Source: Elusimicrobiota bacterium | Lineage (GTDB): Bacteria > Elusimicrobiota > Elusimicrobia > UBA1565 > UBA9628 | Direction of reading: 5' to 3' | Length of the DNA stretch: 64,000 nucleotides | Assembly: GCA_016212855.1 (NCBI GenBank) | Contig: JACRDP010000010.1 | Location: forward strand, 42,954-106,953 | Shown here: positions 1-64,000 of the stretch, in pieces | Numbering within the stretch: the first letter of the stretch is position 1 | Layout of the letters: every line of letters starts with the position of its first letter | Position numbers and translations under genes: made by a program | The notes under the pieces: model-generated | What the model was told of the DNA's origin: nothing | What the model saw: only the letters and a program-made list of their open reading frames with translations | The model's database searches: none

Positions 1-30
1 CGCGCGTGGAAGACATCGTACGGGTATTGA

Positions 31-1038
31 TCATAACATTTCCCGCAGCGACGCCGTGACATTCCCGAAGAACACCTCGGCCTTCATCATCAGCATGGTC
101 TTTTTGGCATCGTCGGAAAACCACAGTCTTAGCCGCTTGCCTTTCTGAACGAAAATGCCCTCACGAGCCATCCCGGGCTCGACTTGGACCGCGTCAAAAC
201 GCCCGGCGCCGACCTTCACGCGCTCGCGCTTCATGACCTTGATGATCAGCGGCCAGTTGTCGGGAGTGTTCACGTCCACGCGCACCTCGCCGCCGTCCGG
301 GAGAGACTGGGCGCGCGTGTAATAAATGCTGGAGAGGATGTCCTGAACCTGCGCCGGAATCGTCCCGACGCGGACGTTGAAGCGGCCGTCCTTGCTCGTG
401 CGGCGGTTGACGAAGGTTCCGGCGTCGCGGTCGTAGAGCACCCAGTCATCGCGGAAGAAATGGCCCTCGCGCACCTTCTTCGAATAGCCGAGCGAGGTCA
501 AAGTCCGCGCGTCGAGCCAGGACTCATTGATATCGCGGACCACGTAGAACGTGTCGCAGAAGGAATTCGAGCGCGCCTCGCTGACGATGTGATAAGCCGG
601 GCGGCCGTTGAACATGACGATCTTGTCCACGCCGAGCGTGGCTTCGCCGACGGAGAGCAGCCCCCAGGACATGTCGAACACCAGCTTCTCGGGGAAGGCG
701 GGGAGGGGCTTGTAGTCGGGGGAATAGGGGACGGAAGGTCCGAGCAACTGGGCCGGGGACACGATCGAAGTGCTGATCGCCACGCGGCCCCAGAGCCGCT
801 TGCGCGGCTCCGGGATCTCAATAAACGGCTTGATCTCGGCGGCGGAGGCGAGCGTGACGGGCGGAGCGGGCTCCGGCTCGATCGTGACGACGCTGACCGG
901 GACGGTGCTCTGATCGACGAGGATCGGGGCGGCCTCGGTGGCGACGAAGACGACGGGCGCGGGGTCGGTGGCGCGGTGGCGGACGGCGCAGGAGCCGAGG
1001 AGCAGCGCGGCCGCGAGAGCCGCCGAGGCCGTCCTCAT
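31..1038 (-). CDS. DUF3108-like secreted/lipoprotein
   Basis: C-terminal 336 aa of the 31..1794 ORF. ATG (MRTASAALAAALLLGSC) gives a lipoprotein-like signal. Body resembles the DUF3108 family. ATGA overlap with the lpxK stop. Confidence 0.5.
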   Translation of the reverse strand: MRTASAALAAALLLGSCAVRHRATDPAPVVFVATEAAPILVDQSTVPVSVVTIEPEPAPPVTLASAAEIKPFIEIPEPRKRLWGRVAISTSIVSPAQLLGPSVPYSPDYKPLPAFPEKLVFDMSWGLLSVGEATLGVDKIVMFNGRPAYHIVSEARSNSFCDTFYVVRDINESWLDARTLTSLGYSKKVREGHFFRDDWVLYDRDAGTFVNRRTSKDGRFNVRVGTIPAQVQDILSSIYYTRAQSLPDGGEVRVDVNTPDNWPLIIKVMKRERVKVGAGRFDAVQVEPGMAREGIFVQKGKRLRLWFSDDAKKTMLMMKAEVFFGNVTASLREML

Positions 1039-2129
1039 TTCCGGCGAGCCCCGGCGAGCGTTTCCAAAGTGTCGATGAAGGCGTTGCGGCCCTTGAGCAG
1101 CTCGAGCTTGATGCCGAGCACGTACACCTCGCCCTTGAGCTTCTCGCGCCAGTCCGCGGGGAGGCGGACGAAGTCCTTGTGCGTCGTCACCACCGGAAGG
1201 CCTCCACGCAGATCCTCGATCGACTGGAGCTCGCGGCTGGAGTAGGGGTGGTGGTCCGGATAGCGCCAGGACTGGGCGACCGTGATGCCCAGCGCCTCGA
1301 GATTCATCTCGAAGGACAGCGGGTCGCCGATGCCGGAGAGCGCCACGACGGCTTTCTTCTCGAGCGTCGTCAGGGGGAGCTTCGCCTCGGTCTGCACGTC
1401 GAGCAAATGGTCGGCTTTGTGCGCGCTCTCGACGACCAGCACGCCCGGGTGGAGTTGTTCGATGTCCTCGCGCAGGCGCGTGAGCTCGGCGGCGGTGACG
1501 CGGTCGGCGTGCGTGATGACGACCATGCCGGCGCGCCGAAGAGCCGAGAGCGGCTCGCGCAGGTCGCCCAAGGGCAGGAGCCGGCGGCCGCCGAAAGGAT
1601 TGCGCGCGTTGACGAGCACCACGTCGAGATCGCGGTGCAGGGGGAGGTGCTGGAAGCCGTCGTCGAGGATGAGCACCTTGCTGCCGTACATTTCGACGGC
1701 CAACTCGCCCGCCTTGGCCCGGTCCGGGCAGACCAAAACGGGGATGCCCTGGCCCTGCAGGGACTGATGGATCATCCAAGGCTCGTCGCCGCACTCGCGC
1801 CAGTCGCTCTGGCGTCCGTCGAGCAGCACGGAAACCTCTTTGCGCGCCGCCTGCCGGCCGTAGCCGCGGGAGATGATCGCGACCTCGTGGCCGCGCTTGC
1901 GCAAGGTCTCGGCCGCGAGCAGGACCGCGGGCGTCTTGCCCGTGCCGCCGGTGGTGAGGTTGCCGATGCAGACGACCTTGGCTTTGACCTTACTGCGGCT
2001 GAGGACGCCGCTCGCGTACAAACCGCGCCGCGCCATCACGCCGGCTCCGTAGGCCAAGGACGCGGCCCCGAGCAAGGCCCGGCCGCCGGCGCTGGCCTTG
2101 AGCTTCTCGCGGCGCTTGGCCCAGGTCAT
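1035..2129 (-). CDS. lpxK: tetraacyldisaccharide 4'-kinase
   Basis: Start at MTWAKRREKL. P-loop CIGNLTTGGTGKTP and LpxK-like body. The long R/P-rich N-terminal extension of the called ORF is rejected. Confidence 0.85.
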   Translation of the reverse strand: MTWAKRREKLKASAGGRALLGAASLAYGAGVMARRGLYASGVLSRSKVKAKVVCIGNLTTGGTGKTPAVLLAAETLRKRGHEVAIISRGYGRQAARKEVSVLLDGRQSDWRECGDEPWMIHQSLQGQGIPVLVCPDRAKAGELAVEMYGSKVLILDDGFQHLPLHRDLDVVLVNARNPFGGRRLLPLGDLREPLSALRRAGMVVITHADRVTAAELTRLREDIEQLHPGVLVVESAHKADHLLDVQTEAKLPLTTLEKKAVVALSGIGDPLSFEMNLEALGITVAQSWRYPDHHPYSSRELQSIEDLRGGLPVVTTHKDFVRLPADWREKLKGEVYVLGIKLELLKGRNAFIDTLETLAGARRK

Positions 2130-3124
2130 CGGGGCGTTCCGGCCCGCGCGAGGAGTTTTTCCACGGCGGGCAGCACGCGTTCGGCGGGAAGCTGACTGAG
2201 GCACTCGAGATTGTAAGGACAGTCGTTCAATCGGCAGCCGATGCACGGCAATTCGTCGAGGCGGACGAAGGGATGGTTCGGGTGCGGCGGGTTCCAGGCG
2301 TCCGGATCGGAGGAGCCGTGAATCGTGACGGTCGGCACGCCGAGCGCGACGGCGATGTGTTTGGGGCCGGCGCAGTTGGTGACCACGACGCGGCACTGCG
2401 CGAGCTCGCGCGCCAGCTCGCCGATGGTGCGCGTCGCGGGAACGGCGGACGCCCCGGCGCCGATCCCCTTGACGACTTCGTCCGCCAACTCCTTTTCGCC
2501 GGGCCCCCAGAAAACCTTGAGAGCGCAGCCGTGCTTGTCGCGTAATTGCCGGCCGAGCCGGGCGTAGGACGCGGCCGGCCAGCGCCGCGTCTCCTTGCGC
2601 GAAGGCGGCACGAGGCCGACGACGTTGCCCGCCTCCGGAGGATCCTTGACGAGATACAGCTTGGGCAGCTCGGGCGCGTCCGCGGGCGAGACGCCGAGCG
2701 GCTCCAGCCAGCGCACCTTCTCCAGCGCGGCGTAGCAGGTCTGCGAGGACTGCTTCATCTTGACGTTGTACGCCCAACGGCGGCCGACGTGCGCGGGCCC
2801 GGCTTTGACCGGCGCGCGGGACAGCGCCGTGATCAGGGCCGTACGGGGATTGGCCAAAAAGTCGATCACCCAGTCGTACCGGCGAGCGCGGATCGTGAGC
2901 GCCCAGTTCAGCGCGCCGACCGGGCCCTCGGCGTCGTACACGAGGATCTCATCGATCGCGGGGTTTCCCGCCACGGCCTCCGCCCCCGGAGCTTCGACGA
3001 GGAAATCGATCTTGGCGTCGGGGAATTTCTTGCGCAGGGCTTCCAATGCGGGCGTCGTCAAAATCACGTCGCCGAGGCGGCGCAATTGAATGACGAGGAT
3101 CGAGCGCGGAGCCGAGATTTCCAT
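2126..3124 (-). CDS. glycosyltransferase family 9 (LPS heptosyltransferase-like)
   Basis: ILVIQLRRLGDVILTTPALEALRKKFPDAKIDFLV N-terminus typical of GT9. ATGA overlap with lpxK. Confidence 0.75.
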   Translation of the reverse strand: MEISAPRSILVIQLRRLGDVILTTPALEALRKKFPDAKIDFLVEAPGAEAVAGNPAIDEILVYDAEGPVGALNWALTIRARRYDWVIDFLANPRTALITALSRAPVKAGPAHVGRRWAYNVKMKQSSQTCYAALEKVRWLEPLGVSPADAPELPKLYLVKDPPEAGNVVGLVPPSRKETRRWPAASYARLGRQLRDKHGCALKVFWGPGEKELADEVVKGIGAGASAVPATRTIGELARELAQCRVVVTNCAGPKHIAVALGVPTVTIHGSSDPDAWNPPHPNHPFVRLDELPCIGCRLNDCPYNLECLSQLPAERVLPAVEKLLARAGTPR

Positions 3125-3937
3125 TTAAAAGCGAGCCTTTCCGCGCGTCATGTTCAGATGGAAGTCGAACATGTTGTCATCGCCGCGGATGAGCAGGCGC
3201 TTGACGGCTTCCTTCTCGCGGTTCCAGGGCAACGGCGAGATGCCCTGCTTGACGGAGAAATCGAACCGGTAGCCCGCGTCGAGAGCGGCCTTGCGCACCT
3301 CGGGCTTATACGCGCCCGAGCCGTAGGGATAGGCGAAGCCGATCATCTCCCGGCCGAGCTTCTCCTCGAGACGCTTCTTGGACTCGGTCAGCTCCCATTT
3401 GACCTCGTCGAGCGAAAGCTCGGCGAGGTTCCGGTGGCGCATGGTGTGCGAGCCGAACTCGACGAGGCCGCTGTCCTGCATCTCCTTGATCTGCTGCCAG
3501 GTGAGCATCTTGAGCCAGGGCTCGGTTTTGGGATCATGCCAGCCGTTGTGCTTCTCCATCGTCTCGTAGACGAGGAAGATGCAGCCCTTCATCCCGAACT
3601 CCTTGAGCAGGGGGAAGGCCAGGTCGTAATTGTTCATGTACCCGTCGTCGAAGGTGATCAGGACGGGCTTCTCGGGCAAGGGTTTCACGCCCTTCTCGGC
3701 GTCGCGCCAGTCGCGGAAATCGATCGCGGTGTAGCCGTGATCCTTCAGGTACTGGAGCTGCTTACGAAAATCGGCGGTCGTGACCCAGAGCTTGGCGAGC
3801 TCCGAGCCGGGGGGATAGTCACCGATCTTGTGGTACATCAACGCGGGCATCCCGCCGGTCACCGGGGGGCGCCACCAGTTCCAGCGCGCGCTGGCGCCGA
3901 GCGCGACGGCGCCGAGAGCGGCGAGCTCACCGATCAT
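3125..3937 (-). CDS. polysaccharide deacetylase (CE4/NodB domain)
   Basis: FDDGYMNNY ... HTMRHRNL motifs of the NodB homology domain. N-terminal TM segment. Confidence 0.75.
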   Translation of the reverse strand: MIGELAALGAVALGASARWNWWRPPVTGGMPALMYHKIGDYPPGSELAKLWVTTADFRKQLQYLKDHGYTAIDFRDWRDAEKGVKPLPEKPVLITFDDGYMNNYDLAFPLLKEFGMKGCIFLVYETMEKHNGWHDPKTEPWLKMLTWQQIKEMQDSGLVEFGSHTMRHRNLAELSLDEVKWELTESKKRLEEKLGREMIGFAYPYGSGAYKPEVRKAALDAGYRFDFSVKQGISPLPWNREKEAVKRLLIRGDDNMFDFHLNMTRGKARF

Positions 3938-4004
3938 GAGGATATCCCCCGGACTTCCAACGTTGGAAACGCTGGGGATAACTCGAGGGCCAAGCTCGCT
4001 GCGC

Positions 4005-4766
4005 TCATCGAGAATTCGCCTTCTGCATACGGCCCAGTTTAACGTATTTAAGCCAGCTGTGGTAGGCGGAGAGGCGGGCCCAGGTCAGGCCGGGGCCCCC
4101 GTCGAGGATTCCGAGCTTGAGCACAAGACGGGAGAACAGCTCCCAGGGGTAGATCAGATGGTGGAAAACGGTGAAGCGCTTGCCGGCGGCGAAGCGCTTT
4201 TGGGCGCCGAGATCGGTGTAGCGCTCGAGCTTGGACATGTAGTCGGCGACGTCGCGATACGGCTCATGGATGATCTCGCTGTTGAGACGGCCGACGGGGC
4301 CATCCAGAACGAGACTTTCATGAATGGCTCCACCGGTAAAGCGGGCCTTGTCGCGGCGGAACAGACGGATGTGGTGCTCGTGGCCGAGGCCGCCCCAACG
4401 CATCTCGCGGCCGAGGAAACGGACACGAAACGGAACGTCAAAGGCGACGAATGAAGAACTCTCCGAGAGAGCCCGCTTTATTTCTTGGGCCAAATCGCCG
4501 GTCAACCTTTCATCCGGATCGATCCATAAACACCAGTCGCCTTCGGCGACATTTAAACTGGCCTGGCGCATGCTCGCGTAATCGTCGAATTTTCGGCGGC
4601 TGGTTTTGGCCTTATATCGCTTCGCGATATTTTCGGTCTCGTCCGACGTATCATCGGAAACGACGACGACGATCTCGTTGACGAGCCCATGGATTGAATC
4701 CAAGCAGCCCGGAAGATCCTGAGCCTCATCCTTCGCTATTAATATCGCGCTAAGAGAGGGAGTCAT
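4005..4766 (-). CDS. glycosyltransferase family 2 (LPS core, KdtX/WaaE-like)
   Basis: ILIAKDEAQDLPGCLDSI ... DPDERL motifs of a GT-A fold GT2. Confidence 0.7.
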   Translation of the reverse strand: MTPSLSAILIAKDEAQDLPGCLDSIHGLVNEIVVVVSDDTSDETENIAKRYKAKTSRRKFDDYASMRQASLNVAEGDWCLWIDPDERLTGDLAQEIKRALSESSSFVAFDVPFRVRFLGREMRWGGLGHEHHIRLFRRDKARFTGGAIHESLVLDGPVGRLNSEIIHEPYRDVADYMSKLERYTDLGAQKRFAAGKRFTVFHHLIYPWELFSRLVLKLGILDGGPGLTWARLSAYHSWLKYVKLGRMQKANSR

Positions 4767-5850
4767 AGATCTTCTCCATATCGTTGGCCATGCGCGTGAG
4801 ACCGAAGCGGCCGATCGTCGCGCGGCTCTCCTCAGCGAAGTTCTTGCGCAGGTGCGCGTCGTCGATCAGGCGGAGGATGACGCCCGCGAGCGCTTCCGGA
4901 TTGCGGGGCTGGACCAGGAATCCGGTCGCACCGTCCTCCACCACCTCGGGGATGCCGCCCGCCGTCGTCGCGCAGATCGGCACGCCGCAGGCTGACGCCT
5001 CGATCAGGACCGAGCCCATGCCTTCGCCCCACGAGGACTGGACGTAGATGTCGAGCGCTTTCAACAACGGAATGGGATCGGCGCGGTGACCTAAGAGCAA
5101 GACCTTGCCGAGAAGCCCCATACGCTTAATGCTTTCGAATAATTTTTCTTCCTCGGGACCGCGGCCGGCGATGAGGAACTTCGTTTTCGGCCGCTGGAGC
5201 AGAACGATGACGGCGGCGGCAATTAACGTGTCGTGATCTTTGTGCGGGACCAGCGCAGCCAGGTTGCCGATTAATATCGAATCCAACGGAAAGTTGAACT
5301 CCTGGGCGAGCGCCTTTCGGTGCGATTCGCGTTCGGACGGATTAGGAACGGCAAAACGATCGGGATCGATCATGGCCCATTTGGATTCCTCCGGAGTCAC
5401 CGGAAGTCCGTCGGGAATGACGGCCAATTTATTCTCCGGAGTGCCGGCGGCTTTCATGATTTCGGCGATCGCTTTCGAAACGCAGACGACTTTCCCGGCG
5501 GAGCCGTAATTAAAACGCGCGCTCAACGGCTTCACCCCGAAATCGACGCGCCGGTGCGAGACCGACGGCACGCCGATCAAGGAAGCGACCGCCGCCGTTT
5601 TGGCGGCATGGCCCGTATGCGCATGAATGATCGCGCCCTCGGCCCGGGCGGCGAGAGGCAAGGCCAGCGAGGCGGGACGCGTTTCGAAGCCCTGCCGGCG
5701 CGCCTCGGCCTCGAGCTCGCCGCCGCTCTTCGCGCAGATGACGTTGCGGCGCCCGCGGGCGCGCAGGGCCGCGGCGAGGTAGAGGAGCTGGCGCTCCCCG
5801 CCGCGCAGGCCCGGCTCGGCGTCACAGTGGTAGATGGGCCGTGGCTTCAT
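4750..5850 (-). CDS. glycosyltransferase family 4
   Basis: GT4 C-terminal motif GEGMGSVLIEASACGVPICATTAGGIPEVVEDGATGFLV. Confidence 0.75.
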   Translation of the reverse strand: MKPRPIYHCDAEPGLRGGERQLLYLAAALRARGRRNVICAKSGGELEAEARRQGFETRPASLALPLAARAEGAIIHAHTGHAAKTAAVASLIGVPSVSHRRVDFGVKPLSARFNYGSAGKVVCVSKAIAEIMKAAGTPENKLAVIPDGLPVTPEESKWAMIDPDRFAVPNPSERESHRKALAQEFNFPLDSILIGNLAALVPHKDHDTLIAAAVIVLLQRPKTKFLIAGRGPEEEKLFESIKRMGLLGKVLLLGHRADPIPLLKALDIYVQSSWGEGMGSVLIEASACGVPICATTAGGIPEVVEDGATGFLVQPRNPEALAGVILRLIDDAHLRKNFAEESRATIGRFGLTRMANDMEKIYDSLS

Positions 5851-6877
5851 TGTAGACGCGTTGCGTGGTTTCGTAGAACTGATCGAGCCCGAAGGACTGC
5901 TCCCAACTGGCGCGCCCGGCGCGGCCGAGACGCTCGGCGAGCTTGGGGTCTTTCAAGAGCGAGTGGATGGCTTCGCGCAGGGCGGCGGAGTCGCCGGGCT
6001 CGACGAGGAGGCCGGTGACGCCGTCCTCGACCATGTCGGGGATGCCGCCGACGCGGGACGCCACGACGGGGCGACCCAGCGCCATCCATTCGAGCGTCGC
6101 GCGCGAGACCGCCTCGGAACCGAGCGAGGGGACGACGCCGATCCGGCAGGAGGCCAGAAACGCCCACTTGTCCGCGACGCGGCCGGGGAAGTCGACGACG
6201 CCCTCGAGGCCCGCGGGCTTGAGCTGCCAGCTCAGGCGCTGAAGCAGCTTGCCCTCGCCCGCGCAGCGGACCTTCAGGCCGGGCACGGCGGACTTCAGCC
6301 GCGCGGCCGCGTCGATGAGGATCTCGTGGCCTTTGACCTTGTCGAAGCGCGCGATCATGCCCACGATGGGCGCCGCGGGCAGGAAGGTCGCGTGCGCGGG
6401 GCCGTCGATGCCCTGCGGCACCCGCGCGACCTTGGCTTCGGGGAAGGCGGACTTGATGGAGACGCCGAGTTCCGTGTTGGCGGCGATGAAGGCGTCCGTG
6501 CGGCCGGCGACCGCTCGGGTCAGGACGTTGGGGCTGGCGGGTCGCGCGTCGCCGCGGGTGCGAACCACCGCGGCGGGGCGTCCCGACGCGAGCGTGACGG
6601 CGAGCGCGTGGGCCGAGCCGGTGTGCGCGTTGATCACGCGCGGCGCGAACTTGGCGCACAGCCGCCTCTGCTCGGGCCAATGGAGCAGGCCGGGCGCGCC
6701 GCCGCTGAAGCCGCGCACGGGGAGCCCCAGCGCGCGCGCCTGGGTCAGCACGGGCGAGTCCGCGCGGCCCCAGAATTCGACGCGGTGCCCGCGCCGCGCC
6801 TGCTCGGCGGCCAAGGTCAGCGCGTAATGGGCGATGCCCGAGTCCCAGGGCTCGTCTTCGATATGAAGGATATTCAT
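5822..6877 (-). CDS. glycosyltransferase family 4
   Basis: Start at MNILHIEDEPW. GT4 motif EAVSRATLEWMALGRPVVASRVGGIPDMVEDGVTGLLV. The R-rich upstream part of the called ORF is rejected. Confidence 0.75.
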   Translation of the reverse strand: MNILHIEDEPWDSGIAHYALTLAAEQARRGHRVEFWGRADSPVLTQARALGLPVRGFSGGAPGLLHWPEQRRLCAKFAPRVINAHTGSAHALAVTLASGRPAAVVRTRGDARPASPNVLTRAVAGRTDAFIAANTELGVSIKSAFPEAKVARVPQGIDGPAHATFLPAAPIVGMIARFDKVKGHEILIDAAARLKSAVPGLKVRCAGEGKLLQRLSWQLKPAGLEGVVDFPGRVADKWAFLASCRIGVVPSLGSEAVSRATLEWMALGRPVVASRVGGIPDMVEDGVTGLLVEPGDSAALREAIHSLLKDPKLAERLGRAGRASWEQSFGLDQFYETTQRVYNEATAHLPL

Positions 6878-8373
6878 GCCGGCACGCCCTTCAGTACGTC
6901 GCGGCACGCGGCATGCACCTGGTCCACGGTCAGCAGGCGCATGCAGAGGAAGTGGCTCTCGGGGCAGGTTTTCGCGCCGTGCAGGCCGCACGGCCGGCAA
7001 GCCAGGTCTGCCTCGATGACGCGGTGGCCGGGGCCGTAGGGGAAAAAGCCGAGCTCGCGCGTGGTCGCGCCGAAGATCGCCACGACGGGCACGCCGGAAG
7101 CGGCGGCCAAGTGCATGGGTCCCGAGTCGTTGGTCACGAACACCGACATCCGCCCCATCAGGGACTTGAGGTCCTCGAGATCGGTTTTGCCGACAAGATC
7201 CAGGGCTTCGCAATCCTTGGCGATGCTCGCGCCCAAGGCTTTGTCGTCGGGGCCGCCGACGAGGACCGGGGTGAAGCCGTCGGCTTTCAGGCGCCGGCAC
7301 AGCTCGACGAAGCGCTCGGGCAGCCAGCGCTTGGTGGCCCAGGCCGAGCCGGGGTGCACGCCCGCGAGGCGTCCCGCTGGAAGCATCGCCGCCAGCTTCT
7401 CGCTCGACGGCGGGGGAGCGACGTAGCGCGACTCGCCGGCCGCCGGGGCCGCGCCGGCGCCGAGGGGCAAGGTCAGCGACAAATTGCGCTCAAGGTCGTG
7501 CATGAGCCAGGAGAAAGGGACCGTGTCGGTGAGCAGGAATGATCCGGCGCTCGAGTCGAAGCCGATCCGGCGGGGTATGGCCGCGAGCTTGGCGATCAAT
7601 GCCGAACGGAAGGAGCGGTGGGGAATCACGACGAGGTCGAAGCCGCGGGACTTCAGCTCGTCGGCGATTTTCCAGGGGCCGGTCGGACCGCCGTGAACGC
7701 CGCGCTTGTCGTCGATGAGAATTTCATCCACCCAAGGCGTGCCCCGGAACACGCCCGCGGTTTTCTCGAGCGTCAGGACGGTGAGCTTGGCGTCGGGCAG
7801 GATCTCCTTTAGGCGGCGCAGGAGGGGCAAGGTCAGCAGGCTGTCGCCGAGGAACGCCGATTGCATGATGAGCGCGTTGCGGGCCCCGCTCGCCTGTCCG
7901 GTGATCCCGTAGTCACCCGAGCTCATCGCGCTCGCCGAGCGCGGCACGCCCCAAGCGGCCAGCGCCTCGTGATAGCGGTCGACGGTGTGGCGCTGGAGCC
8001 CGGGCGTGGAAACCTTGAAGGCCACGAACAGGCGCCGGGCCAGGGCGTTCTTGCGGTAGGTCGCGGTATTGGGCACACGCGCCAAGGTCCGGATCAGGAA
8101 GGAGCGCAGGTTTCCGTGCAGGTCCAGCAGATGAGTAAAACCGCCGTTTTTGATGAATTTGACGGCGGCGAAGACGCCGTCGAAGGGCACGACCTCGTCC
8201 ACGCCCGGATGGCCCTTGAGAGCGGGGGCGAACTGGGGTTTGACGAGGACCGTGACCCGGCAGTCGGGCCAATGGGCTTTCAGGCTCTTATAAACCGGCC
8301 CGGTCAAGACGACGTCACCGAGGCTGGAAAGCCGTATAACGAGGATTTTGGGCGACAACGACGATTGTATCAT
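6874..8373 (-). CDS. glycosyltransferase family 9 with duplicated N-terminal GT9 half
   Basis: Two GT9 N-domain signatures (ILVIRLSSLGDVVLTGPVYKSLK and ALIMQSAFLGDSLLTLPLLRRLKE). One C-terminal GT9 domain (VFVTNDSGPMHLAAASGVPVVAIFG). Confidence 0.65.
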   Translation of the reverse strand: MIQSSLSPKILVIRLSSLGDVVLTGPVYKSLKAHWPDCRVTVLVKPQFAPALKGHPGVDEVVPFDGVFAAVKFIKNGGFTHLLDLHGNLRSFLIRTLARVPNTATYRKNALARRLFVAFKVSTPGLQRHTVDRYHEALAAWGVPRSASAMSSGDYGITGQASGARNALIMQSAFLGDSLLTLPLLRRLKEILPDAKLTVLTLEKTAGVFRGTPWVDEILIDDKRGVHGGPTGPWKIADELKSRGFDLVVIPHRSFRSALIAKLAAIPRRIGFDSSAGSFLLTDTVPFSWLMHDLERNLSLTLPLGAGAAPAAGESRYVAPPPSSEKLAAMLPAGRLAGVHPGSAWATKRWLPERFVELCRRLKADGFTPVLVGGPDDKALGASIAKDCEALDLVGKTDLEDLKSLMGRMSVFVTNDSGPMHLAAASGVPVVAIFGATTRELGFFPYGPGHRVIEADLACRPCGLHGAKTCPESHFLCMRLLTVDQVHAACRDVLKGVPA

Positions 8374-8398
8374 TTAGCCCGGCGGGGGGTCTTGGCGA

Positions 8399-8447
8399 GC
8401 CTCAAAAAGTTATCCACAAACTGGTCCCGGTACCAGTTTGTGGATAA
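8399..8447 (-). terminator. intrinsic terminator-like hairpin (18-bp perfect stem, T-tract on minus strand)
   Basis: AGTTATCCACAAACTGGT-loop-ACCAGTTTGTGGATAACT followed on the minus strand by TTTTTGAGG. Lies between the GT-C gene and the tandem GT9 gene. Stem is AT-rich relative to the genome. Confidence 0.45.
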
Positions 8448-8450
8448 CTT

Positions 8451-9743
8451 CTACCGGATTTGAGACGAAAGGCCTAGAACGAACTCGCGCATCGTCTTGG
8501 CGTGGGCCCGGCGGCCGTCGGCCTCGCCGGGACGGCCCGCGGCCTGCTCGGCGTCGGCCAGGCGCTCGAGGGCGAACGAGCTCAGCGGTGACGCCTCGAC
8601 GGCCTTGGTCCAGAGCGCGACATCCGAGGACCAGACGGGGAGTTGAAGGCGCGTGAGGACCGCCAGCGCTATGATGACGGCGCCGGCGACCGGGCGGAAT
8701 ATGTTCCGGTCGAGGCCGCGGCCGAGCATGCCGGCCGCCAACAAGGACAGCGGGATCGACGGGAGATAGGACCAGCGATCGGCCGCGGTCATGCGCCCGG
8801 ACTTGAACAGGCCGAGCGCGGGAAGGAGAAGGATCGCGTAGGCCAGGACGGCCAAGACGAGCCCGGGGGCGCGTCGGCGATAGACGACGAGCAGCGCGAC
8901 CGCGGTCAGCACGCTGGTCGCGGCGAGGCTGAAGGGAAGCGGCTCGAGGAGCACCGAGCGTTCGTACAGAGGGGCGAGACCCAGCGGCGCGAGCGTTTTC
9001 CAAGGATAGAATGCGAGGTTGTAGAACGACTGGGCGAGGCGGTGCGCGACGCCGAAGTCCGCGAACGAGACGGCCGCGCCGCTGCCGGCCTGAGCGACGA
9101 TATTGACCGCGAGCGCCACCAAGGCGAACGGGAGGTACTCGAGCTTCTCGCGCCAGCGCGGCTTTCCCTCGAGGCGGACGTCGAGCACGAGCCATACGGC
9201 GGGCAGAACGACGGCGAACACCTTGGCCGTCATCGCGAGCGCGGTCAGCAAAAGGGCCAGTCGCCGCCGTGAGGGGTTGTGCTTGCCGTCGACGTAGGTC
9301 AAGGCGGCGCAGATCGACAACAGGCCGCACAGGACGTCGCGGCGCTCGGTGATCCAGGCCACGGACTCGACGCGCAGAGGATGCAGCGCCCAGAACAGCG
9401 CGGCGAAAAGGGCGGGGACCTTCAGGCGGCGGGCGAGGAAGAAAAGCGCGACCGCGCCGGCGGCGTGGATGAGCACGTTCATCAGGTGATGGCCGAAGGG
9501 GCCGTCGCCCCAGATGAGGCGGTCGAGGGCGAAGGAGAGCCAGGTCAGAGGCTGCCAGTGGCCGAGCTTGGATCCGGAGAGCATGAACGCGAGGCCCGGG
9601 CGGTCGAAGCGAAGCAAGGGATTCGCGGCGACGTTCTGGAAATCGTCCCAGTTGAGGAACGAGAAGCTCAGGGCGGGCAGGAAGACGGCGACCACGAACG
9701 CGAACACGCCGCCGGCGAGTAGCCGGTCGTCGCGCTCAGACAC
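8451..9743 (-). CDS. polytopic membrane protein, GT-C fold-like (PMT/TMTC-type N-terminal domain)
   Basis: GTG start (VSERDD) overlaps the waaA stop by 8 nt. Multiple TM segments. NWDDFQNV...HHLMNVLIHAAGAV motif region resembles the N-domain of PMT/TMTC-type glycosyltransferases. Upstream portion of the called ORF lies inside waaA. Confidence 0.5.
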   Translation of the reverse strand: MSERDDRLLAGGVFAFVVAVFLPALSFSFLNWDDFQNVAANPLLRFDRPGLAFMLSGSKLGHWQPLTWLSFALDRLIWGDGPFGHHLMNVLIHAAGAVALFFLARRLKVPALFAALFWALHPLRVESVAWITERRDVLCGLLSICAALTYVDGKHNPSRRRLALLLTALAMTAKVFAVVLPAVWLVLDVRLEGKPRWREKLEYLPFALVALAVNIVAQAGSGAAVSFADFGVAHRLAQSFYNLAFYPWKTLAPLGLAPLYERSVLLEPLPFSLAATSVLTAVALLVVYRRRAPGLVLAVLAYAILLLPALGLFKSGRMTAADRWSYLPSIPLSLLAAGMLGRGLDRNIFRPVAGAVIIALAVLTRLQLPVWSSDVALWTKAVEASPLSSFALERLADAEQAAGRPGEADGRRAHAKTMREFVLGLSSQIR

Positions 9744-11028
9744 CGGCCCACTCCAGCGCGGCCACGGTCCGCGCCGTGGCGCCGCGCAGGCTTTCGGCGG
9801 TCGCGCGCGCGGCGGCGCCGGCCGCGCGGCCCGCGTCCTCGTCCCGGGCGAACTCCTCGAGGCGCGCGGCGAGCTCGGCCGCGTCGCGCACGAGGCGGCC
9901 GCCGCCGCCGTGGGCGGAGAGCAGTTGGGCCGGGCGCTCGATGTGCTCGGTGTGGGGGCCGAACAGGACGGGAACTCCCGCAAGCGCGGGCTCGAGCAGA
10001 TTGTGGCCGCCGACCGGAACGAGAGTTCCGCCGACGAAGGCGGCGCGCGCCAGCGCGTAAAAGCCGGGCAGCACTCCCATCTCGTCGAGGAGCAAAGCGT
10101 CTGCGCGCGCGGCGGAGCCGGCGCTCCAGCGGGCGACCTTGAGCCCGGCGCGGGACAGGAGGTCGGCGGCGTCGGCGGCGCGCTCCAGATGCCGCGGGGC
10201 GAGGACCAGTCGCAGTTCGGGAACCTTGCGGCGCGCGGCGAGGAAGGCGGCGAGGACCATCTCTTCCTCAAAAGGATGGGTGCTCCCGGTGACGAACAGC
10301 GGGGCGCCGCTCCAGCCGAGGGCGCGCGCCCGCTCGCGCGCCTCGGAGGCGGGGGCGTCCGCGAGGGCCTGATCGTATTTGGTGTTGCCGGCGACGACGA
10401 GGCGCTCACGCGGCAGGCCCAGCCCCACGAAGCGCTCGCCGTCCTCGGCGCTTTGCGCGGCGACCACGGTCAGGGCGCGCAGGGCCGGCGCCAGGAAGAA
10501 AGAGACGAGCCCGTAGCGCGAGCGGCTGCGCGGCGTCATCCGCGCGTTGATCAGGGCGGGCTTAAGTCCCGCGCGCGAAGCGAGAATCAAAGTCGTCGGC
10601 CACAGTTCGGTTTCAGTGAGGATAAGACGTTTGGGGGCTAAAGCCTCTACAAAACGGGAGACGCACGGCCACGCGTCGAGCGGCGCCAACTGCGCCCAGG
10701 CGACCCACGGCAGCGCGCGCGCCGCGTCGCGCCCCGAGCGCGTCGTCGTGGTGACGACGAGCTGCAGCGAGGTCTTCTCGTGCAGGGCCTTGAGCAGCGG
10801 AGCCAGGCCGGCGACCTCTCCGGCCGAGGCGGCGTGAAACCACCACACGTCGCGCCCGCGCAGCTGCTCGAGCGCCGCCGGGCGGATCGCGCCGAAGCGT
10901 TCGGGAAGCTCCTCGGAAAGGCCGCCGAGTCGGCCGCGCTTGGAGGAGAACACGAAGGAGAGAATCACGCCCAGCGCCGCGAGCGGAGCGAACATGGTTT
11001 CGACGACGAGGAGGAAAAGTGCTCTCAT
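9736..11028 (-). CDS. waaA: 3-deoxy-D-manno-octulosonic acid (Kdo) transferase
   Basis: WFHAASAGEV...ELWPT...FVTGSTHPFEE motifs of KdtA/WaaA. Confidence 0.85.
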   Translation of the reverse strand: MRALFLLVVETMFAPLAALGVILSFVFSSKRGRLGGLSEELPERFGAIRPAALEQLRGRDVWWFHAASAGEVAGLAPLLKALHEKTSLQLVVTTTTRSGRDAARALPWVAWAQLAPLDAWPCVSRFVEALAPKRLILTETELWPTTLILASRAGLKPALINARMTPRSRSRYGLVSFFLAPALRALTVVAAQSAEDGERFVGLGLPRERLVVAGNTKYDQALADAPASEARERARALGWSGAPLFVTGSTHPFEEEMVLAAFLAARRKVPELRLVLAPRHLERAADAADLLSRAGLKVARWSAGSAARADALLLDEMGVLPGFYALARAAFVGGTLVPVGGHNLLEPALAGVPVLFGPHTEHIERPAQLLSAHGGGGRLVRDAAELAARLEEFARDEDAGRAAGAAARATAESLRGATARTVAALEWAGV

Positions 11029-11654
11029 GAGACCAGGCGGTCGGCTTCGTCGGTGAGGCGGTCCATCGCCGCCTTGAGTTCGGCCGCCTTGGACACGAGG
11101 TCGTCGCTCTCGGACACGCGGATGGGCTCGCCGTAGATCACGACGGAGCGGCCGAAGGGGAGAGGCACCTGGAACCGGTCCCAGGCCTTGGCGATCTCGA
11201 TTTTGTTGGACAGGGCGTTGGCGATGGGGATGATGGGCATGCCGGCGAGCTGGGCCACGCGAACGGCGCCTTCCTTGACCTCGCGCGCCGGGCCCCGCGG
11301 GCCGTCGGGGGTGATGCCCACGTCGCGGCCGGCGCGCAGGATCTCGACCATCTCGCGCGCCGCGACCGCGCCGCCGCGGGAGGAGGACCCGCGCACGGCG
11401 CCGATGCGCGAGAGCTCCATCGTGCGCGCGATCATCTCGCCGTCTTTGGACTTGCTGACGAGCACCGCGGCCTCGGCGTCGCGGTGCGACCAGGTGAAGA
11501 ACACCTGACGCTGGTGCCAGAAGGCGTAGATGAAGCGCTGTCCGTCCGCGTGTACTTTTTCGGGGATGTGGGCGCGCAGGACCATTTGGCGCGTGGTCCA
11601 GCCGACGAAGCTCACGTAGGCGTAGACGAGGTAGGGGACGAGCTTGCGGAGCAC
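11025..11654 (-). CDS. DUF374 / lysophospholipid acyltransferase-like protein
   Basis: FWHQRQ...GITPDGPRGP motif region, commonly adjacent to kdtA. Start (GTG at 11654, or a later ATG) is uncertain. Confidence 0.5.
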   Translation of the reverse strand: MLRKLVPYLVYAYVSFVGWTTRQMVLRAHIPEKVHADGQRFIYAFWHQRQVFFTWSHRDAEAAVLVSKSKDGEMIARTMELSRIGAVRGSSSRGGAVAAREMVEILRAGRDVGITPDGPRGPAREVKEGAVRVAQLAGMPIIPIANALSNKIEIAKAWDRFQVPLPFGRSVVIYGEPIRVSESDDLVSKAAELKAAMDRLTDEADRLVS

Positions 11655-12214
11655 TACTTCCGCTTCGCCTTCGACTTCGCGAGCCAGGACTGGCTTACCG
11701 CGAGCGAGGCGGAGGGGGAGAGGCGGCCGCCTTCGAGCGTCACGCCGAGCTTCGCGGCGCCGTCGAGCTTGCGCAGCGCGGCTTCCAGAGCGCCCGAGTC
11801 GGAGAGGGGATTGAGGGGGGAAAGCTCGCAATTGTCCTTCTCGGCTTCGTCGGCGATCAGGCCCGAGGCGAAGCGCACGGCTTCGTCGAGCGCGTGCTCC
11901 TCGAGAATCGGCCACAGGGCCTCGGGAATCGACGCTTCCTTGGCGCGGACGGGCTGCAAGGACTCGCCGAGGGTGGCCAGGATGAGGCTGTAGGCCAGGC
12001 CCGGCATCGGCGAGAGAATCGGTTGGTCGGCGTCGGGGTGGCCGAAGGTGTCGAACAGGACTCCGGGAATAAGGGCCTTGCTCGTGCGTTCTAAGAACTT
12101 GGCGAGCGGCAGCTCGCCAAGACCCGCGGCCTCGAGATCGATCTTGGCCTTTTTCGAGCGCTGTTTGACGACGTGCGCCCGCAGGCTCAGCTTGAAGCCC
12201 TTGATCTTTCTCAC
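11654..12214 (-). CDS. hypothetical protein
   Basis: 186-aa ORF in an operon context between secF and the DUF374 gene. No recognisable motif. Confidence 0.4.
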   Translation of the reverse strand: MRKIKGFKLSLRAHVVKQRSKKAKIDLEAAGLGELPLAKFLERTSKALIPGVLFDTFGHPDADQPILSPMPGLAYSLILATLGESLQPVRAKEASIPEALWPILEEHALDEAVRFASGLIADEAEKDNCELSPLNPLSDSGALEAALRKLDGAAKLGVTLEGGRLSPSASLAVSQSWLAKSKAKRK

Positions 12215-13188
12215 CGGCGTCGGCGGCCTTCCTTGACGGCGATGGACGACGGCGCGGCGGGCTCAGACGAAACGTGCATGCCCCGCTTGCCGCCGAAGCG
12301 CAGGCGGTATTCGTAGACGAGGGGCGCGGCGACCGCGATCGAGGAGTACGTCCCGAGCAGGTTGCCGACGACCATCGCCAGCGCGAAGTTGTGCAGGACA
12401 GGGCCGCCGAAGAACAGGATCGTCATGCTGACGATCTGGACGGTGAGCACGGTGATGACCGTGCGCGACAGGGTCTCGTTGATCGAGGAGTCGATGAGCA
12501 GGCGCAGGTCCATGCCGCGTTCGTTGCGCAGCTTCTCGCGCATCCTGTCGAATACGACGATCGAGTCGGAGATCGAGTAGCCGGCGATGGTCAGCAGCGC
12601 CGTCACGATCAGGAGGTCCATGGGCAGCTGCAGGGCCGAGAACAGCCCGGCCACGCCGATGACGTCGTGGAACAGGGCGACGACGCCCGCGATGCTCCAG
12701 ATCGGGTTGTCGAAGCGGTAGGCGACGTAGATCAGGATGCCGAACAGGCTCAGCACGATCGCCCAGACCGTGCGTCCGCGCAGGTCCTTGCCGACGACGG
12801 GACCGATGACGTCCTTGCGGTCGATGGTGGCCTCGGTCGCGGGGAACGCCTTCTTGAGGGAGGCCAGCGCGTCGTTGGCGAACTTCGTGGCCGCCGCGTC
12901 GTCGCTGGCCTGCTCGCGCAGGATGAAGGTGGGCCGGGCGCCCTCGACGGATTGGATTTCCGTCTTAAGCCCGTCGTTCTCGAGAGCCTTGCGCACGCCG
13001 TCGACATGGACGGTCGCGCCGGCCGGGAAACTGAGCTGAATCAGAGTGCCGCCCGTGAACTCGATGGAGTAGTTGAAGCCCTTGGTCGCGATCGAGAAAA
13101 GGCTCAGGACCATGACGACGATGGAGAACCCGATCGGAATCCAGCGGTTGCCGATCCAGTCGATTGACGGCTTCTTAAAAAGTTCCAT
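12211..13188 (-). CDS. secF: protein translocase subunit SecF
   Basis: SIEFTGGTLIQL...typical SecF TM architecture. Confidence 0.9.
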   Translation of the reverse strand: MELFKKPSIDWIGNRWIPIGFSIVVMVLSLFSIATKGFNYSIEFTGGTLIQLSFPAGATVHVDGVRKALENDGLKTEIQSVEGARPTFILREQASDDAAATKFANDALASLKKAFPATEATIDRKDVIGPVVGKDLRGRTVWAIVLSLFGILIYVAYRFDNPIWSIAGVVALFHDVIGVAGLFSALQLPMDLLIVTALLTIAGYSISDSIVVFDRMREKLRNERGMDLRLLIDSSINETLSRTVITVLTVQIVSMTILFFGGPVLHNFALAMVVGNLLGTYSSIAVAAPLVYEYRLRFGGKRGMHVSSEPAAPSSIAVKEGRRRR

Positions 13189-14600
13189 TAGATCGAGAGC
13201 TCCTCAACGTCGTTGGTCGACAAGTAGTAGTCGAAGATCATGCGCGTGATCACGATCGCGGTGAACAGCGAGAGGATCAGGCCGATGGTCAACGTCACGG
13301 CGAAGCCCTTGATGGGGCCGGTGCCGAACTGGAACAGGAACGCGGCGGAGATCAGCGAGGTCACGTGCGTGTCGATGATCGCCGAGAACGCGTGGTCGTA
13401 ACCCAGGGCCAACGCCAACTTGACCGGCTTGCCCAGCCGCATCTCCTCGCGGATGCGCTCGAAGATCAGCACGTTCGCGTCGACGGCCATGGCGAGCGAG
13501 AGGATGATGCCCGCCAGGCCCGGCAAGGTCAGAGTGGACTTGAGGTAGGCCATCGTCGCCAGGAGCAGGAGAAGGTTCATGCCCAGCGCGATGATCGCGA
13601 CGAAGCCGGAGGCGCGGTAGTACACGAGCATGAACAGGACGACGAGCAGGAACCCGATCGCGCTCGAGCGGAAGCCGTCCTTGATCGAGTCCTCGCCGAC
13701 CGTGGGGCCGACGACGCGTTCCTCGATGACCTTGACGGGGGCCGGAAGGGCGCCGGCGCGCAGCACGATCGCGAGCGACTTGGCGTCCTCGGAGGTGAAC
13801 TGGCCCTCGATGATGCCCGAGCCGCCGCCGATGCGGCCTTTGATGACCGGCGCGGAGAACACGGAGTCGTCGAGGATGATCGCCATGTGCTTGCCGACGT
13901 TGGCCGCGGTCAGGGCCGAGAACTTGCCGGCGGCCTCGGGCTTGAACTTGAACGCCACGACGGGCATGCCGTACTCGCCGCCGGTCTCGACCTTCGCGGT
14001 GTCGAGCGAGGCGCCGGTGAGGGGGACTTCCTTCTGCAGAAGGTACATCGCGCTGTCCTTGCCGCGGAAGAGCTGCAGGCCTTCGGGGACGAGCTTGGCC
14101 GCGGCCGTCGACGGGACGACGCCGTTGAAGGGGTTGCCGAGCTCGAGGATCTTGTTCATCGCCGTGCGCGAACGCTCGGAGTCGTCCACCATGCGGAACT
14201 CGAGTTGGGCGGTCTTGCCCACGAGCTCCTTGGCGTGCTGCGAGTCGGTGACGCCGGGCAGCTGGACGACGATCCAGCGCGTGCCCTGCTGCACGATCAG
14301 CGGCTCGGCCACGCCGAACTGGTCGATGCGGTTGCGGATGATCTCGATGGCCTGCTGCATGGCCTCGCGCAGGGGGGTCTTGGGGTCGAGCTTATCGACC
14401 TGGAGCTCCATGACCATGTGGGTCCCGCCCTTGAGGTCGAGACCGAGGTTGACGAGCCAGCGCGGACGCTCGCGCAGAGCTTCGAGCTTGGCGCGCTCGA
14501 CGGGATCGAGCTGATACCAGTTGATCGACGGATACAGCAGGAAGACGGAGCCGACGATCAGGGCGAGCAGGCCCAACCACTTGGTTTGAGTCTTGGTCAT
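13188..14600 (-). CDS. secD: protein translocase subunit SecD
   Basis: LGLDLKGGTHMVMEL...SecD signature. Adjacent secF. Confidence 0.9.
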   Translation of the reverse strand: MTKTQTKWLGLLALIVGSVFLLYPSINWYQLDPVERAKLEALRERPRWLVNLGLDLKGGTHMVMELQVDKLDPKTPLREAMQQAIEIIRNRIDQFGVAEPLIVQQGTRWIVVQLPGVTDSQHAKELVGKTAQLEFRMVDDSERSRTAMNKILELGNPFNGVVPSTAAAKLVPEGLQLFRGKDSAMYLLQKEVPLTGASLDTAKVETGGEYGMPVVAFKFKPEAAGKFSALTAANVGKHMAIILDDSVFSAPVIKGRIGGGSGIIEGQFTSEDAKSLAIVLRAGALPAPVKVIEERVVGPTVGEDSIKDGFRSSAIGFLLVVLFMLVYYRASGFVAIIALGMNLLLLLATMAYLKSTLTLPGLAGIILSLAMAVDANVLIFERIREEMRLGKPVKLALALGYDHAFSAIIDTHVTSLISAAFLFQFGTGPIKGFAVTLTIGLILSLFTAIVITRMIFDYYLSTNDVEELSI

Positions 14601-14622
14601 GGCGATTCGATCCTTTTTCGGC

Positions 14623-14931
14623 TTAGGCGACGATCTTGACGCCGGCGCGCGGCGCGGCGACGGGCGCGACGAGGCTCGCGACGGCCGAGCGAGCGAGCGT
14701 GAGCTTCACGGTCTGGGAGAACTGGACCTCGAGGTCGTCGCCTTTAAAGCCGACGATGGTGCCGTACAGGCCGCCCGTGGTCAGGATCTTGTCGCCGGCC
14801 TCGAGGGACTTGAGCATGAGCTCCTGCTCCTTCTGAGCCTTCTGCTGGGGGCGGATAAGCAGGAAATAGAAGATCGCGAAAATGGCGGCGATCGGGGCGA
14901 GGTTGATGAGCGGATTGACAGTGGGCTGCAT
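14623..14931 (-). CDS. yajC: preprotein translocase subunit YajC
   Basis: Single TM then GDKILTTGGLYGTIV motif. Upstream of secD. Confidence 0.8.
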   Translation of the reverse strand: MQPTVNPLINLAPIAAIFAIFYFLLIRPQQKAQKEQELMLKSLEAGDKILTTGGLYGTIVGFKGDDLEVQFSQTVKLTLARSAVASLVAPVAAPRAGVKIVA

Positions 14932-14971
14932 GCGTCCTCCTTAAAGCGTGTCAAATCCTAGCAATTTTCCC

Positions 14972-15007
14972 GTCAAATGAGAAAGGCCGCGGGATCGCTC
15001 CCGCGGC
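14972..15007 (-). terminator. intrinsic terminator downstream of the peroxiredoxin operon
   Basis: GGCCGCGGGA-TCGC-TCCCGCGGCC 10-bp stem followed on the minus strand by TTTCTCATTT. Confidence 0.45.
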
Positions 15008-15062
15008 CTCGCCAGGTGGACGACCGCGCCATAAGGCGCGGAAGTGCCGCCTCCGCACGCCG

Positions 15063-15653
15063 TTAGATGGCGGCGAAGTATTCCTTGGACTTGACCGGAT
15101 CTGCCTTCATGGTCTTCTTGCCCTCGGACCAGTTGGCGGGGCAGACCTCGCCGGTCTTCTCGACCTGCTGGAAGGCCTTGAGCACGCGCAAGGTCTCCTC
15201 GACGGAGCGGCCGACCGCGAGGTCGTGCACGACCGAGTAGGCGACCTTGCCCTTCGGGTTGATCAGGAAGAGGCCGCGCAGCGCCACCGCGTCGTTGATC
15301 AGCACGCCGTAGGAGCGGGCGATGCTCTTGGTGATGTCGGCGAGCAGGGGGTACTTGATCTCGCCGAGGCCGCCTTCCTTGCGGGACAGGTTCGTCCAAG
15401 CGAGGTGGGAGAACTGGCTGTCCACCGAGCAGCCCAGGATCTCGCAGCCGAGCTTCTTGAACTCGGCGGCGTGATCGGAGAACGCGACGATCTCGGTCGG
15501 GCAGACGAAGGTGAAGTCGAGCGGGTAGAAGAACAGCGCGACCCACTTGCCTTTATAGTCGGCGAGCTGGATCTCCTTGAACGATTTTCCGACGAGCGCC
15601 TGGGCTTTGAAGTCCGGCGCGTCCTTCTGAACGAGAGTATCGGCCATGGTCAT
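15063..15653 (-). CDS. typical 2-Cys peroxiredoxin (AhpC/Tsa family)
   Basis: FTFVCPTE peroxidatic Cys motif and EVCPANW resolving Cys. AGGAG RBS 5 nt upstream of the MTMADT start. ATGA overlap with the upstream regulator. Confidence 0.85.
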
Positions 15654-16072
15654 TTCTCCTTTGTGCATTTTTGGCAAAGCCCGTGAAAATGGACGGAATG
15701 CCCCGAAATCTTGAAGCCGGCCGCCTTCGGCGCCGGAATGGCGTCGAGCCGCGGATCGAACAGATCGGCGATCTTCCCGCAAACCGTGCAGACCGCGTGA
15801 TGATGAGTTTTGACGATCGCGTCGTAGCGTGCCTGAGCGGCGGGGGAATCCACGCGCGCGACGACTCCCAGCTCGTGCAAGGTCTGTAAAGTCTTGTAGA
15901 CGGTCGCCAGCGACAGGCTCGGATACGCCTTCTTCAGCGATGCGTACAAGGACTCGGCGCTGGGATGGTCGTGGCGTCCCGACAGCTCCTCATAGACGGC
16001 CAGGCGCTGATGGGTCAGCGGGACCTTTTTCGCTTTGAAGAGGGCGCGGATCTCGGCCGGTTCCATCATCAT
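15650..16072 (-). CDS. Fur family transcriptional regulator (PerR-like by context)
   Basis: Fur-family HTH plus [10 protein letters not shown]...C..C metal site. Sits between dps and the peroxiredoxin. Confidence 0.8.
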
Positions 16073-16073
16073 C

Positions 16074-16574
16074 TTAGTTTACGAAACTGCGCAGCATCCA
16101 GGCCATCTTCTCGTGCGTTTTGAGGAGGCCGGTCAGGAAATCCGCCGTCCCGGCGTCACCCAGGCGCGTGCACTCATCGACGTCGGCGCGGAAGGATTTG
16201 ATCAGGGCCGTGTGGTCGGCGAGCAAGGCGGTGACCATCTCTCCCTCGGAGTGGTCCCTGGCCGGGGCCTCGGTCAGGCGCGTCCTAAGGAGGAACTCCT
16301 TCAGGGAGCCCAAGGAGCGTCCTCCCAGCGCACGGGCGCGCTCCGCGGTCTCGTCGACGATCTCATCCAGCGCGGCGTACTGCTCCTCGAAGAACTTATG
16401 CATCGCGCTGAAGTGGAAGCCCGTGACGTTCCAATGGAAGTTGCGGGTCTTGGCGCTCAGGACGACTTCGTCGGCGAGGGCCCGATCCAGAATGGCGAGG
16501 ATCGCGGTCCGGGAGCCTTCCGTGAGGCCGACGTCGGCGGTCTTGGACGGGTTCTGCGCGGTGGCGGTGCTCAT
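16074..16574 (-). CDS. dps: Dps (DNA-binding ferritin-like protein)
   Basis: Dps ferroxidase-site region (HWNVTGFHF...FEEQYAALDE...). Confidence 0.85.
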   Translation of the reverse strand: MSTATAQNPSKTADVGLTEGSRTAILAILDRALADEVVLSAKTRNFHWNVTGFHFSAMHKFFEEQYAALDEIVDETAERARALGGRSLGSLKEFLLRTRLTEAPARDHSEGEMVTALLADHTALIKSFRADVDECTRLGDAGTADFLTGLLKTHEKMAWMLRSFVN

Positions 16575-16582
16575 GTGAGCCT

Positions 16583-16652
16583 CCTGTTAAATTTATTAGT
16601 CGATAACTATTATCGACTAATAAATAATAACAGACGGCCCGCGGAAAGTCAA
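16583..16652 (-). promoter_or_regulatory. dps operon promoter with 31-bp palindromic Fur-family (PerR-type) operator
   Basis: On the minus strand: TTGACT - 17 nt - TATTAT. Then the palindrome TTATTAGTCGATA-ACTAT-TATCGACTAATAA (16593..16623) overlaps the -10/TSS. Then AGGAGG 5 nt before the ATG. Confidence 0.55.
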
Positions 16653-17143
16653 GGGGTCTCGCCGCCGTCGGCGAGCAGCCCGGTCGCCTTCGCGCCTTTG
16701 GGCCAGGGGAAGCACTCCGACTCAGCGGGCAGGACCGCGGTTTTCTTCCGGCCGCCCTCCTTCCATTCGATCCGGTAGGCGGGGGCGGGGCCGGAGCTCT
16801 TCCAGTGGGGATCGGAGTGGAAGCTCGACTTCAGTTCGGGGTGGCCGGCGTCGCCGTCGACGCGGAAATCGGTGTCCGCCCCGGCGACGACGGTCAGGGA
16901 GTATACGTTCCAGACGGGGCCGCGCCAAAGCCTTTGCAGGCTGAACGGCAGCGGATGCCCATTGGACTCGCGCACGGTCAGGGACGGAGCGCTGTCGGCC
17001 TTGCCGCGCGGCCAGAACAGTATCACGCGTGCGATGGGGGGGACGATCTCCGGGCCTCCGGCGACGAAGGGGCGGCTCGGGCAGTCGGCCGCCGGCGCGG
17101 CAAGAGGGACGAGCAGGAGAACGGCCGCGAGTAAGCTCTTCAT
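16649..17143 (-). CDS. hypothetical secreted protein
   Basis: MKSLLAAVLLLVPLAAPAADC signal peptide, 164 aa. Downstream of the hppA terminator. The rest of the 606-aa called ORF is an alternate frame of hppA. Confidence 0.45.
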   Translation of the reverse strand: MKSLLAAVLLLVPLAAPAADCPSRPFVAGGPEIVPPIARVILFWPRGKADSAPSLTVRESNGHPLPFSLQRLWRGPVWNVYSLTVVAGADTDFRVDGDAGHPELKSSFHSDPHWKSSGPAPAYRIEWKEGGRKKTAVLPAESECFPWPKGAKATGLLADGGETP

Positions 17144-17156
17144 GCTCTGAGTATAG

Positions 17157-17191
17157 AAAAAAAGCCGCCCGGTCCTTTCGGACCGGGCGGC
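17157..17191 (-). terminator. intrinsic terminator of hppA
   Basis: GCCGCCCGGTCC-TTTC-GGACCGGGCGGC perfect 12-bp stem followed on the minus strand by TTTTTTT. Confidence 0.65.
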
Positions 17192-17205
17192 GCGTTCGCC
17201 GTCCC

Positions 17206-19371
17206 TTAGATGAAGAGGGGGGCGAGGACGAGGGTGATCGTGGCCAGCAGCTTGATGAGGACGTGCAGCGAGGGGCCCGCGGTGTCCTTGAAGGGGTCGC
17301 CCACGGTGTCGCCGACGACGGCGGCTTTGTGCGCGTCCGACTTCTTGCCGCCGTGCGTGCCCATCTCGATGTACTTCTTCGCGTTGTCCCAGGCGCCGCC
17401 GGCGTTGTTGAAGAACAGCGCCATCAGAATGCCCGCGATCGTGCCGACCATCAGCAGCGCCGCCACGGACTCGGCCGCGATGGTCTTCTGCGCCTCGGTG
17501 ATGAAGCCGCGCATGAGCAGGCCGAATACGATCGGCGTGAACACGGCGAGCACGCCGGGCCAGACCATCGCCTTCAGCGCGCCGAGCGTGACGATGTCCA
17601 CGCACTGGCCGTAGTCCGGCTCCTCGGTGCCCTTCATGATGCCCGGGCGCTCCTTGAACTGGCGGCGGACCTCGGTGATGACGGTCTGCGCGCAGGTGCC
17701 GACCGCGCGGATCGCCATCGCTGAGAAGAGGAACACGAGCATCGCGCCGATCATCGCGCCGACGAAGACCTCGGGCTTGCTGAGATCGACGCCGATGCGG
17801 ATGCCGGTGTAGTTGAAGATCTCGTCGAGGTAGGCGGAGAACAGCAGGAAGGCCGCGAGCGCGGCGGAGCCGATCGCGTAGCCCTTCGTGAGCGCCTTCG
17901 TGGTGTTGCCGACCGCGTCGAGGCGGTCCGTCTTCTTGCGGATTTCCTCGGGCTGGTGGGACATCTCGACGATGCCGCCCGCGTTGTCCGTGATCGGACC
18001 GAAGGTGTCCATCGCGAGGATGTACGCGGCGGTACCGAGCATGCCCATCGTGGCGACCGCGGTGCCGAACAGGCCGCCGGTGAGGCCGGCCGCCGGTCCG
18101 AGCGCCATGACTCCGAGCTTGAAGGAGGACAGGATCGCGACCGAGATCACGATGATCGGAACGGCCGTGCACTCGAGGCCGACGGCGATGCCGGCGATGA
18201 TGTTCGTGGCGGGGCCGGTCTTCGAGGCGTCCGCGATCTCGAGCACGGGGCGGTACTTGTACTCGGTGTAGTACTGCGTGATGTACACGAAGGCCTGCGC
18301 GGTCAGGATGCCGATAAATCCGCAGGTCGTGTAGTAGATCCACGCGTTGGGCGCCGCCGGCGAGCGGAGCATCCACCACGCCGCGCCGGCGAAGCCGAGG
18401 GCGGAGAGGAAAGAGGTCAGGTAGTAGCCGATGTTGAGAGCGTCCATCGGATCCTCGTGCTCCTCGCACTGCACGACGAGCACGCCGCAGATCGACGCCA
18501 GGATGCCGAGCGCGCGGGCGACGAGGGGGAACACGACGCCCTTCCAGCCGAAGTAGGGGATCAGGCCGACGCCGAGGATCATGGCGCCGATGTTCTCGGC
18601 GGCCGTGGATTCGAAGAGGTCGGCGCCGCGGCCGGCGCAGTCGCCGACGTTGTCGCCGACGAGGTCGGCGATGACGGCGGGGTTGCGGGGGTCGTCTTCG
18701 GGGATGCCGGCTTCGACCTTGCCGACGAGGTCCGCGCCGACGTCGGCGGCCTTGGTGTAGATGCCGCCGCCGAGCTGAGAGAACAGCGCGACGAAGGAGG
18801 CGCCGAAGCCGTAGCCGACGATCATGAACGGGATCTTCTCATAAGGGAAGCCCAGGAGTTTGAGGATGATGAACAGGCCGCCGACGCCGATGAGCGACAT
18901 CGCGCAGACGAACAGGCCGGCCACCGCGCCGCCGCGCAGGGCGATGCGCAGCGCGTCGTTGAGGCTGGTCCGCGCCGCGGACGCCGTGCGGATGTTGGTA
19001 CGAATCGAGACCCACATGCCGATGTAGCCGGCGATGAGCGAGCAGGCCGCGCCGGCGATGAAGGAGGCGGTAGTGCACAGCGCCAGCGCCATGGGGGCCG
19101 CCGGGTCGTGTTCGTTGTGCTTGCGCACGAAGGCGTAGAGGACGAAGATCACCACGGCGAGGACGCCGGACAGCGAGATGATCGTGTAGTTCTGGCGACG
19201 GAGGTAGGCTTCGGCTCCGGCCTTGATGGCGTCGGAGATCTTGCGCATCGCGTCGGTGCCGGTGTCCTTGGCCATGACCCAGTTGATGAGCCAGAAGGCG
19301 ACGGCGAGCGACAAGAGAGAAATTCCCATCACGATCACGAACGGGAATTTCATGCTTTGGGTGAAGTCCAT
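17206..19371 (-). CDS. hppA: membrane-bound proton-translocating pyrophosphatase
   Basis: 721 aa, about 16 TM segments. GGG(I)YTKAADVGADLVGKVE and DNVGDNVGD H+-PPase signatures. Confidence 0.9.
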   Translation of the reverse strand: MDFTQSMKFPFVIVMGISLLSLAVAFWLINWVMAKDTGTDAMRKISDAIKAGAEAYLRRQNYTIISLSGVLAVVIFVLYAFVRKHNEHDPAAPMALALCTTASFIAGAACSLIAGYIGMWVSIRTNIRTASAARTSLNDALRIALRGGAVAGLFVCAMSLIGVGGLFIILKLLGFPYEKIPFMIVGYGFGASFVALFSQLGGGIYTKAADVGADLVGKVEAGIPEDDPRNPAVIADLVGDNVGDCAGRGADLFESTAAENIGAMILGVGLIPYFGWKGVVFPLVARALGILASICGVLVVQCEEHEDPMDALNIGYYLTSFLSALGFAGAAWWMLRSPAAPNAWIYYTTCGFIGILTAQAFVYITQYYTEYKYRPVLEIADASKTGPATNIIAGIAVGLECTAVPIIVISVAILSSFKLGVMALGPAAGLTGGLFGTAVATMGMLGTAAYILAMDTFGPITDNAGGIVEMSHQPEEIRKKTDRLDAVGNTTKALTKGYAIGSAALAAFLLFSAYLDEIFNYTGIRIGVDLSKPEVFVGAMIGAMLVFLFSAMAIRAVGTCAQTVITEVRRQFKERPGIMKGTEEPDYGQCVDIVTLGALKAMVWPGVLAVFTPIVFGLLMRGFITEAQKTIAAESVAALLMVGTIAGILMALFFNNAGGAWDNAKKYIEMGTHGGKKSDAHKAAVVGDTVGDPFKDTAGPSLHVLIKLLATITLVLAPLFI

Positions 19372-19434
19372 TCAAGTCCTCCGCGGATGTGGTGAGCGTC
19401 CAGTGCTATCTGGCGCCATATTTGACCGGAGAGG

Positions 19435-19463
19435 ATTATACGGAAGTGCGTCGCGATGGTCAA
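19435..19463 (-). promoter_or_regulatory. sigma70-type promoter of hppA
   Basis: Minus strand TTGACC - 17 nt - TATAAT, about 60 nt upstream of the hppA ATG. Confidence 0.5.
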
Positions 19464-19488
19464 GAGAAAGCGGCTAATTCGCCGTTTA

Positions 19489-21204
19489 TTAAAGGCTTTC
19501 CATTAATAGAGCCAGGCGCTGGCCGAGTTCGCGATCCGTCTTGGGGTCCAGTCGGGAGGCCAGCCACTCGGCCATGCTCCGACGCGACTTGAGAATGTAA
19601 ACCTCCTGCGTCCACGGCAGGACGTCGGCGCGGGTGAACGGGGCCGTCGCGAGGGAGTCGACGAATCGCCGTGCGTCGGACGCGGGGTCCGCGCGGCGCG
19701 GGACGCTCTCCACGCGGATCAGGCCGCCCTGCGGCACGCTGAGGGGAAACCCGGCCAGGACCGCTGCCTTCAAGGAGGGCTCGGCGAGGACGGCGCGGCC
19801 GGGATTGAGCTTTTTCCACAGCGCCCAATTCAAGGACAGCTCTCCGGCCTCATTCGCCGGGAGGACGGCCTCCGGATAGGTCCGGCGCAGACGTCTCACG
19901 TAGGGAGGAAAGGAGAACATGCTCGGCGCGAGGAAGACGCGGCCGCCGGTCTCGCGGCCGGCCAGCTCCAGGTGAAGCGTCGCGAAAATCGTGTCGTCGG
20001 CCCCGAGCACGAGGAAGTCGCCCGGGGCGGAGTCGCGAATCATCGCGCGCGTGTAGTCGAGCAGCGGGCTACGCTTCTCGAGCGAGAGCGGGCAGAGGAC
20101 CAGCGGACCGAGCAGGACGGTCGCGAGCAGAACGGCGCCGAACGCCGGCCGGATGCTCTCGAGAGCCCGGTGCGCGCCGAACCCGGCGAGGGCGAACACC
20201 GCGATCAGAGGCAGCAGATGGAAGCGCGTCGCGACCGCGCGAGCGTACTCCGGGTCGATTCCGGGCATCTGCTGGCTGCTGAAAATGAGAAAGGGAAGAA
20301 TGGCCGAAATCGCCCACATCGACCACGCGGCGAGTTCCCGATTCTGTTTTCCCCGCAGCTCCCATACCCCGGCTCCCGCCAAAGCGAGCCCCGCCGGCCC
20401 CGCGTGCGTCCATAAGGACGAGACGAACCAGCCGGCGTGTTCGGCCAGGCGAGCGAAGTCGAACGCGGTCGAGCCGAGCGGCGCCGCCGCCCCGGTCATC
20501 CGCAGCGGCCCTCCGAGCCCGGAGCGCAGGAACAGACCGGGCAGGTCGCGCCAGCCGGAGATCTCGAACAGGTTGTAAACCGGCGCGCTGCCGCTCAGGC
20601 GCAGGCCGAGCAGAGCGTACGGCGCGGCCAGGCCGGCGGCGGCGAGCGCCGCGCACTTCGCCGCGAGCGCATTCGAGGGGCGGCGCGCCGAGAGCCAGAC
20701 GGCGTAGGCCGGGAGCAGCACGACGAAGGTCGGATGATGGGACGCGCCGAGTCCGAGCACGACGGAAAAAAACGCGAGCGACCGGGGCTTGCCCGTGCGC
20801 GCCCACTCCGCCGCGCCCCACGCGGCGGCCAGCGCGAGAAGATCATTGAGCGCCCGCACCTCGGCGACGAGCGAGTAGTACCAGAAGAGCGGCGACAGAG
20901 CCATCAACGCCGCGCCGATCAGCGCGGCGGGACGCCGGATGCCGGCCGAGCGCAGCGAAAGGAACAGCACGGCCGCAGCGGCGGCGTGGAACAGCCCGGA
21001 CAGGCCGTTGGCGTCTCCGATCAATGCGGCCAACGACGACTGCAGCGGATAGCCGGGCGGATGAGGAACGATGAAGCGCAGGGCGGCGAGCGCGTGTTGG
21101 GGACTGTCGCCGACGCCGAACGAGCTCGAGCGCCCCAGCCAGAAGAGAATCGCGAATCCAGCGAACAGGACCGGGGCGTCGAGCGCCTCGCGCCACCGCC
21201 TCAT
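19489..21204 (-). CDS. DUF2723-like polytopic membrane protein (GT-C / ArnT-like glycosyltransferase family)
   Basis: 571 aa, many TM helices. Architecture typical of DUF2723/GT39-like proteins. Confidence 0.5.
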   Translation of the reverse strand: MRRWREALDAPVLFAGFAILFWLGRSSSFGVGDSPQHALAALRFIVPHPPGYPLQSSLAALIGDANGLSGLFHAAAAAVLFLSLRSAGIRRPAALIGAALMALSPLFWYYSLVAEVRALNDLLALAAAWGAAEWARTGKPRSLAFFSVVLGLGASHHPTFVVLLPAYAVWLSARRPSNALAAKCAALAAAGLAAPYALLGLRLSGSAPVYNLFEISGWRDLPGLFLRSGLGGPLRMTGAAAPLGSTAFDFARLAEHAGWFVSSLWTHAGPAGLALAGAGVWELRGKQNRELAAWSMWAISAILPFLIFSSQQMPGIDPEYARAVATRFHLLPLIAVFALAGFGAHRALESIRPAFGAVLLATVLLGPLVLCPLSLEKRSPLLDYTRAMIRDSAPGDFLVLGADDTIFATLHLELAGRETGGRVFLAPSMFSFPPYVRRLRRTYPEAVLPANEAGELSLNWALWKKLNPGRAVLAEPSLKAAVLAGFPLSVPQGGLIRVESVPRRADPASDARRFVDSLATAPFTRADVLPWTQEVYILKSRRSMAEWLASRLDPKTDRELGQRLALLMESL

Positions 21205-22319
21205 TTCTTATCGGCGTAGCGCTCGCGGAACGCCGCGCGCGCGTCGAGGAAGCGGCCGGCGCGTATGGAGGCGCGGATCTGCTTGGTCACTTCCTCCATG
21301 AAATGCAGATTGTGGTAGGACAGCAGCCGGTAGGCCGCCAGTTCTTTGCAGCGCAGGAGGTGGCCGAGATAAGCTCGCGTGTAGCGCGCGCACACGAAGC
21401 ACGTGCATTCCGGGTCGAGCGGGGTGAAGTCGCGCCGGAAGCGGGAGTTCGTCACGTTGAGCTTGCCCGAGGAGGTCATCACGTGCCCCGTGCGCGCCAC
21501 GCGCGTCGGATACACGCAGTCCATCATGTCCACGCCGCAGGCCACCGAGTCCCACAGGTCGAGCGGGGTGCCCACGCCCATCAGGTAGCGCGGCCGCTCC
21601 TCTCTCAGAAGCGCGGTCGTTTCAGTCAGCCGAGACCAGGTGGTCTCCTTGTCCTCCCCGACCATGAAGCCGCCGATGGAGATGCCGTCGGCGGGGGAGG
21701 CGTTGTGATGCTCCGCCGAGCGCTTGCGCAGGGCGGGGTGCAGGCCGCCTTGATAAAGGGGAAAGAACAGGCATTTCGAGCCGGCCGCGCGCGCCGCGGC
21801 GACCGCGGGGATCGAGCGGTCGTGCCAGCGCAAGGTCCGCTCGAGCGCCGAGGCGGCCTCGGCCTCGGAGCAGGGATAGGGCGGGCACTCGTCGAGCGTG
21901 GTCCAGGCGTCGGAGCCGAGCGCGGCCTGCACCGTGATCACCGACTCCGGCGTCAGACGATGCTTGGAGCCGTCCAGGTGGGACTTGAACGTCACTCCCT
22001 CCTCGTCGATCTCGCGCAGATCGGACAGGCTCAGCACCTGGAATCCGCCTGAGTCGGTCAAAATGAACCCGTCGTAGTCCATGAACTTATGCAGACCGCC
22101 CGCGGCCTTGACGACCTCGACGCCGGGGCGCAGGTACAGGTGATAGGAGTTGGCCAGGATCGCGTTCGCGCCGAGCTTGCGCAGGTCGTCGGAGTCGAGC
22201 GCCTTGACGCTGGCCTGGGTGCCCACGGGCATGAACACCGGCGTCTCGACCTTCCCGTGCGGGGTGTCGAGCGTGCCCGAGCGGGCGAGTCCGTCTTTGG
22301 AGTGGATCGTGAAGGTCAT
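21201..22319 (-). CDS. tgt: queuine tRNA-ribosyltransferase
   Basis: TPVFMPVGTQ...zinc site CxCxxC...H near the C-terminus. Classic Tgt. Confidence 0.9.
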   Translation of the reverse strand: MTFTIHSKDGLARSGTLDTPHGKVETPVFMPVGTQASVKALDSDDLRKLGANAILANSYHLYLRPGVEVVKAAGGLHKFMDYDGFILTDSGGFQVLSLSDLREIDEEGVTFKSHLDGSKHRLTPESVITVQAALGSDAWTTLDECPPYPCSEAEAASALERTLRWHDRSIPAVAAARAAGSKCLFFPLYQGGLHPALRKRSAEHHNASPADGISIGGFMVGEDKETTWSRLTETTALLREERPRYLMGVGTPLDLWDSVACGVDMMDCVYPTRVARTGHVMTSSGKLNVTNSRFRRDFTPLDPECTCFVCARYTRAYLGHLLRCKELAAYRLLSYHNLHFMEEVTKQIRASIRAGRFLDARAAFRERYADKK

Positions 22320-22342
22320 CAGCTGAATTTTAGCTTTTAGTT

Positions 22343-22417
22343 GGTGTCAGGCTTTCGGTTTTAACTTTCGACTCCAGGCTGATTCGACGCGAAAGTTAAA
22401 ACCGAAAGCCTGACACC
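22343..22417. repeat. perfect 28-bp inverted repeat with 19-nt spacer in the queA-tgt intergenic region
   Basis: GGTGTCAGGCTTTCGGTTTTAACTTTCG ... CGAAAGTTAAAACCGAAAGCCTGACACC. AT-rich relative to the genome. Confidence 0.8.
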
Positions 22418-22423
22418 TCCTGG

Positions 22424-23452
22424 TCACAGCACCAGGGTCGCGTCGCCGAAGGAGTAGAGGCGGTAGCCCATGGTCACGGCCTCTCGATACGCGGCGAGTA
22501 GGCGCTCGCGACCGGCGAAGGCGCTGGCGAGCAGCAGCGGCGTCGAGCGCGGCAGGTGGAAGTTCGTGATCAGCGCGTCGATGGCGCGGAACTCGAAGCC
22601 GGGGGTGATGTAGAGCGTGCTTTCGCCGGTCCCGGACCCGAAGCCCTCGGGCCGCCGGGCCAAGGTCTCCAGCGTGCGCGTCGTCGTGGTGCCGACGGAG
22701 ACGACGAGGCCGCCGTTCGCGCGCGCGACGGCGATGGTCTCGGCCTCGGCCTTCTCGACTTCGTAAGTCTCGCCCAGCATCTTGTGCAAAGAGGCGTCTT
22801 CGCTCGTGATCGGTCGGAAGGTGCCGCGGCCGACGTGCAAGGTCACGTAGGCGATCTTGACGCCTTGGGCTTTGAGCTTCTCGAGAAGCTCGGGCGTGAA
22901 ATGCATGCCCGCGGTCGGCGCGGCGATGGAGCCGTCGTCGCGCGCGTACACGGTCTGATAGCGCGCGGCGTCCTCTCTCGTGGCCGGGCGCTTCTTGGCG
23001 ATGTAGGGGGGAAGCGGCGGCAGGCCGTGCTCAGCGAGATACGGGCGCAAGTCCTTCGTCGCGAACTCGAGCTTATACTCGCCCTCTTCGGTGAGCCCTC
23101 CGACCGTCGCTTTCATGCCGCCGTCGAACTCGAGCGTTTGGCCGGCCTTGAAACCCGAGGCCAGAGCCGTCCAGGCATTCGGCGCCGTTTCGCGCACCAG
23201 CAGGAGGTCGGCCTTGCCGCCGGTCGATTTTTTCCCGAGCAGGCGGCAGGGAAGGACCTTCGTGCGGTTGACGACGACGCAGTCGCCCGCGTCGAGAAAG
23301 CGCGGCAGGTCCCGGAACACCGCGTGCTCCAGGCGGCCGCTCGCGCGGTCGAGGACCATCAATCGGGCGGAGTCGCGCGGCTCGGCGGCCGACGAGGCGA
23401 TCTGCGACTCGGGATACTCGAAGTCGTAATCCGAGAGGGGAAGCGGGCTCAC
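22424..23452 (-). CDS. queA: S-adenosylmethionine:tRNA ribosyltransferase-isomerase
   Basis: DYDFEYPESQIA...VVVNRTKV QueA N-terminus and body. Confidence 0.9.
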   Translation of the reverse strand: MSPLPLSDYDFEYPESQIASSAAEPRDSARLMVLDRASGRLEHAVFRDLPRFLDAGDCVVVNRTKVLPCRLLGKKSTGGKADLLLVRETAPNAWTALASGFKAGQTLEFDGGMKATVGGLTEEGEYKLEFATKDLRPYLAEHGLPPLPPYIAKKRPATREDAARYQTVYARDDGSIAAPTAGMHFTPELLEKLKAQGVKIAYVTLHVGRGTFRPITSEDASLHKMLGETYEVEKAEAETIAVARANGGLVVSVGTTTTRTLETLARRPEGFGSGTGESTLYITPGFEFRAIDALITNFHLPRSTPLLLASAFAGRERLLAAYREAVTMGYRLYSFGDATLVL

Positions 23453-24564
23453 TCGTCGACCTCAGAGAGCTCGGAGCCGGGGAAGTAGAACTTGAGAATC
23501 TGCCCGTAGGCCCGGCCCTTCTCCGCCTGCAGGCGCGCGCCCCACTGACACAGGCCGACGCCGTGGCCGGAGCCGGCGCCCAGGAACTCGACGCCCTTCT
23601 TCAGCACGTTGACGCTCTTGATGCGCACGCTCTTCATCTCGCCGGCGCCGAGCGAGCCGCGCAGCTCGGACGCCTTGACGTCGACGGTGTCCCCGCCGCT
23701 TTTGACGAGAAAGCTGCGCACGTAGCCGGCTCCGTCGCGTGCGCCGATGCGGATATTCTTGAGCGCGCCGGTGAGCATGCGCTTCTCGGAGATCGCCGCG
23801 GTCAGTTCGGCCCAGGCGAAGTAGGCCGTCCACTTCATGTGCGGCGAGGCGGCGCACCAGGGATCGCGGACGCCTTTGAGCGGCCGCGGGATGTCGCCGT
23901 CATTGCCCCACGCGGCGCCGGCGTCGGTCGTGGCGCCTCCGCAGCAGGCGTGGTAGTACACGCGCAGGAGCTTGCCCTTCCAGCCCAGCACCTCGCCCCG
24001 CGTCTGGCGCACGGCCGCGCGCACGTTCTCGTTGACGCCGGTGAGCCCCTTGTACACCTGCGAGCGCGTGTCCGCGGTCAGGTCGAAGCCGTCCTTGCGG
24101 AACTTGCCCATGTTCGCGTAGGTGAACGTGCGCGCGACGACCGCCTGCGCCTTGAGCGCCTCGAGCGGCCAGCCCGGGTCCATCTCGTGCGGCAGCACGC
24201 CCTCGAGGTACTGCTCGACGTCCGCCTCCTCGACGACGGTCACGGTCTGGCCCGGGTCCAGCCGCAGGATCAAGGTCCCGCGATAGAAATTGGAGCCGAC
24301 CTTGATGCGGGAGCCGTCGGCCTGAATGAGCCGCGTCTCGGTGCGCAGGCGCATATCCGCCATGCGAAGGCCGCCTTCTCGCGGCCGGAGAGTGAGCTCG
24401 CCCTTCCATTCGAGCGGCTTGACCTTGGCGCCTGGAGTCTCGATCAGGACCTTCCCCTCGGGGACGATCGTCACCGAGCCTGCCTGGCGCACGATCGCGA
24501 CCTGGACGGTCGAGGCTTGGGCCGCAAGAGCGGCCCCGAAGACGAGGACCGCCGCGCGGATCAC
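23449..24564 (-). CDS. SpoIID/LytB domain protein
   Basis: Signal peptide. [12 protein letters not shown] SpoIID signature. Confidence 0.8.
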
Positions 24565-25589
24565 AGCAGGTCGAGCGCTCGGCGCGGCGCCTTGAGGCCC
24601 AGGTGCGCGTAAGCCTTGGGCGTGGCCGTGCGCCCGCGCGGCGTGCGGGCGAGGAAGCCGGCCTGGATCAGGAACGGCTCGACGACGTCGGTCACGGTGT
24701 CGAGCTCCTCGCTGACGGCGATGGCCAGGTTTTCGACTCCGACGGGGCCGCCGTCGAACTTTTCGATCACGGCCTTGAGCAGGCGCCGGTCCATCGGGTC
24801 CAAGCCTTCGGCGTCGACCTCGAGCTTGGCCAGCGCGTGGCGCGCGACGTCGCCGGTGATCTTGCCGTCGCCGTCGACCTGGGCGAAATCCCGAACGCGG
24901 CGAAGCAGACGGTTGGCGATGCGAGGGGTCCCGCGGCAGCGTCGTGCGATCTCGTCCGCGCCGTCGTTATCGGTCGGGATGTTCAGGAGACCGGATGATC
25001 TGAGGACTATTCTGCGCAGTTCTTCCGGGCCGTAGAAACCGAGCTGAGCCACGATGCCGAAGCGATCTCGGAGAGGTCCGGTCAAAAGACCGGACCTCGT
25101 GGTGGCGCCCACGAGCGTGAACTTCGGCACGGCCAATTTGAGCGTGCTCGAGGCGGGGCCCTTCCCGGTCGAGATAAAGAACGTGTAATCCTCCATCACC
25201 GGGTACAGCGCCTCCTCGACGACCGCGTTGAGGCGGTGGATCTCGTCGATGAAGAAGACATCTCCCTCGGAGATGTCGGTGAGCAAGGCCGCGAGGTCGC
25301 CGACGCGCGCCAGGATCGGCCCGGAGGCGGTGCGCAGGTTGACGCCCATCTCTTTCGCCAAAATATTGGCGAGCGTCGTTTTCCCTAATCCGGGCGGGGC
25401 GTAGAACAGGCAATGGTCGAGGGGCTCGCTCCGCTTCTTGGCGGCCTTGATGAAGACCTTAAGGTTTTCCTTCAGCGAGTCCTGGCCGATGAATTCCTCG
25501 AGCGTCCGCGGCCGCAACGCGCGGTCGGCCGTCCCGTCTTCGCTTCGTTCAGCCGGGTTTAATACCGATTCATCCTTGGATTTAGGCAT
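24561..25589 (-). CDS. ruvB: Holliday junction branch migration helicase RuvB
   Basis: AAA+ Walker [12 protein letters not shown]. RuvB C-terminal winged helix. Confidence 0.9.
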
Positions 25590-26212
25590 CAGATCCTCTT
25601 CAGGGCTTCCCGGACGAGCTGTTCCGTCGGAACGTCCTTGCCGCCGTGAACCTCGGCCAGCGACTGCAGCGCCGCGCGGGCGTCGCCGAATTTATAGCCG
25701 AGCGCCTCGAGCGCGTTGAGCGCCTGGCCCCAGGAGCCGGTCGCGGGCATCGAGTCCGCGGCCTTCTGGAAATGGGGCGAGCCGGCGACGCGCACGTCCT
25801 CGAGCTTCTCCTTCAAGGCGTCGACGATCTTCGTCGCCGTCTTCTTGGTGAAACCGAACACGCCGCACAGGAGTTTTTCGTCGCGGTCGATCACGGCGCG
25901 GCGGAAATCGGGGAGGGACTTCGAGGCCTTGTCGAGAAACTCCAGCGCCTTCTTCGCGCCGGTTCCCGGAATCTCGTCGCGGAAGGCGCGGAACATCGCC
26001 TTTTCCGACGAGGACAGGAAGCCGTACAAGGTCTCGCCGCCGCCGTACATCGCGTAGGAGGAATCGATGAACAGCAACGCTTCGCCGCCGGGGGCGGGCA
26101 GCCGTGAGGACGTCGCGGACGTCACGTGGATCTCATGGCCGACGCCGCCGACTTCGAGAACCAGGGATTCGAGGTCCTTCGAGAGGACGGTCCCGCGCAG
26201 CGACGCGATCAT
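25589..26212 (-). CDS. ruvA: Holliday junction DNA-binding protein RuvA
   Basis: Start MIASLRGTV. HhH motifs (GIGKKTA-like TGAKKALE...KTATKIV). Upstream R/G-rich extension of the called ORF is rejected. Confidence 0.85.
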
Positions 26213-26718
26213 TTCTTGGCTCCCCAGGAGTCGAGCACGCGCAGGCCCTTGCCGCGTCCCGTGCGCAAGTGGCACAGCGCGATCGCCGCCGCGTCCGCCA
26301 CGTCGTTCGGGCGCAGCTTGTCGGCCAGGCCCAGGGCCTTCTGCACGACGGTCTGCATCTGCGCCTTCTCCGCGCTGCCCGAGCCCGTCAGAGAGAGCTT
26401 GACCGTCTTCGGGTTGTACTCGGTCACGCCGTGGCCGGCCTGCGCCATCGCGAGCAAAGCGACGCCGCGCGCCTGCAAAGTCGAGCGCACCGTCGTGGCG
26501 ATCGTCGTGAAGAACATCTCCTCCATCGCGCAAGACTTGATGTTGTGGCCGAGCAACACGGCCTCGAGCTCGGCGTGGATCGCCTTCAGGCGTTCGGGGA
26601 GGGGAACTCCCGGCAACGTGCGAATGACCCCGGAAGCGACCAGGCGGGGAGACGAGGGCGCGCCGTCAAGGACGGCCCAGCCGGTCTCGTGCAGCCCGGG
26701 GTCGATGCCGAGGATCAT
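26209..26718 (-). CDS. ruvC: crossover junction endodeoxyribonuclease RuvC
   Basis: MILGIDPGLHETGWAV...RuvC catalytic Asp/Glu pattern, 169 aa. Internal start within a longer called ORF. Confidence 0.85.
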   Translation of the reverse strand: MILGIDPGLHETGWAVLDGAPSSPRLVASGVIRTLPGVPLPERLKAIHAELEAVLLGHNIKSCAMEEMFFTTIATTVRSTLQARGVALLAMAQAGHGVTEYNPKTVKLSLTGSGSAEKAQMQTVVQKALGLADKLRPNDVADAAAIALCHLRTGRGKGLRVLDSWGAKK

Positions 26719-27476
26719 TACGCGGCCGCGGCCATCTTCTCCATCACGGCGTCGGAGATGTCGAAGTTCGCGTAGACGTTTTTCACGTCGTCGAGGGCCT
26801 CGAGCAGCTCGATGAGCTTGAGCACCTGCGGCGCGTGTTTCTCGTCCACCGAGATCAGGTTGTCGGGAATCATCGTGGCTTCCGCGGTCGCCGGCGTGAT
26901 CTTCTTCGCGATGAGGCCGTCCTTCACCTTGACGAGATCGTTGGGCGCGGTGTAAATCTCGAAGATGTCGCCGTCCACCTTGAAGTCCTCGGCGCCGAGG
27001 TCGAGCGCCGCGCCCATCACGTCGTCCTCGGAGGGGTTGCCCTCCTTGTTGACGGTGATAAGGCCCTTGGCCTTGAACATCCAAGCCACCGAGTTCGGCG
27101 CGCCGAAGGAGCCGCCGTTCTTGGAGAGAATCGTGTGGAGGTCTGTGCGCGTGCGGTTGCGGGAGTCCGACGTGCACTCGATGAGCATCGCCACGCCGCT
27201 GGGGCCGTAGCCCTCGTATGAGAGCTCCTCGAAAACCGCGCCTTCGATCTCGCCCGTGCCGCGCTGGATGGCGCGCTTGATCGTGTCGTTGGGCATCGAG
27301 AGGGCGCGGGCGTCCTCGATCGTCTTGCGCAGGCGCGGGTTGGCGGTGTGGTCGCCGCCGCCGAGCTTGGCCGCGATGGTGAGCTCGCGCGAGAGCTTCG
27401 TCCACGCCTTGCCGCGCTTGGCGTCCGCCGCACCCTTCTTGTGCTTGATGTTCGCCCAGTGTGAATGCCCGCCCAT
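26718..27476 (-). CDS. yebC: YebC/PmpR family DNA-binding transcriptional regulator
   Basis: MGGHSHWANIKHKK canonical YebC N-terminus. Confidence 0.85.
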   Translation of the reverse strand: MGGHSHWANIKHKKGAADAKRGKAWTKLSRELTIAAKLGGGDHTANPRLRKTIEDARALSMPNDTIKRAIQRGTGEIEGAVFEELSYEGYGPSGVAMLIECTSDSRNRTRTDLHTILSKNGGSFGAPNSVAWMFKAKGLITVNKEGNPSEDDVMGAALDLGAEDFKVDGDIFEIYTAPNDLVKVKDGLIAKKITPATAEATMIPDNLISVDEKHAPQVLKLIELLEALDDVKNVYANFDISDAVMEKMAAAA

Positions 27477-27528
27477 AGCCGTTGCCTCCCGTGAAAACGC
27501 GTCTGCAAATGATACCAACTTTAGCTAC

Positions 27529-28206
27529 AATCCATTCATTCTCTCAGAAACGGAACTGACTGTCTGCCGCCAGATTATCGAGACCTGCCGCGATCTCGAG
27601 AAGCGCGGCCTCAACCAGGGCTCCTCCGGCAACGTCAGCGCGCGCATGGGCGAGGACTGCTTCATCACGCCCACGGCCATGCCCTACAACGTCATGCAGC
27701 CCGAGGACATCGTGCGCCTGCGCTCCGACGGGACTCACACCGGACGGCGCGAGCCCTCGAGCGAGTGGCGTTTCCACGCCGACATCTACCGCAAGCGCCC
27801 CGACGTCGGGGCGATCATCCATACGCACAGCGGCTTCTCCACGACGCTCGCCTGCCTCCGGCGTGAAATCCCGGCGTTTCATTACATGATCGCGCTCTTC
27901 GGGGGGAACAACATCCGCTGCTGCGAGTACGCGACCTACGGCACCCAGGCGCTGTCCGACCACCTGCTCCGCGCCCTCGAGGACCGCAACGCCGCTCTGA
28001 TGGGCAGCCACGGCCTGGTCGTGCTGGGCCCGAACGTCGCGCGCACCATGGCCCTGACCATCGAGGCGGAGACCTTGGCCATGATGTACTGGCGCGCCGT
28101 GCAGATGGGCCAGCCCCGCCTCCTCTCCGACCCCGAGATCGCCCGGGTGAAGGAGAAGTTCGCCAAATACGGCTACAGCCGCGACGTCCAGCCCCACGAG
28201 GATTAG
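27529..28206 (+). CDS. class II aldolase/adducin family protein (fuculose-phosphate aldolase-like)
   Basis: GSSGNVSARM...IIHTHS...metal-binding His pattern of class II aldolases. No canonical in-frame start near the expected N-terminus, so the start coordinate is provisional. Confidence 0.65.
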   Translation, partial: NPFILSETELTVCRQIIETCRDLEKRGLNQGSSGNVSARMGEDCFITPTAMPYNVMQPEDIVRLRSDGTHTGRREPSSEWRFHADIYRKRPDVGAIIHTHSGFSTTLACLRREIPAFHYMIALFGGNNIRCCEYATYGTQALSDHLLRALEDRNAALMGSHGLVVLGPNVARTMALTIEAETLAMMYWRAVQMGQPRLLSDPEIARVKEKFAKYGYSRDVQPHED

Positions 28207-28207
28207 G

Positions 28208-28234
28208 CCCTCCCCTGGCGGGGGGAGCGTTTAT
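28208..28234 (+). terminator. terminator-like hairpin after the aldolase gene
   Basis: CTCCCC-TGGC-GGGGAG stem then GTTTATGT. Weak. Confidence 0.3.
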
Positions 28235-28254
28235 GTCCTAAACTTCTGCGAGTG

Positions 28255-28327
28255 GGTCCGTAGCTCAACGGATAGAGTACTTGGCTTCGAACCAAGTGAT
28301 CCGGGTTCGATTCCTGGCGGGCCCACC
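28255..28327 (+). tRNA. tRNA-Arg (anticodon UCG)
   Basis: Hand-folded cloverleaf. Acceptor GGGTCCG/CGGGCCC. D-stem GCTC/GAGT. Anticodon stem CTTGG/CCAAG with loop CTTCGAA. T-arm CCGGG-TTCGATT-CCTGG. Encoded CCA. Confidence 0.75.
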
Positions 28328-28355
28328 AAATTTAGCCTCAAAATAGCCCCCCGCG

Positions 28356-29501
28356 TTGAAATATTACCGTAACGCTTCCCTGATAACATCCTGGGGCATG
28401 CTTCTGCTCGCCGCCGCCCCGGCGTTTTTGCCCCTGTCCGCCTCGGCCAAGCCGGCCGTCGTCGTCAAGTCCACCGCGGCGGCCAGAGCGGAACTCGGCC
28501 GGGAAGCCGTGGCGCTCCTGTCTGAATCGGGCGCCGACCCAGATTCCGAGGTCCGGGCCGCGGTCGCCAACGCCTGGGGCCTTCTCGCCAACCGCGCCGC
28601 GGTGCCCTTTCTCAAGAAGGCGATTTCCGACGCCAACCCCGACGTGAGGATCGCCGCCGCCGCGGGCCTTTATAAGCTGGGCGAGGTGGACGGGCTGACC
28701 AATCTCATCGATGAGACCAAGACCTTGGGCGGCGCGCCGCCGACCACGCCCGCGCAGGAGCTCAGACGCATGGCGCGCGACGCCGCGCGCGCGCGGGCCG
28801 TGCTCAAGCTCGGCGAGGTCGCCGGCGAAAACGTGCGCGCGTCCTTGCTGGCCGCGCACAAAGACCCGCAGGGGGAAGTGCGCGACGCCGCCGCGATCGC
28901 CCTCGCTCGCCTCGGAGACCCGACCGCCGGTCCTTTTCTTTCCGCCATATCCGACTCCGACGACGCCGTGCGCGCTTCCGCCGCCCATTCGCTGGGCTTG
29001 ATCGGACGCGAGGGGCGCGACCTCCTGGCCAAGATGGCGTCGAGCGACGCCAACGCGTCAGCGCGCGCCGAGGCCTGCGCGGCTTTGGGCTCGTTCAGCG
29101 ATCCCGACTCGGCGGGGGTCCTCTCCGCCGCGCTCAAGGACAAGAGCGGCCGCGTGCGCCTCGCGGCGGCACGCGCGCTGGGGCGGCGCGCCGAGCCCGA
29201 GTCCACCGCGGCCCTCAAGGCTTTGCTCGAGAAGTCGCCGCCGCCAGAGCTGTCTTTGATCGCTCAATCGGGCCTGGCGGAGCGCGGCGAAGACGTCGAT
29301 CTGGGCCTCGCCGACCTGACGCTCGGCCAGGGCGACCCCGAACTGAAGAGCCTCGCCATCCGCGTGCTCGGCCCCGTCCGGCGCCCCGAAGCGATCGCCC
29401 TTTTGGCCAAGGCGATGCGCGGCGACGCCTCGCGCCGCGTGCGCGTCGAGGCCGCGGCGGCGATCATCGTGCGCCTGCGCCGCATCGAGGCCCCGCGTTG
29501 A
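28356..29501 (+). CDS. HEAT-repeat (PBS lyase-like) secreted protein
   Basis: Signal peptide. Repeated DxxVRxAAAxALG(K/R)LG HEAT motifs. Start is either an alternative codon near 28356 or the ATG of MLLLAAAPAF. Confidence 0.65.
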   Translation: MKYYRNASLITSWGMLLLAAAPAFLPLSASAKPAVVVKSTAAARAELGREAVALLSESGADPDSEVRAAVANAWGLLANRAAVPFLKKAISDANPDVRIAAAAGLYKLGEVDGLTNLIDETKTLGGAPPTTPAQELRRMARDAARARAVLKLGEVAGENVRASLLAAHKDPQGEVRDAAAIALARLGDPTAGPFLSAISDSDDAVRASAAHSLGLIGREGRDLLAKMASSDANASARAEACAALGSFSDPDSAGVLSAALKDKSGRVRLAAARALGRRAEPESTAALKALLEKSPPPELSLIAQSGLAERGEDVDLGLADLTLGQGDPELKSLAIRVLGPVRRPEAIALLAKAMRGDASRRVRVEAAAAIIVRLRRIEAPR

Positions 29502-32500
29502 GGATATTCCTCGTCGCGGGACTCGTCCTCCTGGCGGCTCTGCCGGCTTCGGCCGTGCGTCCGTCCGAGCGCGCGAAGAAGGACGCGAAGCGCTTCGGCC
29601 TCGACAAACTCGAGCGGACGAGGACGCGCACGCCGCGCGCCCGGATGAACGAGGATTTCGGCCGCTTCAATTCGTCGTCGGGCGGCCGCTGGAAACTGCG
29701 GCTCGACCCGCGCACCGGCGAGCCCTCGGCGCTGAGCGAAGGCCGCACCGCGCCCCGGCGCGGCCGGGCGACCGACGTCTCCGGCCAGTTCTTGCAGGAG
29801 CAGGGGACCTTCCTCGGGCTTGATCCCGCGACTTTGCAGGTCGAAAAGGAATCGACCGGCGACGGCCACCGGCACGTGCTTTACCGCCAGACCTACCGCG
29901 GCCTGCCCGTCGAGTTCGCCCGGGTCAAGGTCCACCTCGACGACGCCGGCTCGGTGCTCGGCTTCAATTCGACCTACGAGCCCGACCTGCGCGTCGACGT
30001 CAATCCCACCGTGTCCGCGTCCGAAGCGTCCAGAATCGCCGAAGGCGATTCCCAGGGAACGGCCGACGGCGCCGCCGAGCTCGTCGTTCTTCCCGTCCAG
30101 TCCACCGGCCGCGCGCACCTCGCCTGGAAGATCAAGGTCCGGTCCGTGCACGCGGCCTGGCGCTACTACATCGACGCGCGCACCGGCCAGATCCTTTTCC
30201 GCTACGACAACCTGCGCTTCGCCGTGTGCCTGACGTCGGGAGTGATCGCGGGCTCCGTCTACGACGTCGACCCCTCGAGCACGCCGGCGCAGAATCGCCC
30301 GCTGAACAATCAGTGGGTCTACATCGCCGACGCTTCGACACGGTCCCTGACCGTGGCCGACCCGGTCTTCGGCAACGGCTTTTTCTGCGGCGGCGCGACG
30401 GGCAAGGTCTCCATGGGTCTGCAGGGCCCCTTCGTCAACGCCGCCAACTTCCGCGGGCCGAGCATGCACTACGACAACGGCGGCGGCGTGTGGTCGACGC
30501 TCTCCAGCCCCATCTCATCCCCGCATCCCTACCCCAACTCCACGACCCAAGTGTCCACGATCAACCTGACTCTCGCCGCCCCCACGGCCGTGAAGTTCCT
30601 GCCCGTCTTCAGCACTTTCAAAGTCGGCGAGTTCTCCGGCGCCGACACGTCCGACTCCGCCGGCGGCGGAATCGCCGACGACGACCAACTCAGCATCGTC
30701 GACGGCTTCGGCGAGCCGGTCGCGAGCTTCATCGGCGACCGCGGCGCCTTCAACGGCACGGCCGTGGCGGGCAAGGTCATGCGCCTGTACCTGAAATCCA
30801 ACGAGAGCGGGCAGCACGACGGCTACGACGTCTCGTTGTCGAGCTATCTGTCGCTGACGAGCCCGTTCACCTTCGGCGCCCCGAGCACGTCGAGCCACGT
30901 CTGGACCACGGCCGACGCCCCGGTCGGCCTGCGCGGCGAGCTCAACATCTTCTACCACATCAACTTGATGCACGATTACTTCTTCAACGACGTCAACAAG
31001 TCGAGCGCCGCGCCTGTATCCCGGCCCGTGGTCGCGATGGCCCACGTCGGCCCGAACATGTCCAACGCCTTCTACAACCCGGACTACGACAACCTGATGT
31101 TCGGAGACGTGAACGCTGTGGCCCCGCAGGAAGGGTTTACCGACGACGCGACCGTCGTCCATCACGAGTACGTGCATTACCTCGTCGAGAAGATTTGGTC
31201 CATCCAGAACTTCGGCCAAGCCGGGGCGATCTCGGAGGCGCAGGCCGACTACTTCTCGGCGAGCTCGCTCAACAACTCCTCCATCGGCACCTACGTTCTC
31301 GCGACGCTCGGCGGAACGGGGGCGTTGCGCGAGCTGGACTGCACAAAGCCCGGCATCACCTGCCGCGTGCTCAGCAGCCTCTCCTGGGCCGGCGAAATCC
31401 ACGACGACAGCATCTTCCTCTCGCAGGCCGAATGGGACATCCGCCGCGACCGCATCGCCGCCCTCGGCCCGGCGGCGGGGCGATCCTGCGCGGACGGCCT
31501 GGTCTTCCAGTCGATGCTCTTCTTCCCGGAGAGCTTCAGCGAGGTCTACGACGCGATGCGCCGCGTCGACGCCGAGGGCCGCGTCGCCGCCTGCGGCGGC
31601 GCGGGCACCGCGCAGGCGGCCATCAATACCGCCTTCGCCTCGCACGGACTGGTGCTCGGCGCGGGCGACGTGTACGAGCGCAACGACGGCTTCGAGACCG
31701 CGACCGACGTCAGCACGCGCCCGGCCGTCTCGGGCACGATCTTCCCTTCGAGCGACAACGACTTCTTCTCCTTCGGCGCCGGCGCGGGCCTCGTCAAGAT
31801 CACCCTGTCTTTGCCTCCCTCCGGCGGCTACTACAAGGGCTATCAGCTGAAGCTCTTCGACCGCTCGCACCGCCTGGTGGCGGCTGCGGCGCCCCCCTAC
31901 GACGGCGTCAACACGGTCGACGGGCTCTGCGAGGTGTTCGACTGCAACACGACCGCTTCGACGGTCGATATCCAGTACAACAACCCGACCGGCGGGCTGT
32001 TTTATCTTCAAATCATCGGCGGCGACTGCGTCAACGGGTCGGCGAGCGGCGTCCAATCCACGACGCCCTACGGGCTGACGTTCTCCTACCAGCAGTCCGG
32101 CGCGCTGGGAGGCTCGATCGTGACCGCGAGCTTCGACAACGACACGATCCGCTTCGACGTGGACGTGACCACCTTCGTGAGCACCCAGAACTGGCGGTTC
32201 TCCACGGTGCAGCTGCGCGACCACTCGTTCAACATCTTGAGCAACACCCAGCTCAACTTCCCGCCGCTGGCGGGGGACTTCCTGACCTTCGTGTCGTCCT
32301 CCAACGGCCTCGGCCACATCTCCGGCACGGTGCGCCTCTCGCCGGGCTTCGCCACGCGCTACCCCGCGTCGGGCACCGTGCACCTCGAGGTCTTCGGCTA
32401 CAACGTGCACGGCAGCACCTCCTCGCTGGGCATGTCGAACCCGATCAACCTCACCGCCTCCCTGACCGAGCTGACCGCCTACAACAACGTCTTCAACCCG

Positions 32501-32746
32501 GCCCGCGGCGACAAGACCACGATCAAGTACGCGACCGTGGAGCCCGGACGCGTCGTGATCAAGCTGTTCACGGTCACGGGCGCCTACGTCGCGACCTTGC
32601 TCGACGCGGACATGCCCGCCGGCCGCGGCACCATGGACTGGGGCGGGCGCAACGTCAGCGGTTCGGTCGTCTCGAGCGGCATCTATCTCCTGCGCATCGA
32701 CGCTCCGGGCCTCCATAAGACCCAGAAGATCGCGGTCATCAAATGA
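29498..32746 (+). CDS. secreted zinc metalloprotease (PepSY/FTP propeptide-like N-region, HExxH) with T9SS-type C-terminal sorting domain (FlgD-Ig-like)
   Basis: Signal peptide. PepSY-like YRQTYRGLPV and AHLAWKIKV segments. HEYVHYLVEK with a downstream E. C-terminal approx. 90 aa match the T9SS type A sorting-domain pattern. Confidence 0.75.
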   Translation: MRIFLVAGLVLLAALPASAVRPSERAKKDAKRFGLDKLERTRTRTPRARMNEDFGRFNSSSGGRWKLRLDPRTGEPSALSEGRTAPRRGRATDVSGQFLQEQGTFLGLDPATLQVEKESTGDGHRHVLYRQTYRGLPVEFARVKVHLDDAGSVLGFNSTYEPDLRVDVNPTVSASEASRIAEGDSQGTADGAAELVVLPVQSTGRAHLAWKIKVRSVHAAWRYYIDARTGQILFRYDNLRFAVCLTSGVIAGSVYDVDPSSTPAQNRPLNNQWVYIADASTRSLTVADPVFGNGFFCGGATGKVSMGLQGPFVNAANFRGPSMHYDNGGGVWSTLSSPISSPHPYPNSTTQVSTINLTLAAPTAVKFLPVFSTFKVGEFSGADTSDSAGGGIADDDQLSIVDGFGEPVASFIGDRGAFNGTAVAGKVMRLYLKSNESGQHDGYDVSLSSYLSLTSPFTFGAPSTSSHVWTTADAPVGLRGELNIFYHINLMHDYFFNDVNKSSAAPVSRPVVAMAHVGPNMSNAFYNPDYDNLMFGDVNAVAPQEGFTDDATVVHHEYVHYLVEKIWSIQNFGQAGAISEAQADYFSASSLNNSSIGTYVLATLGGTGALRELDCTKPGITCRVLSSLSWAGEIHDDSIFLSQAEWDIRRDRIAALGPAAGRSCADGLVFQSMLFFPESFSEVYDAMRRVDAEGRVAACGGAGTAQAAINTAFASHGLVLGAGDVYERNDGFETATDVSTRPAVSGTIFPSSDNDFFSFGAGAGLVKITLSLPPSGGYYKGYQLKLFDRSHRLVAAAAPPYDGVNTVDGLCEVFDCNTTASTVDIQYNNPTGGLFYLQIIGGDCVNGSASGVQSTTPYGLTFSYQQSGALGGSIVTASFDNDTIRFDVDVTTFVSTQNWRFSTVQLRDHSFNILSNTQLNFPPLAGDFLTFVSSSNGLGHISGTVRLSPGFATRYPASGTVHLEVFGYNVHGSTSSLGMSNPINLTASLTELTAYNNVFNPARGDKTTIKYATVEPGRVVIKLFTVTGAYVATLLDADMPAGRGTMDWGGRNVSGSVVSSGIYLLRIDAPGLHKTQKIAVIK

Positions 32747-33894
32747 GGAAAGCCGCCGTCGCCGTGCTGATGTTGGTCTGCGCCGCGCCCGCGGTCCGCG
32801 CCGCGGGGCCGGGCACGACGGCCGTGCCCGTGCTGCAGATACCGATGTCCGCGCGCGCCGCCGGCATGGGGACCTCCTTCACCGCCGTCGCCAGCGACGC
32901 CTCCGCGCTGTTTTACAACCCGGCCGGGCTGGCCCGCTTGAACGCGCACGAGCTCGATTTCAGCTTCGCTTCCGGGCAGGGCGAGACGTCGATCCAGAAT
33001 TTCGCCTACGCCGGACCCACGCCGTTTACGGGCATCTCCGGCAACGGCTACACCAGCTTCGGCGCGAACCTGCTGTACTCGCAAAGCGGAAAGATCGAGA
33101 TCAACCGCCTCGCTCCCAACGGCTCCTTGGCCTCCTCCGAGAGCGTGAGCGCGGGCTCGGATCTCGTGCTCTCGGGCGGCTACGCCGAGCGCGTGGGGAT
33201 GACGCCGCTCGAATTGCGCGACCAGACCTATCAGATCGACCATTATCTCGGGATCGGGGGAAAGTACGTGCGCTCGACGATCGTGAGCAAGACGGGCAGC
33301 GCCTTCGCCGCCGACGTCGGCTACCTCGTGCACTCGCCGGAGGCGGGCTGGAGCTTCGGCGCCTCGGCCCTCAACGTCGGCGGCAAGATCAAGTACAACG
33401 AGGAGCGGGAGCCCCTGCCGACGACGTTTCGCGGCGGCTTCGCCTGGCAGGGCGGCGTGCCCTCGGTGCACAACGTGATCGCCTCGCTCGACGGCGACTA
33501 TCTGACGCACGAGCGGGAATGGCACGCGAACCTGGGTCTGGAGTACTTCTGGGTGAAGACCTACGGCATGCGCATCGGCTATCAGGTCCATCGCGACGAC
33601 GCGGGCCTCACCGTGGGCTTGGGCCTGCGCTGGAAGGGGCGCTTCCTGTTCGACTACGCGTGGGGCCTGGCCAAGTCCCTGAGCGACCAGCACCGCATCA
33701 CGGTCTCTTATCGCTTCGGGGGCGTGCCGCCCTCCCAGCGCGGCCGCCAGCGCCGGCCCTTCATCGAATCGGTCCCGGAGCGCGATCAGCTGCGCAACAT
33801 CGAGGACCGCCAGCCGCAGTTCACCGATCCGCCTCCGCGACCCCGCGCCGTGCCGCGCGAGCGCAGCACCGGCGTCCCCGGCTGGATCTATTGA
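32743..33894 (+). CDS. PorV/PorQ-like outer-membrane beta-barrel protein
   Basis: Signal peptide then SARAAGMGTSFTAVASDASALFYNPAGLA, the signature N-terminal motif of the PorV family. ATGA overlap with the upstream protease gene. Confidence 0.6.
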   Translation: MRKAAVAVLMLVCAAPAVRAAGPGTTAVPVLQIPMSARAAGMGTSFTAVASDASALFYNPAGLARLNAHELDFSFASGQGETSIQNFAYAGPTPFTGISGNGYTSFGANLLYSQSGKIEINRLAPNGSLASSESVSAGSDLVLSGGYAERVGMTPLELRDQTYQIDHYLGIGGKYVRSTIVSKTGSAFAADVGYLVHSPEAGWSFGASALNVGGKIKYNEEREPLPTTFRGGFAWQGGVPSVHNVIASLDGDYLTHEREWHANLGLEYFWVKTYGMRIGYQVHRDDAGLTVGLGLRWKGRFLFDYAWGLAKSLSDQHRITVSYRFGGVPPSQRGRQRRPFIESVPERDQLRNIEDRQPQFTDPPPRPRAVPRERSTGVPGWIY

Positions 33895-33908
33895 GCCCGG
33901 CTTAAAGG

Positions 33909-34076
33909 CTAGTGGACGGGCTTAGCCACCATGTCGGCCTGATGCGCGGAGAAGGTCTTCGCAATCAGCTTCACGTCGCCCGTCTTGAGGGTCCGCTCCC
34001 AGCCGCAGCTGCACTTCAGCTTCTTCTTTTCGGAACGGAACTCGTACATGTGGATTTTCATACGCCAGTTTACCAT
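33909..34076 (-). CDS. hypothetical small protein (about 55 aa)
   Basis: Unlisted small ORF MVNWRMKIHMYEFRSEKKKLKCSCGWERTLKTGDVKLIAKTFSAHQADMVAKPVH downstream of the glycoside hydrolase. No RBS support. Confidence 0.2.
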   Translation of the reverse strand: MVNWRMKIHMYEFRSEKKKLKCSCGWERTLKTGDVKLIAKTFSAHQADMVAKPVH

Positions 34077-34101
34077 TCTTACGACGAGGGCCGATAGGCC
34101 C

Positions 34102-35154
34102 TTAGGGCCAGCGAACGCCGGCCAGACGCAACGACAACGCCTCCATGCGCGCGCGCCAATTCCCTTCGGGGCGCGGAGGCGGGGCCGGCTTGAAGGCGCG
34201 GCGTAAAACCTGCTCGGCGGGCTTGCCCTGGATGCTCATGGAGCGGTCCTTAGGCCCGGTGCGCTTTTGGTCCGCCTCCCAGGCCCAGTACAGGAAGCCG
34301 CGGAACCAGGGCTCGCCGCTGAAAGCGCGCACGAAGGATTCCATGTAGGCGGCCTGGACGTCGACGTCGAGCTCGCGCGTCTCATACCATTCCCAAGGAC
34401 GGAGGTTCGCGCCTTTTTGCGCCGCGAGCCCGACCTCGGTGAAGATCACGGGGCGGCCGTTGAATTTCGAGAGCGCGGCGAGCATGGCGACCCACGGCCG
34501 CCAGTTCGCGGTCAGCGCGGCGACGTCGGCGCCGCCGATCACCGGGTAGTAGCCGTCGACGCCGATATAGTCCAAGTCCTTCCAGAAGGAGACGTACTCG
34601 GCCGAGTGCCAGTTGGCGGCGTAGGTCAGGGGTCCGGAATAGACGGCTCGAATCTCCTTGATCAATGAGCGCCACTGCGCCCCGTGGCCCGGCAAGGTCA
34701 GCAACGCGAGCTCGGTCCCGACGGCGAACATCTCGCACTTCTCCACGGCGGCGAGGCGGGCGTAGCGCAGCATGTGGCCGCGGTATAGGAAGAACCACCG
34801 ATCTGGATCGGTGGGGTTCATCAGCGCGCGCGGATTGCCGTCGCGGCTGTCGGCGTGCGGCTTGAGCATGACCTTGAGGCCGCGGGCCTTCGCCGCGCGG
34901 ATCGCGAAACGGAGGGAGTCTTCGCTCGCGGTCCCGTCGTTGGCGAGAAGCTCGGGATCGCGGCAGTCCTTCGTATAGACCGTCGGAACGATCGCGACCC
35001 AGCCCGCGCCCATCTCCGCCATTCCCGCGTGCGCCGCGACGGCGGCGGGCGACGCGTAGGCGTCGTGCCACCAGACGGGGAAGTTGAAGCCGTAGATCAT
35101 CTCCGTCGCGGGGGCGGGGACGGCCAGCAGAACCACGAGAAGCGCGGCGCGCAT
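34102..35154 (-). CDS. secreted glycoside hydrolase (TIM-barrel, GH5/GH113-like)
   Basis: Signal peptide. TIM-barrel hydrolase-like pattern (FTEVGL...WEW...). Family assignment is tentative. Confidence 0.55.
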   Translation of the reverse strand: MRAALLVVLLAVPAPATEMIYGFNFPVWWHDAYASPAAVAAHAGMAEMGAGWVAIVPTVYTKDCRDPELLANDGTASEDSLRFAIRAAKARGLKVMLKPHADSRDGNPRALMNPTDPDRWFFLYRGHMLRYARLAAVEKCEMFAVGTELALLTLPGHGAQWRSLIKEIRAVYSGPLTYAANWHSAEYVSFWKDLDYIGVDGYYPVIGGADVAALTANWRPWVAMLAALSKFNGRPVIFTEVGLAAQKGANLRPWEWYETRELDVDVQAAYMESFVRAFSGEPWFRGFLYWAWEADQKRTGPKDRSMSIQGKPAEQVLRRAFKPAPPPRPEGNWRARMEALSLRLAGVRWP

Positions 35155-35166
35155 CCGGCGATTATA
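35155..35166 (-). promoter_or_regulatory. -10 hexamer TATAAT 6 nt upstream of ATG (leaderless-type promoter)
   Basis: Minus strand TATAAT-CGCCGG-ATG. Confidence 0.45.
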
Positions 35167-35224
35167 GCTTAGGCCGGGCGCGAGACGCCCGGCACAGATG
35201 CCGCGGCGGAAAGCCTTATAGCAT

Positions 35225-37057
<1,833 letters not shown>

Positions 37058-37069
37058 TCTATTTTTCCT

Positions 37070-38797
37070 TTACTTGGGTCGGGCGCCGTATTCGCGGGGA
37101 GTGATGATCGCGGATTCCTTGACCACGGCGTGAGGCAGGAGCATGAAGCGATCCGCGTCGAGCTTGAGAACCACGTAGTCGAGAGTGATGTCGATGACTT
37201 CGCCGGCGTTGTCGCCGATCGTGACCTTGTCCCCGATGTGGAACACCTTGGACTTGAGCAGGATCGCGCCCTGGATAGCGGCGTTGAGCTGGTCGTTGAT
37301 CATCGTGGAGACGAGGGCCGTCGAGACGACGAGGCCGATGCCCAGGGCCATCCAAGAGACGCCGACGGAGTTGAGGAGGAAGGAGCCGCCGATGAGCCAA
37401 GAGAGAGCGCTCACGCCGAGCTTGACGACGGTCGTGACCGGGCGGCTCCAGCCGTAGCGCGTCTGGAGCTTATCGATGCCGGTCCGGATGGACTTGGAGA
37501 TCGAGTTCGTCAGGATCGCGACGAGTCCGCCCTGGACCCAAGGGAGGACGGCCCCGACCCAGCCGAAGGCCGTCGCGGCGACGGCGGGGGCGAGCAGCGG
37601 GAAGAAGGACAGCGCGACGATCGCGCCGGCCGACCACAGGATGGGCTTCCACAGAGCGGGCGTGGCCGCGTCCTTGATCGCGCGCAGGAGGCCGCGCGGG
37701 AGAGCGGGCTTGCTGAGATGCAGGCGCAGGGCCTTCGTCTGATAGCTGCCGTATAAAATCGTTCCGGCGGCCGCGACCTGGTTGTAGGTGCGCAGGATGT
37801 AGCTGCCGTCTTCGGCCTTGAGGACCATGTAGCGCAAGGTCAGGTCGTGGACGACGCCGGTGGTTTTTCCGATGGTGACCTTATCACCGATGTTGAAGGG
37901 ACGCGACAGAAGAAAGCGCACGCCCTGGAAAAGATTGCCCGCGATGTCCTTGGTCGTCGGCGCGAGGAGGAAGTTGAGCGTCGTGACGCCCGCGCTGGCG
38001 CCGACCGCGGTGAGCACGCCCGCCGCGGGAAGGCCGAGCGTGACGAGGCTGACGCTGACGCCGGCGACCCAGAGAACCGCGCTCGTGGCGAAGCGCGCCA
38101 GAACGACGCCGTCCTTGTCGAGGCCGAGTCGCGGCGCGAGTTTGTCGATGACCCAGCGCGAGACGCGGGTCAGGCCGTAGGCGGCCGCGAGGGCGCCGAG
38201 GCTTTCCGCGTACGGCAAGGCGGTGGTCGCCCATTCGGGAAGCTGCGCCAGGCCGGGGAGGGCGGGCAGAGCCGCGACGGGAGCGAGCATGGCGGCGCCG
38301 CGCAGAAGACGAGAGGTGGACTTCACGGGCGTCGCGGCGGCGGGAACGGCGTCGTCGGTCTCGGGCTTAGAGGCGGCGCCCGACCAGAACTGCTCGCCTT
38401 CGGCGCGAAGCGCGACGGGACTGTCGGACGGCTTCATCTCGCGAGCGGCGGCGGCATGAATGGTCGTCAGAGCCGCGGGCACGGCGGCTTTCGCGGCGGC
38501 GGCCGCAGTCACGGGGATCGCGGCGGCGGGAAGGACGGGAACGGTCGCGGCCTGAGCGACGATCGGGGCGGCGGACGCCGCCGGCGACGTGACCGGCGTG
38601 AGGCCGAGGGCCAAGGAAGGCGTGAGCACCGCGCTATTGAGGGAAGGGGCCGCGTTGAACCCCGAAACGCCGAGAACGGGAACCACGCTGATCCCGGCCG
38701 GGACGCGGGAAACGCCGGCCGCGACGCGGGTCTGGGCGGCAGACGGTGAAGTCAGGACCGCGCACAGCGAAAGGGCGATGATCGGTTGAAATTTCAT
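37070..38797 (-). CDS. mechanosensitive ion channel family protein with two MscS-type beta domains
   Basis: Multiple TM helices. Two copies of the MscS middle-domain motif (NIGDKVTIGKTTGVVHDLTLRYMVLKAEDG and HIGDKVTIGDNAGEVIDITLDYVVLKLDAD). Confidence 0.7.
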   Translation of the reverse strand: MKFQPIIALSLCAVLTSPSAAQTRVAAGVSRVPAGISVVPVLGVSGFNAAPSLNSAVLTPSLALGLTPVTSPAASAAPIVAQAATVPVLPAAAIPVTAAAAAKAAVPAALTTIHAAAAREMKPSDSPVALRAEGEQFWSGAASKPETDDAVPAAATPVKSTSRLLRGAAMLAPVAALPALPGLAQLPEWATTALPYAESLGALAAAYGLTRVSRWVIDKLAPRLGLDKDGVVLARFATSAVLWVAGVSVSLVTLGLPAAGVLTAVGASAGVTTLNFLLAPTTKDIAGNLFQGVRFLLSRPFNIGDKVTIGKTTGVVHDLTLRYMVLKAEDGSYILRTYNQVAAAGTILYGSYQTKALRLHLSKPALPRGLLRAIKDAATPALWKPILWSAGAIVALSFFPLLAPAVAATAFGWVGAVLPWVQGGLVAILTNSISKSIRTGIDKLQTRYGWSRPVTTVVKLGVSALSWLIGGSFLLNSVGVSWMALGIGLVVSTALVSTMINDQLNAAIQGAILLKSKVFHIGDKVTIGDNAGEVIDITLDYVVLKLDADRFMLLPHAVVKESAIITPREYGARPK

Positions 38798-38888
38798 AGG
38801 TAAATTATATCAGCGGCTCGCGGAACAAGCAAAAGTCCAAGGTCCCAGCCGCTTACGCCATTGGTCCTACTGAAAACGGGTCCTACAA

Positions 38889-38930
38889 AAAACCGGGGCG
38901 CGCGCCACGCGGCGCGCGCCCCGATGAAAG
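38889..38930 (-). terminator. GC-rich hairpin with T-tract on minus strand (orphan terminator-like)
   Basis: GGGGCGCGCGCC-ACGC-GGCGCGCGCCCC. On the plus strand it is preceded by AAAAAA. Confidence 0.4.
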
Positions 38931-39036
38931 CCGCCCGAGATGTCGTACAAGGGTGAGGGGTGACGGCTTTCACGGACATTCTAGCATGTTCCGGCCGTCT
39001 TGCGCAAACGGCGTCCGCGCTATGTATAATCGTCGG

Positions 39037-40290
39037 ATGAACCATTATCGCCTCCTGCGCCGGAGCCTCGCCAAACGCCTCGCCGGCCAGGGCGTCGTTC
39101 ATCTCGCGGGCGGCAAGCCCGTCGCGCGCAATTTCGACGTGGAGTACGCGTTCCGCCAGAATTCCGATTTCCTGTACGTCACGGGCGTCGAGGAGCCCGG
39201 CTGCCATCTGGTGCTCGACGGCTCGCGCGAGATCCTGCTCGTGCCGCGCGTCGACGCGCACCATCGCGTGTGGGAGGGGAACGTCCCCGGCCCGTCCGAG
39301 GCGAAGAAGCTGTTCGGCGTGGACAAGGTGATGTACGCCGACGAGCTGAAGAAGGCCCTGCGCGGACGCCGGCCCGTCGCGGCGTCCAAGCTGCGCGACG
39401 CTCTCGACGAACTGCGCGCGGTCAAGACCGAAGGCGAGCTCGCGCTGATGCGCCGCGCCAACGCGGTCAGCGGCGAGGCGCACGCTGCGGTCATGAGGGC
39501 GACGCGCCCGGGAATGAAGGAGTACGAGCTTCAGGCGATCTTCGACTCGGCGTGCGTCAAGCGCGGGCTCAAGCATCTGGCGTATCCCTCGATCGTCGCG
39601 GCCGGCGTCAACGGCGCGGTCCTGCACTACCGCAAGAACGACGCCGCCCTGCGCTCGGGCGACCTCCTGCTCATCGACGCCGGCGCGGAGCTCGGCGGCT
39701 ACGCCGCCGACATCACGCGCACCTTCCCGATCAACGGGAAGTTCACGCGCCGTCAGCGCGACGTGTACTCGGTCGTGCTCGAGGCGCAGAAAAAGTGCAT
39801 CGCCAGGGCGCGGCCCGGCATCATCTCCGCGGATCTGCACGTGTACTCCATGCGCGTGATCGCCGAGGGGCTCAAAGATCTGGGCTTTCTCAAGGGCGAC
39901 GTGGACGGCCTCGTCGAGGGCGGCGCGGTGCGCCTTTTCTATCCGCACGGACTGACGCACATGCTCGGCCTCGACGTGCACGACGTGATGGGGGGCAAGC
40001 GCCGCGTGCTTCCGAACCCGACGAAGGTGCCCGTCCGTTTCGTGGCCAAGCTCGAGCCCGGCTTCGTGATCACCATGGAGCCCGGCGTGTACTTCATCGA
40101 GGCCCTGCTCAAGGACCCGGTTCTGCGCCGCAAGCACAAGGACAGCGTCGATTTCGCCAAGGCCGACTCGTTCCTCGACTTCGGCGGCATCCGCATCGAG
40201 GACGACATCGTCGTCCGCGACGGCCCCGCCGAGAACCTCACCCGCGTTCCCAAGGAGATCGACGCCGTCGAGGCCGCCTGTGCGCGCTGA
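39037..40290 (+). CDS. Xaa-Pro aminopeptidase (M24B family)
   Basis: YRQNSDFLYVTG N-domain. HGLTHMLGLDVHD...EPGVY...IRIEDD metal ligands. TATAAT 6 nt upstream of the ATG at about 39037. Alternative starts at 39022 / 38953. Confidence 0.8.
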   Translation: MNHYRLLRRSLAKRLAGQGVVHLAGGKPVARNFDVEYAFRQNSDFLYVTGVEEPGCHLVLDGSREILLVPRVDAHHRVWEGNVPGPSEAKKLFGVDKVMYADELKKALRGRRPVAASKLRDALDELRAVKTEGELALMRRANAVSGEAHAAVMRATRPGMKEYELQAIFDSACVKRGLKHLAYPSIVAAGVNGAVLHYRKNDAALRSGDLLLIDAGAELGGYAADITRTFPINGKFTRRQRDVYSVVLEAQKKCIARARPGIISADLHVYSMRVIAEGLKDLGFLKGDVDGLVEGGAVRLFYPHGLTHMLGLDVHDVMGGKRRVLPNPTKVPVRFVAKLEPGFVITMEPGVYFIEALLKDPVLRRKHKDSVDFAKADSFLDFGGIRIEDDIVVRDGPAENLTRVPKEIDAVEAACAR

Positions 40291-41368
40291 CGCGCTTCTC
40301 GCGCTGCTGCTGCTCGCGGCGCCGACTGTTCTGCGCGCACAGGATCTGGGCTTCGACGTGCATTTCGGCTCCCGCCACGGCGCCGAATTCACCGCCCGCT
40401 CGAGCTCCTGGTGGAGCTCGAAAGTTCTCTTCGACAGCGGCTTCAGCGATCCGGTTCCGGGCGAATGGGACGTGCTGCTGATCCAAGGCGTGCTGCCCGA
40501 TCCGAACGTCCGCTTTCAGGCCGCGCGCTCCGGCGGCTCATGGGTCGACCTGGACGTGACGCGCGGCCCGGACGGCCGCTTCTGGGCGAAGGGGAAATTC
40601 CCGCGCAAGGCCGGGCCGGTGCGCCTGCGCGCGCTCGACGCGGGCGTCGCCGGCGAGAGCGCGGTGTCGATCTACGGCGCGGAGGCGTTCGCGGACGCGC
40701 CCGAGACCCCCGCGCCGTCGCTGCCGCCGTCGCGCGGCCCCGTCGATCCGGGCGCGAAGCCCCCGCTCGTGCACGGCCGGGCCGAGTGGCGCGCCGTCCC
40801 GCCGGTGAACCCGTACTCGCCCGATCCGATGCCGTGGCGCGTCACCTTGCATCACACGGACGGGCGCTACACGACGAACCTCGCGGAGAGTCTCGAAGAG
40901 ACTCGCTTCATCCAGGATTTCCATCAGCACGGCCGGGGCTGGAGCGACATCGGCTATCACTTTCTCGTCGATCCGCTGGGCAACGTCCTCGAGGGACGCC
41001 CGCTCGAAACGCTCGGCGCGCACACGCTCAGCAACAACGAGGGCAACGTCGGCATCGTCCTGCTCGGCACGTACCACGCGCCGAAGAACGACCAGCCGAC
41101 CCCCGCCCAGCTCGCGGCCGTCGCGTCGATCGGGCGCTTCCTCGTCAAGCGCTTCGGCATCGATCCCGCCTCGCTCAAGGGTCACCGCGACTACAAGCAG
41201 ACCGACTGCCCCGGCGACCTGGCCTATCCCAAGCTCCCTGAACTTCGCGCGGCGTTCGGGGCGACTGCGCCCGTGCCCTCCGCGCGCAAGCCGCGGCGAG
41301 TGCGTGTTTCACCCGTCGCGACGGCCCCGGATTGGGACGGCGGGCAATCCAGGCCCTTAGGCCTATAG
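40280..41368 (+). CDS. N-acetylmuramoyl-L-alanine amidase (Amidase_2/PGRP domain), secreted
   Basis: Signal peptide. HHTDG...IGYHFLV...GHRD...C zinc-amidase motifs. Confidence 0.75.
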   Translation: MRADALLALLLLAAPTVLRAQDLGFDVHFGSRHGAEFTARSSSWWSSKVLFDSGFSDPVPGEWDVLLIQGVLPDPNVRFQAARSGGSWVDLDVTRGPDGRFWAKGKFPRKAGPVRLRALDAGVAGESAVSIYGAEAFADAPETPAPSLPPSRGPVDPGAKPPLVHGRAEWRAVPPVNPYSPDPMPWRVTLHHTDGRYTTNLAESLEETRFIQDFHQHGRGWSDIGYHFLVDPLGNVLEGRPLETLGAHTLSNNEGNVGIVLLGTYHAPKNDQPTPAQLAAVASIGRFLVKRFGIDPASLKGHRDYKQTDCPGDLAYPKLPELRAAFGATAPVPSARKPRRVRVSPVATAPDWDGGQSRPLGL

Positions 41369-41534
41369 ACGTATGGTGCCGGAGGCACTGGCAACTGCTC
41401 TGCGCCGCCGTTAAACTCAACAGAGCATCTGTAGCTCGGGGAATTGGCCCCGGGGCATCCACGACCCGACCGAAATCGGGTGAGACCAGAGGTCTGCGGC
41501 GCGTTTACGCCGAGGCTTCTGGCTTTTTATTTTT

Positions 41535-42278
41535 ATGGGAACGAACATTATTAAATCTATGAGAATCAGCGGAACACGCGTCGGTGGATCAATGTGCATC
41601 GTCTTAATCGTAGCTTCTCTTGGCATGGCTGTCGCGCGCGCCGGAGACGTGAGCCGCGATGAGGCGTTCGCACAGGCAAAAAATGACGACGAACAAGCTC
41701 TTGTCGATCGCCCGTTGTACGTCACTCCCGCCCCGAAAAAATTCAGGCCCCGGGGCAAAGGCGAGCTCATCGTGATGAAGTTGACGCTGGAAAAGACGAC
41801 AATTCGTCGCGGAACTCCTATCCGCTGCCGATTAGAGATCGCTAACGTCGGGTCGGTCCCGTATGTGTTCATCGAGCACTCGCAAAGTTTTTTCAAAACC
41901 GGCCGTTTGCCATCGGATGCTCTCAATATGAGCGTCAAAGGTCCGCGAGGGAAAGAAAGCTTCGCTCGCTCGAAGTTCCCCGGGAATTCGGATATCGCTG
42001 CAGAAATTCATCTTCCGGCTGGACTTACTGAGGCCGAGAAAGCGGCCATGGTCGAAAGCATGAAACGCGATAAACGCTCGACGACGACGCTTTTCCAACG
42101 CCTTGCCCCGGGAGAAACACTGCATACCCGCGGCGATACGGCTCCAAATGGTTTTCGCACATTCGACATCGGCTCTTGGCTCAATTCGGATGGGGATTAT
42201 GAGCTGTACATGGTCCTCGATGCGTTTTCCAAATCCGAAAGAAAATCCAATCGCGTACACCTGAAGGTGGTTCCATGA
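41535..42278 (+). CDS. hypothetical secreted protein
   Basis: Signal peptide (MCIVLIVASLGMAVARA). No recognised domain. Confidence 0.5.
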   Translation: MGTNIIKSMRISGTRVGGSMCIVLIVASLGMAVARAGDVSRDEAFAQAKNDDEQALVDRPLYVTPAPKKFRPRGKGELIVMKLTLEKTTIRRGTPIRCRLEIANVGSVPYVFIEHSQSFFKTGRLPSDALNMSVKGPRGKESFARSKFPGNSDIAAEIHLPAGLTEAEKAAMVESMKRDKRSTTTLFQRLAPGETLHTRGDTAPNGFRTFDIGSWLNSDGDYELYMVLDAFSKSERKSNRVHLKVVP

Positions 42279-43861
42279 AGCGGCTGCTTCTTCTGGCCCT
42301 TATGGCATGGGTGGTTCCGGCCATCGCTTATGCGGGGCCGTGTCCAAGCTCGGATGGGTCGCCTTGCTTGCCTGATGATGGAACACAGAAAGATTTGCTG
42401 AGAAGGATCCGAGAAGTGCAGGCCCTGAACAATGAGATTCGCTCTGCCGCCATCGTTTGGCAAAATTCTCGCGCCGGAACGGATAGAGCGGGGGAGCTCT
42501 CCAAGTATGAGGCGTACGCGCAAGCGAAAAACACATTCGATGACAAATCGGTAAAACTCATCGATCAAATTCAGAAAGCCTACAATGTCGCGCCTACGCA
42601 CACATCCGGATTAACTCGAAAACCCTCGGGGACAAACCGCACTATGGCTTGGATGGATGGCCTCCCAGCGCAATGGAAACCTCGGTTCAGCAACAATGAT
42701 GACGATTATCGTGCGATTCAGACCAAGAGCGGGACTCATTACGCATCCGTGAATACGGCGGCTTATGCCGGCGCAACGCTTCCCAATGGCGATGTCGTGA
42801 TCGGCGCGTCATTGCTGTCAGAGGCATTGAAGGATCAGAATCCCGGCATCATCGCTCAAGCGATATATCATGAGGGGCGCCATTTCGCCGATTTGGTGAC
42901 TACCGGCTGGCGGTCGATTGAGCAGGGCGAAGTTGCTGCCTATACAGCGGTAGCGGCGCATGATGATACCTTTAAGCTGTCAGAGGGCTGGCTCCAACTC
43001 AATGCAGCCAATCTCTTAGCCAATCAGGCTGCGCTGGATGCCGGCTCGGAACGCGCGTATGCCATCACCGCCAAAGATGAGAAATTGATCAAGGGCATCA
43101 TCGACCAAGAAAAAGCTAGGCAGGGAGATTTCGCTAAATATTATGCGATTCTCAAGGCGGAGGTGACGAAGACCACCGCTGAGCGCGAGCATGATGAACT
43201 CCTGAAAAAAACAATCGCCTCAATAGCTCTCCGATCATGCGCCAATCCCGGAAGCGTGACACAAGATGAGCTGAACGCTCTCGATAAGCCTTACCGGAAA
43301 GATTTCTACCGAGGAGAGTTCCCCAAGGGACTGGAGGGGGCAGACGGCACCGGGTATTGTACCGAACCGTATTTTTATTTGGGCGACATGGCGGGGGCGA
43401 ACCCTGACGCGTTGCGCCTCAAATCGTTGTCAACGCCCAGGCAGCCTGCAATCTCTCCACCTCTGCCTGAGCAGCATGTTCCGGCCGTGCCGGTGGATCT
43501 CGCTGCGCTGACGATCTCGAACATGCGCCGCTTGGCGATCCTCGCATGCGATTATCCTGGAAGGCTAACTTACGCAGATACAACCGGGGCGATCAAGACG
43601 GCGTATGTTCCGCTTCCAGCCGCGCAGAGTGCAGGATCGGATCTAACCGGATGTGCGCGTTTTGTCTATGATGCTCTCGTTTTCTTTGTTCCTCAGGGCT
43701 ACCGGGGGGCGCTGACGCCTGACTGGCTTCGCGAACGAGCCCTGGCCTACAGTCCGCCAACTCCTCCGCGAGGCGAACCTGGCGGGGGACGCGGCAGCCC
43801 TCCTAGAAAGGATCCTTGCTACTGGGACCCTGGGTGCAACTGCCGTGTCTGCGAGGATTGA
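42275..43861 (+). CDS. hypothetical secreted protein with HExxH-like motif (HEGRH) and Cys-rich C-terminus
   Basis: Signal peptide MKRLLLLALMAWVVPAIAYA. AIYHEGRHFADL. C-terminal DPCYWDPGCNCRVCED. ATGA overlap with the upstream gene. Confidence 0.5.
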   Translation: MKRLLLLALMAWVVPAIAYAGPCPSSDGSPCLPDDGTQKDLLRRIREVQALNNEIRSAAIVWQNSRAGTDRAGELSKYEAYAQAKNTFDDKSVKLIDQIQKAYNVAPTHTSGLTRKPSGTNRTMAWMDGLPAQWKPRFSNNDDDYRAIQTKSGTHYASVNTAAYAGATLPNGDVVIGASLLSEALKDQNPGIIAQAIYHEGRHFADLVTTGWRSIEQGEVAAYTAVAAHDDTFKLSEGWLQLNAANLLANQAALDAGSERAYAITAKDEKLIKGIIDQEKARQGDFAKYYAILKAEVTKTTAEREHDELLKKTIASIALRSCANPGSVTQDELNALDKPYRKDFYRGEFPKGLEGADGTGYCTEPYFYLGDMAGANPDALRLKSLSTPRQPAISPPLPEQHVPAVPVDLAALTISNMRRLAILACDYPGRLTYADTTGAIKTAYVPLPAAQSAGSDLTGCARFVYDALVFFVPQGYRGALTPDWLRERALAYSPPTPPRGEPGGGRGSPPRKDPCYWDPGCNCRVCED

Positions 43862-43889
43862 AAAGCAGTTGACGTCTTTGCAGAGCAGA

Positions 43890-44666
43890 TCAGAGAAGGA
43901 GTAGCGCGACCAAGCCGAGCGCGACGCGGTAAAGCGCGTAGGGCTTCAACCCGCCTTTGGGCAGGAAGCGCAGGAACGCTCCGACGGCGGCAAATCCTAC
44001 CGCGCCCGACACGGCGAGGCCGAGAACGAAGGGCCCCGTGACGTCGGCCGGTCCCAGATGGCGCAGCTTGAGCAGCGCCGCGCCCGCGACGATCGGCGTG
44101 GCCATCAAGAAAGACAGTTCCGCGGCCTGAGACCGTTCCAGGCCGAGCAGCAGCGCCGCGCTCATCGTGGCACCCGAGCGGGACACGCCCGGCATCAGCG
44201 CCAGGGCCTGGGCGCACCCGACGAGAAGCACGGTCCGCACACCGGCCGTGCGCCAGGCGCCGGCGGCGCCCTCGCCGCGGCGATCGGCCCACCACATGAC
44301 GCCGCTGAAGGCGATCAGGCAGGCGCCGATGCGGCGCGGGTCGCGGAAAGCGTGCTCCGCGGTTTTCTCGAGGGCCAGCCCGGCGACGACCGCGGGCACG
44401 GTCGCCAGAACCAGCAGGCCGAGCGTGCGCGCCTCCTCTCCGCGCGGATCGCGCAGCGCGCCCGTGAACAGCCTCAGCCAGGTCTCGCGGTAGTACACGA
44501 GCACCGCGGCCAAAGTCCCCAGATGAAGCGCCACGTCGAACGTCAGGCCCGGGTCCGGGAAGGAGAAGAAGAGAGGCGCCAGGGCCAGGTGCGCCGAGCT
44601 CGACACGGGCAGGAATTCCGTGAGGCCTTGGACGGCCCCGAGCAGCGCGGCCTGGGCGTAGGTCAT
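43890..44666 (-). CDS. uppP: undecaprenyl-diphosphate phosphatase
   Basis: Start MTYAQAALLGAVQGLTEFLPVSSSAHL, canonical BacA/UppP N-terminus. 8 TM segments. Confidence 0.85.
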   Translation of the reverse strand: MTYAQAALLGAVQGLTEFLPVSSSAHLALAPLFFSFPDPGLTFDVALHLGTLAAVLVYYRETWLRLFTGALRDPRGEEARTLGLLVLATVPAVVAGLALEKTAEHAFRDPRRIGACLIAFSGVMWWADRRGEGAAGAWRTAGVRTVLLVGCAQALALMPGVSRSGATMSAALLLGLERSQAAELSFLMATPIVAGAALLKLRHLGPADVTGPFVLGLAVSGAVGFAAVGAFLRFLPKGGLKPYALYRVALGLVALLLL

Positions 44667-46300
44667 TCCGCGGCTACGCGGGGAACCAACGCCATGTCGC
44701 GGCGCACGGGCTTGCCCACCGCGCCGATCCACGGGAGGTTGCGCGCGCCGGCCTGCAGAAGAAACTTGCGCTGCTCGAGGTCGGCTTTGCGCACCGAGCT
44801 GGTCGAATCGAGCTCGTCGATGTGCTTTCCCGAGTAGTCATCGTGAATGATGCGCAGCTGGTAGCCGTTCGCCGGTCCCGCGGGCATGGTCAGGCTGAAA
44901 TTCCCGCCGGTGCCGGTTTCCGTCGAGGCGACCTCGTTGTCCTCCGCGTCGACGAACACCAGCTTGACGCCGAAGACGCCCCTGGTCGTCAACAGATCGT
45001 ACACGGTCCCTTCGAACGTCCACTGCGGCCCCTTGGGCTTGACGGGCGCCGGCGGCGCCGCGGGCTTGGGCTTGGGTTTCAACGTCGGCGCGGGAGGCTT
45101 CGGGCGCGGCGCGACGTTGAAGGTCGCCGTCGGACGCGAAGGATCGGGCACGGGCGTCGAGGGGACAGGGGCCGATGGTGTCACCGGCGCCGGAGCCGGC
45201 GCGACGATCGGCGCGGGCGGCGCCGGGGGCGGGGCGACGGGAGCCGGAGCCGCGACCGGCGGCGTATCGCTCCCGGGCTTGGGCGGCTCGACGGTCCGGC
45301 CCACCGACGGAGCGGGCAGGTTCGTCGGCGCCGGCCCGTCGCTCGGCGCCGCCGGCATGGGGGAGACGGGAGCCGCGTTCGGGTCTCGCGGCGTGATCGG
45401 GTCGTCGATCGAGGGAGTCACCGTGGCCTCCCCGGCGGCGCGCTTGCCGAAGGGAGACGCGCCCGTGGGCCGCGCGGCGCCTTGCGGCTCGGTGCGCAGC
45501 ATCATGAAGATCGCGCCCATGCTGAGCAGGCCGAGAGCGCCGCCGGCGAGAGCCGCGAGCTGGACGGCCGACTGCCGCCCCTTTTTCGGCGGCTCGGTCG
45601 GAGCGGGCTTGCTCGCGGGCGCGCGTTCGGGCTTCGGCGCCGGCCGTTCCGCCGGCGGGCGCCGCGCCTCCGCCTCGACGACGATTTCCTTGGTCGAGGT
45701 CGGCAGGAATAGAGCGGGGGGAGGCGCTTCGTCGGCCGCTTCCTCGACTTCGGGCGCGGGCTCGGGCGCAGCCGCCGCGGAAGGGAGAGACACGCCTTTC
45801 GGTTGCTCCTCCTCCTCCTCCTCCGGTACGGGAGGAGGCGCCGGATCGAGCTCGGTCTTCTTGGGCGGGAGCTTCTTCAGCGGCTCGACCGGAGCTTTCT
45901 CCGCCTCGGACTTGGGCTTGGCTTCGGGAAGTTTCGCGGCCGGGGGCGGAGGGGGAGGAGCGAAGAGGCTCTCGCCCGGCTTGGGGCCCAGGTTTCGGGC
46001 GACGGGCAAGGCGAAGGGATTCTCGTCCCCCGGCGGCGACGCGAACGCGCCGGAGCCGCCTTTGGTCGGCTTCACGGGAGGCGGCGCCTCTCCGCCGCGC
46101 GCCGGCGGCAGGGAAAACCCGGCCTGAGCGGGCGGAGGCGCGGCCGGCTTGAGCGGCGGTTTTGAAGCCGGCGGCTCGGCTTTCTTCCCGGCCTCGGGGG
46201 CCTTCCCTTTTTTATTGGCGACGAAATCCCAACCGCAGGCCTGGCAGAGCCGGGCCTCGTCGGGAGCTGTGGCGCCGCAGCTCGGGCAACGGGAGATCAT
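44663..46300 (-). CDS. zinc-ribbon membrane protein with Pro-rich regions and C-terminal carboxypeptidase-regulatory-like beta-sandwich
   Basis: CPSCG...CQACG N-terminal zinc ribbon. Pro/Ala-rich linker. One TM (LAALAGGALGLLSMGAIFMML). A second Pro-rich tract. C-terminal GTVYDLLTTRGVFGVKLVFVD...GNFSL. Confidence 0.55.
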   Translation of the reverse strand: MISRCPSCGATAPDEARLCQACGWDFVANKKGKAPEAGKKAEPPASKPPLKPAAPPPAQAGFSLPPARGGEAPPPVKPTKGGSGAFASPPGDENPFALPVARNLGPKPGESLFAPPPPPPAAKLPEAKPKSEAEKAPVEPLKKLPPKKTELDPAPPPVPEEEEEEQPKGVSLPSAAAAPEPAPEVEEAADEAPPPALFLPTSTKEIVVEAEARRPPAERPAPKPERAPASKPAPTEPPKKGRQSAVQLAALAGGALGLLSMGAIFMMLRTEPQGAARPTGASPFGKRAAGEATVTPSIDDPITPRDPNAAPVSPMPAAPSDGPAPTNLPAPSVGRTVEPPKPGSDTPPVAAPAPVAPPPAPPAPIVAPAPAPVTPSAPVPSTPVPDPSRPTATFNVAPRPKPPAPTLKPKPKPAAPPAPVKPKGPQWTFEGTVYDLLTTRGVFGVKLVFVDAEDNEVASTETGTGGNFSLTMPAGPANGYQLRIIHDDYSGKHIDELDSTSSVRKADLEQRKFLLQAGARNLPWIGAVGKPVRRDMALVPRVAAE

Positions 46301-46342
46301 CTGGTGCCGCTCTCAGCGAGCGGCGGGACGATTCTACTTTTT

Positions 46343-49300
46343 TTACGCGACGGAAGAGTCGTCGTCGGAGCCGTCGCGCTTGCGGCGGCGGCGAGTCATG
46401 CCGACAAGGTACGGCAGTTCGGAGTGATAGACCAGGTAGCCGATCGAAACGGCGGCGGCGCCGCGCAAAGTCAAGGACAGAAGATCGCGCCAGTCCTTGC
46501 CCTCGGCGGGACGATCCTCGGGCAGTTCATATTTATGGCGCGCGGGCGGCATATAGGTGTAGCTGAAATCCTCTTCCTCGGGCTTGACGCCGGGCGCGAC
46601 CGGGCGCGCCGGGTTGACCGCTCCGCCCGCGACGCGCGCGACCGGCGGGACTTTGTCGTCGGCGGACGGGGCCGTCAAGACCGGAGTGCGCGCGGCCAGC
46701 CGAGGCAGGCCCGGGCTGTCGCCCGCGCCCAGCCCCTTCATCGGGACGGGGGACCAGCCCGTGCCCTGGTCCTTGCGATCGCGCGAGCCGTCGAAGCGCG
46801 ACGCTAAGGAGGGAACGGGGTCATGCCCGCCGCCGACCGTCGTTTGATTGGGAATCGCGCGCGCGCCGCGGTTGACCGGGATCACGGGGCCGCCGCCGGC
46901 GAGGCCTTCGGGCACGGCCGGGCTCACGACCGGGCCGCTCTTGGGAGCGCCGCCTCCGCCGCCGGGAGCGCCGTCACCGCCGGCTCCGCCGCCGCCGCCG
47001 TCGGCTCCGCCGCCGCCTCCACCGCCACCGCCTCCTCCACCGCCGCCGGCGTCGCCGAAGCCGCGGAAGTTGGGAGCCTTGGGCCCCTTGCCGCCGCCGC
47101 CTTCTCCGCCGCCGCCTCCGCCGCCGGCGACGGAGCCGCCGTTGCCGCCCGAGCCGGGGCCGCCGTTGCCGACCGGGCCGGGGGGCGGAGGCTCGGGCTG
47201 GGGCTCGAGTTTGAGTTCGGGCTCGGGCTGGGGCTCGATCTTCTGTTCAGGAATCGGATCGGGCTTCGTCTCCGCAACCGTGTCGTCCGCTGGATCGGGT
47301 GTCCGTTCGGCGGGCACTTCGATATCCGTGTTGAAGGGCACTGCCCGGCGCCGAGGGATGACGACAGGAGGCGGGGGAATCACTCTCGCGGCCAAGCTCA
47401 TGTAGCCGCCCTCGCCGATGCGCCGGAGGGCCTTGCGCCAGATGCTTTCCTTGAGCTTCGGCTCCACTTCCACCTTCTCCTTGACCTTCTCGCGGACGCG
47501 TTCCCCGGCCTTCAGGTCCAACTCGCCTTTGCCCTTGACCTTCACGGGCTCCTCGATGAGCTTGACCTTCCGGACCTCTTCGCCCTTCATGAATTCGAAT
47601 TCGAGCTGTTCGCCGGGCTTGGCGCCCTCGACCTTCGCCTCCACGATCTCCGTTTCGCCGGGCTTGGCTTCGACCACTTTCGCTTCGATGGGCTTGGCTT
47701 CCACCGGCTTCTCGCCCGGCTTGGCTTCCACCGGTTTGCCTTCGACCGGCTTCGCTTCGACCGGCTTCGCTTCGACCGGCTTGGCATCCGCCACCTTGGC
47801 TTCGACGGGTTTCGCCTCGACCGGCTTTCCGTCGAGCGGCTTGGCTTCCACCGGCTTGCCTTCAAGCGGGTTCACTTCGAGCGGCTTCGCTTCCAGCGGC
47901 TTGGCCTCGAGGGGTTTGGTCGCGGAAGCCAACTCGCTGCCCGCCGTTTCGGCGGCCGGGCCGTTGGACTCGACTTTCGTGTTGGCCTTGACGTCGCCGG
48001 TCTTGAGCTCCGGGCGCTCGATCCCGCCGCCCTTGGCGTCTTTGATCCATTCGTTCTTCAGTTTCTCGAGCCCTTCTCCCGCGCGCTTCCACCAGGGGCC
48101 TTTCGCTCCGGCGGGGGCTTCGACTCCCGCTACCGTGCCCTCCCCTTTGGCCACGCCGCCTCCGCCGCCCGCGCCTTCGACGACGGCCGGCGCGCCTTTG
48201 CCGACCGCCGGCGTGACGGGGCCCTGAGCGCCCGCCCCGTTGACGTTGGCCTGCCCCGGATTCTTCGCCCCGAAATCCAACTCCAACTGCACCGGCGGCT
48301 TGGCCGCGACGGCCGCGCCGCCGCCGGGCGTCGCTTTGGCGACGGGCTCGGCCTTCGGGGCGCGGAAGCGGTCGATGAGGCTCTTGCCGAACTTGTAGCC
48401 GGGCATTTCCTTGCCCATCGACTTCGCCCCGAAGAAGAGCATGCTGAGGTCCACGACCGCGTTGCCCAGCGCGTCGGTCCCCTCGGGCGTGCCCGCGTGC
48501 TGGATCGCGTCGTTGACGTGGGCGCCGGTGGCGAGAACGAACGGAGCCACGACGCTCGTGATGGCCAGCCCGCGGATAACGCTCACGCCCTTTCCGGCGA
48601 GGGTCACCGTGCGGCCCAGGCCGGTCGAGCCGGCCTTGGTCAGCGCCGCGCCCTTGGCCCCGATATTGGCCGCGAACTTGCCGAGCGCCGAGAACGCGTA
48701 CGGCATGGCCCAAGTGAGCGGGTTGGTCAGCATCTGGCCGACGGCCTCGCCGGCCGAGGCGAAGAAGCCGGCGACGGCGTGCCCGTTGCGGGAGAGCTGC
48801 TTGCCGTAGGTGCCCGCGCCGAACTCGGCGAGCGTGAAGTACGCCTCCAAGTCGGTCGGCGGCATCTTCATCGCCTGCTCGTAGTACAGCGGCGTGAGCT
48901 CGGCGGTGACGCCCATCGCCTCGAGGTGCTCGGGGCGCAGTTCCAGGGCGCGCTTGTCGAGGAGCTTGCGCGCGCCCGGGGTCAGAAGCTTCAGGAACTT
49001 GCGCGCCCACTCCTCGAACTTCTCCGGTTCCTTCTCGCCGTCGGGCTTGGTGCCCGCGATCGAGTAGCACCAGGCGGGGTTGCGCGACTTCGTGGCGATG
49101 TTGTTGAGCAGGGCCTGGTCGCCGCTGACGTTGCTTTCGACGACGTTGACGATGCCGGTATAGACGAAATTGCTGACGTAGTTCGAGGCGTCGAGCACCT
49201 GCTTCAGGACGGGGACGTCGACGATCTTCTGCGCCAGCCAGAGGGCCGGCGCCGAGCCGGGGATGGACTTCGAGGTGGTCGGCTTCTCCCAGCTGTTCTG

Positions 49301-51664
49301 CTTCGCCCAGCTTTCCGGCGCGGTCAGGTCGAAGGACTCGCGGTGCATCGGGTAATGCGTGACCCGGTCCTTGCTGGCGAACCAGTTTCCCGGATTCCAG
49401 CCGCCGCCGCCGTAGGCGTCGACGTCCTTGGTGAAGGTCTCCTCGCGGACGTTGCGCTGCCCGCCGCCGAGGTACTCGAAGGCCACCGTCGCGGCCTTCA
49501 GCTGGGACTTGGGATCGTGCGCGTTCTCCATGGCCCAGTCTTTGTCGTAGCGCACCGGATGCTGGACCAGCAAAGCGACGCCGCCGGAGCGTCCCGGCTC
49601 CGCGGTGCGGTCGCCGAAGAACGCGGTCAGGACCGTGCGCTCGCCGTTGGCCTTCTGCAGCACCATCGTGATGGCCTTGCGCGCGCCGGGGGCGATGGTC
49701 ATGCGGATCGCGGGCTCGCCGTTGTACTCGGCCAAGCCGTCCATGACCGCGTTGTAGTTCAGGAAGTCGGCGAAGGCCGCGGCTTTGCGGCCGTCGGCGT
49801 CGGCCTCGCCGATCGCGGCCAGGACTTCCTTGGCCAGCGCCAGCGCCGCCGCCTTGCGCTTGTCGGCGTTGGTCGCCGGGGGAAGCCCCGTGAGGTCCAC
49901 GTCCCAGCTCACGACCTGGCCGTCCTTGAGGAGCTGCTTGACGTGAGCGGACGCCTTCTTCAGAGTGGTGCCGTCGTGATTGACCCGGAACTCCATCTCG
50001 AGGGTGCCGTCGGCGTTGACGTGGTCGACCTGCATCCGGTAAGGCGAATTGTTCGCGTCGAGGAACTTGACCTCGCGGTTGCCCTTGGTCAAAGTGGCTT
50101 CGAAGCGGGGGCCGTCGCCGCCCAGCTGACGGATGATGGCGTCGCCGGTTTTATCGTTGCCCCGCTCGTAGCGCTCGACCTTGCCCTTCAGGTCGTAGGT
50201 CGTCTGCTCGGAGATGTTGGTCGCGGGATCGTAGGTCTGGCGCGTGAGGCGATGACCCGCGCCGTCGAAATTCTCGATGACCTGCGCGAGGACCACCCGC
50301 TGGCCGTCGAAGTTCTGATGGATGATCTCCTTGGCGCCGTTGGCCTTGGTGGTGATGCGGATGATGGCCGACATGTCCGCGGTCGAGGCTTCATACACGG
50401 ACGACTTGTCGGCCTTTTCGAAACGCAGGCCGACGAAGTCCGTGCCCTCGTGCTTGAAGGCCACCACCTCGCCGCCGCGCGAGCCCGCTCCCTGCGGGTA
50501 GGTCTCCCACGGCGAGAAGCGCGTGCCGATGGGCGCCTTGCGCACGTTTTCGCGGAGGTAGGCGCGGTAGGTCCACAGCACCGCGGCGAACTCGGCGAGC
50601 TCGGGGTTGAACTTGCCGATCTTGTCGAGGCGCTCGGTGATGTCGTCGTCGGACGTGGGGAAGGGTGTGGTGATGCCGACCGAGCGGGCCGAGTCCGCCT
50701 CGACCTTGATCAGATGGGCGACGAGCGCGTCGATGGACTTGAAGCTGTCCGGGTCGCCGCGCATCGCCGAGACGGCGCCTCGCCCGCTTTCCCAGAGCTG
50801 GAGGAGGTTCGCGCCGCGCTCGGCGGCGAAGTCCGGCTCCCCGCCCGGCAGCCGCTTGCGGAATTCGTCCAGCGCGCGTCCGGCCGCGAAGGTCAGGCCC
50901 GCGTAGTCGACCTGCACGGGGATCGCGGCGGTGACGACGGCGGTGTTGTTCGCCCGTACGGGCGCGGGAGTGGGCCGGTCGAGGTCGCGGGCCTTGGCGG
51001 CGTTGGTGCCGGGGGCGCCCTTGGGCGTGTACGACCAGGTCGCGGCGACGGACTTGCGCACCTCACGGAAATCCACGGCGACGCCGCCGCGGCCGGCCGG
51101 AACGCCGTAGCGCTTGGTCAGGTTGTCGAAGATCGTCTGGGCCTGGGAAGGATCGGCCGCGGCTTTATCGAGGTCTCCCAAGAGCGCGTCGACCGCGAAA
51201 AGCGGATCCGCCGCCGCCGTGGTCGCGGGCGCGTTTCCGGCCGCGACGACCGCCTTGCGCACCGCCGGGGTGAAGGCCGCGCCGCCGCCGGTCAGGCGCA
51301 GGCTTCGCGTGATGACGCTCGAGGTCCGGACCAGACGCTCATCGAGAATCTTGCGGTCCGAAGCCGGCATCTGGAGCGAGGCCAAACGGGACTTGAGCTC
51401 CTGGCGGCGGGCGTCGAGCGCGGCGAACGTCGAGGGCTGTTCGCCCTTGAGATGCTTGAGCAGCGCCGTCTCGAGGCCGGCCAGCTCGGCGGCCATGCGC
51501 AGGCCTTCGGGGCTCGTCGGCGCGCCGCCGATGGCCGAGGCCGTCTGGGGGACGGCGGGGACCGCGACGGCGGCGGTGCCTTCGCCGGCGCGGGCCGACA
51601 GGGAGGCGGCGAGCGCGAACGCGCACGCGGCGAGGAGGGGTACTCGGCGGCTCTGGGTCCTCAT
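46343..51664 (-). CDS. giant (1773 aa) secreted, C-terminally anchored surface protein with tandem KPxEA repeats and poly-Gly tracts
   Basis: Signal peptide MRTQSRRVPLLAACAFALAASLSARA. About 20 tandem (K/E)P(V/L)EA pentapeptides. G-rich low complexity. C-terminal TM plus RRRRKR tail. Confidence 0.65.
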   Translation of the reverse strand: MRTQSRRVPLLAACAFALAASLSARAGEGTAAVAVPAVPQTASAIGGAPTSPEGLRMAAELAGLETALLKHLKGEQPSTFAALDARRQELKSRLASLQMPASDRKILDERLVRTSSVITRSLRLTGGGAAFTPAVRKAVVAAGNAPATTAAADPLFAVDALLGDLDKAAADPSQAQTIFDNLTKRYGVPAGRGGVAVDFREVRKSVAATWSYTPKGAPGTNAAKARDLDRPTPAPVRANNTAVVTAAIPVQVDYAGLTFAAGRALDEFRKRLPGGEPDFAAERGANLLQLWESGRGAVSAMRGDPDSFKSIDALVAHLIKVEADSARSVGITTPFPTSDDDITERLDKIGKFNPELAEFAAVLWTYRAYLRENVRKAPIGTRFSPWETYPQGAGSRGGEVVAFKHEGTDFVGLRFEKADKSSVYEASTADMSAIIRITTKANGAKEIIHQNFDGQRVVLAQVIENFDGAGHRLTRQTYDPATNISEQTTYDLKGKVERYERGNDKTGDAIIRQLGGDGPRFEATLTKGNREVKFLDANNSPYRMQVDHVNADGTLEMEFRVNHDGTTLKKASAHVKQLLKDGQVVSWDVDLTGLPPATNADKRKAAALALAKEVLAAIGEADADGRKAAAFADFLNYNAVMDGLAEYNGEPAIRMTIAPGARKAITMVLQKANGERTVLTAFFGDRTAEPGRSGGVALLVQHPVRYDKDWAMENAHDPKSQLKAATVAFEYLGGGQRNVREETFTKDVDAYGGGGWNPGNWFASKDRVTHYPMHRESFDLTAPESWAKQNSWEKPTTSKSIPGSAPALWLAQKIVDVPVLKQVLDASNYVSNFVYTGIVNVVESNVSGDQALLNNIATKSRNPAWCYSIAGTKPDGEKEPEKFEEWARKFLKLLTPGARKLLDKRALELRPEHLEAMGVTAELTPLYYEQAMKMPPTDLEAYFTLAEFGAGTYGKQLSRNGHAVAGFFASAGEAVGQMLTNPLTWAMPYAFSALGKFAANIGAKGAALTKAGSTGLGRTVTLAGKGVSVIRGLAITSVVAPFVLATGAHVNDAIQHAGTPEGTDALGNAVVDLSMLFFGAKSMGKEMPGYKFGKSLIDRFRAPKAEPVAKATPGGGAAVAAKPPVQLELDFGAKNPGQANVNGAGAQGPVTPAVGKGAPAVVEGAGGGGGVAKGEGTVAGVEAPAGAKGPWWKRAGEGLEKLKNEWIKDAKGGGIERPELKTGDVKANTKVESNGPAAETAGSELASATKPLEAKPLEAKPLEVNPLEGKPVEAKPLDGKPVEAKPVEAKVADAKPVEAKPVEAKPVEGKPVEAKPGEKPVEAKPIEAKVVEAKPGETEIVEAKVEGAKPGEQLEFEFMKGEEVRKVKLIEEPVKVKGKGELDLKAGERVREKVKEKVEVEPKLKESIWRKALRRIGEGGYMSLAARVIPPPPVVIPRRRAVPFNTDIEVPAERTPDPADDTVAETKPDPIPEQKIEPQPEPELKLEPQPEPPPPGPVGNGGPGSGGNGGSVAGGGGGGGEGGGGKGPKAPNFRGFGDAGGGGGGGGGGGGGGADGGGGGAGGDGAPGGGGGAPKSGPVVSPAVPEGLAGGGPVIPVNRGARAIPNQTTVGGGHDPVPSLASRFDGSRDRKDQGTGWSPVPMKGLGAGDSPGLPRLAARTPVLTAPSADDKVPPVARVAGGAVNPARPVAPGVKPEEEDFSYTYMPPARHKYELPEDRPAEGKDWRDLLSLTLRGAAAVSIGYLVYHSELPYLVGMTRRRRKRDGSDDDSSVA
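47628..47925. repeat. tandem 15-bp repeats (about 20 copies, degenerate) inside the giant CDS
   Basis: Units like GGCTTCGACCGGCTT / GGCTTCCACCGGCTT encode the KPxEA repeats on the minus strand. Confidence 0.6.
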
Positions 51665-51842
51665 GGCACTCAGCGTACTCCTGAAAGGCCCATCGCGTCA
51701 GGGGCCCTGGGCCTATCAGAGCCTAGGCCTTTGGGCCTAGACCGCGATAGTATAGCCGCGCTACCCGCCCCGTCAAGGTCCCTTTTCAACAAAATCGGAA
51801 GGGACATTTCCTCGCCTTACGGCTCGGTCAGCCTCCTTCCTG

Positions 51843-52748
51843 CTAAGAGGGTTTAAGGGTGGCCAGGCGCTCCTCGAAACGGGCCTGGGCCTTCGATGCG
51901 GGACCCTCGTCCTTGAGCAGGTGGTACTTGCTCGCCTTGGGGGCCAGGATGACGAGGAACTTGGCGGGCACGCCCGCGCGCCGGTACGCGGCGACCTTAT
52001 GATGGCCGTCGAGCAGGAAGCCGGCCATGAAGGAGTGCAGATTCTTGATCTGACCTTTTTTGACCGCTTCGGGAATGCCGCGCTGGTACATGCCCAGCAT
52101 GAGCACGCGCGGGCGGTCTCCGTTCTGGATCATCTGCTGATAGATCTTGATGTACTCTTCTTTCAGCGCCGCGCGGGGCACCAGAGGAATCGCGAAGTCG
52201 TACTGCTTCTCCATCACGCCCGACTCGGGGTGGCGGAACACGCGCGGGCGCTGGCCCTCATAGTGCTCCCAGCCGGACAGCAGGCCCTCTTCCTTGGGGT
52301 CTTCGATGTCCCAGAGCTCCATGAACTCGCTCTGGAAGAAATAGGACGCCTCGTCGTCGGAGTCGTACGGACCGGAGAGATTCATCGAGGTCTCGAACAC
52401 GAGGTACTCGCCCTTTTCCATGAGTTCGAGGAGGGGGGCGAGTTCCTGGACAAGGGACTCGTCGACCGGGCGCGGAAGCTGGATGGTCTTGGGCAGATTG
52501 GCGATCTTCTTGTTCGTGGGCAGGTGCGGATCCTGCAGCATCTTGAACCAGAAGTGGCAGGTGTTGCAGTCGTTGCCGACCTCGAACTTGCGGGCGCCGT
52601 TGACCTCGAGGTAAAGTGAGTTCGACTCGCCGTGACGCTTCTCGATGGCGATCTTGAAGAAGCCCTTCCCGTTGGGCACCTTCACCTTCACGACGCCTTC
52701 GGCGACGGTGGCGACTTCCAGCTTGGGCACCTTGGTTTCAGAGCTCAT
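51843..52748 (-). CDS. hypothetical protein
   Basis: Start MSSETKVPKLEV is preferred over the upstream Met. TACAAT 6 nt upstream of this ATG. Confidence 0.45.
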   Translation of the reverse strand: MSSETKVPKLEVATVAEGVVKVKVPNGKGFFKIAIEKRHGESNSLYLEVNGARKFEVGNDCNTCHFWFKMLQDPHLPTNKKIANLPKTIQLPRPVDESLVQELAPLLELMEKGEYLVFETSMNLSGPYDSDDEASYFFQSEFMELWDIEDPKEEGLLSGWEHYEGQRPRVFRHPESGVMEKQYDFAIPLVPRAALKEEYIKIYQQMIQNGDRPRVLMLGMYQRGIPEAVKKGQIKNLHSFMAGFLLDGHHKVAAYRRAGVPAKFLVILAPKASKYHLLKDEGPASKAQARFEERLATLKPS

Positions 52749-52895
52749 GGTTTGATTGTAGCTGATCACGCGCCGCTCGTCCAGGGATCGTCGCGGCCGT
52801 CCCGCGAGGGAGTCTTGACGTCCGAGGGCGTTGTGTTTCCAGCAATCCAGCAATAAGGCCGTAACAGCCCTCCACTATATTAGGAGGGCATGTCC

Positions 52896-55349
52896 ATGGA
52901 TGAATGGGACGACCGCGCCCTGCGCGAGATCAACAGCCTCGACGCCGCCCGTTTGGCGATCCGCGGCGCGTTGGCCACCATCCGCGACCTGCAGGACCAG
53001 AACGCCGCGCTGAAGGGGCAGGCGTCGGACGAAAGCGCCAAGCGCAAGCTTCTCGAGAGCCGGATTTCAGAGATGGACGCGCGTCTGGCGCAATGGCAGG
53101 AGCAGGCCGCGAAATGGGAGAAGGACAGCGCGGCGCGCGAAGCGCACCTGGCGCGCTGGAAGACCGAGGCGCGCGCGGAGGTGCGCGCCGAGGAGCGCGC
53201 GCGCGTCGACGCCGACCGCGTGCGCACCGAGGAGACCCTGGCCCGCCTGCGCGCCGATCTCGCCGCGATGGGCAAGGCCCACCAAAGCCGCGAGGGCGCT
53301 TGGCTCGAGCTCAAGCGCGGCCTCGAGGCGCGCGACGCCGAGATCGCCTCCCTGCGCGCCGATAAGCTCGACATCGTCGCCAAGGTCAAGCGCGACGCCG
53401 AGCAGCTCGAGATCCTGCGCGAGGCGCGCGACCGCGAGATGGGCCAGGCCGCGCACCTGCGCGAGCTCGAGATCGCCGACAATGACCGCGAGATCGCGGC
53501 GCTCAAGGCCGAGCTCGAGGAAAACAAGATGGCCCTGGCCGCCGTGGCCCAGGACCGGGAGCTCTCGCTCAAGGCGCGCGAGGAGGAGATGGTCAAGGCC
53601 TTCGCGCTCAAGGAGGCCGATCTCGTCCGCCGCTATCAGGCGCGCGAGGCCGAACTCCAGGCGCGCTGGTCCGAGCTCGAGACCGGTCTGTGGGCCAAGA
53701 CCAAGGAATCGCGCGCCAAGCTCGACGCGTCCGTGCAGCAGCAGTTCGAGGAGCGCGCGCGCCAGATCGCCGATCGCGCGAAAGAAGTCGAGGACCTGCT
53801 CGCCCGCCGCTCGCGCGAGCTGGCCGACGACCACGAGAAGCGCTGCGCCGAGGCCGAGGCGCATTACGCGGCCGACGAGCGCCGGCTGCACGCGTCCTGG
53901 GCCGAGAAGGAACAGCGCCTGCTCGCCCGCATCGAGGCGGAGCAGACGCAGGAGCACCTGACCCTCCAGGCCGCCTGGGCCGACCGCCACAAGATTCTCG
54001 AGGCCGAGCACGCCGAGCGCCTGCGCCAGGTCCAGGCCAAGATCGAGGAGCTCGAAGCGCAGGGCCGCCGCGACCACGCCCGCATGCTGGAAGAAGCCGC
54101 GGTCAAGGACGCCGAGCGCGTCCGCCAGCAGGACGACTTCGTCGCGCGCAAGGGAGCGGAGCTCGACAAGGAGCGCGCCGAGCGCCTCACCGAGCTGGCC
54201 CAGCGCGCTCGCGATCTTGAGGACGAAGCCAAGCGCCGCGAGGAGACCCGCCAGAACGCCTACCTTTCGCGCACGGCCGCGCTCGAAGCGGAGCATGAAC
54301 TGCGCCGCGGCCGCCTGCTCGAGGAGCACCGCAAGACCGTCGAGGCGGAGAAGTTCTCTCTGTCCGAGCAGTACGACCAGCGCCAGCGCGCGCTCGACGA
54401 GGCGCACCGGGCGAAAATCGCCGAGACCGAGCGGGCCGCCCGCGCGCTCGCCGAACAGCACCAGGCCTGGAAGGAGTCCCTGCGCGAGGAGTTCCTGCGC
54501 AAGGAGAAGGACCTCGACTCGCGCTGGGCCGTGCGCGAGGCCGAGTTCGTGGCGCGTTACGAGACCGCGCTGGAAGACCAGCGCAGGACGTTTACCGGAG
54601 AGGCGATCGAGGGCCGCTCGCGCCTCGAGGCGCAGCGGCGCAAGATCGAGGACGAGTCGCTCACTCGCGAGAAGCGGCAGCACGTCGAAACCCAGCGCCG
54701 CGAAGCCGAGGCGCTACTCAAGCACTCGCAGGAATTGTCCGCGCGCCAAGCCGCCCACGACGCACGGCTCGCCGAACTGCGCCTCGCGCACGACGAGAAT
54801 CTGCGCATGGTCCGCGAGCGGGCCTTCGAGGACCTCGCGCGCGAGCGCGCCGGGCTGCAGAAGGACCTGGCCGGCCTGCAGGAGCGCCTCGCCGCCGCGC
54901 AGGCCGAGAGCGACCGCGGGCGCCTGGCCGACGCGACGCACGCGAAGTCGCTCGAGACGCGCGTCGCCGCGCTCGAATCGGAGCGCCGGGCTCTCGATCA
55001 GCAACTGGCCTCGCTGAATAGAGAGTGCGAGGCGCTGCGCGCCGCCGTCGCCGAGCGCGACCGCCTGCGCGACGTCGAGCGCGCGCGCCTGGCCGAGGAG
55101 GCGAAGCTCGGCGCCGCGGCCGAATTCGCGCGCATCCTCAATGAAACGGAGCGCGACCGCGCCCAGGGGCTCGAGGCGCGTCGTGTCGAGCTCGAGAAGA
55201 CCCTATTCTCGCGCCGCCGCGCGCTCGAGGAGGCGCTCGCCGAGCGCGGCCGCGCCCTCGACATCAAAGAGCAGCGCATCGAGGAAGAGCGAGCGCGGCT
55301 CGATGAAGCGAGGGCGCAGGGCTCCCCGCCCGATAAGCCCTCCGCCTGA
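52896..55349 (+). CDS. large coiled-coil protein (A/E/R/L-rich, about 818 aa)
   Basis: GGAGG 8 nt upstream of the second ATG (MDEWDD). The sequence is almost entirely heptad-like charged repeats (AREAEL..., ELEA...). No enzymatic motif. Confidence 0.6.
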   Translation: MDEWDDRALREINSLDAARLAIRGALATIRDLQDQNAALKGQASDESAKRKLLESRISEMDARLAQWQEQAAKWEKDSAAREAHLARWKTEARAEVRAEERARVDADRVRTEETLARLRADLAAMGKAHQSREGAWLELKRGLEARDAEIASLRADKLDIVAKVKRDAEQLEILREARDREMGQAAHLRELEIADNDREIAALKAELEENKMALAAVAQDRELSLKAREEEMVKAFALKEADLVRRYQAREAELQARWSELETGLWAKTKESRAKLDASVQQQFEERARQIADRAKEVEDLLARRSRELADDHEKRCAEAEAHYAADERRLHASWAEKEQRLLARIEAEQTQEHLTLQAAWADRHKILEAEHAERLRQVQAKIEELEAQGRRDHARMLEEAAVKDAERVRQQDDFVARKGAELDKERAERLTELAQRARDLEDEAKRREETRQNAYLSRTAALEAEHELRRGRLLEEHRKTVEAEKFSLSEQYDQRQRALDEAHRAKIAETERAARALAEQHQAWKESLREEFLRKEKDLDSRWAVREAEFVARYETALEDQRRTFTGEAIEGRSRLEAQRRKIEDESLTREKRQHVETQRREAEALLKHSQELSARQAAHDARLAELRLAHDENLRMVRERAFEDLARERAGLQKDLAGLQERLAAAQAESDRGRLADATHAKSLETRVAALESERRALDQQLASLNRECEALRAAVAERDRLRDVERARLAEEAKLGAAAEFARILNETERDRAQGLEARRVELEKTLFSRRRALEEALAERGRALDIKEQRIEEERARLDEARAQGSPPDKPSA

Positions 55350-55550
55350 CGCGAGTTATCCCCAACACTTTCAGCGTTGGGAAACGCTGGGGAGAACGCC
55401 CGTGAACTTGGAAAGAGACCTCCATGTTCCCGGATTTTTTTGCCAGGTCTGAATATCTCGCCAGCTCTGACGACGTCACATGAAGAATATCCGGCGTCTC
55501 GTGCCCGCAAAATCCCGCGTTTTTTAAAAAAATATCCTTAATCTGCAAGG

Positions 55551-55582
55551 CTTATTCACTGTCGGCGCCGACAGTGAATAAG
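55551..55582. promoter_or_regulatory. perfect 32-bp palindrome (candidate operator) in AT-rich 400-bp intergenic region
   Basis: CTTATTCACTGTCGGC|GCCGACAGTGAATAAG with CTGT-N8-ACAG core. Flanked by the imperfect inverted repeats AAAATCCCGCGTTTT / AAACGCGGGGTTTTA. Confidence 0.5.
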
Positions 55583-55888
55583 GATTAATTTCCCAGCATT
55601 ATTTTTCAATAAACGCGGGGTTTTACGCGAGTACAACTTCGTCGAAGCGGAGGAAATTGGAACGGACATGCTCCATGTCTCTGTGGATCATCCGTCAAAT
55701 TCCAGAACAACTATCCTGCGGATAGCGCCGTCTCGGCGCAAGCAGAACTCGCACCGGTGCGAGTTTTGAAAAGTCCGGGGACCTGGAGGGAAAGAGACCT
55801 CTTGACGGATGAAGACGAGGGGGCTATACTGCGCCCGTCGGCAGGAATGCCGATCACACCGAGACGAACTTTGAGAGGACTCGACACC

Positions 55889-56164
55889 ATGGGACGAGAT
55901 AACGACGGATTGGGCGGAGCTTTGCTGTTCGTGACCGGCGCCGCGGTCGGCGCCGCTTTGGGAGTCTTGTTCGCGCCCCGCGCCGGCAGCGAGACGCGTG
56001 AGAATCTGGCGGACTGGCTCAAGGAGCGGCGCGCGAAGGGCGAAGACCTCCTGCACACCGTGAAGGACGAGTCGGTCGTCAAGAAAGAAGCGATCATCGC
56101 CGCCGCGAAGGCCGCCAAGCAGGCGTACGCCGAAACGAACTCGAAGCACCACGACCACGCTTAG
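55889..56164 (+). CDS. YtxH-like (DUF948) small membrane-associated protein
   Basis: GGALLFVTGAAVGAALGVLFAPRAGSETRENL motif of the YtxH family. Start at MGRDNDG is preferred over the upstream alternative start. Confidence 0.55.
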   Translation: MGRDNDGLGGALLFVTGAAVGAALGVLFAPRAGSETRENLADWLKERRAKGEDLLHTVKDESVVKKEAIIAAAKAAKQAYAETNSKHHDHA

Positions 56165-56190
56165 CTAACTGGCCGCGCGCTCCGTGGGTT

Positions 56191-56224
56191 GAAGGGCTCC
56201 TCGCAAGGGGAGCCCTTCTTATTG
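56191..56224. terminator. bidirectional intrinsic terminator between the ytxH-like and SDR genes
   Basis: GAAGGGCTCC-TCGCAAGG-GGAGCCCTTC followed by TTATTGG. Confidence 0.5.
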
Positions 56225-56236
56225 GTGTCAGGCCGA

Positions 56237-57064
56237 CTATTTGGGCCGGGCCTTTCTGACTACGCCGGCCTTCTCGACGAAGCGCAGATAGGGGAGGCCG
56301 CCGACGGAGGTGCCGGCGTCCACGACGAGGGTTTCGCCGGCGACGTACTTGGTGTCGGGCGCGCACAGGAAGAGCACGGCGTTGGCCACGTCCTCCTCCG
56401 TTCCGAACTTGCCGTTGGGCACGCTTTCGAGCAAGGCGTCACTCATCCACTTCTCGGGCCACAGGCGCTCGCGGCTCTGCGCCGTGTCGATCAGCCCCGG
56501 GCACACCGCGTTGACGCGCACGCCGCGGCCGATCCACTCGACGCCGAGCGTCTTCGTCATCGCCTGCACGCCCGCCTTCGCGGCGGCGGAGGGGAGGAAA
56601 CCGGGCGCGCCGGTCCAGGCGTAGGTGGCGAGCAGGCTGATGATCGTGCCCTCGCCGCGCGGCAGCATGCGCCGGCCCGCCTCGATCGCGCAGTTGAAGC
56701 TGCCGTGCAGGACGATGTCGACGACCTTGCGAAAGCGCACCGAGGTGAGCATCTCGCTCGGCCGCACGAAGTTCGCGGCGGCGCCGTTGATGAGAATGGA
56801 CACGGGGCCGAGTTCGGCCTCGACCTTGTCGAACAGAGCGGAGACGGCCTTGGCGTCGGACACGTCGGTCGCGACGCCGATCGCCTTTCGGCCCGTCGCC
56901 TGTCTGATCTCGGCGGCCGCGGCTTCGAGGCGCTCGCCGTCGCGCGCGGCGAGGGCCACGTCGGCGCCGTGCCGCGCGAAGGCCAGAGCGAGGGCCTTGC
57001 CGATCCCAGTCCCGCCGCCGGTCACGAGGGCGACCTTCCCTTTCAACAGATTCTTTTCATACAT
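56237..57064 (-). CDS. SDR family oxidoreductase (2,4-dienoyl-CoA reductase-like)
   Basis: TGGGTGIGKA Rossmann motif. Catalytic S...YxxxK region. Confidence 0.8.
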   Translation of the reverse strand: MYEKNLLKGKVALVTGGGTGIGKALALAFARHGADVALAARDGERLEAAAAEIRQATGRKAIGVATDVSDAKAVSALFDKVEAELGPVSILINGAAANFVRPSEMLTSVRFRKVVDIVLHGSFNCAIEAGRRMLPRGEGTIISLLATYAWTGAPGFLPSAAAKAGVQAMTKTLGVEWIGRGVRVNAVCPGLIDTAQSRERLWPEKWMSDALLESVPNGKFGTEEDVANAVLFLCAPDTKYVAGETLVVDAGTSVGGLPYLRFVEKAGVVRKARPK

Positions 57065-57067
57065 CCC

Positions 57068-57840
57068 CTACTCCTCCCAGCGGGGGCGGCGCTTGTCGCG
57101 CATCGCCGCCATGCCCTCTTTGGCTTCAGGGCCGGCGATAAGGATATTGAATTCGGAGAGGGAACGGCTCCACAGTTCTTCGGAGAGGAACTCGTGGTTC
57201 AGACCCTTCTTCAAGGCGGCGAACGCCGCGGGGGCGGATTTAGAGAGCTTCTTGGCCAAGGCCAACGCGCGTTCGAAGACCTGGGCCTCGGGGGCGAGCT
57301 CGTCGACGAGCCCCGCGGCGAGCGCCTCCGGGGCGCGCAAGGTCTTGCCGCGCAGGACCATCTCTTTGACGACGCGCGGATCGTTCGACAGGGCCGACAG
57401 CCTCGTCACGAGCGCGGGCGAGGGGGACAGCCCGAGGCGGATTTCGGACAGGGCCGCCTTGCCGGACTCCTCGGCCATCACGCGCCAGTCGCAGCCCATC
57501 GCGATGATCCAGCCGCCGAGGATGGCCGCGCCGCTGAGCGCGCCCACGACCGGCTTCGGGCAGGCGAGCAACTCGCGGTAGAGGGTCAGCAGGGCCGTGA
57601 AGGCCTCGGGATGGCGCGCGTCGGGAAGGGACATGATCTGCTGGATGTCAAGGCCGCTCGAAAAATACTTCGGCACGCCCGAGGCGAGCACGAGCGCGCG
57701 GACCTTGCCGTCGGCGGACGCGCGGGCGACCTCGGAGCGCAGTCCGGCGAGCGCCTCCAGCGAGAGCGTGTTGCCGGGCGGGCGAGTCAAGGTCACCACG
57801 CGGACCCCGCCCTCGTCGCGCGCGGCGATCACTTGCCCCT
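57068..57840 (-). CDS. enoyl-CoA hydratase/isomerase family protein
   Basis: Crotonase fold (ALSGAAILGGWIIAMGCDWRV). GTG start preceded by GGAGGGG. Upstream part of the called 410-aa ORF is rejected. Confidence 0.7.
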
Positions 57841-58716
57841 CCGCACGATCTTCATCGTCTTGAGCAGACGGTTGAAGGAGGCGAGATAGACCTCGTAGGC
57901 CTCGACGGGAGCGCTGTAGACGACGACGTAGTAGGCGTCCCGCGACAACGGGACGTAGGCGGTCTTCGATTCGCCGGCGACGAAGGTGATGCGCGCCTTG
58001 ACCCCGGCGGCGGGAACGTGGCCGCCGTCGTTGGCGCCCTGCCACTCCTTGTCCTTGAGCACTGCGGCGTCGATGTCGATGAAGGTGGGCTGCGACGGCT
58101 CGATCTTGGTGATCGTGATCGTCACCGGCTTGCCCGGAGAGCCGTCGTCGAGCGTGAAGGACAAGGTCGGAATGTCCTCCTTCCAGCCGTCCCGCGGCTG
58201 GAGCATGCGCGGGTAGTCGAACGAGAGCTCGGCGGGCACGGAGTAGCGCCGGTAGCTTTCCTCGGTGATCCGGGCCATACGCGTGGCCTGGGTCACGCAC
58301 TGGAAGGGCCGCAGCGGGTCAGCGGTGCGCACCTTGCGTTTGCCCTTGGGACAGCCGCGCGCGAGGGGATCGTCGTCGTCCTGTCCGGCCTCGACGGGGG
58401 GGAGTTCCTCGTCGCCGCCGGTGATCGGGGCCAGGTCCGGCTCGGTTTCGCCGGCCATGACGCGCACGCACCGATACCCCTGCAGGCCCTCGGTCGTGGC
58501 CGCGGCTCGCGTGCCGCGCGGGCACTTGGGGCGGACCTTGAAGCCCGTCGGCCCGGTCACCGCGCTGAAGCCCTTCTTCTCGTCCTCCTTCACGCACTTG
58601 AAGGGTTGATAGGTGTTGTTCGTCGCCACGCGGTGCGTGCCCTTCGGGCACTCGCCGGGCTCCTCGGCGGCGAACGCCGCGCCGGCGAGCAGCAGAAGCG
58701 CCAACAAGGCCTTCAT
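57829..58716 (-). CDS. secreted protein with three CPxGxR...PFxCV cysteine repeats
   Basis: Signal peptide MKALLALLLLAGAAFA. Repeats ECPKGTHRV..PFKCV, KCPRGTRAA..YRCV, GCPKGKRKV..PFQCV. Confidence 0.5.
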   Translation of the reverse strand: MKALLALLLLAGAAFAAEEPGECPKGTHRVATNNTYQPFKCVKEDEKKGFSAVTGPTGFKVRPKCPRGTRAAATTEGLQGYRCVRVMAGETEPDLAPITGGDEELPPVEAGQDDDDPLARGCPKGKRKVRTADPLRPFQCVTQATRMARITEESYRRYSVPAELSFDYPRMLQPRDGWKEDIPTLSFTLDDGSPGKPVTITITKIEPSQPTFIDIDAAVLKDKEWQGANDGGHVPAAGVKARITFVAGESKTAYVPLSRDAYYVVVYSAPVEAYEVYLASFNRLLKTMKIVRRGK

Positions 58717-59160
58717 GCCTCCCGCTCCCGCGCCAGGTTCTGGAGATGCATGGCCAGTTTGGGATTGTTCGCGAGGATGTAGTCCATGTCGGCGTACGCG
58801 AGGCGGAAGGCTCGCGCGGGACCCGCGGCGATCGCCGACGCCGTGCGCGTGCCCTCGCGGATCAAGGCGATTTCCCCGAGAACCGCGCCGGGCCCGATCG
58901 TCGCCAGCTCCGCCGCCGCCGAGCCCATGCTCTTGGTGATCGTGAACGCTCCTTCGACGACGACGAACAGGTCCCGCCCCGCCTCATCCTGTTCGATCAG
59001 GAAGTCCCCCGCCGCGTAATCGCCGACGCCGCTGCGCGGGAACAGCTTCGCGCATTGCTCGCCGCTGAGCTCCGGAAAGAAGTCTTCAAGACGAAGGGAT
59101 TTCATCACGATGAGCGCGTCGTCGTCGCTCGGCCTGACGCGGGGCGGATCGGCTGACGCC
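58713..59160 (-). CDS. cyclic nucleotide-binding domain protein
   Basis: cNMP-binding motif GPGAVLGEIALIREGTRTASAIA. Start at MASADPP or MKSLRLEDFF. Confidence 0.6.
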
Positions 59161-59164
59161 ATCC

Positions 59165-60223
59165 TCAGCGATTGAGGAGATCGGGGTTGCGCATATGCTC
59201 CAAGGCGACCTCCTTGGTGATCATCTTCTTCGAGAAAAGATTCTTGATGAAGCTGTCCTTGGAGACCATCCCGACCTGCGCGCCGGCCTGGATCGCGTCG
59301 TTGATCGCCTCGAGCTTGTTCTCGCGGATGAGCTGGCGCACCGCTGAGGTGGCGATCAAAATCTCGCAGGCGAGCACGAGGCCTTTGCCGTCGGCGCGGG
59401 GAAGCAGCTCCTGCGAGATCACGGCCTCGAGCGTCATCGCCAGCTGCTCGCGCAGATTGTCCTGGTCCGCCGCGGCCACCGCGCTCAAGATGCGCTGCGC
59501 GGTCTTCGACGCGTCGCGCGTGTGCAAGGTCGTCACGACGAGGTGGCCGGTCTCGGCGGCGAGCAAAGCCGCGCGAATCGACTCGGAGTCGCGCATCTCG
59601 CCGACGCAGATGATGTCGGGGTCCTGGCGCAGGGAATCGAGAATGCCGATGTCGAAGGTCGGGGTGTCCACGCCGACCTCGCGCTGGACGAAGATCGAGC
59701 GGCAAGGCTTGAAAAGGCTTTCGATCGGGTCCTCGATCGTGATCACCTTGCCGGGCTTGCCGGTCTGGTTGACCCACTCGAGCATCGCGGCCATCGTCGT
59801 GCTCTTGCCCGAGCCCGTGGAGCCGGTCACGAAGATGATGCCGGCCTTCTTGTGCGCCAGGTTGCCGACGATCGGCGGCAGGCCCAGCGAGGAGAGGGGA
59901 TAGGTCTTGGTCGGGATCACGCGGATCGTCGCCCCCGCCGTGCCCGTCGCCATATACAGGTTGAAGCGGAAGCGGCCGACGTCGGCGATCGTGAAGGAGA
60001 AGTTGACGCGCATCTCCTTCTTGAACGTGTCGCGGTGATACTCCTGGAGATACGGGTCGAGGATCTTGAGGATCGACTCGGAGTTCATCGCCGGGTAGGG
60101 CAGGGCGCCGATCTCGCCGGCGATGCGGGCGATCGGGGGAATGCCGTGGATCAGGTGGAGGTCGGAGCCTCCGCGCGAGACCACGTCCGCGAGCAAGGTC
60201 GGAAGATCGATCGTGTCTGCCAT
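59165..60223 (-). CDS. pilT: type IV pilus twitching motility ATPase PilT
   Basis: Walker A GSTGSGKST. PilT-specific AIRNLIRE-like motif (AVRQLIREN). His box. Confidence 0.85.
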   Translation of the reverse strand: MADTIDLPTLLADVVSRGGSDLHLIHGIPPIARIAGEIGALPYPAMNSESILKILDPYLQEYHRDTFKKEMRVNFSFTIADVGRFRFNLYMATGTAGATIRVIPTKTYPLSSLGLPPIVGNLAHKKAGIIFVTGSTGSGKSTTMAAMLEWVNQTGKPGKVITIEDPIESLFKPCRSIFVQREVGVDTPTFDIGILDSLRQDPDIICVGEMRDSESIRAALLAAETGHLVVTTLHTRDASKTAQRILSAVAAADQDNLREQLAMTLEAVISQELLPRADGKGLVLACEILIATSAVRQLIRENKLEAINDAIQAGAQVGMVSKDSFIKNLFSKKMITKEVALEHMRNPDLLNR

Positions 60224-60286
60224 ACGCAGGGGAGGATATAAGGATACCGCGGTTACGTCAAGCCCGTTTTCATTAATTGACGGTAA

Positions 60287-60315
60287 ATGACAGATGCGGC
60301 CCGCTTTGCTATACT
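60287..60315 (+). promoter_or_regulatory. putative promoter of tRNA-Asn
   Basis: ATGACA - 17 nt - TATACT ending about 8 nt before the tRNA 5' end. Confidence 0.4.
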
Positions 60316-60323
60316 GTTCGCGA

Positions 60324-60398
60324 TCCGGGCTAGCTCAACGGTGGAGCAGGCCGCTGTTAACGGCAAGGTTCTAGGTTCGAGTCCTAGGCCCGGAGCCA
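60324..60398 (+). tRNA. tRNA-Asn (anticodon GUU)
   Basis: Hand-folded. Acceptor TCCGGGC/GCCCGGA. D-arm GCTC-AACGGTG-GAGC. Anticodon loop CTGTTAA. T-arm CTAGG-TTCGAGT-CCTAG. Encoded CCA. Confidence 0.85.
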
Positions 60399-61979
60399 AT
60401 TCAGACGCTCGTCAAAACTGACCTTGTCGCCTTCAACCTGGAATCCCAGGTCCGGAAGAGGGCGCAGGGTCAGTTTCATTTTGGACTTCTGCGTGTCGTA
60501 GACGACCTCGCCCACGAGTAGCGCCAGCAGTTCCTTCTGCTGAAGCGGCGTCAGCTTCGTGTAGAAGCCCGAGAAACTTTCCAAGTTGCGCCGGATGATC
60601 TCGGCGTCGATCTGCCGCGACTCAAGCTCGACGACTTCGCTGTCGAGCCGCTGGACCTGCTTCTCCAACTCCTCACGGCGCTCCTGCACTTGGCCGAGCT
60701 TGTCCATGAGCGCACGGTACTGCGGCACGGCTGGGCCCTGCGCGGCGAGGATGTTCGTGATGTTGCCGACCTCGGCTTCCTGCCTCCCGATCTCCGCGAT
60801 GAGGGCCACGCGCTTTTTCTGCTTGGCCGGCAGCTCCGTGCCCGTCATCTGCCGGGCTCTCTCCACGACTTCGTTGACGACCTCCTTCTGCTTGCCGAGG
60901 AACGCGATACGGTCCAAGACCAACCGCTCAAGCTCGCGCGCGGGCGCGCTCTTGGTCGGGCAGGCCGATTTGTCGAGCTTACTGACCGAGACGCACTTGT
61001 AGTAGAAATACTTACGGCCCTTCGAGTAGGCGAAGTTCGGCGTCATGGCGTGACCGCACGCGCCGCAGCGCACGAGCCCGCGGAGCATGAAGTTGTGCTT
61101 GTCCTGGTTCGGCGAGGTGTTCATCTGGCCGTTGGCCTTGAGCATGCGGCTCACTCGCTCGAAGATCGCGGGCTCGACGATGCCTTTATGCTCGCCCTCG
61201 TGAACATCGCCCTTGTGACTGATCTTACCGATATAGACCGGGTTGCGGAGAACGTAGTCCAAGCTCCCCTTGTTGAAGCGTCGTCCGCCGTGAATGTTGC
61301 CCTTGCGCGTCGTCCACTTCTTCATTCTGAAGCCCTGCTTATTGAGAGAAATCGCCGCCTTGCTGAGGGACTTCGTCTTGAGATAAGTCTCGTAGAGGAG
61401 CCGGACCTGCTTCGCCTCCGCCGCGTTAATGACGAGCTTTTTGGTTTCCTCATCGGCGTCATAGCCAAGAACAGGCGGGCCACCGGACCACTTTCCTTTG
61501 CGCGCCATCGCCGCGCGCTTGTCGCGCGTTCTCTCGCTGATCAACTCGCGTTCGAACTGCGAGAAATCCACGAGGATCGAGCGCATGAGCCGGCCGACGG
61601 ACGAGCCGGTGTCGATGGGCTGAGTGACCGAGACGTAGACTATCCCGTGCTTGTCGAAGATGTCGAGGACGTGCAGGAAGTCCTTCGTGTTGCGACTCAA
61701 GCGGTCGTACTTGTAGGTGACGACGGCCTGGAACTTGCCTTGCCGCGCATCCGCCAGAAGATGCTTGAGCCCCGGCCGGTCCATGTTGCCGCCCGTGTAG
61801 CCCGGGTCGTTGTATTCGACCGGAAACACGCGCCAGCCCTCGGCCCCGCGGCTCTTGATGAAGGCCTCGCAATACTCGCGCTGCGAGTCGAGCGAAGTGA
61901 AGTCGCCGCCCAGGTTCTCGTCCGTGGACTTGCGCGTGTAGACCGCGACCCACTTCACCGGCTTTTTATCGTTGGCCAT
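60384..61979 (-). CDS. large serine recombinase (resolvase catalytic domain + recombinase domain + zinc ribbon)
   Basis: VAVYTRKSTD...catalytic Ser region (YDRLSRN), central recombinase domain, and CGACGH...C zinc ribbon. 3' end overlaps the last approx. 15 nt of tRNA-Asn. Confidence 0.85.
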   Translation of the reverse strand: MANDKKPVKWVAVYTRKSTDENLGGDFTSLDSQREYCEAFIKSRGAEGWRVFPVEYNDPGYTGGNMDRPGLKHLLADARQGKFQAVVTYKYDRLSRNTKDFLHVLDIFDKHGIVYVSVTQPIDTGSSVGRLMRSILVDFSQFERELISERTRDKRAAMARKGKWSGGPPVLGYDADEETKKLVINAAEAKQVRLLYETYLKTKSLSKAAISLNKQGFRMKKWTTRKGNIHGGRRFNKGSLDYVLRNPVYIGKISHKGDVHEGEHKGIVEPAIFERVSRMLKANGQMNTSPNQDKHNFMLRGLVRCGACGHAMTPNFAYSKGRKYFYYKCVSVSKLDKSACPTKSAPARELERLVLDRIAFLGKQKEVVNEVVERARQMTGTELPAKQKKRVALIAEIGRQEAEVGNITNILAAQGPAVPQYRALMDKLGQVQERREELEKQVQRLDSEVVELESRQIDAEIIRRNLESFSGFYTKLTPLQQKELLALLVGEVVYDTQKSKMKLTLRPLPDLGFQVEGDKVSFDERLNWLRA

Positions 61980-62280
61980 GAAAAGATTCTATCATTATCG
62001 AATGTCATTTTAACTTGTCAAAACCGGCCTAGTCTTCGGCGCGACGGGAGAATCCGGCATCGACATGACCGCCAACAATTCGACGATCCGATCCCACCGC
62101 TCCTCCGGCGTCAATTCGTCCGGGTCCATGAAATGATGGCCCGCCCGCAGGCGCGGCTTGCGGCGCTTCTTCTCCGACGGCTCTTGCGACGGCGTGCTCT
62201 GTATTTGGCTCTTTATTTTTCTCCTGTTTCGACCGGGCCCTGTCCGGTCTTCGTTTTAGGGGGCACCATTCCCCCGGTTG

Positions 62281-63822
62281 TTACTTGAGTGAAACCGGCA
62301 CCCGCCTGATGCCGCACTCTTGAAGCGAAGCTCCCATGTCGAGAGTGACCGCCAGCCGCCGCGTCGCGGCCGGCGCTCGAAAAGTCATGAGCGTGGACGT
62401 CCATGTTTCGCGCCCGAAGACGCTCCCGTCTTTGACCGGCCACCGGCCAAGCTCTCGCCCTTTGATGTTCTCGATGCTGATCGTCTTGAGGACGCAGCCG
62501 CCCCAATACTCGCTCACGCGCTCCAGTTCGACGCTCAGCCGGAAGTCCTCGCCTCGGACCTGGACGACGGGGAGCGAGAATCGCAGGTCTCCCATGCTCC
62601 AGTAGACGGCGTTCGGCTTAAGATTGCGCCAGCGCGCGGGCCCGCCAGATGCCGCTGAGGTAGGCGGCGACAACGGCGCGAAGCGCCAAAACAGGAAGGC
62701 GGCCGCGGTCAACGCGACGGCGATCTCTAGGCCGGCTTTGAACCAGTCCCAATCCGGGCCATACCGAAAGCTCTCAAGGCGCTCTATAAAACCAGGCCGT
62801 GAAGGTTCCCATTTCACGGGCGGGACTTCGCGCGGGGGCACGTGCTCGGTGCGCGCGGGAGCGTCCGCTGGCAGGCGCACTGGATAAAAAGTGACTGGTG
62901 CGACGGGTGCCTCTGGCTCTGGTTCGGGCTGGCGCGGAAGCAAGGTCGGCTTGGCCGCGTCGATCGTGTAGGCCTGCCCCTCCGGGTCCGTCAAATAGGC
63001 CTTGCCGTCCTTGGCCGCCAGGAAGTCATCAAGCAGGATGAAAAAGTGGCGCTGCGGGGCAAGCCAGTAGTCGCGCCGGTTGGCTTCGCGCTGAACGGCT
63101 TTCAGCGTGGTCTGGTCGCCGCATAGCCACCAGACCTGATCGAGGTCCTTGCGGTGGCCCAGTTGCTCCATCGACTCATCGAGCTTGCCTTGGTTCTTGA
63201 GGGTCAGCTCGACCTCGAGGCCGACGCGCTCGGCCTTCTCATGGTCCGGGACCTTGTACCAGAACTCGCCGTCGCAGAGCTTGTCGGTCGCCTTCTTGCG
63301 CCGCTTCCAGAGCCGGCTTTCCGGCAGGAATTCTTTGACGTTCGGATGCTTGGCCAGCGTGATCCCGGCCTTGGCGCAGGCCAGCCGGTGGCGGAAAATG
63401 AAGGTGCTGTAGCGGTCTAAATTGAAGCGCAGGCCGACCTTCAGCCGGTGGAATCTCCCCAGCACGCGGTAGCCTTTGTGCGTCAGGTAATGCCCTTTGC
63501 GCGGGCTCATGTGCGTGTCGAAGTCCGCGACGATCCCCTGCCGCCGCAGCTCGTTCATCACGCCGTACGCCCAGGTCTTGTTGCCGAAGATGAAGTGGAT
63601 CTCGGCCATCGTCAGGAACCCGTACTCGGCCAGCCGCTCCATCAAGTCCAGCATCTTCTCCGTCAGGGCTTTCGGATCGCCTTTTCCCTTGACCTGCTTT
63701 TCATCCTGTTTTTCCTCTATCAGTTCTTCACCTCCGTTCCCTGTCTTTTCCTTCTCTTTTGTCTCCAATTTTTCTCCTTCTGTTTTTTTACTCTTTTTCA
63801 CTACCATCCCCATCATCCCTCT
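62281..63822 (-). CDS. replication-relaxation (Replic_Relax)-like protein with K/E-rich N-terminus and C-terminal TM domain
   Basis: wHTH-like LDLMERLAEYGFLTMAEIHFIFG...ELRRQGIV. ATG MMGMVV follows AAGGAG. May be two fused or adjacent genes. Confidence 0.4.
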   Translation of the reverse strand, partial: RGMMGMVVKKSKKTEGEKLETKEKEKTGNGGEELIEEKQDEKQVKGKGDPKALTEKMLDLMERLAEYGFLTMAEIHFIFGNKTWAYGVMNELRRQGIVADFDTHMSPRKGHYLTHKGYRVLGRFHRLKVGLRFNLDRYSTFIFRHRLACAKAGITLAKHPNVKEFLPESRLWKRRKKATDKLCDGEFWYKVPDHEKAERVGLEVELTLKNQGKLDESMEQLGHRKDLDQVWWLCGDQTTLKAVQREANRRDYWLAPQRHFFILLDDFLAAKDGKAYLTDPEGQAYTIDAAKPTLLPRQPEPEPEAPVAPVTFYPVRLPADAPARTEHVPPREVPPVKWEPSRPGFIERLESFRYGPDWDWFKAGLEIAVALTAAAFLFWRFAPLSPPTSAASGGPARWRNLKPNAVYWSMGDLRFSLPVVQVRGEDFRLSVELERVSEYWGGCVLKTISIENIKGRELGRWPVKDGSVFGRETWTSTLMTFRAPAATRRLAVTLDMGASLQECGIRRVPVSLK

Positions 63823-63871
63823 CCTACTCCTTTTCGAGTCCTTTACAACCAACAGATTTATCTGATGGTTG

Positions 63872-63919
63872 GGGGAGGGTGGTCAGGAAGCACGCCAGTG
63901 CTTCCTGACCACCCTCCCC
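63872..63919. terminator. perfect 21-bp stem hairpin
   Basis: GGGAGGGTGGTCAGGAAGCAC-GCCA-GTGCTTCCTGACCACCCTCCC. Confidence 0.5.
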
Positions 63920-64000
63920 GGCGAGAAAAGGGCCTATATCGCGGGGATGATGGGGATGGCTTGTTTTATCGCGTCTCGACTTGTACCAGTGACCCCGCAC

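Follow-up and report, generated by a model that had tools for sequence, protein, structure and literature searches.

The three-gene set described here is a real operon, conserved across Elusimicrobiota, in which an outer-membrane barrel of the PorV/PorQ family is encoded immediately after an M4-like zinc metalloprotease whose C-terminal domain (CTD) is T9SS type-A-like. By analogy with known systems, we lean toward a reading in which the barrel would serve as the protease's own CTD receptor and retain it on the cell surface, and the HEAT-repeat protein encoded by the first gene would be a periplasmic partner.

Organization of the operon

The window, i.e., the whole 64-kb stretch of DNA that was analyzed, belongs to an Elusimicrobia MAG and has a GC content of ~67%, consistent with the high-GC host described in the earlier note. 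Three overlapping open reading frames (ORFs) were found on the + strand, encoding a HEAT-repeat protein (gene 1), an M4-like protease (gene 2), and a PorV/PorQ-family barrel (gene 3). Their GC3 values (0.86, 0.92, and 0.92, respectively) are typical of real genes in DNA of this composition. The features of the locus are as follows.

28210-28227, terminator-like hairpin ahead of the tRNA gene
28254-28328, + strand, tRNA-Arg (TCG)
28356-29501, + strand, HEAT-repeat protein gene (381-aa ORF with a TTG start at 28356)
29498-32746, + strand, gene for an M4-like zinc metalloprotease precursor with a T9SS-type CTD (1082 aa, TTG start)
29498-29554, + strand, putative protease signal peptide
29837-30196, + strand, propeptide region (FTP, aa 114-159; PepSY, aa 172-233; Pfam)
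30896-31420, + strand, thermolysin-type catalytic core (approximately aa 467-641; Pfam Peptidase_M4 and alignment to 1npc)
32450-32743, + strand, CTD, a T9SS type-A-like seven-strand beta-sandwich (aa 985-1082)
32743-33894, + strand, PorV/PorQ-family outer-membrane protein gene (383 aa, ATG start; NF033709)
32803-33717, + strand, mature hatch and beta-barrel (aa 21-325; NF033709 alignment and AF2 strands)
33718-33891, + strand, conserved C-terminal tail specific to the orthologous group (aa 326-383; alignment and AF2 pLDDT)

The tight coupling of the three genes claimed earlier was borne out, with boundaries at 28356-29501, 29498-32746, and 32743-33894. Both junctions are 4-nt start/stop overlaps, which had been reported as ATGA at 29498 and 32743; the protease/barrel junction is indeed ATGA, with an ATG start for the barrel, but the HEAT/protease junction is TTGA, and the protease starts with TTG. 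For gene 1, the start is probably the ATG at 28398, giving a protein of 367 aa as in the public annotation. A tRNA-Arg gene (ARAGORN; Rfam tRNA, 67.5 bits) lies 27 nt 5′ of the first ORF; we regard it as context only, and it may share one transcript with the operon. A promoter scan gave no candidate.

Gene 2 encodes a predicted thermolysin-type protease with a type-A-like CTD

The gene 2 product is 100% identical to the public protein HY923_03310 from an Elusimicrobia MAG. Judged by eye from the sequence, it carries the Sec signal expected of CTD cargo (MRIFLVAGLVLLAALPASA|VRP), the pattern of which is kept in orthologs. The propeptide region matched the FTP (43.2 bits) and PepSY (25.6 bits) models above their Pfam cut-offs, and the two domains were found in 43 of 43 and 32 of 43 orthologs, respectively. 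Peptidase_M4 (PF01447) scored 27.4 bits against a cut-off of 22.4, and the catalytic core aligns with Bacillus cereus neutral protease (1npc) across both HExxH and NEAxSD. The zinc motif HEYVH occupies aa 556-560 (nt 31163-31177), and the third zinc ligand, E580 (nt 31235-31237), lies within AISEAQADY. Residues H556, E557, H560, E580, and D637 are invariant in the 43 orthologs, while H635 is nearly so; thermolysin His231 and Asp226 are possible counterparts of H635 and D637. HExxH with a downstream Glu ligand, a family profile above cut-off, and an FTP/PepSY propeptide together point to an M4-like enzyme. Given that H556, E557, H560, and E580 are invariant and that the M4, FTP, and PepSY models all exceed their cut-offs, gene 2 is predicted to encode a catalytically competent thermolysin-type zinc protease, in agreement with the propeptide and HExxH motif first noticed in the sequence.

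Like the T9SS-dependent M36 and M6-like proteases and the M4 family, this zinc metalloprotease combines an FTP/PepSY-type propeptide with a C-terminal type A CTD. However, only its CTD and short stretches matched the NCBIfam models of the T9SS-dependent M36 and M6-like families (30.1 bits against a cut-off of 600 and 21.8 bits against 885). It also differs from these proteases by an insertion of ~230 aa between propeptide and catalytic core and by a barely detectable M4 C-terminal alpha-helical domain (PF02868), which matched 2 of 43 orthologs and not the window protease. The family is restricted to Elusimicrobiota.

The C-terminus had been read as a T9SS type A sorting domain, and at the level of the family this identification stands. 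For the window protease, TIGR04183 scored 17.3 bits with the whole protein and 22.8 bits with the isolated CTD (cut-off, 23), and FlgD_ig scored 17.8 bits (cut-off, 27). Across orthologs, TIGR04183 matched 26 of 26 proteins (best E value, 1e-8), FlgD_ig 42 of 43, and PF18962 4 of 43, so that across the family the C-terminus does match T9SS and FlgD-Ig models, the lack of which would have spoken against the claim. Fold comparison revealed a compact seven-strand Ig-like sandwich matching the CTDs of PorU, PorZ, mirolase, and NucA, a fold that is generic, as many non-T9SS structures match the CTD at similar Z. The strongest structural and profile matches were PorU and PorZ, two retained CTDs, and TIGR04183 also matches the C-termini of these two proteins. 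Neither a type B CTD nor CHU_C was matched on the protease in Pfam or NCBIfam.

Gene 3 encodes a predicted barrel of FadL fold that resembles PorV more than FadL itself

The NCBIfam PorV/PorQ family model (NF033709) scored 155.5 bits on the gene 3 product against a cut-off of 90, with model positions 1-326 aligned to residues 25-325, and public orthologs are named "PorV/PorQ family protein." The protein fell below the cut-offs of the equivalog models for PorV (NF033710; 68 versus 250), PorQ (NF033711; 80.6 versus 220), and PorV2 (27.6 versus 325). The description of gene 3 as a PorV-like outer-membrane protein in the earlier note is thus correct for the PorV/PorQ family but does not extend to the PorV equivalog. 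The N-terminal signature on which that description drew was found near the start of gene 3 (AGMGTSFTAVASDASALFYNPAGLA), with the family residues G41-M42 ... Y58-N59-P60-A61-G62. The Pfam UPF0164 model matches this N-terminal motif (26.7 bits); Toluene_X reached 16 bits against a cut-off of 29.7, and PorP_SprF (PF11751) gave no match in Pfam.

A sequence search of the PDB with the barrel returned PorV as its sole match (6h3i_F; E value, 1.5e-13). In the AF2 model, the barrel strands span residues 69-325, and the best Foldseek matches were again PorV, i.e., 8gl6_F (E value, 4.3e-15; TM, 0.63/0.66) and 6h3i_F, followed by FadL (5.5e-7; TM, 0.50), which PorV outranks by 8 orders of magnitude. On the basis of these profiles and the predicted model, gene 3 is a FadL-fold member of the PorV/PorQ family, closer to PorV than to FadL in sequence and in predicted fold. 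PorV was the better match in NCBIfam, the PDB, and Foldseek alike, contrary to the FadL/OmpP1 assignment that would have argued against the first reading. Its fold, its N-terminal hatch signature, and presumably its CTD ligand are those of the general Bacteroidota PorV (6h3i and 8gl6). FadL/TodX, Treponema UPF0164, and Bacteroidota BamG likewise have a 14-strand barrel with an N-terminal hatch, but they rank well below PorV in both sequence and fold and have no known link to CTD cargo.

These rankings bear on the idea that gene 3 encodes a channel of FadL type through which the cell would take up hydrophobic peptides or lipids set free by the protease, with the CTD being only a generic Ig-like domain. 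Such a role would agree with the FadL fold of the family and with the weak Toluene_X and UPF0164 matches, and it would be physiologically sensible to couple a degradative enzyme to a channel. We nevertheless consider it highly improbable, given the preference for PorV over FadL in both sequence and fold and given that the same barrel family is paired elsewhere with non-protease cargo having only the CTD in common, so that the barrel is associated with the CTD rather than with the products of an enzyme.

The barrel is followed by a tail with the pattern GGVPPSxRGRQRRPFIE ... PRxVPRER ... PGWIY-COOH. Most barrel orthologs, even at identities as low as about 42%, end in PGW[ILV]Y, which paralogs lack. 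AF2 predicts the tail to be disordered (pLDDT of <50 over residues 334-383). Based on the FadL/PorV topology and on the OmpA, LysM, and TPR fusions found at the same end in relatives, the tail is probably periplasmic.

Gene 1 encodes a HEAT-repeat protein that is probably periplasmic

Tandem HEAT repeats cover most of the gene 1 product, which places it among HEAT-repeat proteins, as proposed previously: Pfam HEAT_2 scored 150 bits (2e-44) over four stretches, HEAT matched at 2.8e-23, and HEAT_PBS was matched too. An identical public protein of 367 aa carries the name "HEAT repeat domain-containing protein." No equivalog match was obtained with the NCBIfam models of NblB and of the CpcE/F lyases (e.g., 50 bits versus 300). 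The N-terminus, as read from the sequence, resembles a Sec signal (MLLLAAAPAFLPLSASA|KP), as do those of the orthologs, and the protein is therefore probably periplasmic.

The protease-barrel pair is conserved within Elusimicrobiota

The protease gene lies directly upstream of the barrel gene in 29 of the 30 ortholog places for which upstream DNA was available. Chance adjacency of the two genes can be ruled out since the linkage is kept down to 41% protein identity. The pair is found phylum-wide, apparently as a single copy, and its surroundings of housekeeping genes are conserved, being the same in a complete 3.8-Mb genome. Conservation is higher for the barrel than for the protease (e.g., 86% versus 77% on one contig), and at one locus (L018) the ortholog barrel has no adjacent protease.

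The HEAT gene is more variable. With the window and L084 included, 19 assessable Elusimicrobia places have it upstream, at identities as low as 27%, and it is not adjacent to the protease in L001/L002, L015, L017, and L026. Co-occurrence of the triad in relatives, put forward for checking in the earlier note, hence holds for the protease-barrel pair and extends to the HEAT gene in most loci but not all. In L001, which has the most divergent protease, the upstream 367-aa gene was tested as a diverged HEAT protein and is not one. Across loci, an adjacent HEAT gene and the barrel tail motif showed no correlation, and the HEAT-tail link is weak because the tail is kept in the loci that lack the HEAT gene next to the protease.

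The HEAT protein might instead be devoted to the protease, as its periplasmic inhibitor or as a chaperone of its maturation, and not be a partner of the barrel, a role compatible with surface retention of the protease by gene 3. Its gene lies directly upstream, shares a stop/start overlap with the protease gene, is presumably co-transcribed with it, and is kept with it in most lineages, and the protein has a signal-like N-terminus. Yet M4 enzymes are usually chaperoned and inhibited intramolecularly by an FTP/PepSY propeptide, which the protease already possesses, and several loci keep the protease without the HEAT gene. In our estimate this role is quite unlikely.

CTD genes are paired with PorV-like genes in several phyla

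A set of 66 distant PorV-like genes was taken from Elusimicrobia, FCPU426, Zixibacteria, Ignavibacteria, and other groups, and 43 of them are directly preceded by an ORF ending in a CTD. Conversely, 45 of the 70 CTD ORFs in 734 kb lie directly upstream of a PorV-like gene. The cargo is varied, with Pfam FlgD_ig above cut-off on an S8 subtilase, GH32-like, CBM30, fn3, and NHL/beta-helix proteins, and other giant proteins, and up to three cargo/barrel pairs stand in tandem (L039). Further CTD cargo are present in Elusimicrobia genomes, while local HMMs detected no additional CTD or PorV-like gene in the 64-kb window. Upstream ORFs of ~1250 aa in Bacteroidetes and Ignavibacteria MAG loci were considered as PorU candidates; this was rejected for the one locus tested (L062), where the upstream ORF has no PorU match and the barrel matches at the family level only.

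The cassette is one case of a widespread pattern, a CTD gene followed by a PorV-like gene, and is not unique. It had been presented as an arrangement not yet described, which is true in part: our literature searches on T9SS or PorV in Elusimicrobia, "PorV-like," and T9SS in candidate phyla returned no earlier description, but type B CTD/PorP-SprF/PorE operons (PMC12618676) and the PorU-PorV and PorZ-PorQ pairs (PMC10202324) are precedents. The pattern differs from the general Bacteroidota PorV, which serves all type A cargo of the cell, in that here and in dozens of related loci there is one barrel gene per cargo gene.

Export of the CTD cargo

The T9SS is considered characteristic of Bacteroidota and a few of their FCB relatives, with one general PorV for all type A cargo. 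Type-A-like CTD cargo with dedicated PorV-family barrels are a conserved and apparently core feature of Elusimicrobiota, and several candidate phyla have this gene pair as well, with cargo of many kinds. Genes of the T9SS have been placed in FCB phyla only (PMC11285876). Pfam and NCBIfam searches of about 30 ORFs revealed no T9SS translocon, motor, or core gene in the 64-kb window, and a 1773-aa protein considered as SprA showed no similarity to it in a PDB comparison. Nor was any Omp85/POTRA transporter or TPS domain found on the three proteins (Pfam and NCBIfam), which sets them apart from the TpsA/TpsB proteins of two-partner secretion.

It is possible, if unlikely, that the cargo/barrel pairs of Elusimicrobiota, FCPU426, Sumerlaeota, and others are self-sufficient modules in which the barrel, possibly with BAM and the HEAT protein, would both export and anchor the CTD cargo without SprA/Sov or GldKLMN. 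The pairs would then represent a minimal, perhaps ancestral version of type IX secretion, and the triad would be its phylum-wide core example. The tightly coupled 1:1 pairs across many phyla, sometimes in tandem, are in line with such autonomy, as are the occurrence of the pair in a phylum that lies outside FCB and has no reported T9SS and the lack of T9SS core genes in the window and, as far as noticed, among the loci inspected. However, the core-gene search covered the 64 kb of the window. Folded cargo of 500-3200 aa would also not fit through a FadL-type barrel of 14 strands with its N-terminal hatch, which is too narrow, and the SprF-type pairs of Bacteroidota, which are equally 1:1, still need SprA (PMC12618676). 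If such genomes have an SprA-type translocon, the known range of the T9SS grows and type A cargo gain specialized shuttles of the SprF kind; if they do not, CTD and barrel are a new and simpler way to the cell surface. Either outcome bears on T9SS evolution and on the genome-based prediction of surface enzymes in uncultured bacteria.

Comparison with known systems and proposed function

The type B cargo/SprF/PorE operons described in Flavobacterium johnsoniae (PMC12618676; PMC9143113) resemble the operon in that a CTD cargo gene is followed by its own FadL-like barrel gene, the barrel setting the surface destination of the cargo, and in that a periplasmic helical-repeat or peptidoglycan-binding partner is often encoded alongside. 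In contrast, the CTD here is type-A-like (TIGR04183 and FlgD_ig), the barrel belongs to the PorV/PorQ family without PF11751, the partner is all-HEAT instead of PorE (TPR, propeller, and OmpA_C), and the host lies outside FCB. The triad is consequently not a member of the type B/PorP-SprF/PorE systems, with which it shares gene order and logic.

The genes porU and porV are neighbors in Bacteroidota, and PorU, like the gene 2 product, is a peptidase. In the PorU-PorV and PorZ-PorQ pairs, PorV-like cognate barrels retain uncleaved CTDs (PMC10202324), and a barrel of PorV/PorQ type thereby keeps on the surface a large protein whose type A CTD is retained, as proposed here. The enzyme of the operon is an M4-like metalloprotease, however, where those pairs have a C25-type cysteine sortase or a propeller protein, and the barrel, below both equivalog cut-offs, has a unique PGWIY tail. 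The locus shows no sign of A-LPS attachment or of the rest of the T9SS.

This likeness raises the question of whether the pair is itself sorting machinery, an analogue of the PorU-PorV attachment complex that trims the CTDs or propeptides of other Elusimicrobiota CTD proteins. A phylum-wide, apparently single-copy pair in a housekeeping neighborhood, with a barrel more conserved than its protease, would suit such a function, as would the closest CTD matches being PorU and PorZ and the presence of other CTD cargo in Elusimicrobia genomes. We find it very doubtful all the same: a metalloprotease cannot form the acyl-enzyme intermediate of the PorU sortase reaction, M4/M36 proteases are ordinary T9SS cargo (NCBIfam T9SS-dependent M36 and M6-like families), and the other cargo have barrels of their own, a sign that anchoring may be non-covalent and would not require cleavage.

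In the reading that we prefer, with gene 3 as the CTD receptor, the protease would be made with a Sec signal, an FTP/PepSY propeptide, and a terminal type-A-like CTD. The barrel would bind this CTD on the outer face of the outer membrane and so keep the enzyme on the surface, where the protease would probably feed peptides to the cell. What points to binding between CTD and barrel is their genetic linkage, at the 29 of 30 ortholog places and in the 43 of 66 distant relatives. The HEAT protein, exported by Sec, would most likely act as a periplasmic scaffold or chaperone of the protease-barrel complex, and it could dock onto the conserved C-terminal tail of the barrel. Such a role would parallel those of PorE in type B operons and of the TPR, OmpA, and LysM domains that other PorV-like barrels carry as fusions; among long PorV-like relatives, the C-terminal domains were TPR in 16 of 53, CsgG-like in 6, LysM in 5, and OmpA in 4.

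The HEAT-repeat, protease, and PorV-like genes form a coupled operon

The earlier note had proposed a translationally coupled operon of HEAT-repeat, protease, and PorV-like genes, and this triad was confirmed by coordinates, overlaps, and domain matches.

28356-29501, forward strand, HEAT-repeat gene (GC3 0.86)
29498-32746, forward strand, gene for the 1082-aa M4-like protease (GC3 0.92)
32743-33894, forward strand, gene for the 383-aa PorV/PorQ-family barrel (GC3 0.92)

The GC3 of all three open reading frames (ORFs) is as expected for real genes at ~67% GC. Both junctions had been described as ATGA overlaps; the coupling is real and the 4-nt protease/barrel overlap at 32743 is indeed ATGA, but the 4-nt HEAT/protease overlap at 29498 is TTGA, with TTG as the protease start codon. 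The 3′ end of a tRNA-Arg gene lies 27 nt upstream of the first triad ORF, and no sigma-70-like promoter for the triad was found in a scan, so the tRNA may be cotranscribed with the operon. A terminator-like hairpin (28210-28227, forward strand) is located between the aldolase gene and the tRNA-Arg gene. Housekeeping genes occupy both flanks of the triad, i.e., queA, a spoIID-like gene, ruvB, ruvA, yebC, and a class II aldolase gene on one side and GH113, bipA, mscS, pepP, amidase, and bacA genes on the other. The gap separating the barrel gene from the GH113 gene contains a 50-aa ORF beginning MKIHMYEFRSEKKKLKCSCGW (33909-34061, reverse strand), for which none of the loci compared has a counterpart.

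The protease carries a T9SS type-A-like C-terminal domain

The protease, which is 100% identical to HY923_03310 from an Elusimicrobia MAG, begins with a putative signal peptide followed by FTP (43.2 bits), PepSY (25.6 bits), and Peptidase_M4 (27.4 bits; cut-off, 22.4) domains, and it could be aligned to Bacillus neutral protease over HExxH and NEAxSD. Since H556, E557, H560, and E580 are invariant across 43 orthologs, the enzyme should be catalytically active. Two regions have no family match, one of ~230 residues running from propeptide to core and one of ~260 residues ahead of the C-terminal domain (CTD).

The CTD comprises the last ~98 residues. Although the isolated domain reached only 22.8 bits against TIGR04183 (cut-off, 23), this model was matched by 26/26 ortholog CTDs (best E, 1e-8), as was the C terminus of the PorZ model (26/26), while the C terminus of the PorU model was matched by 17/26. 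The proposal of a T9SS-type sorting domain therefore stands at the family level. In addition, FlgD_ig was detected in 42/43 protease orthologs, and the AF2 model of the CTD is a seven-strand sandwich (pLDDT 88.9) with PorZ as its top Foldseek match. Directly before the CTD lies an invariant S-x-G-x-S...L linker (residues 976-985; window 32423-32452), left disordered in the AF2 model, which might mark a site of processing or recognition.

The third gene encodes a PorV-like barrel with a conserved tail

The barrel scored 155.5 bits against the NCBIfam PorV/PorQ family (cut-off, 90) and remained below the equivalog cut-offs for PorV (68 versus 250) and PorQ (80.6 versus 220). The sole match of the barrel ortholog profile among PDB sequences was PorV (E, 1.5e-13). 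PorV was also the best fold match of the AF2 model (E, 4e-15; TM, 0.63-0.66), with FadL next (5.5e-7). PorV is thus ahead of FadL in both sequence and fold, in agreement with the annotation first suggested, and a FadL-type uptake channel, for which the second fold match might speak, is very improbable.

A tail of ~58 residues that the earlier note had not mentioned follows the last strand of the PorV-like barrel (...SYRF, residue 325). It is conserved in orthologs (GGVPPSxRGRQRRPFIE ... PRxVPRER ... PGWIY-COOH) and disordered in the AF2 prediction. The terminal PGW[ILV]Y is retained in most orthologs to about 42% identity; it is absent from the barrel paralogs, which stop after the barrel itself. 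By analogy with FadL/PorV topology, this C-terminal end would be periplasmic. Domains such as OmpA (locus L040), TPR with a CsgG/TolB_N-like domain (L041), or fn3 (L034) are found at the corresponding end of other PorV-like proteins, and extra domains in 53 long PorV-like representatives include TPR (16/53), CsgG-like (6), LysM (5), and OmpA (4).

The triad is conserved in Elusimicrobiota

The protease family comprises >120 clusters (90% identity), each of them full length, with identities down to 41%, and its named members are all Elusimicrobia. On one 134-kb contig, the barrel is better conserved than the protease (86% versus 77%). The protease gene is directly upstream of the barrel gene in 29 of the 30 ortholog places with upstream DNA, and this conserved linkage excludes chance adjacency. 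The only ortholog barrel gene without an upstream protease gene (L018, 8940-11086) has a complete PGWIY tail, and the adjoining ORF matches the Pycsar effector transmembrane domain (PycTM). In the complete 3.8-Mb genome CP096137.1, the triad resides within the same ruvAC-yebC ... mscS-pepP-amidase-bacA neighborhood, as it does at locus L003 at 44% identity. Given this shared neighborhood, the triad appears to belong to the core of the phylum rather than to an accessory island.

The HEAT protein matches HEAT_2 (150 bits) as well as HEAT (80 bits) but none of the equivalog models for phycobilisome lyases or NblB. ATG 28398 is the start in the public annotation and in most orthologs, giving a 367-aa product. 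The N termini resemble Sec signals (MLLLAA.PAF.P.SA.A|K), which suggests that the protein is periplasmic. The HEAT gene lies upstream of the protease gene in 19 assessable places and is missing in L001/L002, L015, L017, and L026; among the loci compared, an adjacent HEAT gene did not correlate with the barrel tail motif.

CTD genes are paired with PorV-like genes beyond the triad

The barrel profile retrieved 18,126 clusters (50% identity; E up to 0.001), and a scan of species-representative genomes returned 80 loci. The distant relatives, at 24-35% identity, included paralogs in Elusimicrobia (Endomicrobium among them) as well as genes from FCPU426, Sumerlaeota, Krumholzibacteriota, Zixibacteria, Ignavibacteria, Chlorobiota, and Bacteroidetes MAGs. 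With a CTD profile built from these same data, a same-strand CTD-ending ORF was found directly upstream of 43/66 distant PorV-like genes, 45 of the 70 CTD-ending ORFs in 734 kb occupied the position directly upstream of a PorV-like gene, and the pair was present at 11/12 Elusimicrobia paralog loci. As an independent check, Pfam FlgD_ig exceeded its cut-off at the C terminus of 8 of the 9 cargo proteins with any match (L033 was below). The eight comprise an S8 subtilase, one GH32-like and one CBM30 protein, a 2194-aa protein rich in fn3, an NHL/beta-helix protein of 2485 aa, and three with few other annotations or none. The tenth cargo tested, a 1871-aa Kelch/fn3 protein (L075), had no Pfam FlgD_ig, and its CTD was found by the data-built profile only.

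Three cargo-barrel pairs occur in tandem in FCPU426 (L039, 825-10953) and two divergent pairs, one with an S8 subtilase, in Elusimicrobia RBG_16_66_12 (L031, 5244-11002); one genome can thus hold several dedicated barrels. At L035, L066, L069, L079, and L080 (Cytophagia, Zixibacteria, and Ignavibacteria MAGs), two tandem PorV-like genes follow one CTD-ending gene (~510-850 aa), which may represent one cargo with two barrels. The upstream ORF at L062, the one Bacteroidetes MAG locus tested for PorU, gave no PorU match, and the barrel there matched only at the family level. So broad a distribution of these pairs seems to be previously undescribed, and we regard it as a more valuable result than the triad itself.

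A proposed cargo-receptor model for the triad

Because the constant partner of the barrel is the CTD and not an enzyme type, the barrel most likely recognizes the CTD. The known behavior of the fold family supports such a role as receptor: the extracellular loops of PorV bind CTDs (PDB 8gl6), PorV and PorQ retain PorU and PorZ via uncleaved CTDs (PMC10202324), and SprF-type barrels, whose genes lie immediately behind those of type B cargo, in some cases accompanied by PorE, set secretion and final location (PMC12618676). A PorU-PorV-like sorting role of the conserved pair is quite unlikely. In the receptor reading, the protease would be an M4-like enzyme held at the cell surface, with the barrel as its cognate PorV-family receptor and the HEAT protein as a helical-repeat partner in the periplasm. 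This last role is suggested by the signal-like N terminus, the operon position, the disordered conserved tail of the barrel, and the TPR/OmpA/LysM fusions in relatives; that the HEAT protein is a protease inhibitor or chaperone, as once proposed, would be compatible with the receptor model and seems unlikely.

The triad probably works in the manner of the cognate pairs of cargo and shuttle in T9SS. Unlike them, it has a CTD that is type-A-like and matched to a PorV-family barrel of its own, includes a HEAT partner and a unique barrel tail, and occurs in a phylum outside the FCB group. The interpretation in the earlier note is partly supported: its domain assignments and the coupling hold up, but the pairing is not one-off and is akin to known cognate pairs.

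No T9SS core genes were found in the 64-kb window. T9SS genes have been placed only in FCB phyla (PMC11285876), and none of the literature searched connects Elusimicrobia with T9SS or PorV. Autonomous export by the CTD and barrel would suit a window without core genes, yet it seems doubtful, and we are similarly skeptical that the pairs function without a SprA translocon.

Other features of the window

A 1773-aa protein (46343-51664, reverse strand) combines a signal peptide and PVEAK-type tandem repeats with a long Gly-rich stretch and, at its C terminus, a hydrophobic segment; it had no match in Pfam, NCBIfam, or PDB sequences and is not SprA-like. A 2′-dG-II purine riboswitch aptamer (41424-41494, forward strand; Rfam RF03165, 77.8 bits versus a gathering score of 60) precedes overlapping ORFs at 41535-42278 and 42275-43861, neither with a Pfam match, all inside a low-GC patch (0.56 versus ~0.67). 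A large serine recombinase gene (60384-61979, reverse strand) adjoins a tRNA-Asn gene (60324-60398) and is followed by a MobC-like gene (62281-63852), with GC down to 0.60; the region 60324-63852 is probably a mobile element integrated at the tRNA.

Follow-up and report, generated by a model that had tools for sequence, protein, structure and literature searches.

A 2'-dG-II riboswitch precedes a low-GC operon for two exported proteins in Elusimicrobiota

What is the low-GC block that separates an amidase gene from uppP in an Elusimicrobiota genome, how did it come to be there and what controls its genes? We analysed a stretch of 64,000 nucleotides (the window), in which a first-pass annotation had marked an AT-richer block of about 2.5 kb encoding two secreted proteins. 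Windowed GC confirmed that the block is real, as positions 41369–43889 have the lowest GC in the 64 kb. The two genes, A and B, together have a GC content of 0.552, compared with a 64-kb mean of 0.669 (SD 0.025 for 2.3-kb windows), and the runner-up stretch reaches 0.60. Measured in 400-nt windows, GC was 0.53–0.56 over 41400–43400 and 0.66–0.75 in the flanks. Codon usage agreed with this picture: the drop is carried by synonymous sites, with a GC3 of 0.58 in A and B versus 0.85–0.90 in five neighbouring genes. The flanking genes have native composition and delimit the apparent insertion. Its left edge is an N-acetylmuramoyl-L-alanine amidase gene (40280–41368, plus strand; Pfam Amidase_2, 1.6e-16; GC3 0.87), and its right edge is uppP/BacA (43890–44732, minus strand; Pfam BacA, 3.4e-74; GC3 0.85), which is convergent with B and, as had been annotated, adjoins the block with its 3' end, 28 bp from the B stop codon.

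Of all that the locus contains, a riboswitch with its terminator is the most informative. We found a 2'-dG-II purine riboswitch aptamer, a three-way junction of P1, P2 and P3, at 41424–41494 on the plus strand (Rfam RF03165). The match scored 77.8 bits against a gathering threshold of 60 (E = 1e-20) and was full length, covering model positions 1–71 of 71; nine further loci matched at 61.7–84.3 bits, all above the gathering threshold. Across six loci, pairing was 100% in P2 and 97% in P3, 4 pairs showed compensatory changes, and the covariation score of this sample of only six sequences exceeded those of 498 of 500 shuffles and of all slid controls. All of the ligand contacts of the env1 crystal structure (G21, U22, C47, U49, C50, C51, A52, C78 and C79) were present, with the contacts taken from PMC6847200 and PMC12282948 and their positions mapped by alignment to the Rfam consensus. 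The junctions of the window copy read G-UAG (J1/2), GCAUCCAC (J2/3) and GAGAC-C (J3/1, then P1). The pocket that defines the class comprises U22, C51, C78 (C74 in xpt numbering), a junction-proximal G21–C79 pair and a 2-nt insertion in J3/1 (PMC6847200, PMC12282948), each of which we observed in the window aptamer. Class membership and the conserved contact nucleotides point to 2'-deoxyguanosine or a close guanine nucleoside as the probable ligand; some 2'-dG-II members also bind guanosine (PMC6847200).

The aptamer runs into an expression platform. ViennaRNA folding predicted an intrinsic terminator hairpin with a U-tract at 41482–41534 (plus strand), the 5' arm of which is the 3' strand of P1 (CCAGAGG, 41487–41493). 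In the ligand-free minimum-energy fold, P2 and P3 were kept and P1 was displaced by the terminator hairpin; the 3' part of the leader, folded alone, gave −25.6 kcal/mol. A terminator hairpin and U-run overlapping the P1 3' strand appeared in all six leaders that we folded. This terminator was found by folding and had been missed by a terminator consensus scan. The first reading of the locus also overlooked the 2'-dG-II riboswitch and terminator at 41424–41534. Because the 5' arm of the terminator reuses the P1 3' strand, making the two structures mutually exclusive, we infer that the element is an ON switch. In the absence of ligand, CCAGAGG would pair into the strong terminator hairpin and transcription would end before gene A. 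Binding of 2'-deoxyguanosine, or a close guanine nucleoside, in the three-way junction would allow P1 to form, blocking the terminator so that the bicistronic mRNA could be completed. Transcription may start just upstream of 41424; a putative −10 box, TAAACT, proposed from its sequence pattern only, lies at 41412–41417 (plus strand), 6 nt 5' of the aptamer. A generic sigma-70 consensus scan made no call at this box. A GTTAnnnT-type box was present about 7–12 nt 5' of the aptamer in most of nine leaders, and the −10-like boxes of the leaders read CGTTAAACT, CGTTATCCT, CGTTATTCT, CGTTATACT (two loci) and GGTTATGAT (two loci).

The riboswitch–A–B architecture occurs at 10 independent loci, the window included, and those with a named organism are all from Elusimicrobiota, a statement of host range that rests on named MAGs. 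Above-threshold RF03165 matches lay 29–77 nt upstream of the A-family start (spacings from nine of the 10 loci). Genome and metagenome scans seeded by the exact peptide RSCANPGSV returned 6 and 2 loci, respectively. The riboswitch is not obligatory, since three loci are without one: L009, which comes from a close relative, the second tandem copy in L011 and L005, which has A only. For the class as a whole, McCown 2017 counts 12 members and finds a phylum assignable for none, and one later secondary source places it in Bacteroidetes. Targets with assigned function include endonuclease I, ComEC and phospholipase D, according to PMC8872408, which cites Weinberg 2017. The host bacteria and main target genes of 2'-dG-II are not reported in the literature searched.

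The switch precedes two genes that are probably translated together. Gene A (41535–42278, plus strand; alternative starts at 41559 and 41592) encodes an exported protein of about 247 aa from a conserved partner family, and gene B (42275–43861, plus strand) encodes an exported protein of 528 aa. The annotation of two signal-peptide proteins in an overlapping operon held up, as the genes share a 4-bp ATGA overlap and both products have signal features. These features (a basic n-region, a hydrophobic h-region and a small-x-small site) were present in 13 of 13 A-family and 71 of 85 B-family representatives, as called by a heuristic only. At the translational-coupling junction (42264–42278, plus strand), an AAGGTGG Shine–Dalgarno sequence lies in the last codons of A, together with the ATGA stop/start overlap. 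The window has an [A/G]TGA overlap of 4 bp (mostly CCATGA) with an embedded GAGGTG-like Shine–Dalgarno sequence, and so do 10 of the 13 further loci listed. This arrangement would couple the synthesis of A and B, both of which would then be exported by the Sec pathway.

Contrary to what had been supposed, the content of the block is not orphan. The B family comprises 550 clusters at 50% identity, without a Pfam domain, and at the Elusimicrobiota loci examined each B-family gene is directly preceded by an A-family gene. A itself has close homologs as well as remote ones (hhalign 95.4%, E = 1.9e-8, plus HMM matches). The description of A as a protein without a recognisable domain was borne out by the lack of a Pfam match; scans of A and B against Pfam, NCBIfam, PADLOC and PHROGs returned nothing significant, and PADLOC defence models gave no match at E ≤ 1 for A, three B homologs and a 235-aa family. 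The AF2 model of A is poor (pLDDT 38), with strands predominating in the prediction. A is the obligate partner of B at these loci and would act as an inhibitor/chaperone or as a substrate-binding subunit; because its structure model is unusable, this role is a guess.

Gene B yielded a better AF2 model (pLDDT 79), and its predicted secondary structure runs from a signal peptide through a helical hairpin, a beta-sheet with the HExxH helix, a long helix and a duplicated Cys-pair helical module to a C-terminal Cys loop. We recovered both features first noticed in this protein, the HExxH motif (AIYHEGRHFADL, inside B) and the Cys-rich end (DPCYWDPGCNCRVCED, at the terminus). The HEGRH codons (42869–42883, plus strand) specify H199, E200 and H203, a putative zinc site and catalytic base, and these residues do not vary among 8 full-length homologs or among 33 diverse catalytic modules. 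The motif sits in a predicted helix (191–210) that follows a beta-sheet. A candidate third zinc ligand is E219 (codon 42929–42931, plus strand), which forms an HExxH-x15-E pattern, lies within the E-x-x-A-Y of the next predicted helix (215–227) and is at least 90% conserved (alignment A3, 33 modules). Some B subfamilies have Q at 219 and a Glu two residues later, so the position of the third ligand varies. Zinc would be held by H199, H203 and probably E219, with E200 serving as the general base.

Profile searches with B gave sub-threshold matches that concentrate on zincins (Tox-MPTase4, Tox-MPTase2, MPTase-PolyVal, eCIS_core and DUF6782). The profile alignment to the M48 protease BepA covers the strand and the HExxH helix at an E of 1.6, which is not significant; apart from this match, PDB sequence searches yielded nothing above noise, whether the query was a single protein or a profile of the catalytic or the C-terminal module. 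We found no significant match of B to curated peptidase families in Pfam, NCBIfam or PDB sequence searches, and ten family members whose N-termini differ likewise showed no domain when scanned against Pfam. A zincin fold had been proposed around HEGRH, and neither remote-homology searches nor Foldseek returned a significant match to one, the best Foldseek hits of the B model being at E = 3 (PDB) and 0.05 (BFVD). The suggestion of a peptidase with a cognate partner thus survives in part: the pair is exported and co-translated, and the family-wide invariance of HExxH makes a metallohydrolase with a cognate partner reasonable, but the structure search did not confirm a zincin fold. Judged from the motif, the predicted topology and the sub-threshold HMM matches, B is most likely a zinc-dependent hydrolase, a zincin of gluzincin-like type.

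The C-terminal module of B (43172–43858, plus strand) consists of two homologous helical repeats and a terminal Cys-rich loop. The internal repeat was detected by hhalign (94.5%, E = 7.4e-8), and the conserved Cys columns, 322/357, 425/460 and 515/526, form three pairs, one for each repeat and one for the terminal loop. This module also occurs in other proteins that lack the HExxH module, and our searches found no Pfam or PDB relatives of it. Duplicated and disulfide-stabilised, it probably binds a target or a surface.

The missing peptidase match and the position of the operon under a sensor of a DNA breakdown product are what would be expected if B were not a peptidase and its HExxH had another zinc-dependent or a structural role, in DNA or nucleoside scavenging or in DNA uptake. 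B might, for example, process nucleic-acid or nucleotide substrates, or its C-terminal module might anchor them at the surface, with A as the binding subunit; endonuclease I and ComEC, two of the class targets in PMC8872408, act on DNA. We regard this as very unlikely, as the invariant HExxH, the conserved downstream Glu and the strand-then-helix context are the signature of a zincin peptidase, and neither Pfam nor NCBIfam revealed a nuclease or phosphoesterase motif or match.

Comparison with a close relative bears on how the block arrived. In L009, the typA and M24 genes of which are 93% and 86% identical to those of the window, the amidase gene (66% identical) directly adjoins the convergent uppP (75% identical) with nothing between them. 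The synteny check thus came out as the first-pass annotation would have predicted, with the pair located elsewhere in this relative: in L009, a 28%-identical pair separates M24 from MscS, two genes that are direct neighbours in the window. The two copies are in opposite orientation, and their divergence is such that B is 28% identical and similarity between the A proteins is undetectable. The neighbourhood of the pair differs among the other loci as well, and the nearest relatives of the window pair (48–52% identity) lie at an mfd–surA locus in other genomes. At every locus, the GC3 of the pair (about 0.56–0.74) is below that of its neighbours (about 0.78–0.95). Because the amidase/uppP site is empty in L009, a 28%-identical pair is present elsewhere and GC3 is low everywhere, we interpret the block as an inserted, fast-evolving cassette.

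Two marks of a horizontally acquired island, atypical composition and an empty site in a close relative, are present here, and mobility machinery and integration signatures are absent. Neither the ORF list nor the repeat scans revealed an integrase, a transposase, a tRNA or any conserved repeat, terminal or direct. Nor is an origin from a phage or plasmid supported, as a viral-contig scan and tblastn against phages and plasmids gave no matches. Of the original case for horizontal acquisition, the foreign composition stands, joined by the empty amidase/uppP site, and the argument from orphan content falls. The 9-bp inverted match said to bracket the block is present, but its left arm (CTGCTCTGC) is at 41395–41403, in the presumed promoter spacer, and not at about 41409; the right arm (GCAGAGCAG) occupies 43880–43888, within the 28 bp that separate B from uppP. 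The match extends to 20 nt at 75% complementarity. Its chance probability is about 0.07 for flanks of 200/120 bp, or 0.007 if limited post hoc to the two spacers, and the same 2.9 kb contains 23 inverted pairs of at least 9 nt. Nothing comparable flanks the pair at seven other loci, and for this reason and because of the former probability we reject the match as a terminal repeat; we judge both arms incidental and the match probably a product of chance.

The GC3 of the pair stays about 0.1–0.3 below that of its neighbours in every genome sampled, while the pair itself diverges to 25% identity. Because this gap persists across all of these genomes, low GC need not mean a single recent transfer. 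A persistently low GC3 could have a cause other than transfer. One such account is that the pair is not an acquired island at all but old, vertically inherited, weakly expressed and fast-evolving, with relaxed codon selection or mutation bias lowering its GC3 and local rearrangement having moved it. Consistent with this account, nearly every related genome sampled has the pair, GC3 is equally depressed whatever the GC of the host, which fits poorly with a single recent transfer, and the searches yielded neither mobility genes nor any match among collected phages or plasmids. We nevertheless consider it distinctly unlikely. Of two close relatives, each has an empty site where the other has an occupied one, and the copies at these sites are non-orthologous and oppositely oriented; the closest relatives of the window pair lie at mfd–surA in other genomes, and promoter and riboswitch move together with the pair.

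The same variability invites a reading as an antagonism module, in which B is a putative secreted metallopeptidase toxin, A is an exported immunity protein or inhibitor and deoxyguanosine from lysed kin is a danger signal that turns the weapon on. The pair is far more divergent than its flanks, variable in location and atypical in GC3. Several copies can occur per genome (L007 and L008 are in one MAG), L011 has a tandem duplication, and there are apparent pseudogenes, with B frameshifted in L019 and L021 and truncated in L011, although the frameshifts are possibly assembly errors. The C-terminal module has also been recombined with alternative N-terminal modules, and the top weak Pfam matches are to Tox-MPTase4 and Tox-MPTase2, but these are below threshold and confined to 2 of 33 members. 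Polymorphic toxin systems combine toxin and trafficking domains with an immunity gene directly downstream; here we found no recognisable trafficking domain and no secretion-system gene nearby, and the partner is upstream, long (about 240–300 aa) and exported, which typical immunity genes are not. Overall, we think a toxin–immunity function unlikely.

The explanation that we favour, with somewhat better than even confidence, is the insertion, at the junction of the amidase gene and uppP, of a self-contained mobile cassette composed of a promoter, a 2'-dG-II ON riboswitch, gene A and gene B, the last of which encodes a probable zinc hydrolase. Such a cassette would be mobile and fast-evolving within Elusimicrobiota, with the amidase–uppP junction as its site here. 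Deoxyguanosine may serve as a cue of DNA breakdown, from lysed cells or extracellular DNA, in response to which the cell would deploy an extracytoplasmic hydrolase pair; this would fit the other 2'-dG-II targets, endonuclease I, ComEC and phospholipase D. A broader proposal, which we offer tentatively and think more apt to fail than to hold, is that the 2'-dG-II class is largely an Elusimicrobiota invention with the mobile, hyper-variable A–B operon as its principal regulon, and that deoxyguanosine is an extracellular-DNA or lysis cue for exporting an undescribed zinc hydrolase and its partner. If this were true, the hydrolase pair would scavenge dead biomass or attack neighbours, and A and B would define protein families of their own, with a new clade of zincins and a new type of disulfide-rich binding module among them.

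2'-dG-II is among the rarest validated riboswitch classes, represented in the literature searched by unassigned environmental reads and a handful of DNA-related targets. The loci described here give it a host phylum, by way of Elusimicrobiota MAGs, along with expression platforms in full and an operon that recurs as its target, which makes its biological role directly testable. Conversely, two unannotated families gain a regulatory context, as deoxyguanosine ties A and B to DNA turnover or cell lysis.

The pbuE (ydhL) gene of Bacillus subtilis, which encodes a purine efflux pump, is the target of an adenine riboswitch. As predicted for the element in the window, this is a purine-family ON switch in which ligand-stabilised P1 competes with a terminator that reuses the P1 3' strand; it differs in its adenine pocket and its target gene. 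Known members of the 2'-dG-II class (RF03165; env1, PDB 6P2H; Weinberg et al. 2017, Matyjasik and Batey 2019) share with the window the same three-way junction, the lengthened J3/1, the junction-proximal G–C pair and control by transcription termination. By contrast with env1, position 24 is G in most of the copies described here (A in env1) and J3/1 position 75 is A (U in env1). Members in the literature come from unassigned metagenomic reads, whereas those described here occur in Elusimicrobiota MAGs and have as their target an undescribed operon, A–B, for exported proteins.

With the M48/M56 gluzincins and minigluzincins (BepA, PDB 6AIT), B shares an edge strand, a G-x-x-[IV]-x-[IV] strand, an L-A-x-x-[LI]-x-H-E-x-x-H helix and a subsequent Glu-containing helix (E-x-x-A-[YD]), and BepA is periplasmic, just as B is predicted to be extracytoplasmic. 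Unlike these proteins, B has its Glu only 15 residues past the motif, lacks a TPR or membrane domain and carries a long helical hairpin and a unique duplicated Cys-pair module. Tox-MPTase2 and Tox-MPTase4 (PF15638, PF15640) resemble B as small, secreted, fast-evolving and modular HExxH zincin-like modules with a co-encoded partner, and 2 of the 33 members match them at E = 0.002–0.006. B differs from them in having its catalytic module at the N-terminal rather than the C-terminal side, a partner that is upstream and exported, and no trafficking domain. In the serralysin–Inh system (AprA–AprI), an exported protease is encoded together with a periplasmic inhibitor. A has no sequence similarity to Inh, is larger, upstream and translationally coupled, and its inhibitory role is putative; what the two systems have in common is a secreted zinc protease, putative in the case of B, beside an exported beta-rich partner that may protect the producer.

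The low-GC block at 41369–43889 carries, ahead of its two genes, a riboswitch that the first-pass annotation missed and that makes the locus more interesting than was supposed. The genes are A (41535–42278, +), encoding a 247-aa exported protein, and B (42275–43861, +), encoding a 528-aa putative zinc hydrolase; both open reading frames are as first described, and B includes AIYHEGRHFADL and ends in DPCYWDPGCNCRVCED. The 2′-dG-II purine riboswitch aptamer RF03165 matches at 41424–41494 (+) over its full length, with 77.8 bits (Rfam gathering score, 60). Directly upstream of A, the same element occurs in L001, L010, L011, L013/14, L015, L020, L022, L023/24 and L025 (61.7–84.3 bits), making 10 distinct loci with the window included, and the gap from aptamer end to A start codon is 29–77 nt (nine loci measured). 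At L021 and L019, where the contig end cuts the element, only its 3′ part is present.

Between loci with only 25–50% protein identity, the sequences upstream of A hardly differ; this similarity emerged from a check of a 9-bp inverted match said to bracket the block. That match exists, with arms at 41395–41403 and 43880–43888, although the left coordinate first reported was about 10 nt off. We rejected it as a meaningful bracket: its chance probability is about 0.07, it has no counterpart in seven other loci with the pair, and its left arm lies within the presumed promoter spacer, so it is best read as a chance occurrence.

In the aptamer's three-way junction, helix P2 is 100% paired and P3 97% paired, with compensatory changes. 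Judged against PMC6847200 and PMC12282948, the window aptamer has every ligand contact of the env1 crystal structure (U22, C51 and C78 for guanine; G21, C47, U49 and C50 for deoxyribose) and the class-defining junction-proximal G–C pair and lengthened J3/1. The ligand-free minimum-energy fold retains P2 and P3 in all six leaders folded, and in each a strong hairpin with a U-run after it takes the 3′ strand of P1 (CCAGAG) as its 5′ arm; in the window this is predicted at 41482–41534. P1 and this terminator are therefore mutually exclusive. Ligand would stabilise P1, block the terminator and allow transcription to proceed, as expected of an ON switch. There is good support for both class membership and an ON architecture based on the terminator, and we regard it as very likely that the RNA is a functional 2′-dG-II-type switch controlling A–B. 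Most loci have a −10-like box (GTTAnnnT) ahead of the aptamer, so the cassette seems to move as a single unit of promoter, riboswitch, A and B.

The composition of the block is a strong anomaly, as the first-pass annotation had claimed. In sliding 400-nt windows, GC is 0.53–0.56 across about 41400–43400 and 0.66–0.75 in both flanks; the joint GC of A and B is 0.552 versus a window mean of 0.669 (s.d. 0.025, 2.3-kb windows), the minimum of the whole 64 kb. GC3 is 0.58 in both genes and 0.85–0.90 in the MscS, M24, amidase, uppP and next genes, so the GC deficit sits at synonymous sites. The left flank is an Amidase_2 gene (40280–41368). On the right, uppP/BacA (43890–44732, −) is convergent with B and lies 28 bp from its stop. 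The 545-aa product of a gene at 44663–46300 (−) is rich in Pro and Ala, has a zinc ribbon at its N terminus and weakly resembles Ig or CarboxypepD_reg domains at its C terminus; the 3′ end of this gene overlaps the start of the uppP frame as listed by 70 bp, so the true initiation codon of uppP probably lies further downstream. The 1773-aa open reading frame at 46343–51664 (−), with long K-P-[VLI]-E-A repeat runs, a stretch of poly-Gly and a membrane anchor at the C terminus, probably encodes a giant surface protein, and the antisense frame spanning nearly all of it is a GC-content artefact. Two tRNA genes (Rfam RF00005; 28254–28325 and 60324–60395) lie in the window, neither bordering the cassette.

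A close relative's locus, L009, shares the gene order typA–MscS–M24–amidase–uppP with the window, at identities of 93% (typA), 86% (M24), 75% (uppP), 66% (amidase) and 54% (MscS). The MscS-like channel protein, so diverged beside typA (window 35231–38797 versus L009:5289–8825), has a long Ala/Pro-rich N-terminal region. In L009, nothing separates amidase from uppP, and the two converge directly. Its own A–B pair lies between MscS and M24, which are adjacent in the window, in opposite orientation and without a riboswitch; its B is 28% identical to the window B, and for A BLAST detects no match. In other genomes, the pairs closest to that of the window (48–52% identity) are flanked by mfd and a surA-like gene, and further copies adjoin ArsC and glycosyltransferases, NapAB, or TonB/ExbBD. 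The synteny comparison proposed in the first-pass annotation thus answers clearly: with the empty amidase/uppP site and these varied locations, the block is an inserted cassette. However, its composition does not prove a single recent transfer: pair GC3 is about 0.56–0.74 in every genome sampled, at all divergence levels, and so belongs to the cassette lineage. It lies about 0.1–0.3 below that of the neighbours despite divergence to about 25% protein identity, a persistence that can be put down neither to one transfer nor to the amino-acid composition. We found no mobility genes, conserved terminal repeats, or phage or plasmid relatives for the cassette.

The pair had also been described as orphan content, which was not borne out. 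Although a word-indexed search, which also placed the window in an Elusimicrobia MAG, returned just eight B relatives and four A relatives, an exhaustive profile search related 550 clusters (50% identity) to B at E ≤ 1e-3, 157 of them at E ≤ 1e-30; no B-family member tested has a Pfam domain. The family is modular, with some members matching the N-terminal part only and others the C-terminal part only, behind different N termini. In P0043, P0045, P0046, P0050, P0051 and other proteins, its C-terminal Cys-pair module (C-module) is fused behind several N-terminal regions that are unannotated and unrelated.

At all Elusimicrobiota loci fetched, an A-family gene lies upstream of every B gene, with remote A homologues set by profile–profile comparison (95.4%, E = 1.9e-8) and HMM search; gene order thus marks A as a predicted obligate partner of B at the loci examined. 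In the window and 10 of 13 other loci, the A stop and B start overlap by 4 bp and a GAGGTG-like Shine–Dalgarno sequence lies within the last codons of A, making A–B a translationally coupled unit. Informative exceptions are L005, with A but no B; L013/L014, where A is partnered with a protein having the C-module only; and an Acidobacteria locus outside Elusimicrobiota (L012:3326–4670), with the C-module but no A gene nearby. The order at L013:958–2658 and L014:2504–4204 (riboswitch at 84.3 bits, A, then a C-module protein without the HExxH module) suggests that A may pair with the C-module instead of the catalytic domain. A (residues 35–59, …EAFAQAKNDDEQALVD) and B (residues 71–98, …EAYAQAKNTFDDKSVKLID) have a short peptide in common, 54% identical over 28 aa (blastp E about 0.003–0.006); in the DNA it is a 25-nt direct repeat of 84% identity (41659–41683 and 42507–42531).

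A third exported family (L010:2135–2914; L011:1926–2633 and 5649–6356; L025:3886–4491), of about 200–260 aa with members 43–74% identical and lowered GC3 (0.73–0.80), lies directly upstream of the riboswitch–A–B unit in three genomes; it is absent from the window and has no match in Pfam, PADLOC or PHROGs. At L011:1926–7852 the cassette (235-aa gene, A, B) is tandemly duplicated, the second copy having no riboswitch and a B truncated at 176 aa, just ahead of the HExxH motif. B is broken into two overlapping frames at L019:761–2361 and L021:796–2375, either as frameshift pseudogenes or through assembly errors.

In the AF2 model of B (pLDDT 79), a signal peptide is followed by a long helical hairpin (35–103), a β-sheet (113–176), the HExxH helix (191–210), a helix (215–227), a very long helix (266–323) and a helical C-terminal region. 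Among 33 diverse catalytic modules, H199, E200, H203 and G172 never vary, and conservation of E219 is 90% or more (consensus HExxH-x15-E-x-x-A-Y). Sub-threshold matches cluster on zincins (Tox-MPTase4, Tox-MPTase2, MPTase-PolyVal, eCIS_core and DUF6782), and BepA, a periplasmic M48 protease, resembles B over exactly the strand and HExxH helix, at a non-significant E of 1.6. Searching PDB and BFVD by Foldseek with the full-length model returned no match. The features fit a gluzincin-like hydrolase, the supporting matches being non-significant, and we lean towards B being a zincin-type zinc hydrolase. Towards its C terminus B is internally duplicated (94.5%, E = 7e-8); cysteine pairs 322/357, 425/460 and 515/526 are conserved in this region, for which no known relatives were found. 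Signal peptides are predicted in both families, as claimed for the two proteins, and together with an even cysteine number fit extracytoplasmic disulfide-bonded proteins.

A is mostly β-strands in an unreliable predicted model, and its weak Pfam matches are to Ig-like domains only; tentatively, it might be an inhibitor or chaperone of B, or a binding subunit. DNA breakdown as the physiological cue, leading to scavenging or antagonism, is a similarly speculative proposal. The main rival, a toxin/immunity conflict, is alive: the pair diverges rapidly, varies in copy number, includes apparent pseudogenes and shows modular shuffling. PADLOC defence models did not match it. Overall, the earlier observation is confirmed and its interpretation partly supported.

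For the riboswitch, full-text literature searches with Elusimicrobia or Elusimicrobiota gave nothing relevant. Only 12 members of 2′-dG-II were known, all metagenomic, with sequence insufficient to assign a bacterial division (McCown et al. 2017, PMC5473149). The Elusimicrobiota host assignment and the A–B regulon are new, barring A-family genes among the unannotated reading frames downstream of the originally published members and, for the hosts, unless Rfam's current full alignment already contains Elusimicrobiota sequences. The 2′-dG-II class works through transcription termination (2025 paper, PMC12342879).

What the first reader, a model, noticed from the sequence alone, without database searches (positions are those of the whole stretch)
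44663..55349. Cluster of a giant repeat-bearing anchored surface protein, a zinc-ribbon/Pro-rich membrane protein and a divergently encoded 819-aa coiled-coil protein
- The 1773-aa ORF has a signal peptide, a long unique N-region, about 20 tandem KPxEA pentapeptides, poly-Gly tracts (GGGGGGGGGGGGGGADGGGGGAGG...), and a C-terminal TM helix followed by RRRRKR. This is a sortase/exosortase-like topology but without LPXTG or PEP motifs.
- Immediately downstream, and probably co-transcribed, is a protein with an N-terminal CxxC..CxxC zinc ribbon, one TM, two Pro-rich spacers and a transthyretin/CarboxypepD_reg-like C-domain.
- Divergent from the upstream hypothetical gene is an 819-aa almost purely coiled-coil A/E/R/L protein, reminiscent of bacterial intermediate-filament-like proteins.
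- None of these has an obvious characterised homologue. Together they look like an envelope-spanning structural/adhesive assembly.
Basis: partly seen in the sequence, partly recalled or inferred. Interest (0 to 1): 0.65.

Follow-up and report, generated by a model that had tools for sequence, protein, structure and literature searches.

The report
Elusimicrobiota-specific variable anchored envelope protein cluster
The four genes are real, and related Elusimicrobiota (an uncultivated phylum) keep them in the same order. Their centre is a giant exported, membrane-anchored protein with conserved ends and a hypervariable middle. None of the genes belongs to a described family, so this is a well-defined new family set of unknown function.

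Summary
The window is chromosomal DNA of an Elusimicrobiota MAG, about 67% GC.

- **Giant protein (1773 aa).** It has a signal peptide, a confidently modelled 1,070-aa multi-domain head and a roughly 460-aa disordered linker carrying the KPxEA repeats. A conserved 210-aa juxtamembrane module, which begins with a poly-Gly tract, precedes a C-terminal hydrophobic helix and an RRRR tail.
- **Where it sits.** A family member lies between the 301-aa gene and the zinc-ribbon gene in 53 of 80 species-level Elusimicrobiota genomes. These proteins range from about 470 to about 2,030 aa. The ends are conserved; the middle is replaced or diverged beyond DNA recognition, even between genomes whose flanking genes are 90-97% identical.
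- **Sorting signal.** The tail matches no known sorting-signal model.
- **301-aa protein.** It is the most conserved gene in the cluster, and occurs without the giant. Its model is confident (pLDDT 91) but has no match among solved structures.
- **Coiled-coil protein.** It is a kinase-less relative of 1,776-2,448-aa coiled-coil histidine kinases.

Best reading: a membrane-tethered, fast-evolving envelope protein that is an accessory to a conserved envelope-associated core. The "assembly" idea is only partly supported.

The parts
46343..51664 (-). Giant 'slot' protein gene, 1773 aa. Founding member here of an Elusimicrobiota-only family.
   Evidence: Intact ORF with GC3 of 0.89. It has 6 close homologues and 67 representatives at the profile level; every one that carries a source name is Elusimicrobiota. 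A family member sits in the same slot in 53 of 80 species genomes.
51587..51664 (-). Signal peptide, aa 1-26 (MRTQSRRVPLLAACAFALAASLSARA). The LAAC string resembles a lipobox, but Cys14 lies too close to the N-terminus for a confident lipoprotein call.
   Evidence: Kyte-Doolittle peak of 1.65 at aa 8-26. Residues P9-A19 are invariant among homologues.
50537..51511 (-). N-terminal all-helical domain, aa 52-376. It includes the invariant YTPxGAPGTNxxKAxxL motif (aa 212-228, DNA 50981-51031), which lies in a loop modelled with low confidence.
   Evidence: AF2 model helices 26-350 (protein aa = model + 26), with pLDDT below 50 at model residues 186-231. Invariant columns are listed.
49265..50482 (-). 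Beta-rich part of the head. A run of beta-hairpins at aa 395-589 forms a single-layer sheet of the OspA/Rhs/MORN type. Two helices follow, then a second beta domain at aa 653-800.
   Evidence: AF2 pLDDT mostly above 90. The only fold matches, all weak, are OspA, Rhs shells and MORN repeats, with TM-scores normalised to the query of at most 0.14.
48365..49249 (-). C-terminal helical domain of the head, aa 806-1100. It holds the family-wide GAGTYG and NPL motifs and long Gly/Ala-rich amphipathic helices at aa 963-1086.
   Evidence: Hydrophobicity reaches TM grade here (1.95), but in homologues it is only 0.95-1.54, so a conserved TM is unlikely.
46985..48364 (-). Low-complexity linker, aa 1101-1560. 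It carries about 20 KPxEA pentapeptides (DNA 47661-47910), a Pro-rich stretch, two QLEFEF-type short motifs, and most of the poly-Gly tract (DNA 46948-47149). That tract runs on to about aa 1572, into the next part, and in the family alignment it opens the conserved module.
   Evidence: The poly-Gly tract is present in nearly all family members.
46484..46984 (-). Conserved juxtamembrane module, aa 1561-1727. After the end of the poly-Gly tract, its motifs are GGGPVIPVNRG, GGHxPxPSLAxRFDGS, GAGDSPxLPRL and EDFSYTYMxPARHKYELP.
   Evidence: 67-70% identical in relatives whose head mid-region is only 30-35% identical. It aligns across 27 diverse members, including the roughly 470-490-aa minimal forms.
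46343..46483 (-). C-terminal hydrophobic helix with family signature (…AAxxxGYLxxHSxLPYLxG) followed by TRRRRKR and a short acidic tail; the range includes the stop codon.
   Evidence: Complete slot proteins end with this tail, apart from one divergent case (L064) and genes broken by the assembly (L020, L023, L038). A pattern scan of about 1.3 Mb of fetched loci found it only in slot proteins. No NCBIfam model matches it.
44663..46300 (-). Zn-ribbon / Pro-rich / single-TM / beta-sandwich protein, 545 aa. Zn ribbon at aa 4-23 (46232-46291), TM at aa 250-268 (45497-45553), Ig-like domain at aa 418-494 (44819-45049).
   Evidence: Orthologues follow the slot gene, or directly follow the 301-aa gene, in 31 loci. 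22 of 24 assessable loci with a giant also have it, against 8 of 19 without a giant (Fisher p = 7e-4, not corrected for phylogeny).
51843..52748 (-). 301-aa cytoplasmic protein, the most conserved gene of the cluster. Motifs: GNDCxTCHFWFK, WEHYEG, GDRPR, LDGHHKxAAYRRAG.
   Evidence: 121 homologues at 53-98% identity; every one that carries a source name is Elusimicrobia. AF2 pLDDT 90.8, pTM 0.90. No PDB fold match (best E 0.4). No Pfam hit for any of 40 members at E below 0.2.
52890..55349 (+). 819-aa proline-free helical (coiled-coil-type) protein, transcribed divergently. It has a conserved N-terminal motif, WDxxxxxxIxxLDAARLAIRGAxATIRDLQ.
   Evidence: It is 37-40% identical over about 600 aa to 1,776- and 2,448-aa proteins that end in HATPase_c. 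It is present divergently upstream in 53 of 72 assessable loci.
43890..44732 (-). UppP/BacA (undecaprenyl-diphosphatase) gene, the last gene of the minus-strand run. Its true start is probably near 44669, abutting the Zn-ribbon stop codon.
   Evidence: Pfam BacA, E 3e-74, matching residues 28-275 of the ORF. It holds the same position in L001, L004 and L007.
51749..51776 (-). Sigma-70-like promoter match in the 178-bp gap upstream of the giant gene. A second match upstream of the 301-aa gene lies at 52755-52783 (-).
   Evidence: 10 of 12 and 9 of 12 hexamer matches. Four sites were found where 0.5 are expected. This is a consensus match only.

Best explanation
The region is a conserved gene neighbourhood found only in Elusimicrobiota, set among cell-envelope genes.

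**The giant protein.** It is most likely a Sec-exported envelope protein anchored in the inner membrane by its C-terminus. After signal-peptide cleavage, the folded 1,070-aa head, the roughly 460-aa disordered Pro/Gly/Lys/Glu linker and the conserved 210-aa juxtamembrane module all lie outside the cytoplasm. The C-terminal helix acts as a stop-transfer anchor, and the poly-Arg tail stays in the cytoplasm.

**Family design.** Family members keep constant ends and a replaceable middle. The constant parts are the signal peptide with the first ~230 aa, and the poly-Gly/juxtamembrane module with its anchor. The head and linker between them are lost, swapped or diverged beyond recognition among close relatives. 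That pattern is expected for a part exposed to outside ligands, phages or competitors. I therefore read the giant as a tethered, fast-evolving envelope or surface-interaction protein that is an accessory to a more conserved core.

**The core.** It comprises the cytoplasmic 301-aa protein, the bitopic Zn-ribbon/TM/Ig-like protein and UppP. The Zn-ribbon protein is the most plausible direct partner of the giant's conserved membrane-proximal module. The divergent coiled-coil gene is a kinase-less version of a giant coiled-coil histidine kinase. It may couple the locus to signalling in other lineages.

**Shown versus inferred.** Shown: the anatomy, the family limits, the synteny census and the conserved-ends/variable-middle pattern. 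Inferred: the topology, exposure to the outside, the partnerships and the function.
For: **Anatomy.**

**Topology.**
- The minimal family members (about 470-490 aa, L034 and L037) have a signal peptide, no internal hydrophobic segment and the same C-module and anchor.
- Variants with strongly hydrophobic internal regions (L040, L042, L067) appear to have two such regions.
- The window's internal helix is not TM-grade in homologues (0.95-1.54).
- On this count the module lies on the same side as the N-terminus throughout the family.
- The Arg cluster after the last helix fits the positive-inside rule (established knowledge).

**Conserved position.** 53 of 80 species representatives have a family member directly downstream of the 301-aa gene on the same strand. 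Examples that are nearly undetectable by BLAST are L010 and L079, at 22% identity in the head.

**Variable middle.** Where the 301-aa protein is 92-97% identical, the coiled-coil protein is 68-81% and the Zn-ribbon C-domain 77-84%. In the same genomes the giant's aa 376-1100 are only 30-35% identical (L003, L012, L017, L018, L022, L023, L025, L026), while its C-module stays at 67-70%. DNA similarity to these type-B relatives is mostly lost between about 47150 and about 50400-50960, although both flanks align at 69-89%.

**Zn-ribbon association.** Present in 22 of 24 loci with a giant against 8 of 19 without one.

**Envelope context.** Nearby genes encode UppP, an Amidase_2, GT9 heptosyltransferases, PMT_2 glycosyltransferases, SpoIID and SecDF.
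Against: - No experiment or predictor of localisation was available. Hydrophobicity windows are crude.
- The window's own aa 1027-1045 reach TM-grade hydrophobicity (1.95), so one or more internal membrane passes cannot be excluded.
- Elusimicrobiota are diderm (LPS heptosyltransferases are in the window). An inner-membrane anchor does not explain how the head would reach the cell surface.
- Fast divergence could reflect relaxed constraint rather than diversifying selection; no dN/dS was computed.
- The giant's absence from 23 genomes shows the core works without it.
- Much of the synteny could be inheritance within a single phylum.
- Three distant relatives carry enzyme or toxin domains after the shared region, which fits an effector role better.
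Confidence: 0.45

Rival explanations
1. New C-terminal sorting signal. The conserved signature EDYSYTYLxPAxHxYELP, spacer, hydrophobic helix and RRRR would be recognised and processed by a dedicated, still unknown factor, in the way PEP-CTERM is handled by exosortase or LPXTG by sortase. The co-encoded Zn-ribbon/TM/Ig protein is a candidate for that factor. The head would then be released or transferred to the outer envelope.
For: The layout is tripartite (signature, hydrophobic helix, basic cluster), and it is the most conserved part of an otherwise hypervariable protein. It is kept even in the roughly 470-490-aa minimal forms. It co-occurs tightly with the Zn-ribbon protein.
Against: - No known sorting model matches.
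- The signature lies 12-18 residues from the helix rather than abutting it.
- The tail was seen once per locus and only on slot proteins in about 1.3 Mb of fetched loci.
- A profile search returned only contig-end fragments, all named Elusimicrobia where named and most likely of this family. Known sorting signals usually mark many paralogues.
- No protease-like partner is in the neighbourhood.
- The Zn-ribbon protein also occurs without the giant (8 loci).
Confidence: 0.15
2. Polymorphic-toxin or effector scaffold. The shared head would be a delivery or translocation module, and the 301-aa protein a cognate chaperone or immunity factor.
For: Distant relatives fuse the shared region to output domains. 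P0029 carries GGDEF, a Kdo/kinase-like domain and DUF6883; P0042 carries ParBc_2; P0064 carries a Kdo-like domain. DUF6883 has been reassigned to the BECR-Tox3 RNase toxins (bioRxiv 10.64898/2026.08.28.747851). The beta-hairpin run resembles Rhs shells weakly. The head contains long Gly/Ala-rich amphipathic helices.
Against: - The window protein and all slot proteins end in a membrane anchor, not a toxin domain.
- In this family the middle varies, not the C-terminus.
- The 301-aa protein is the most conserved gene (53-98% identity), does not co-vary with the giant and occurs without it, which is the opposite of immunity proteins.
- Rhs-type fold scores are very low (TM at most 0.07), and no RHS or YD Pfam hit was found.
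- P0042 lies in an unrelated neighbourhood.
Confidence: 0.1
3. Transmembrane signalling device. The variable head would sense an envelope or external cue. The Zn-ribbon/TM protein would relay the signal across the membrane, as anti-sigma-type zinc-binding bitopic proteins do. The coiled-coil (histidine-kinase) protein and the 301-aa protein would form the cytoplasmic output.
For: Orthologues of the coiled-coil protein end in HATPase_c, and a response regulator follows one of them in L004. A separate HisKA/HATPase_c gene sits at the same position in L010. The divergent promoter region is shared with the 301-aa gene. The Zn-ribbon protein has the cytoplasmic-finger / TM / periplasmic-domain layout.
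Against: - The window's coiled-coil protein has no kinase domain.
- Presence of the coiled-coil gene is not associated with the giant (38 of 50 loci with a giant against 12 of 19 without, p = 0.37).
- No sigma factor or DNA-binding protein is in the cluster.
Confidence: 0.15
4. Unrelated neighbours. The genes stay adjacent only by shared ancestry within one phylum and have separate functions. The giant would be a lineage-specific filler of low constraint.
For: Housekeeping neighbours (SDR, YtxH, UppP, amidase, M24, MscS, BipA) are syntenic too. The giant and the coiled-coil gene are each lost independently.
Against: The slot, strand and order are kept while the flanking genes rearrange (compare L004-L010). 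The giant's ends are under clear constraint. The giant-to-Zn-ribbon gap is small and the two co-occur.
Confidence: 0.15

Closest known systems
C-terminal sorting signals: LPXTG/sortase, PEP-CTERM/exosortase, GlyGly-CTERM/rhombosortase, PGF-CTERM/archaeosortase
   Same: An N-terminal signal peptide combined with a C-terminal conserved signature, a hydrophobic helix and a basic cluster. The tail is the best-conserved part of a variable exported protein.
   Different: No motif or model match. The signature is separated from the helix, and a second signature (HSxLPYLxG) lies inside the helix. It appears once per locus and on one family only. No sorting enzyme is encoded nearby.
TonB/TolA-type periplasm-spanning tethers
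   Same: A membrane anchor joined to a long Pro/Lys/Glu-rich spacer (the KPxEA repeats recall the EP/KP spacer of TonB and the Lys/Ala/Glu-rich domain II of TolA; this comparison is from general knowledge) and a distal folded domain.
   Different: The polarity is reversed: C-terminal anchor, N-terminal head. There is no TonB_C or TolA domain and no ExbBD/TolQR genes nearby. The linker is far longer than the periplasm is wide.
Very large repetitive surface proteins and adhesins of bacteria (for example the Giant1-5 proteins of Apilactobacillus, PMC12863079, seen)
   Same: Large exported proteins with low-complexity or repeat stalks, rapid evolution and length variation.
   Different: These are diderm hosts. 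The anchor is a C-terminal TM rather than a cell-wall anchor. There are no Ig, cadherin or other adhesin repeats. The head is a unique multi-domain fold.
Rhs/YD-repeat polymorphic toxins
   Same: A run of beta-hairpins with a weak fold match to Rhs shells. Some distant relatives carry C-terminal toxin-type domains.
   Different: No RHS-repeat Pfam hit, no closed shell, no C-terminal toxin and no downstream immunity gene in the window protein. The variable part is the middle, not the tip.
Coiled-coil histidine kinases and bacterial coiled-coil-rich (intermediate-filament-like) proteins
   Same: The 819-aa protein is an uninterrupted helical rod and is homologous to the rod of HATPase_c-bearing proteins.
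   Different: The window protein lacks HisKA and HATPase_c. Filament formation is untested. There is no sequence relation to CreS, FilP or Scy in any search run here.

Membership tests
Sortase substrates (LPXTG) | LPXTG-type motif immediately before the C-terminal hydrophobic helix and basic tail | tested here: not met
   No LPxTG anywhere in the 1773 aa. No NCBIfam hit for the whole protein or for isolated tails.
Exosortase substrates (PEP-CTERM) | PEP motif abutting the TM helix, many paralogues per genome, and an exosortase gene | tested here: not met
   The only PEP strings are at aa 1480 and 1490, about 240 aa upstream of the helix. No model hit. No exosortase in the window. Genome-wide paralogue counts could not be tested.
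Rhombosortase substrates (GlyGly-CTERM) | Gly-Gly motif directly before the C-terminal helix | tested here: not met
   The poly-Gly tract lies about 160-240 aa before the helix. No model hit.
Rhs/YD-repeat proteins | Multiple YD/RHS repeats detectable by profile, forming a closed shell | tested here: not met
   No Pfam hit at E<=0.1. Foldseek matches to Rhs shells have TM at most 0.07.
Rhs/YD-repeat proteins | C-terminal toxin domain with an adjacent immunity gene | tested here: not met
   The C-terminus is a membrane anchor. The downstream gene is the conserved Zn-ribbon protein.
Histidine kinases (for the 819-aa protein) | HisKA/DHp and HATPase_c domains | tested here: not met
   No Pfam hit in the window protein. 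HATPase_c is present in the L004 and L005 orthologues.
Bacterial intermediate-filament-like / coiled-coil-rich proteins | Long heptad-based rod | tested here: met
   No Pro before residue 813; hydrophobic periodicity at 3.5-3.67 residues, z = 3.9.
Bacterial intermediate-filament-like / coiled-coil-rich proteins | Self-assembly into filaments with a cytoskeletal role | not testable with these tools
   Needs in vitro polymerisation or imaging.
CarboxypepD_reg / bacterial Ig-like beta-sandwich (C-domain of the Zn-ribbon protein) | Profile match at or above the Pfam gathering score | tested here: inconclusive
   The window protein scores 20.1-20.4 bits against cut-offs of 32.3 and 27.6. The L004 orthologue scores 31.1 against 32.3.
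Zinc-ribbon domain (Zn_Ribbon_1/DZR) | Two CxxC pairs with a profile match | tested here: inconclusive
   CPSCG...CQACG is present. Pfam gives 20.7 bits against a cut-off of 25. The motif is conserved in orthologues.
ParB/sulfiredoxin-like fold (my own hunch for the 301-aa protein, from the LDGHHKxAAYRRAG motif) | Detectable sequence or fold similarity to ParB/Srx domains | tested here: not met
   No Pfam hit for any of 40 members at E below 0.2. No PDB fold match (best E 0.4). No PDB profile hit.

The most novel reading that the evidence does not exclude
The constant C-terminal module would be a phylum-specific protein-anchoring or sorting signal of a new kind. It comprises the poly-Gly tract, GGHxPxPSLAxRFDGS, GAGDSPxLPRL, EDYSYTYLxPAxHxYELP, a helix containing HSxLPYLxG, and RRRR. 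The co-encoded Zn-ribbon/TM/Ig protein would serve it, and possibly the 301-aa protein, which has no solved-structure match. It would display interchangeable head cassettes on the Elusimicrobiota envelope. That would amount to a new sorting and display system with cassette-like variation.
Probability: 0.12. Interest if true: 0.8.

Novelty: new variant of a known kind. Interest (0 to 1): 0.5.

Why it matters
Elusimicrobiota are almost entirely uncultivated, and little is known about their envelope. This locus yields three undescribed protein families with clear, testable signatures.

- **A variable envelope protein.** Its conserved ends and replaceable middle mark it as a likely point of contact with the outside world, such as phages, hosts, surfaces or competitors.
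- **A bitopic zinc-ribbon partner.** It is tied to the UppP gene of the lipid-carrier cycle.
- **A very conserved 301-aa cytoplasmic protein.** Its confident model has no solved-structure relative.

If the C-terminal module proves to be a dedicated anchoring or sorting signal, it would add a new class to the short list of bacterial protein-sorting systems. If it does not, the result is still a clean definition of phylum-specific families for annotation. Most database copies carry no name, and the named ones are all "hypothetical protein".

Tried and rejected
- **Profile libraries on the four proteins.** Pfam, NCBIfam, PHROGs and PADLOC gave nothing above threshold.
- **PDB sequence and profile searches.** Only low-complexity or designer-repeat noise: B-raf Gly-rich stretches, scFv linkers and designed PPR proteins.
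- **Fold search of the 301-aa model.** No match, so my ParB/Srx idea from the DGHHK..AAYRRAG motif is dropped.
- **Internal transmembrane pass at aa 1027-1045.** Considered, but hydrophobicity there is not conserved in homologues.
- **Lipoprotein reading of LLAAC.** Cys14 is too close to the N-terminus, and the Cys sits at a different place or is missing in distant members. Left open.
- **Profile search with the 75-aa tail.** It returned only five contig-end fragments, most likely of this family, so it says little about other carriers.
- **Exact look-up of the window's giant.** Not on record.
- **Literature searches.** Searches for Elusimicrobia plus coiled-coil, histidine kinase or giant surface proteins found nothing on this family.
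- **Split giant in the complete genome CP096137.1 (L023).** The giant and the coiled-coil gene are both broken into several ORFs there. I read this as indel errors in that assembly, because more than 25 other MAGs have intact ORFs.

Full report
**1. Observation**

The window is about 67% GC. Each has the codon-position GC pattern of genuine genes in this genome, with GC3 of 0.85-0.91.

The details of the giant hold up:
- a hydrophobic N-terminal signal segment at aa 8-26;
- a 15-bp tandem repeat, 16.9 copies, at 47661-47910, which encodes the KPxEA units, and period-3 poly-Gly tracts at 46948-47149;
- a C-terminal hydrophobic helix at aa 1728-1746 followed by RRRRKR;
- no LPxTG, and PEP only far upstream of the helix.

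The zinc-ribbon protein has CxxC..CxxC, one TM (aa 250-268) and a C-terminal beta-sandwich that matches Big_6 and CarboxypepD_reg below threshold. The 819-aa protein is 60% A/E/R/L and proline-free up to residue 813. Its hydrophobic periodicity of 3.5-3.67 residues stands out from shuffles at z = 3.9. The "upstream hypothetical" most likely starts at 52748, giving 301 aa as in its relatives.

**2. Organism and context**

Every homologue that carries a source name, of any of these proteins, comes from an Elusimicrobia/Elusimicrobiota metagenome-assembled genome. The genome-collection loci are titled Elusimicrobia/Elusimicrobiota, apart from a few labelled only "bacterium" and one labelled Candidatus Endomicrobium.

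The window is ordinary chromosome with many envelope genes:
- GT9 heptosyltransferases, which imply LPS and hence a diderm cell; PMT_2 glycosyltransferases; SecDF; SpoIID; an M4 peptidase next to a PorV-like barrel;
- UppP/BacA, Amidase_2, an M24 peptidase, MscS, an SDR and a PilT-like ATPase.

No sortase, exosortase or rhombosortase is encoded in the window.

**3. The giant protein**

*Family size.* A word-indexed search with aa 1-1150 found only six homologues. A full HMMER profile search found 67 cluster representatives, 54 of them at E<=1e-10.

*Structure.* An AlphaFold2 model of aa 27-1120, built on a 55-sequence alignment, is confident (mean pLDDT 84; 663 residues at 90 or above). It shows, in order:
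- a helical domain (aa ~52-376);
- a run of beta-hairpins (aa ~395-589);
- two helices;
- a second beta domain (aa ~653-800);
- a helical domain (aa ~806-1100) with long Gly/Ala-rich amphipathic helices.

*Rest of the protein.* After the head come about 460 residues of low-complexity sequence: the KPxEA repeats, a Pro-rich tract and two QLEFEF-type short motifs. Then comes a conserved module.

**4. The conserved module and tail**

I aligned the last 260 residues of 27 diverse family members. They share this order of elements:
- a poly-Gly tract of roughly 15-30 residues;
- GGHxPxPSLAxRFDGS;
- GAGDSPxLPRL;
- EDYSYTYLxPAxHxYELP;
- a spacer of 12-18 residues;
- a hydrophobic helix containing (Y/F)LxxHS(D/N)LPYLxG;
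- (T/S)RRRR.

Nearly every complete family member ends this way. One (L064) has a divergent hydrophobic, basic end, and three (L020, L023, L038) are broken by assembly problems. No NCBIfam sorting-signal model matches the whole protein (E<=0.1) or eight isolated tails (E<=10).

In about 1.3 Mb of fetched Elusimicrobiota loci, the tail occurs only on these proteins, once per locus. A profile search with the tail returned only five contig-end fragments, most likely of this family. That search was clearly limited in reach.

**5. Synteny census**

I used the 301-aa protein as the anchor and fetched 80 loci from species-representative genomes. I scored them with HMMs for the giant's head, the Zn-ribbon C-domain and the coiled-coil N-terminus.

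| Gene, relative to the 301-aa gene | Present | Absent | Not assessable |
|---|---|---|---|
| Giant-family gene, directly downstream, same strand | 53 | 23 | 4 |
| Zn-ribbon gene, downstream | 31 | 13 | 36 |
| Coiled-coil gene, divergent upstream | 53 | 19 | 8 |

The order coiled-coil <- | -> 301 -> giant -> Zn-ribbon (-> UppP) persists in L010/L079. There the 301-aa protein is 58% identical and the giant's head about 22%.

In L004 and L005 the Zn-ribbon gene follows the 301-aa gene directly. In L007 a 392-aa gene and then a short zinc-ribbon gene follow it. L006 has neither a giant nor a Zn-ribbon gene.

The Zn-ribbon gene accompanies the giant in 22 of 24 assessable cases, against 8 of 19 without the giant (Fisher p = 7e-4, not corrected for phylogeny). 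The coiled-coil gene shows no such association (p = 0.37).

Two conclusions follow. But the giant is an accessory to a more conserved core, not an obligate member of it.

**6. Conserved ends, variable middle**

Slot proteins range from about 470 to about 2,030 aa (ORFs of 493 to 2,225 codons). The shortest (L034, L037) consist of a signal peptide, a short helical stretch, the poly-Gly tract, the module and the anchor. Some variants (L040, L042, L067, P0006, P0027) replace the head with a part containing strongly hydrophobic segments.

The table shows identity to the window's proteins in genomes whose 301-aa protein is 92-97% identical.

| Protein or region | Identity |
|---|---|
| Coiled-coil protein | 68-81% |
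| Zn-ribbon C-domain | 77-84% |
| UppP | 81-83% |
| Giant, C-module | 67-70% |
| Giant, aa 376-1100, "type B" genomes (L003, L012, L017, L018, L022, L023, L025, L026) | 30-35% |
| Giant, aa 376-1100, "type A" genomes (L001, L002, L019) | 57-59% |

At the DNA level, type-B relatives align to the window on both flanks at 69-89%. Most of the similarity disappears between about 47150 and about 50400-50960. This fits cassette-like replacement or extreme divergence of the exposed part. I did not test selection formally.

**7. Topology**

The minimal forms have no internal hydrophobic segment. Variants with strongly hydrophobic internal regions appear to have two of them, though these were not formally counted. 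The window's internal peak (Kyte-Doolittle 1.95 at aa 1027-1045) falls to 0.95-1.54 in homologues.

Across the family, then, the module most likely lies on the same side as the N-terminus, which is outside the cytoplasm. The Arg cluster then lies inside, as the positive-inside rule predicts. This is inference from hydrophobicity alone.

**8. Distant relatives with output domains**

Three relatives that share only the middle of the head continue into other domains:
- P0029: GGDEF, a Kdo/kinase-like domain and DUF6883;
- P0042: ParBc_2;
- P0064: a Kdo-like domain.

A 2026 preprint reassigns DUF6883 to the BECR-Tox3 RNase toxins. This keeps an effector-scaffold reading alive for the wider superfamily. 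These proteins lack the tail, however, and P0042 sits in an unrelated neighbourhood.

A further subfamily of 560-750 aa shares aa ~565-1015 and ends in a different conserved C-terminus (GPWLxSATDNxGR...FVIP).

**9. The 301-aa protein**

It has 121 homologues at 53-98% identity, and every one that carries a source name is Elusimicrobia. It has no signal peptide or TM. Nearly invariant residues include C61, C64, H65, H162, H238, H249 and H250, which may form a metal site.

The AF2 model is very confident (pLDDT 90.8, pTM 0.90). Foldseek found nothing in PDB (best E 0.4). Pfam found nothing better than E 0.2 in any of 40 members.

It is the slowest-evolving gene of the cluster and occurs without the giant. 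That argues against an immunity or chaperone role tied to the giant.

**10. The coiled-coil protein**

Its N-terminal motif and first ~600 residues are shared (37-40% identity) with proteins of 1,776 aa (L004) and 2,448 aa (L005) that end in HATPase_c. In L004 a response regulator follows. In L010 a 2,532-aa rod gene and a separate HisKA/HATPase_c gene occupy the position.

The window's version is a kinase-less form, as are those of its close relatives by their length of about 825-830 aa. The "intermediate-filament-like" idea is neither shown nor excluded. The family's ancestry points to signalling.

**11. Transcription**

Promoter-like sites lie upstream of the 301-aa gene and, separately, in the 178-bp gap upstream of the giant. 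The giant and Zn-ribbon genes are 42 bp apart with no terminator-like site. The UppP ORF overlaps or abuts the Zn-ribbon stop codon. Giant, Zn-ribbon and UppP are therefore plausibly one transcript. This is inference.

**12. Verdict**

My best reading, at confidence of about 0.45, has two parts. The giant is a Sec-exported, C-terminally anchored envelope protein with a replaceable, fast-evolving head on a long disordered tether. It is an accessory to a conserved Elusimicrobiota core made of the 301-aa protein, the Zn-ribbon/TM/Ig protein and UppP.

The rivals remain open: a new sorting signal, an effector scaffold, a signalling device, or unrelated neighbours.

The families are undescribed, so annotation value is real. 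Without a function or experimental access, the interest is moderate.

Noticed in passing
window 41424-41494 (+), with ORFs 41535-42278 and 42275-43861 (+): A strong Rfam match to the 2'-dG-II purine riboswitch aptamer (RF03165, 77.8 bits against a gathering score of 60, E 2e-18). It sits directly upstream of two co-oriented genes for signal-peptide-bearing proteins of 247 and 528 aa, neither with any family hit. The second protein contains an HExxH-like string (HEGRH). The 2.5-kb stretch is only about 56% GC and is absent from relatives, where UppP and Amidase_2 are directly convergent. It looks like an inserted, riboswitch-controlled unit for secreted proteins.
   Followed up: partly
window 60324-60398 (+) and 60384-61988 (-): A tRNA-Asn gene abuts a large serine recombinase gene (Resolvase, Recombinase and Zn_ribbon_recom domains), and GC falls to about 0.60 from 60 kb onwards. 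This is probably the edge of an element integrated at tRNA-Asn.
   Followed up: no
L004:4441-9771(-), L005:2444-9790(-), L010:1-7058(-): Other Elusimicrobiota encode coiled-coil proteins of 1,776 to 2,532 aa at this position. Two of them end in a HATPase_c histidine-kinase domain. They have no signal peptide or TM, which makes them unusually long soluble rod-type kinases.
   Followed up: partly
window 51843-52748 (-): The 301-aa protein gives a very confident AlphaFold2 model (pLDDT 90.8, pTM 0.90) with no Foldseek match in PDB and no Pfam relation. It has a conserved Cys/His set (C61, C64, H65, H162, H238, H249, H250). It is a candidate new fold or metal-binding enzyme restricted to the phylum.
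   Followed up: partly
giant aa 1126-1131 and 1353-1358 (window ~47590-48289); P0001-P0003: Short Q-L-x-F/L-D/E-F motifs (QLEFEF, QLELDF) recur 2-6 times in the disordered linker, but only in the closest relatives (about 57% identity). They may be short linear binding motifs.
   Followed up: no
giant aa 212-228 (window 50981-51031): The motif YTPxGAPGTNxxKAxxL is invariant across homologues, yet it lies in a loop modelled with pLDDT below 50. It could be a processing, modification or binding site.
   Followed up: no
L023 (CP096137.1, complete Elusimicrobiota genome) 11429-16477 and 7428-9985: In this complete genome the giant and the coiled-coil gene are each split into several overlapping ORFs. 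This is most likely indel error in the assembly, since more than 25 other MAGs have intact genes.
   Followed up: no
window 28715-32746 (+) and 32719-33894 (+): A 1,343-aa FTP/PepSY/M4 (thermolysin-like) peptidase gene is followed by a gene for a PorV/UPF0164-like outer-membrane barrel. The same pair recurs near the cluster in L007, L008 and L010.
   Followed up: no
window 55350-55890: A 540-bp gap lies between the coiled-coil gene and a YtxH-like ORF (~55889-56164, +). It contains a perfect 14-bp-stem hairpin at 55551-55582 and a promoter-like site at 55802-55830. No Rfam family matches.
   Followed up: no
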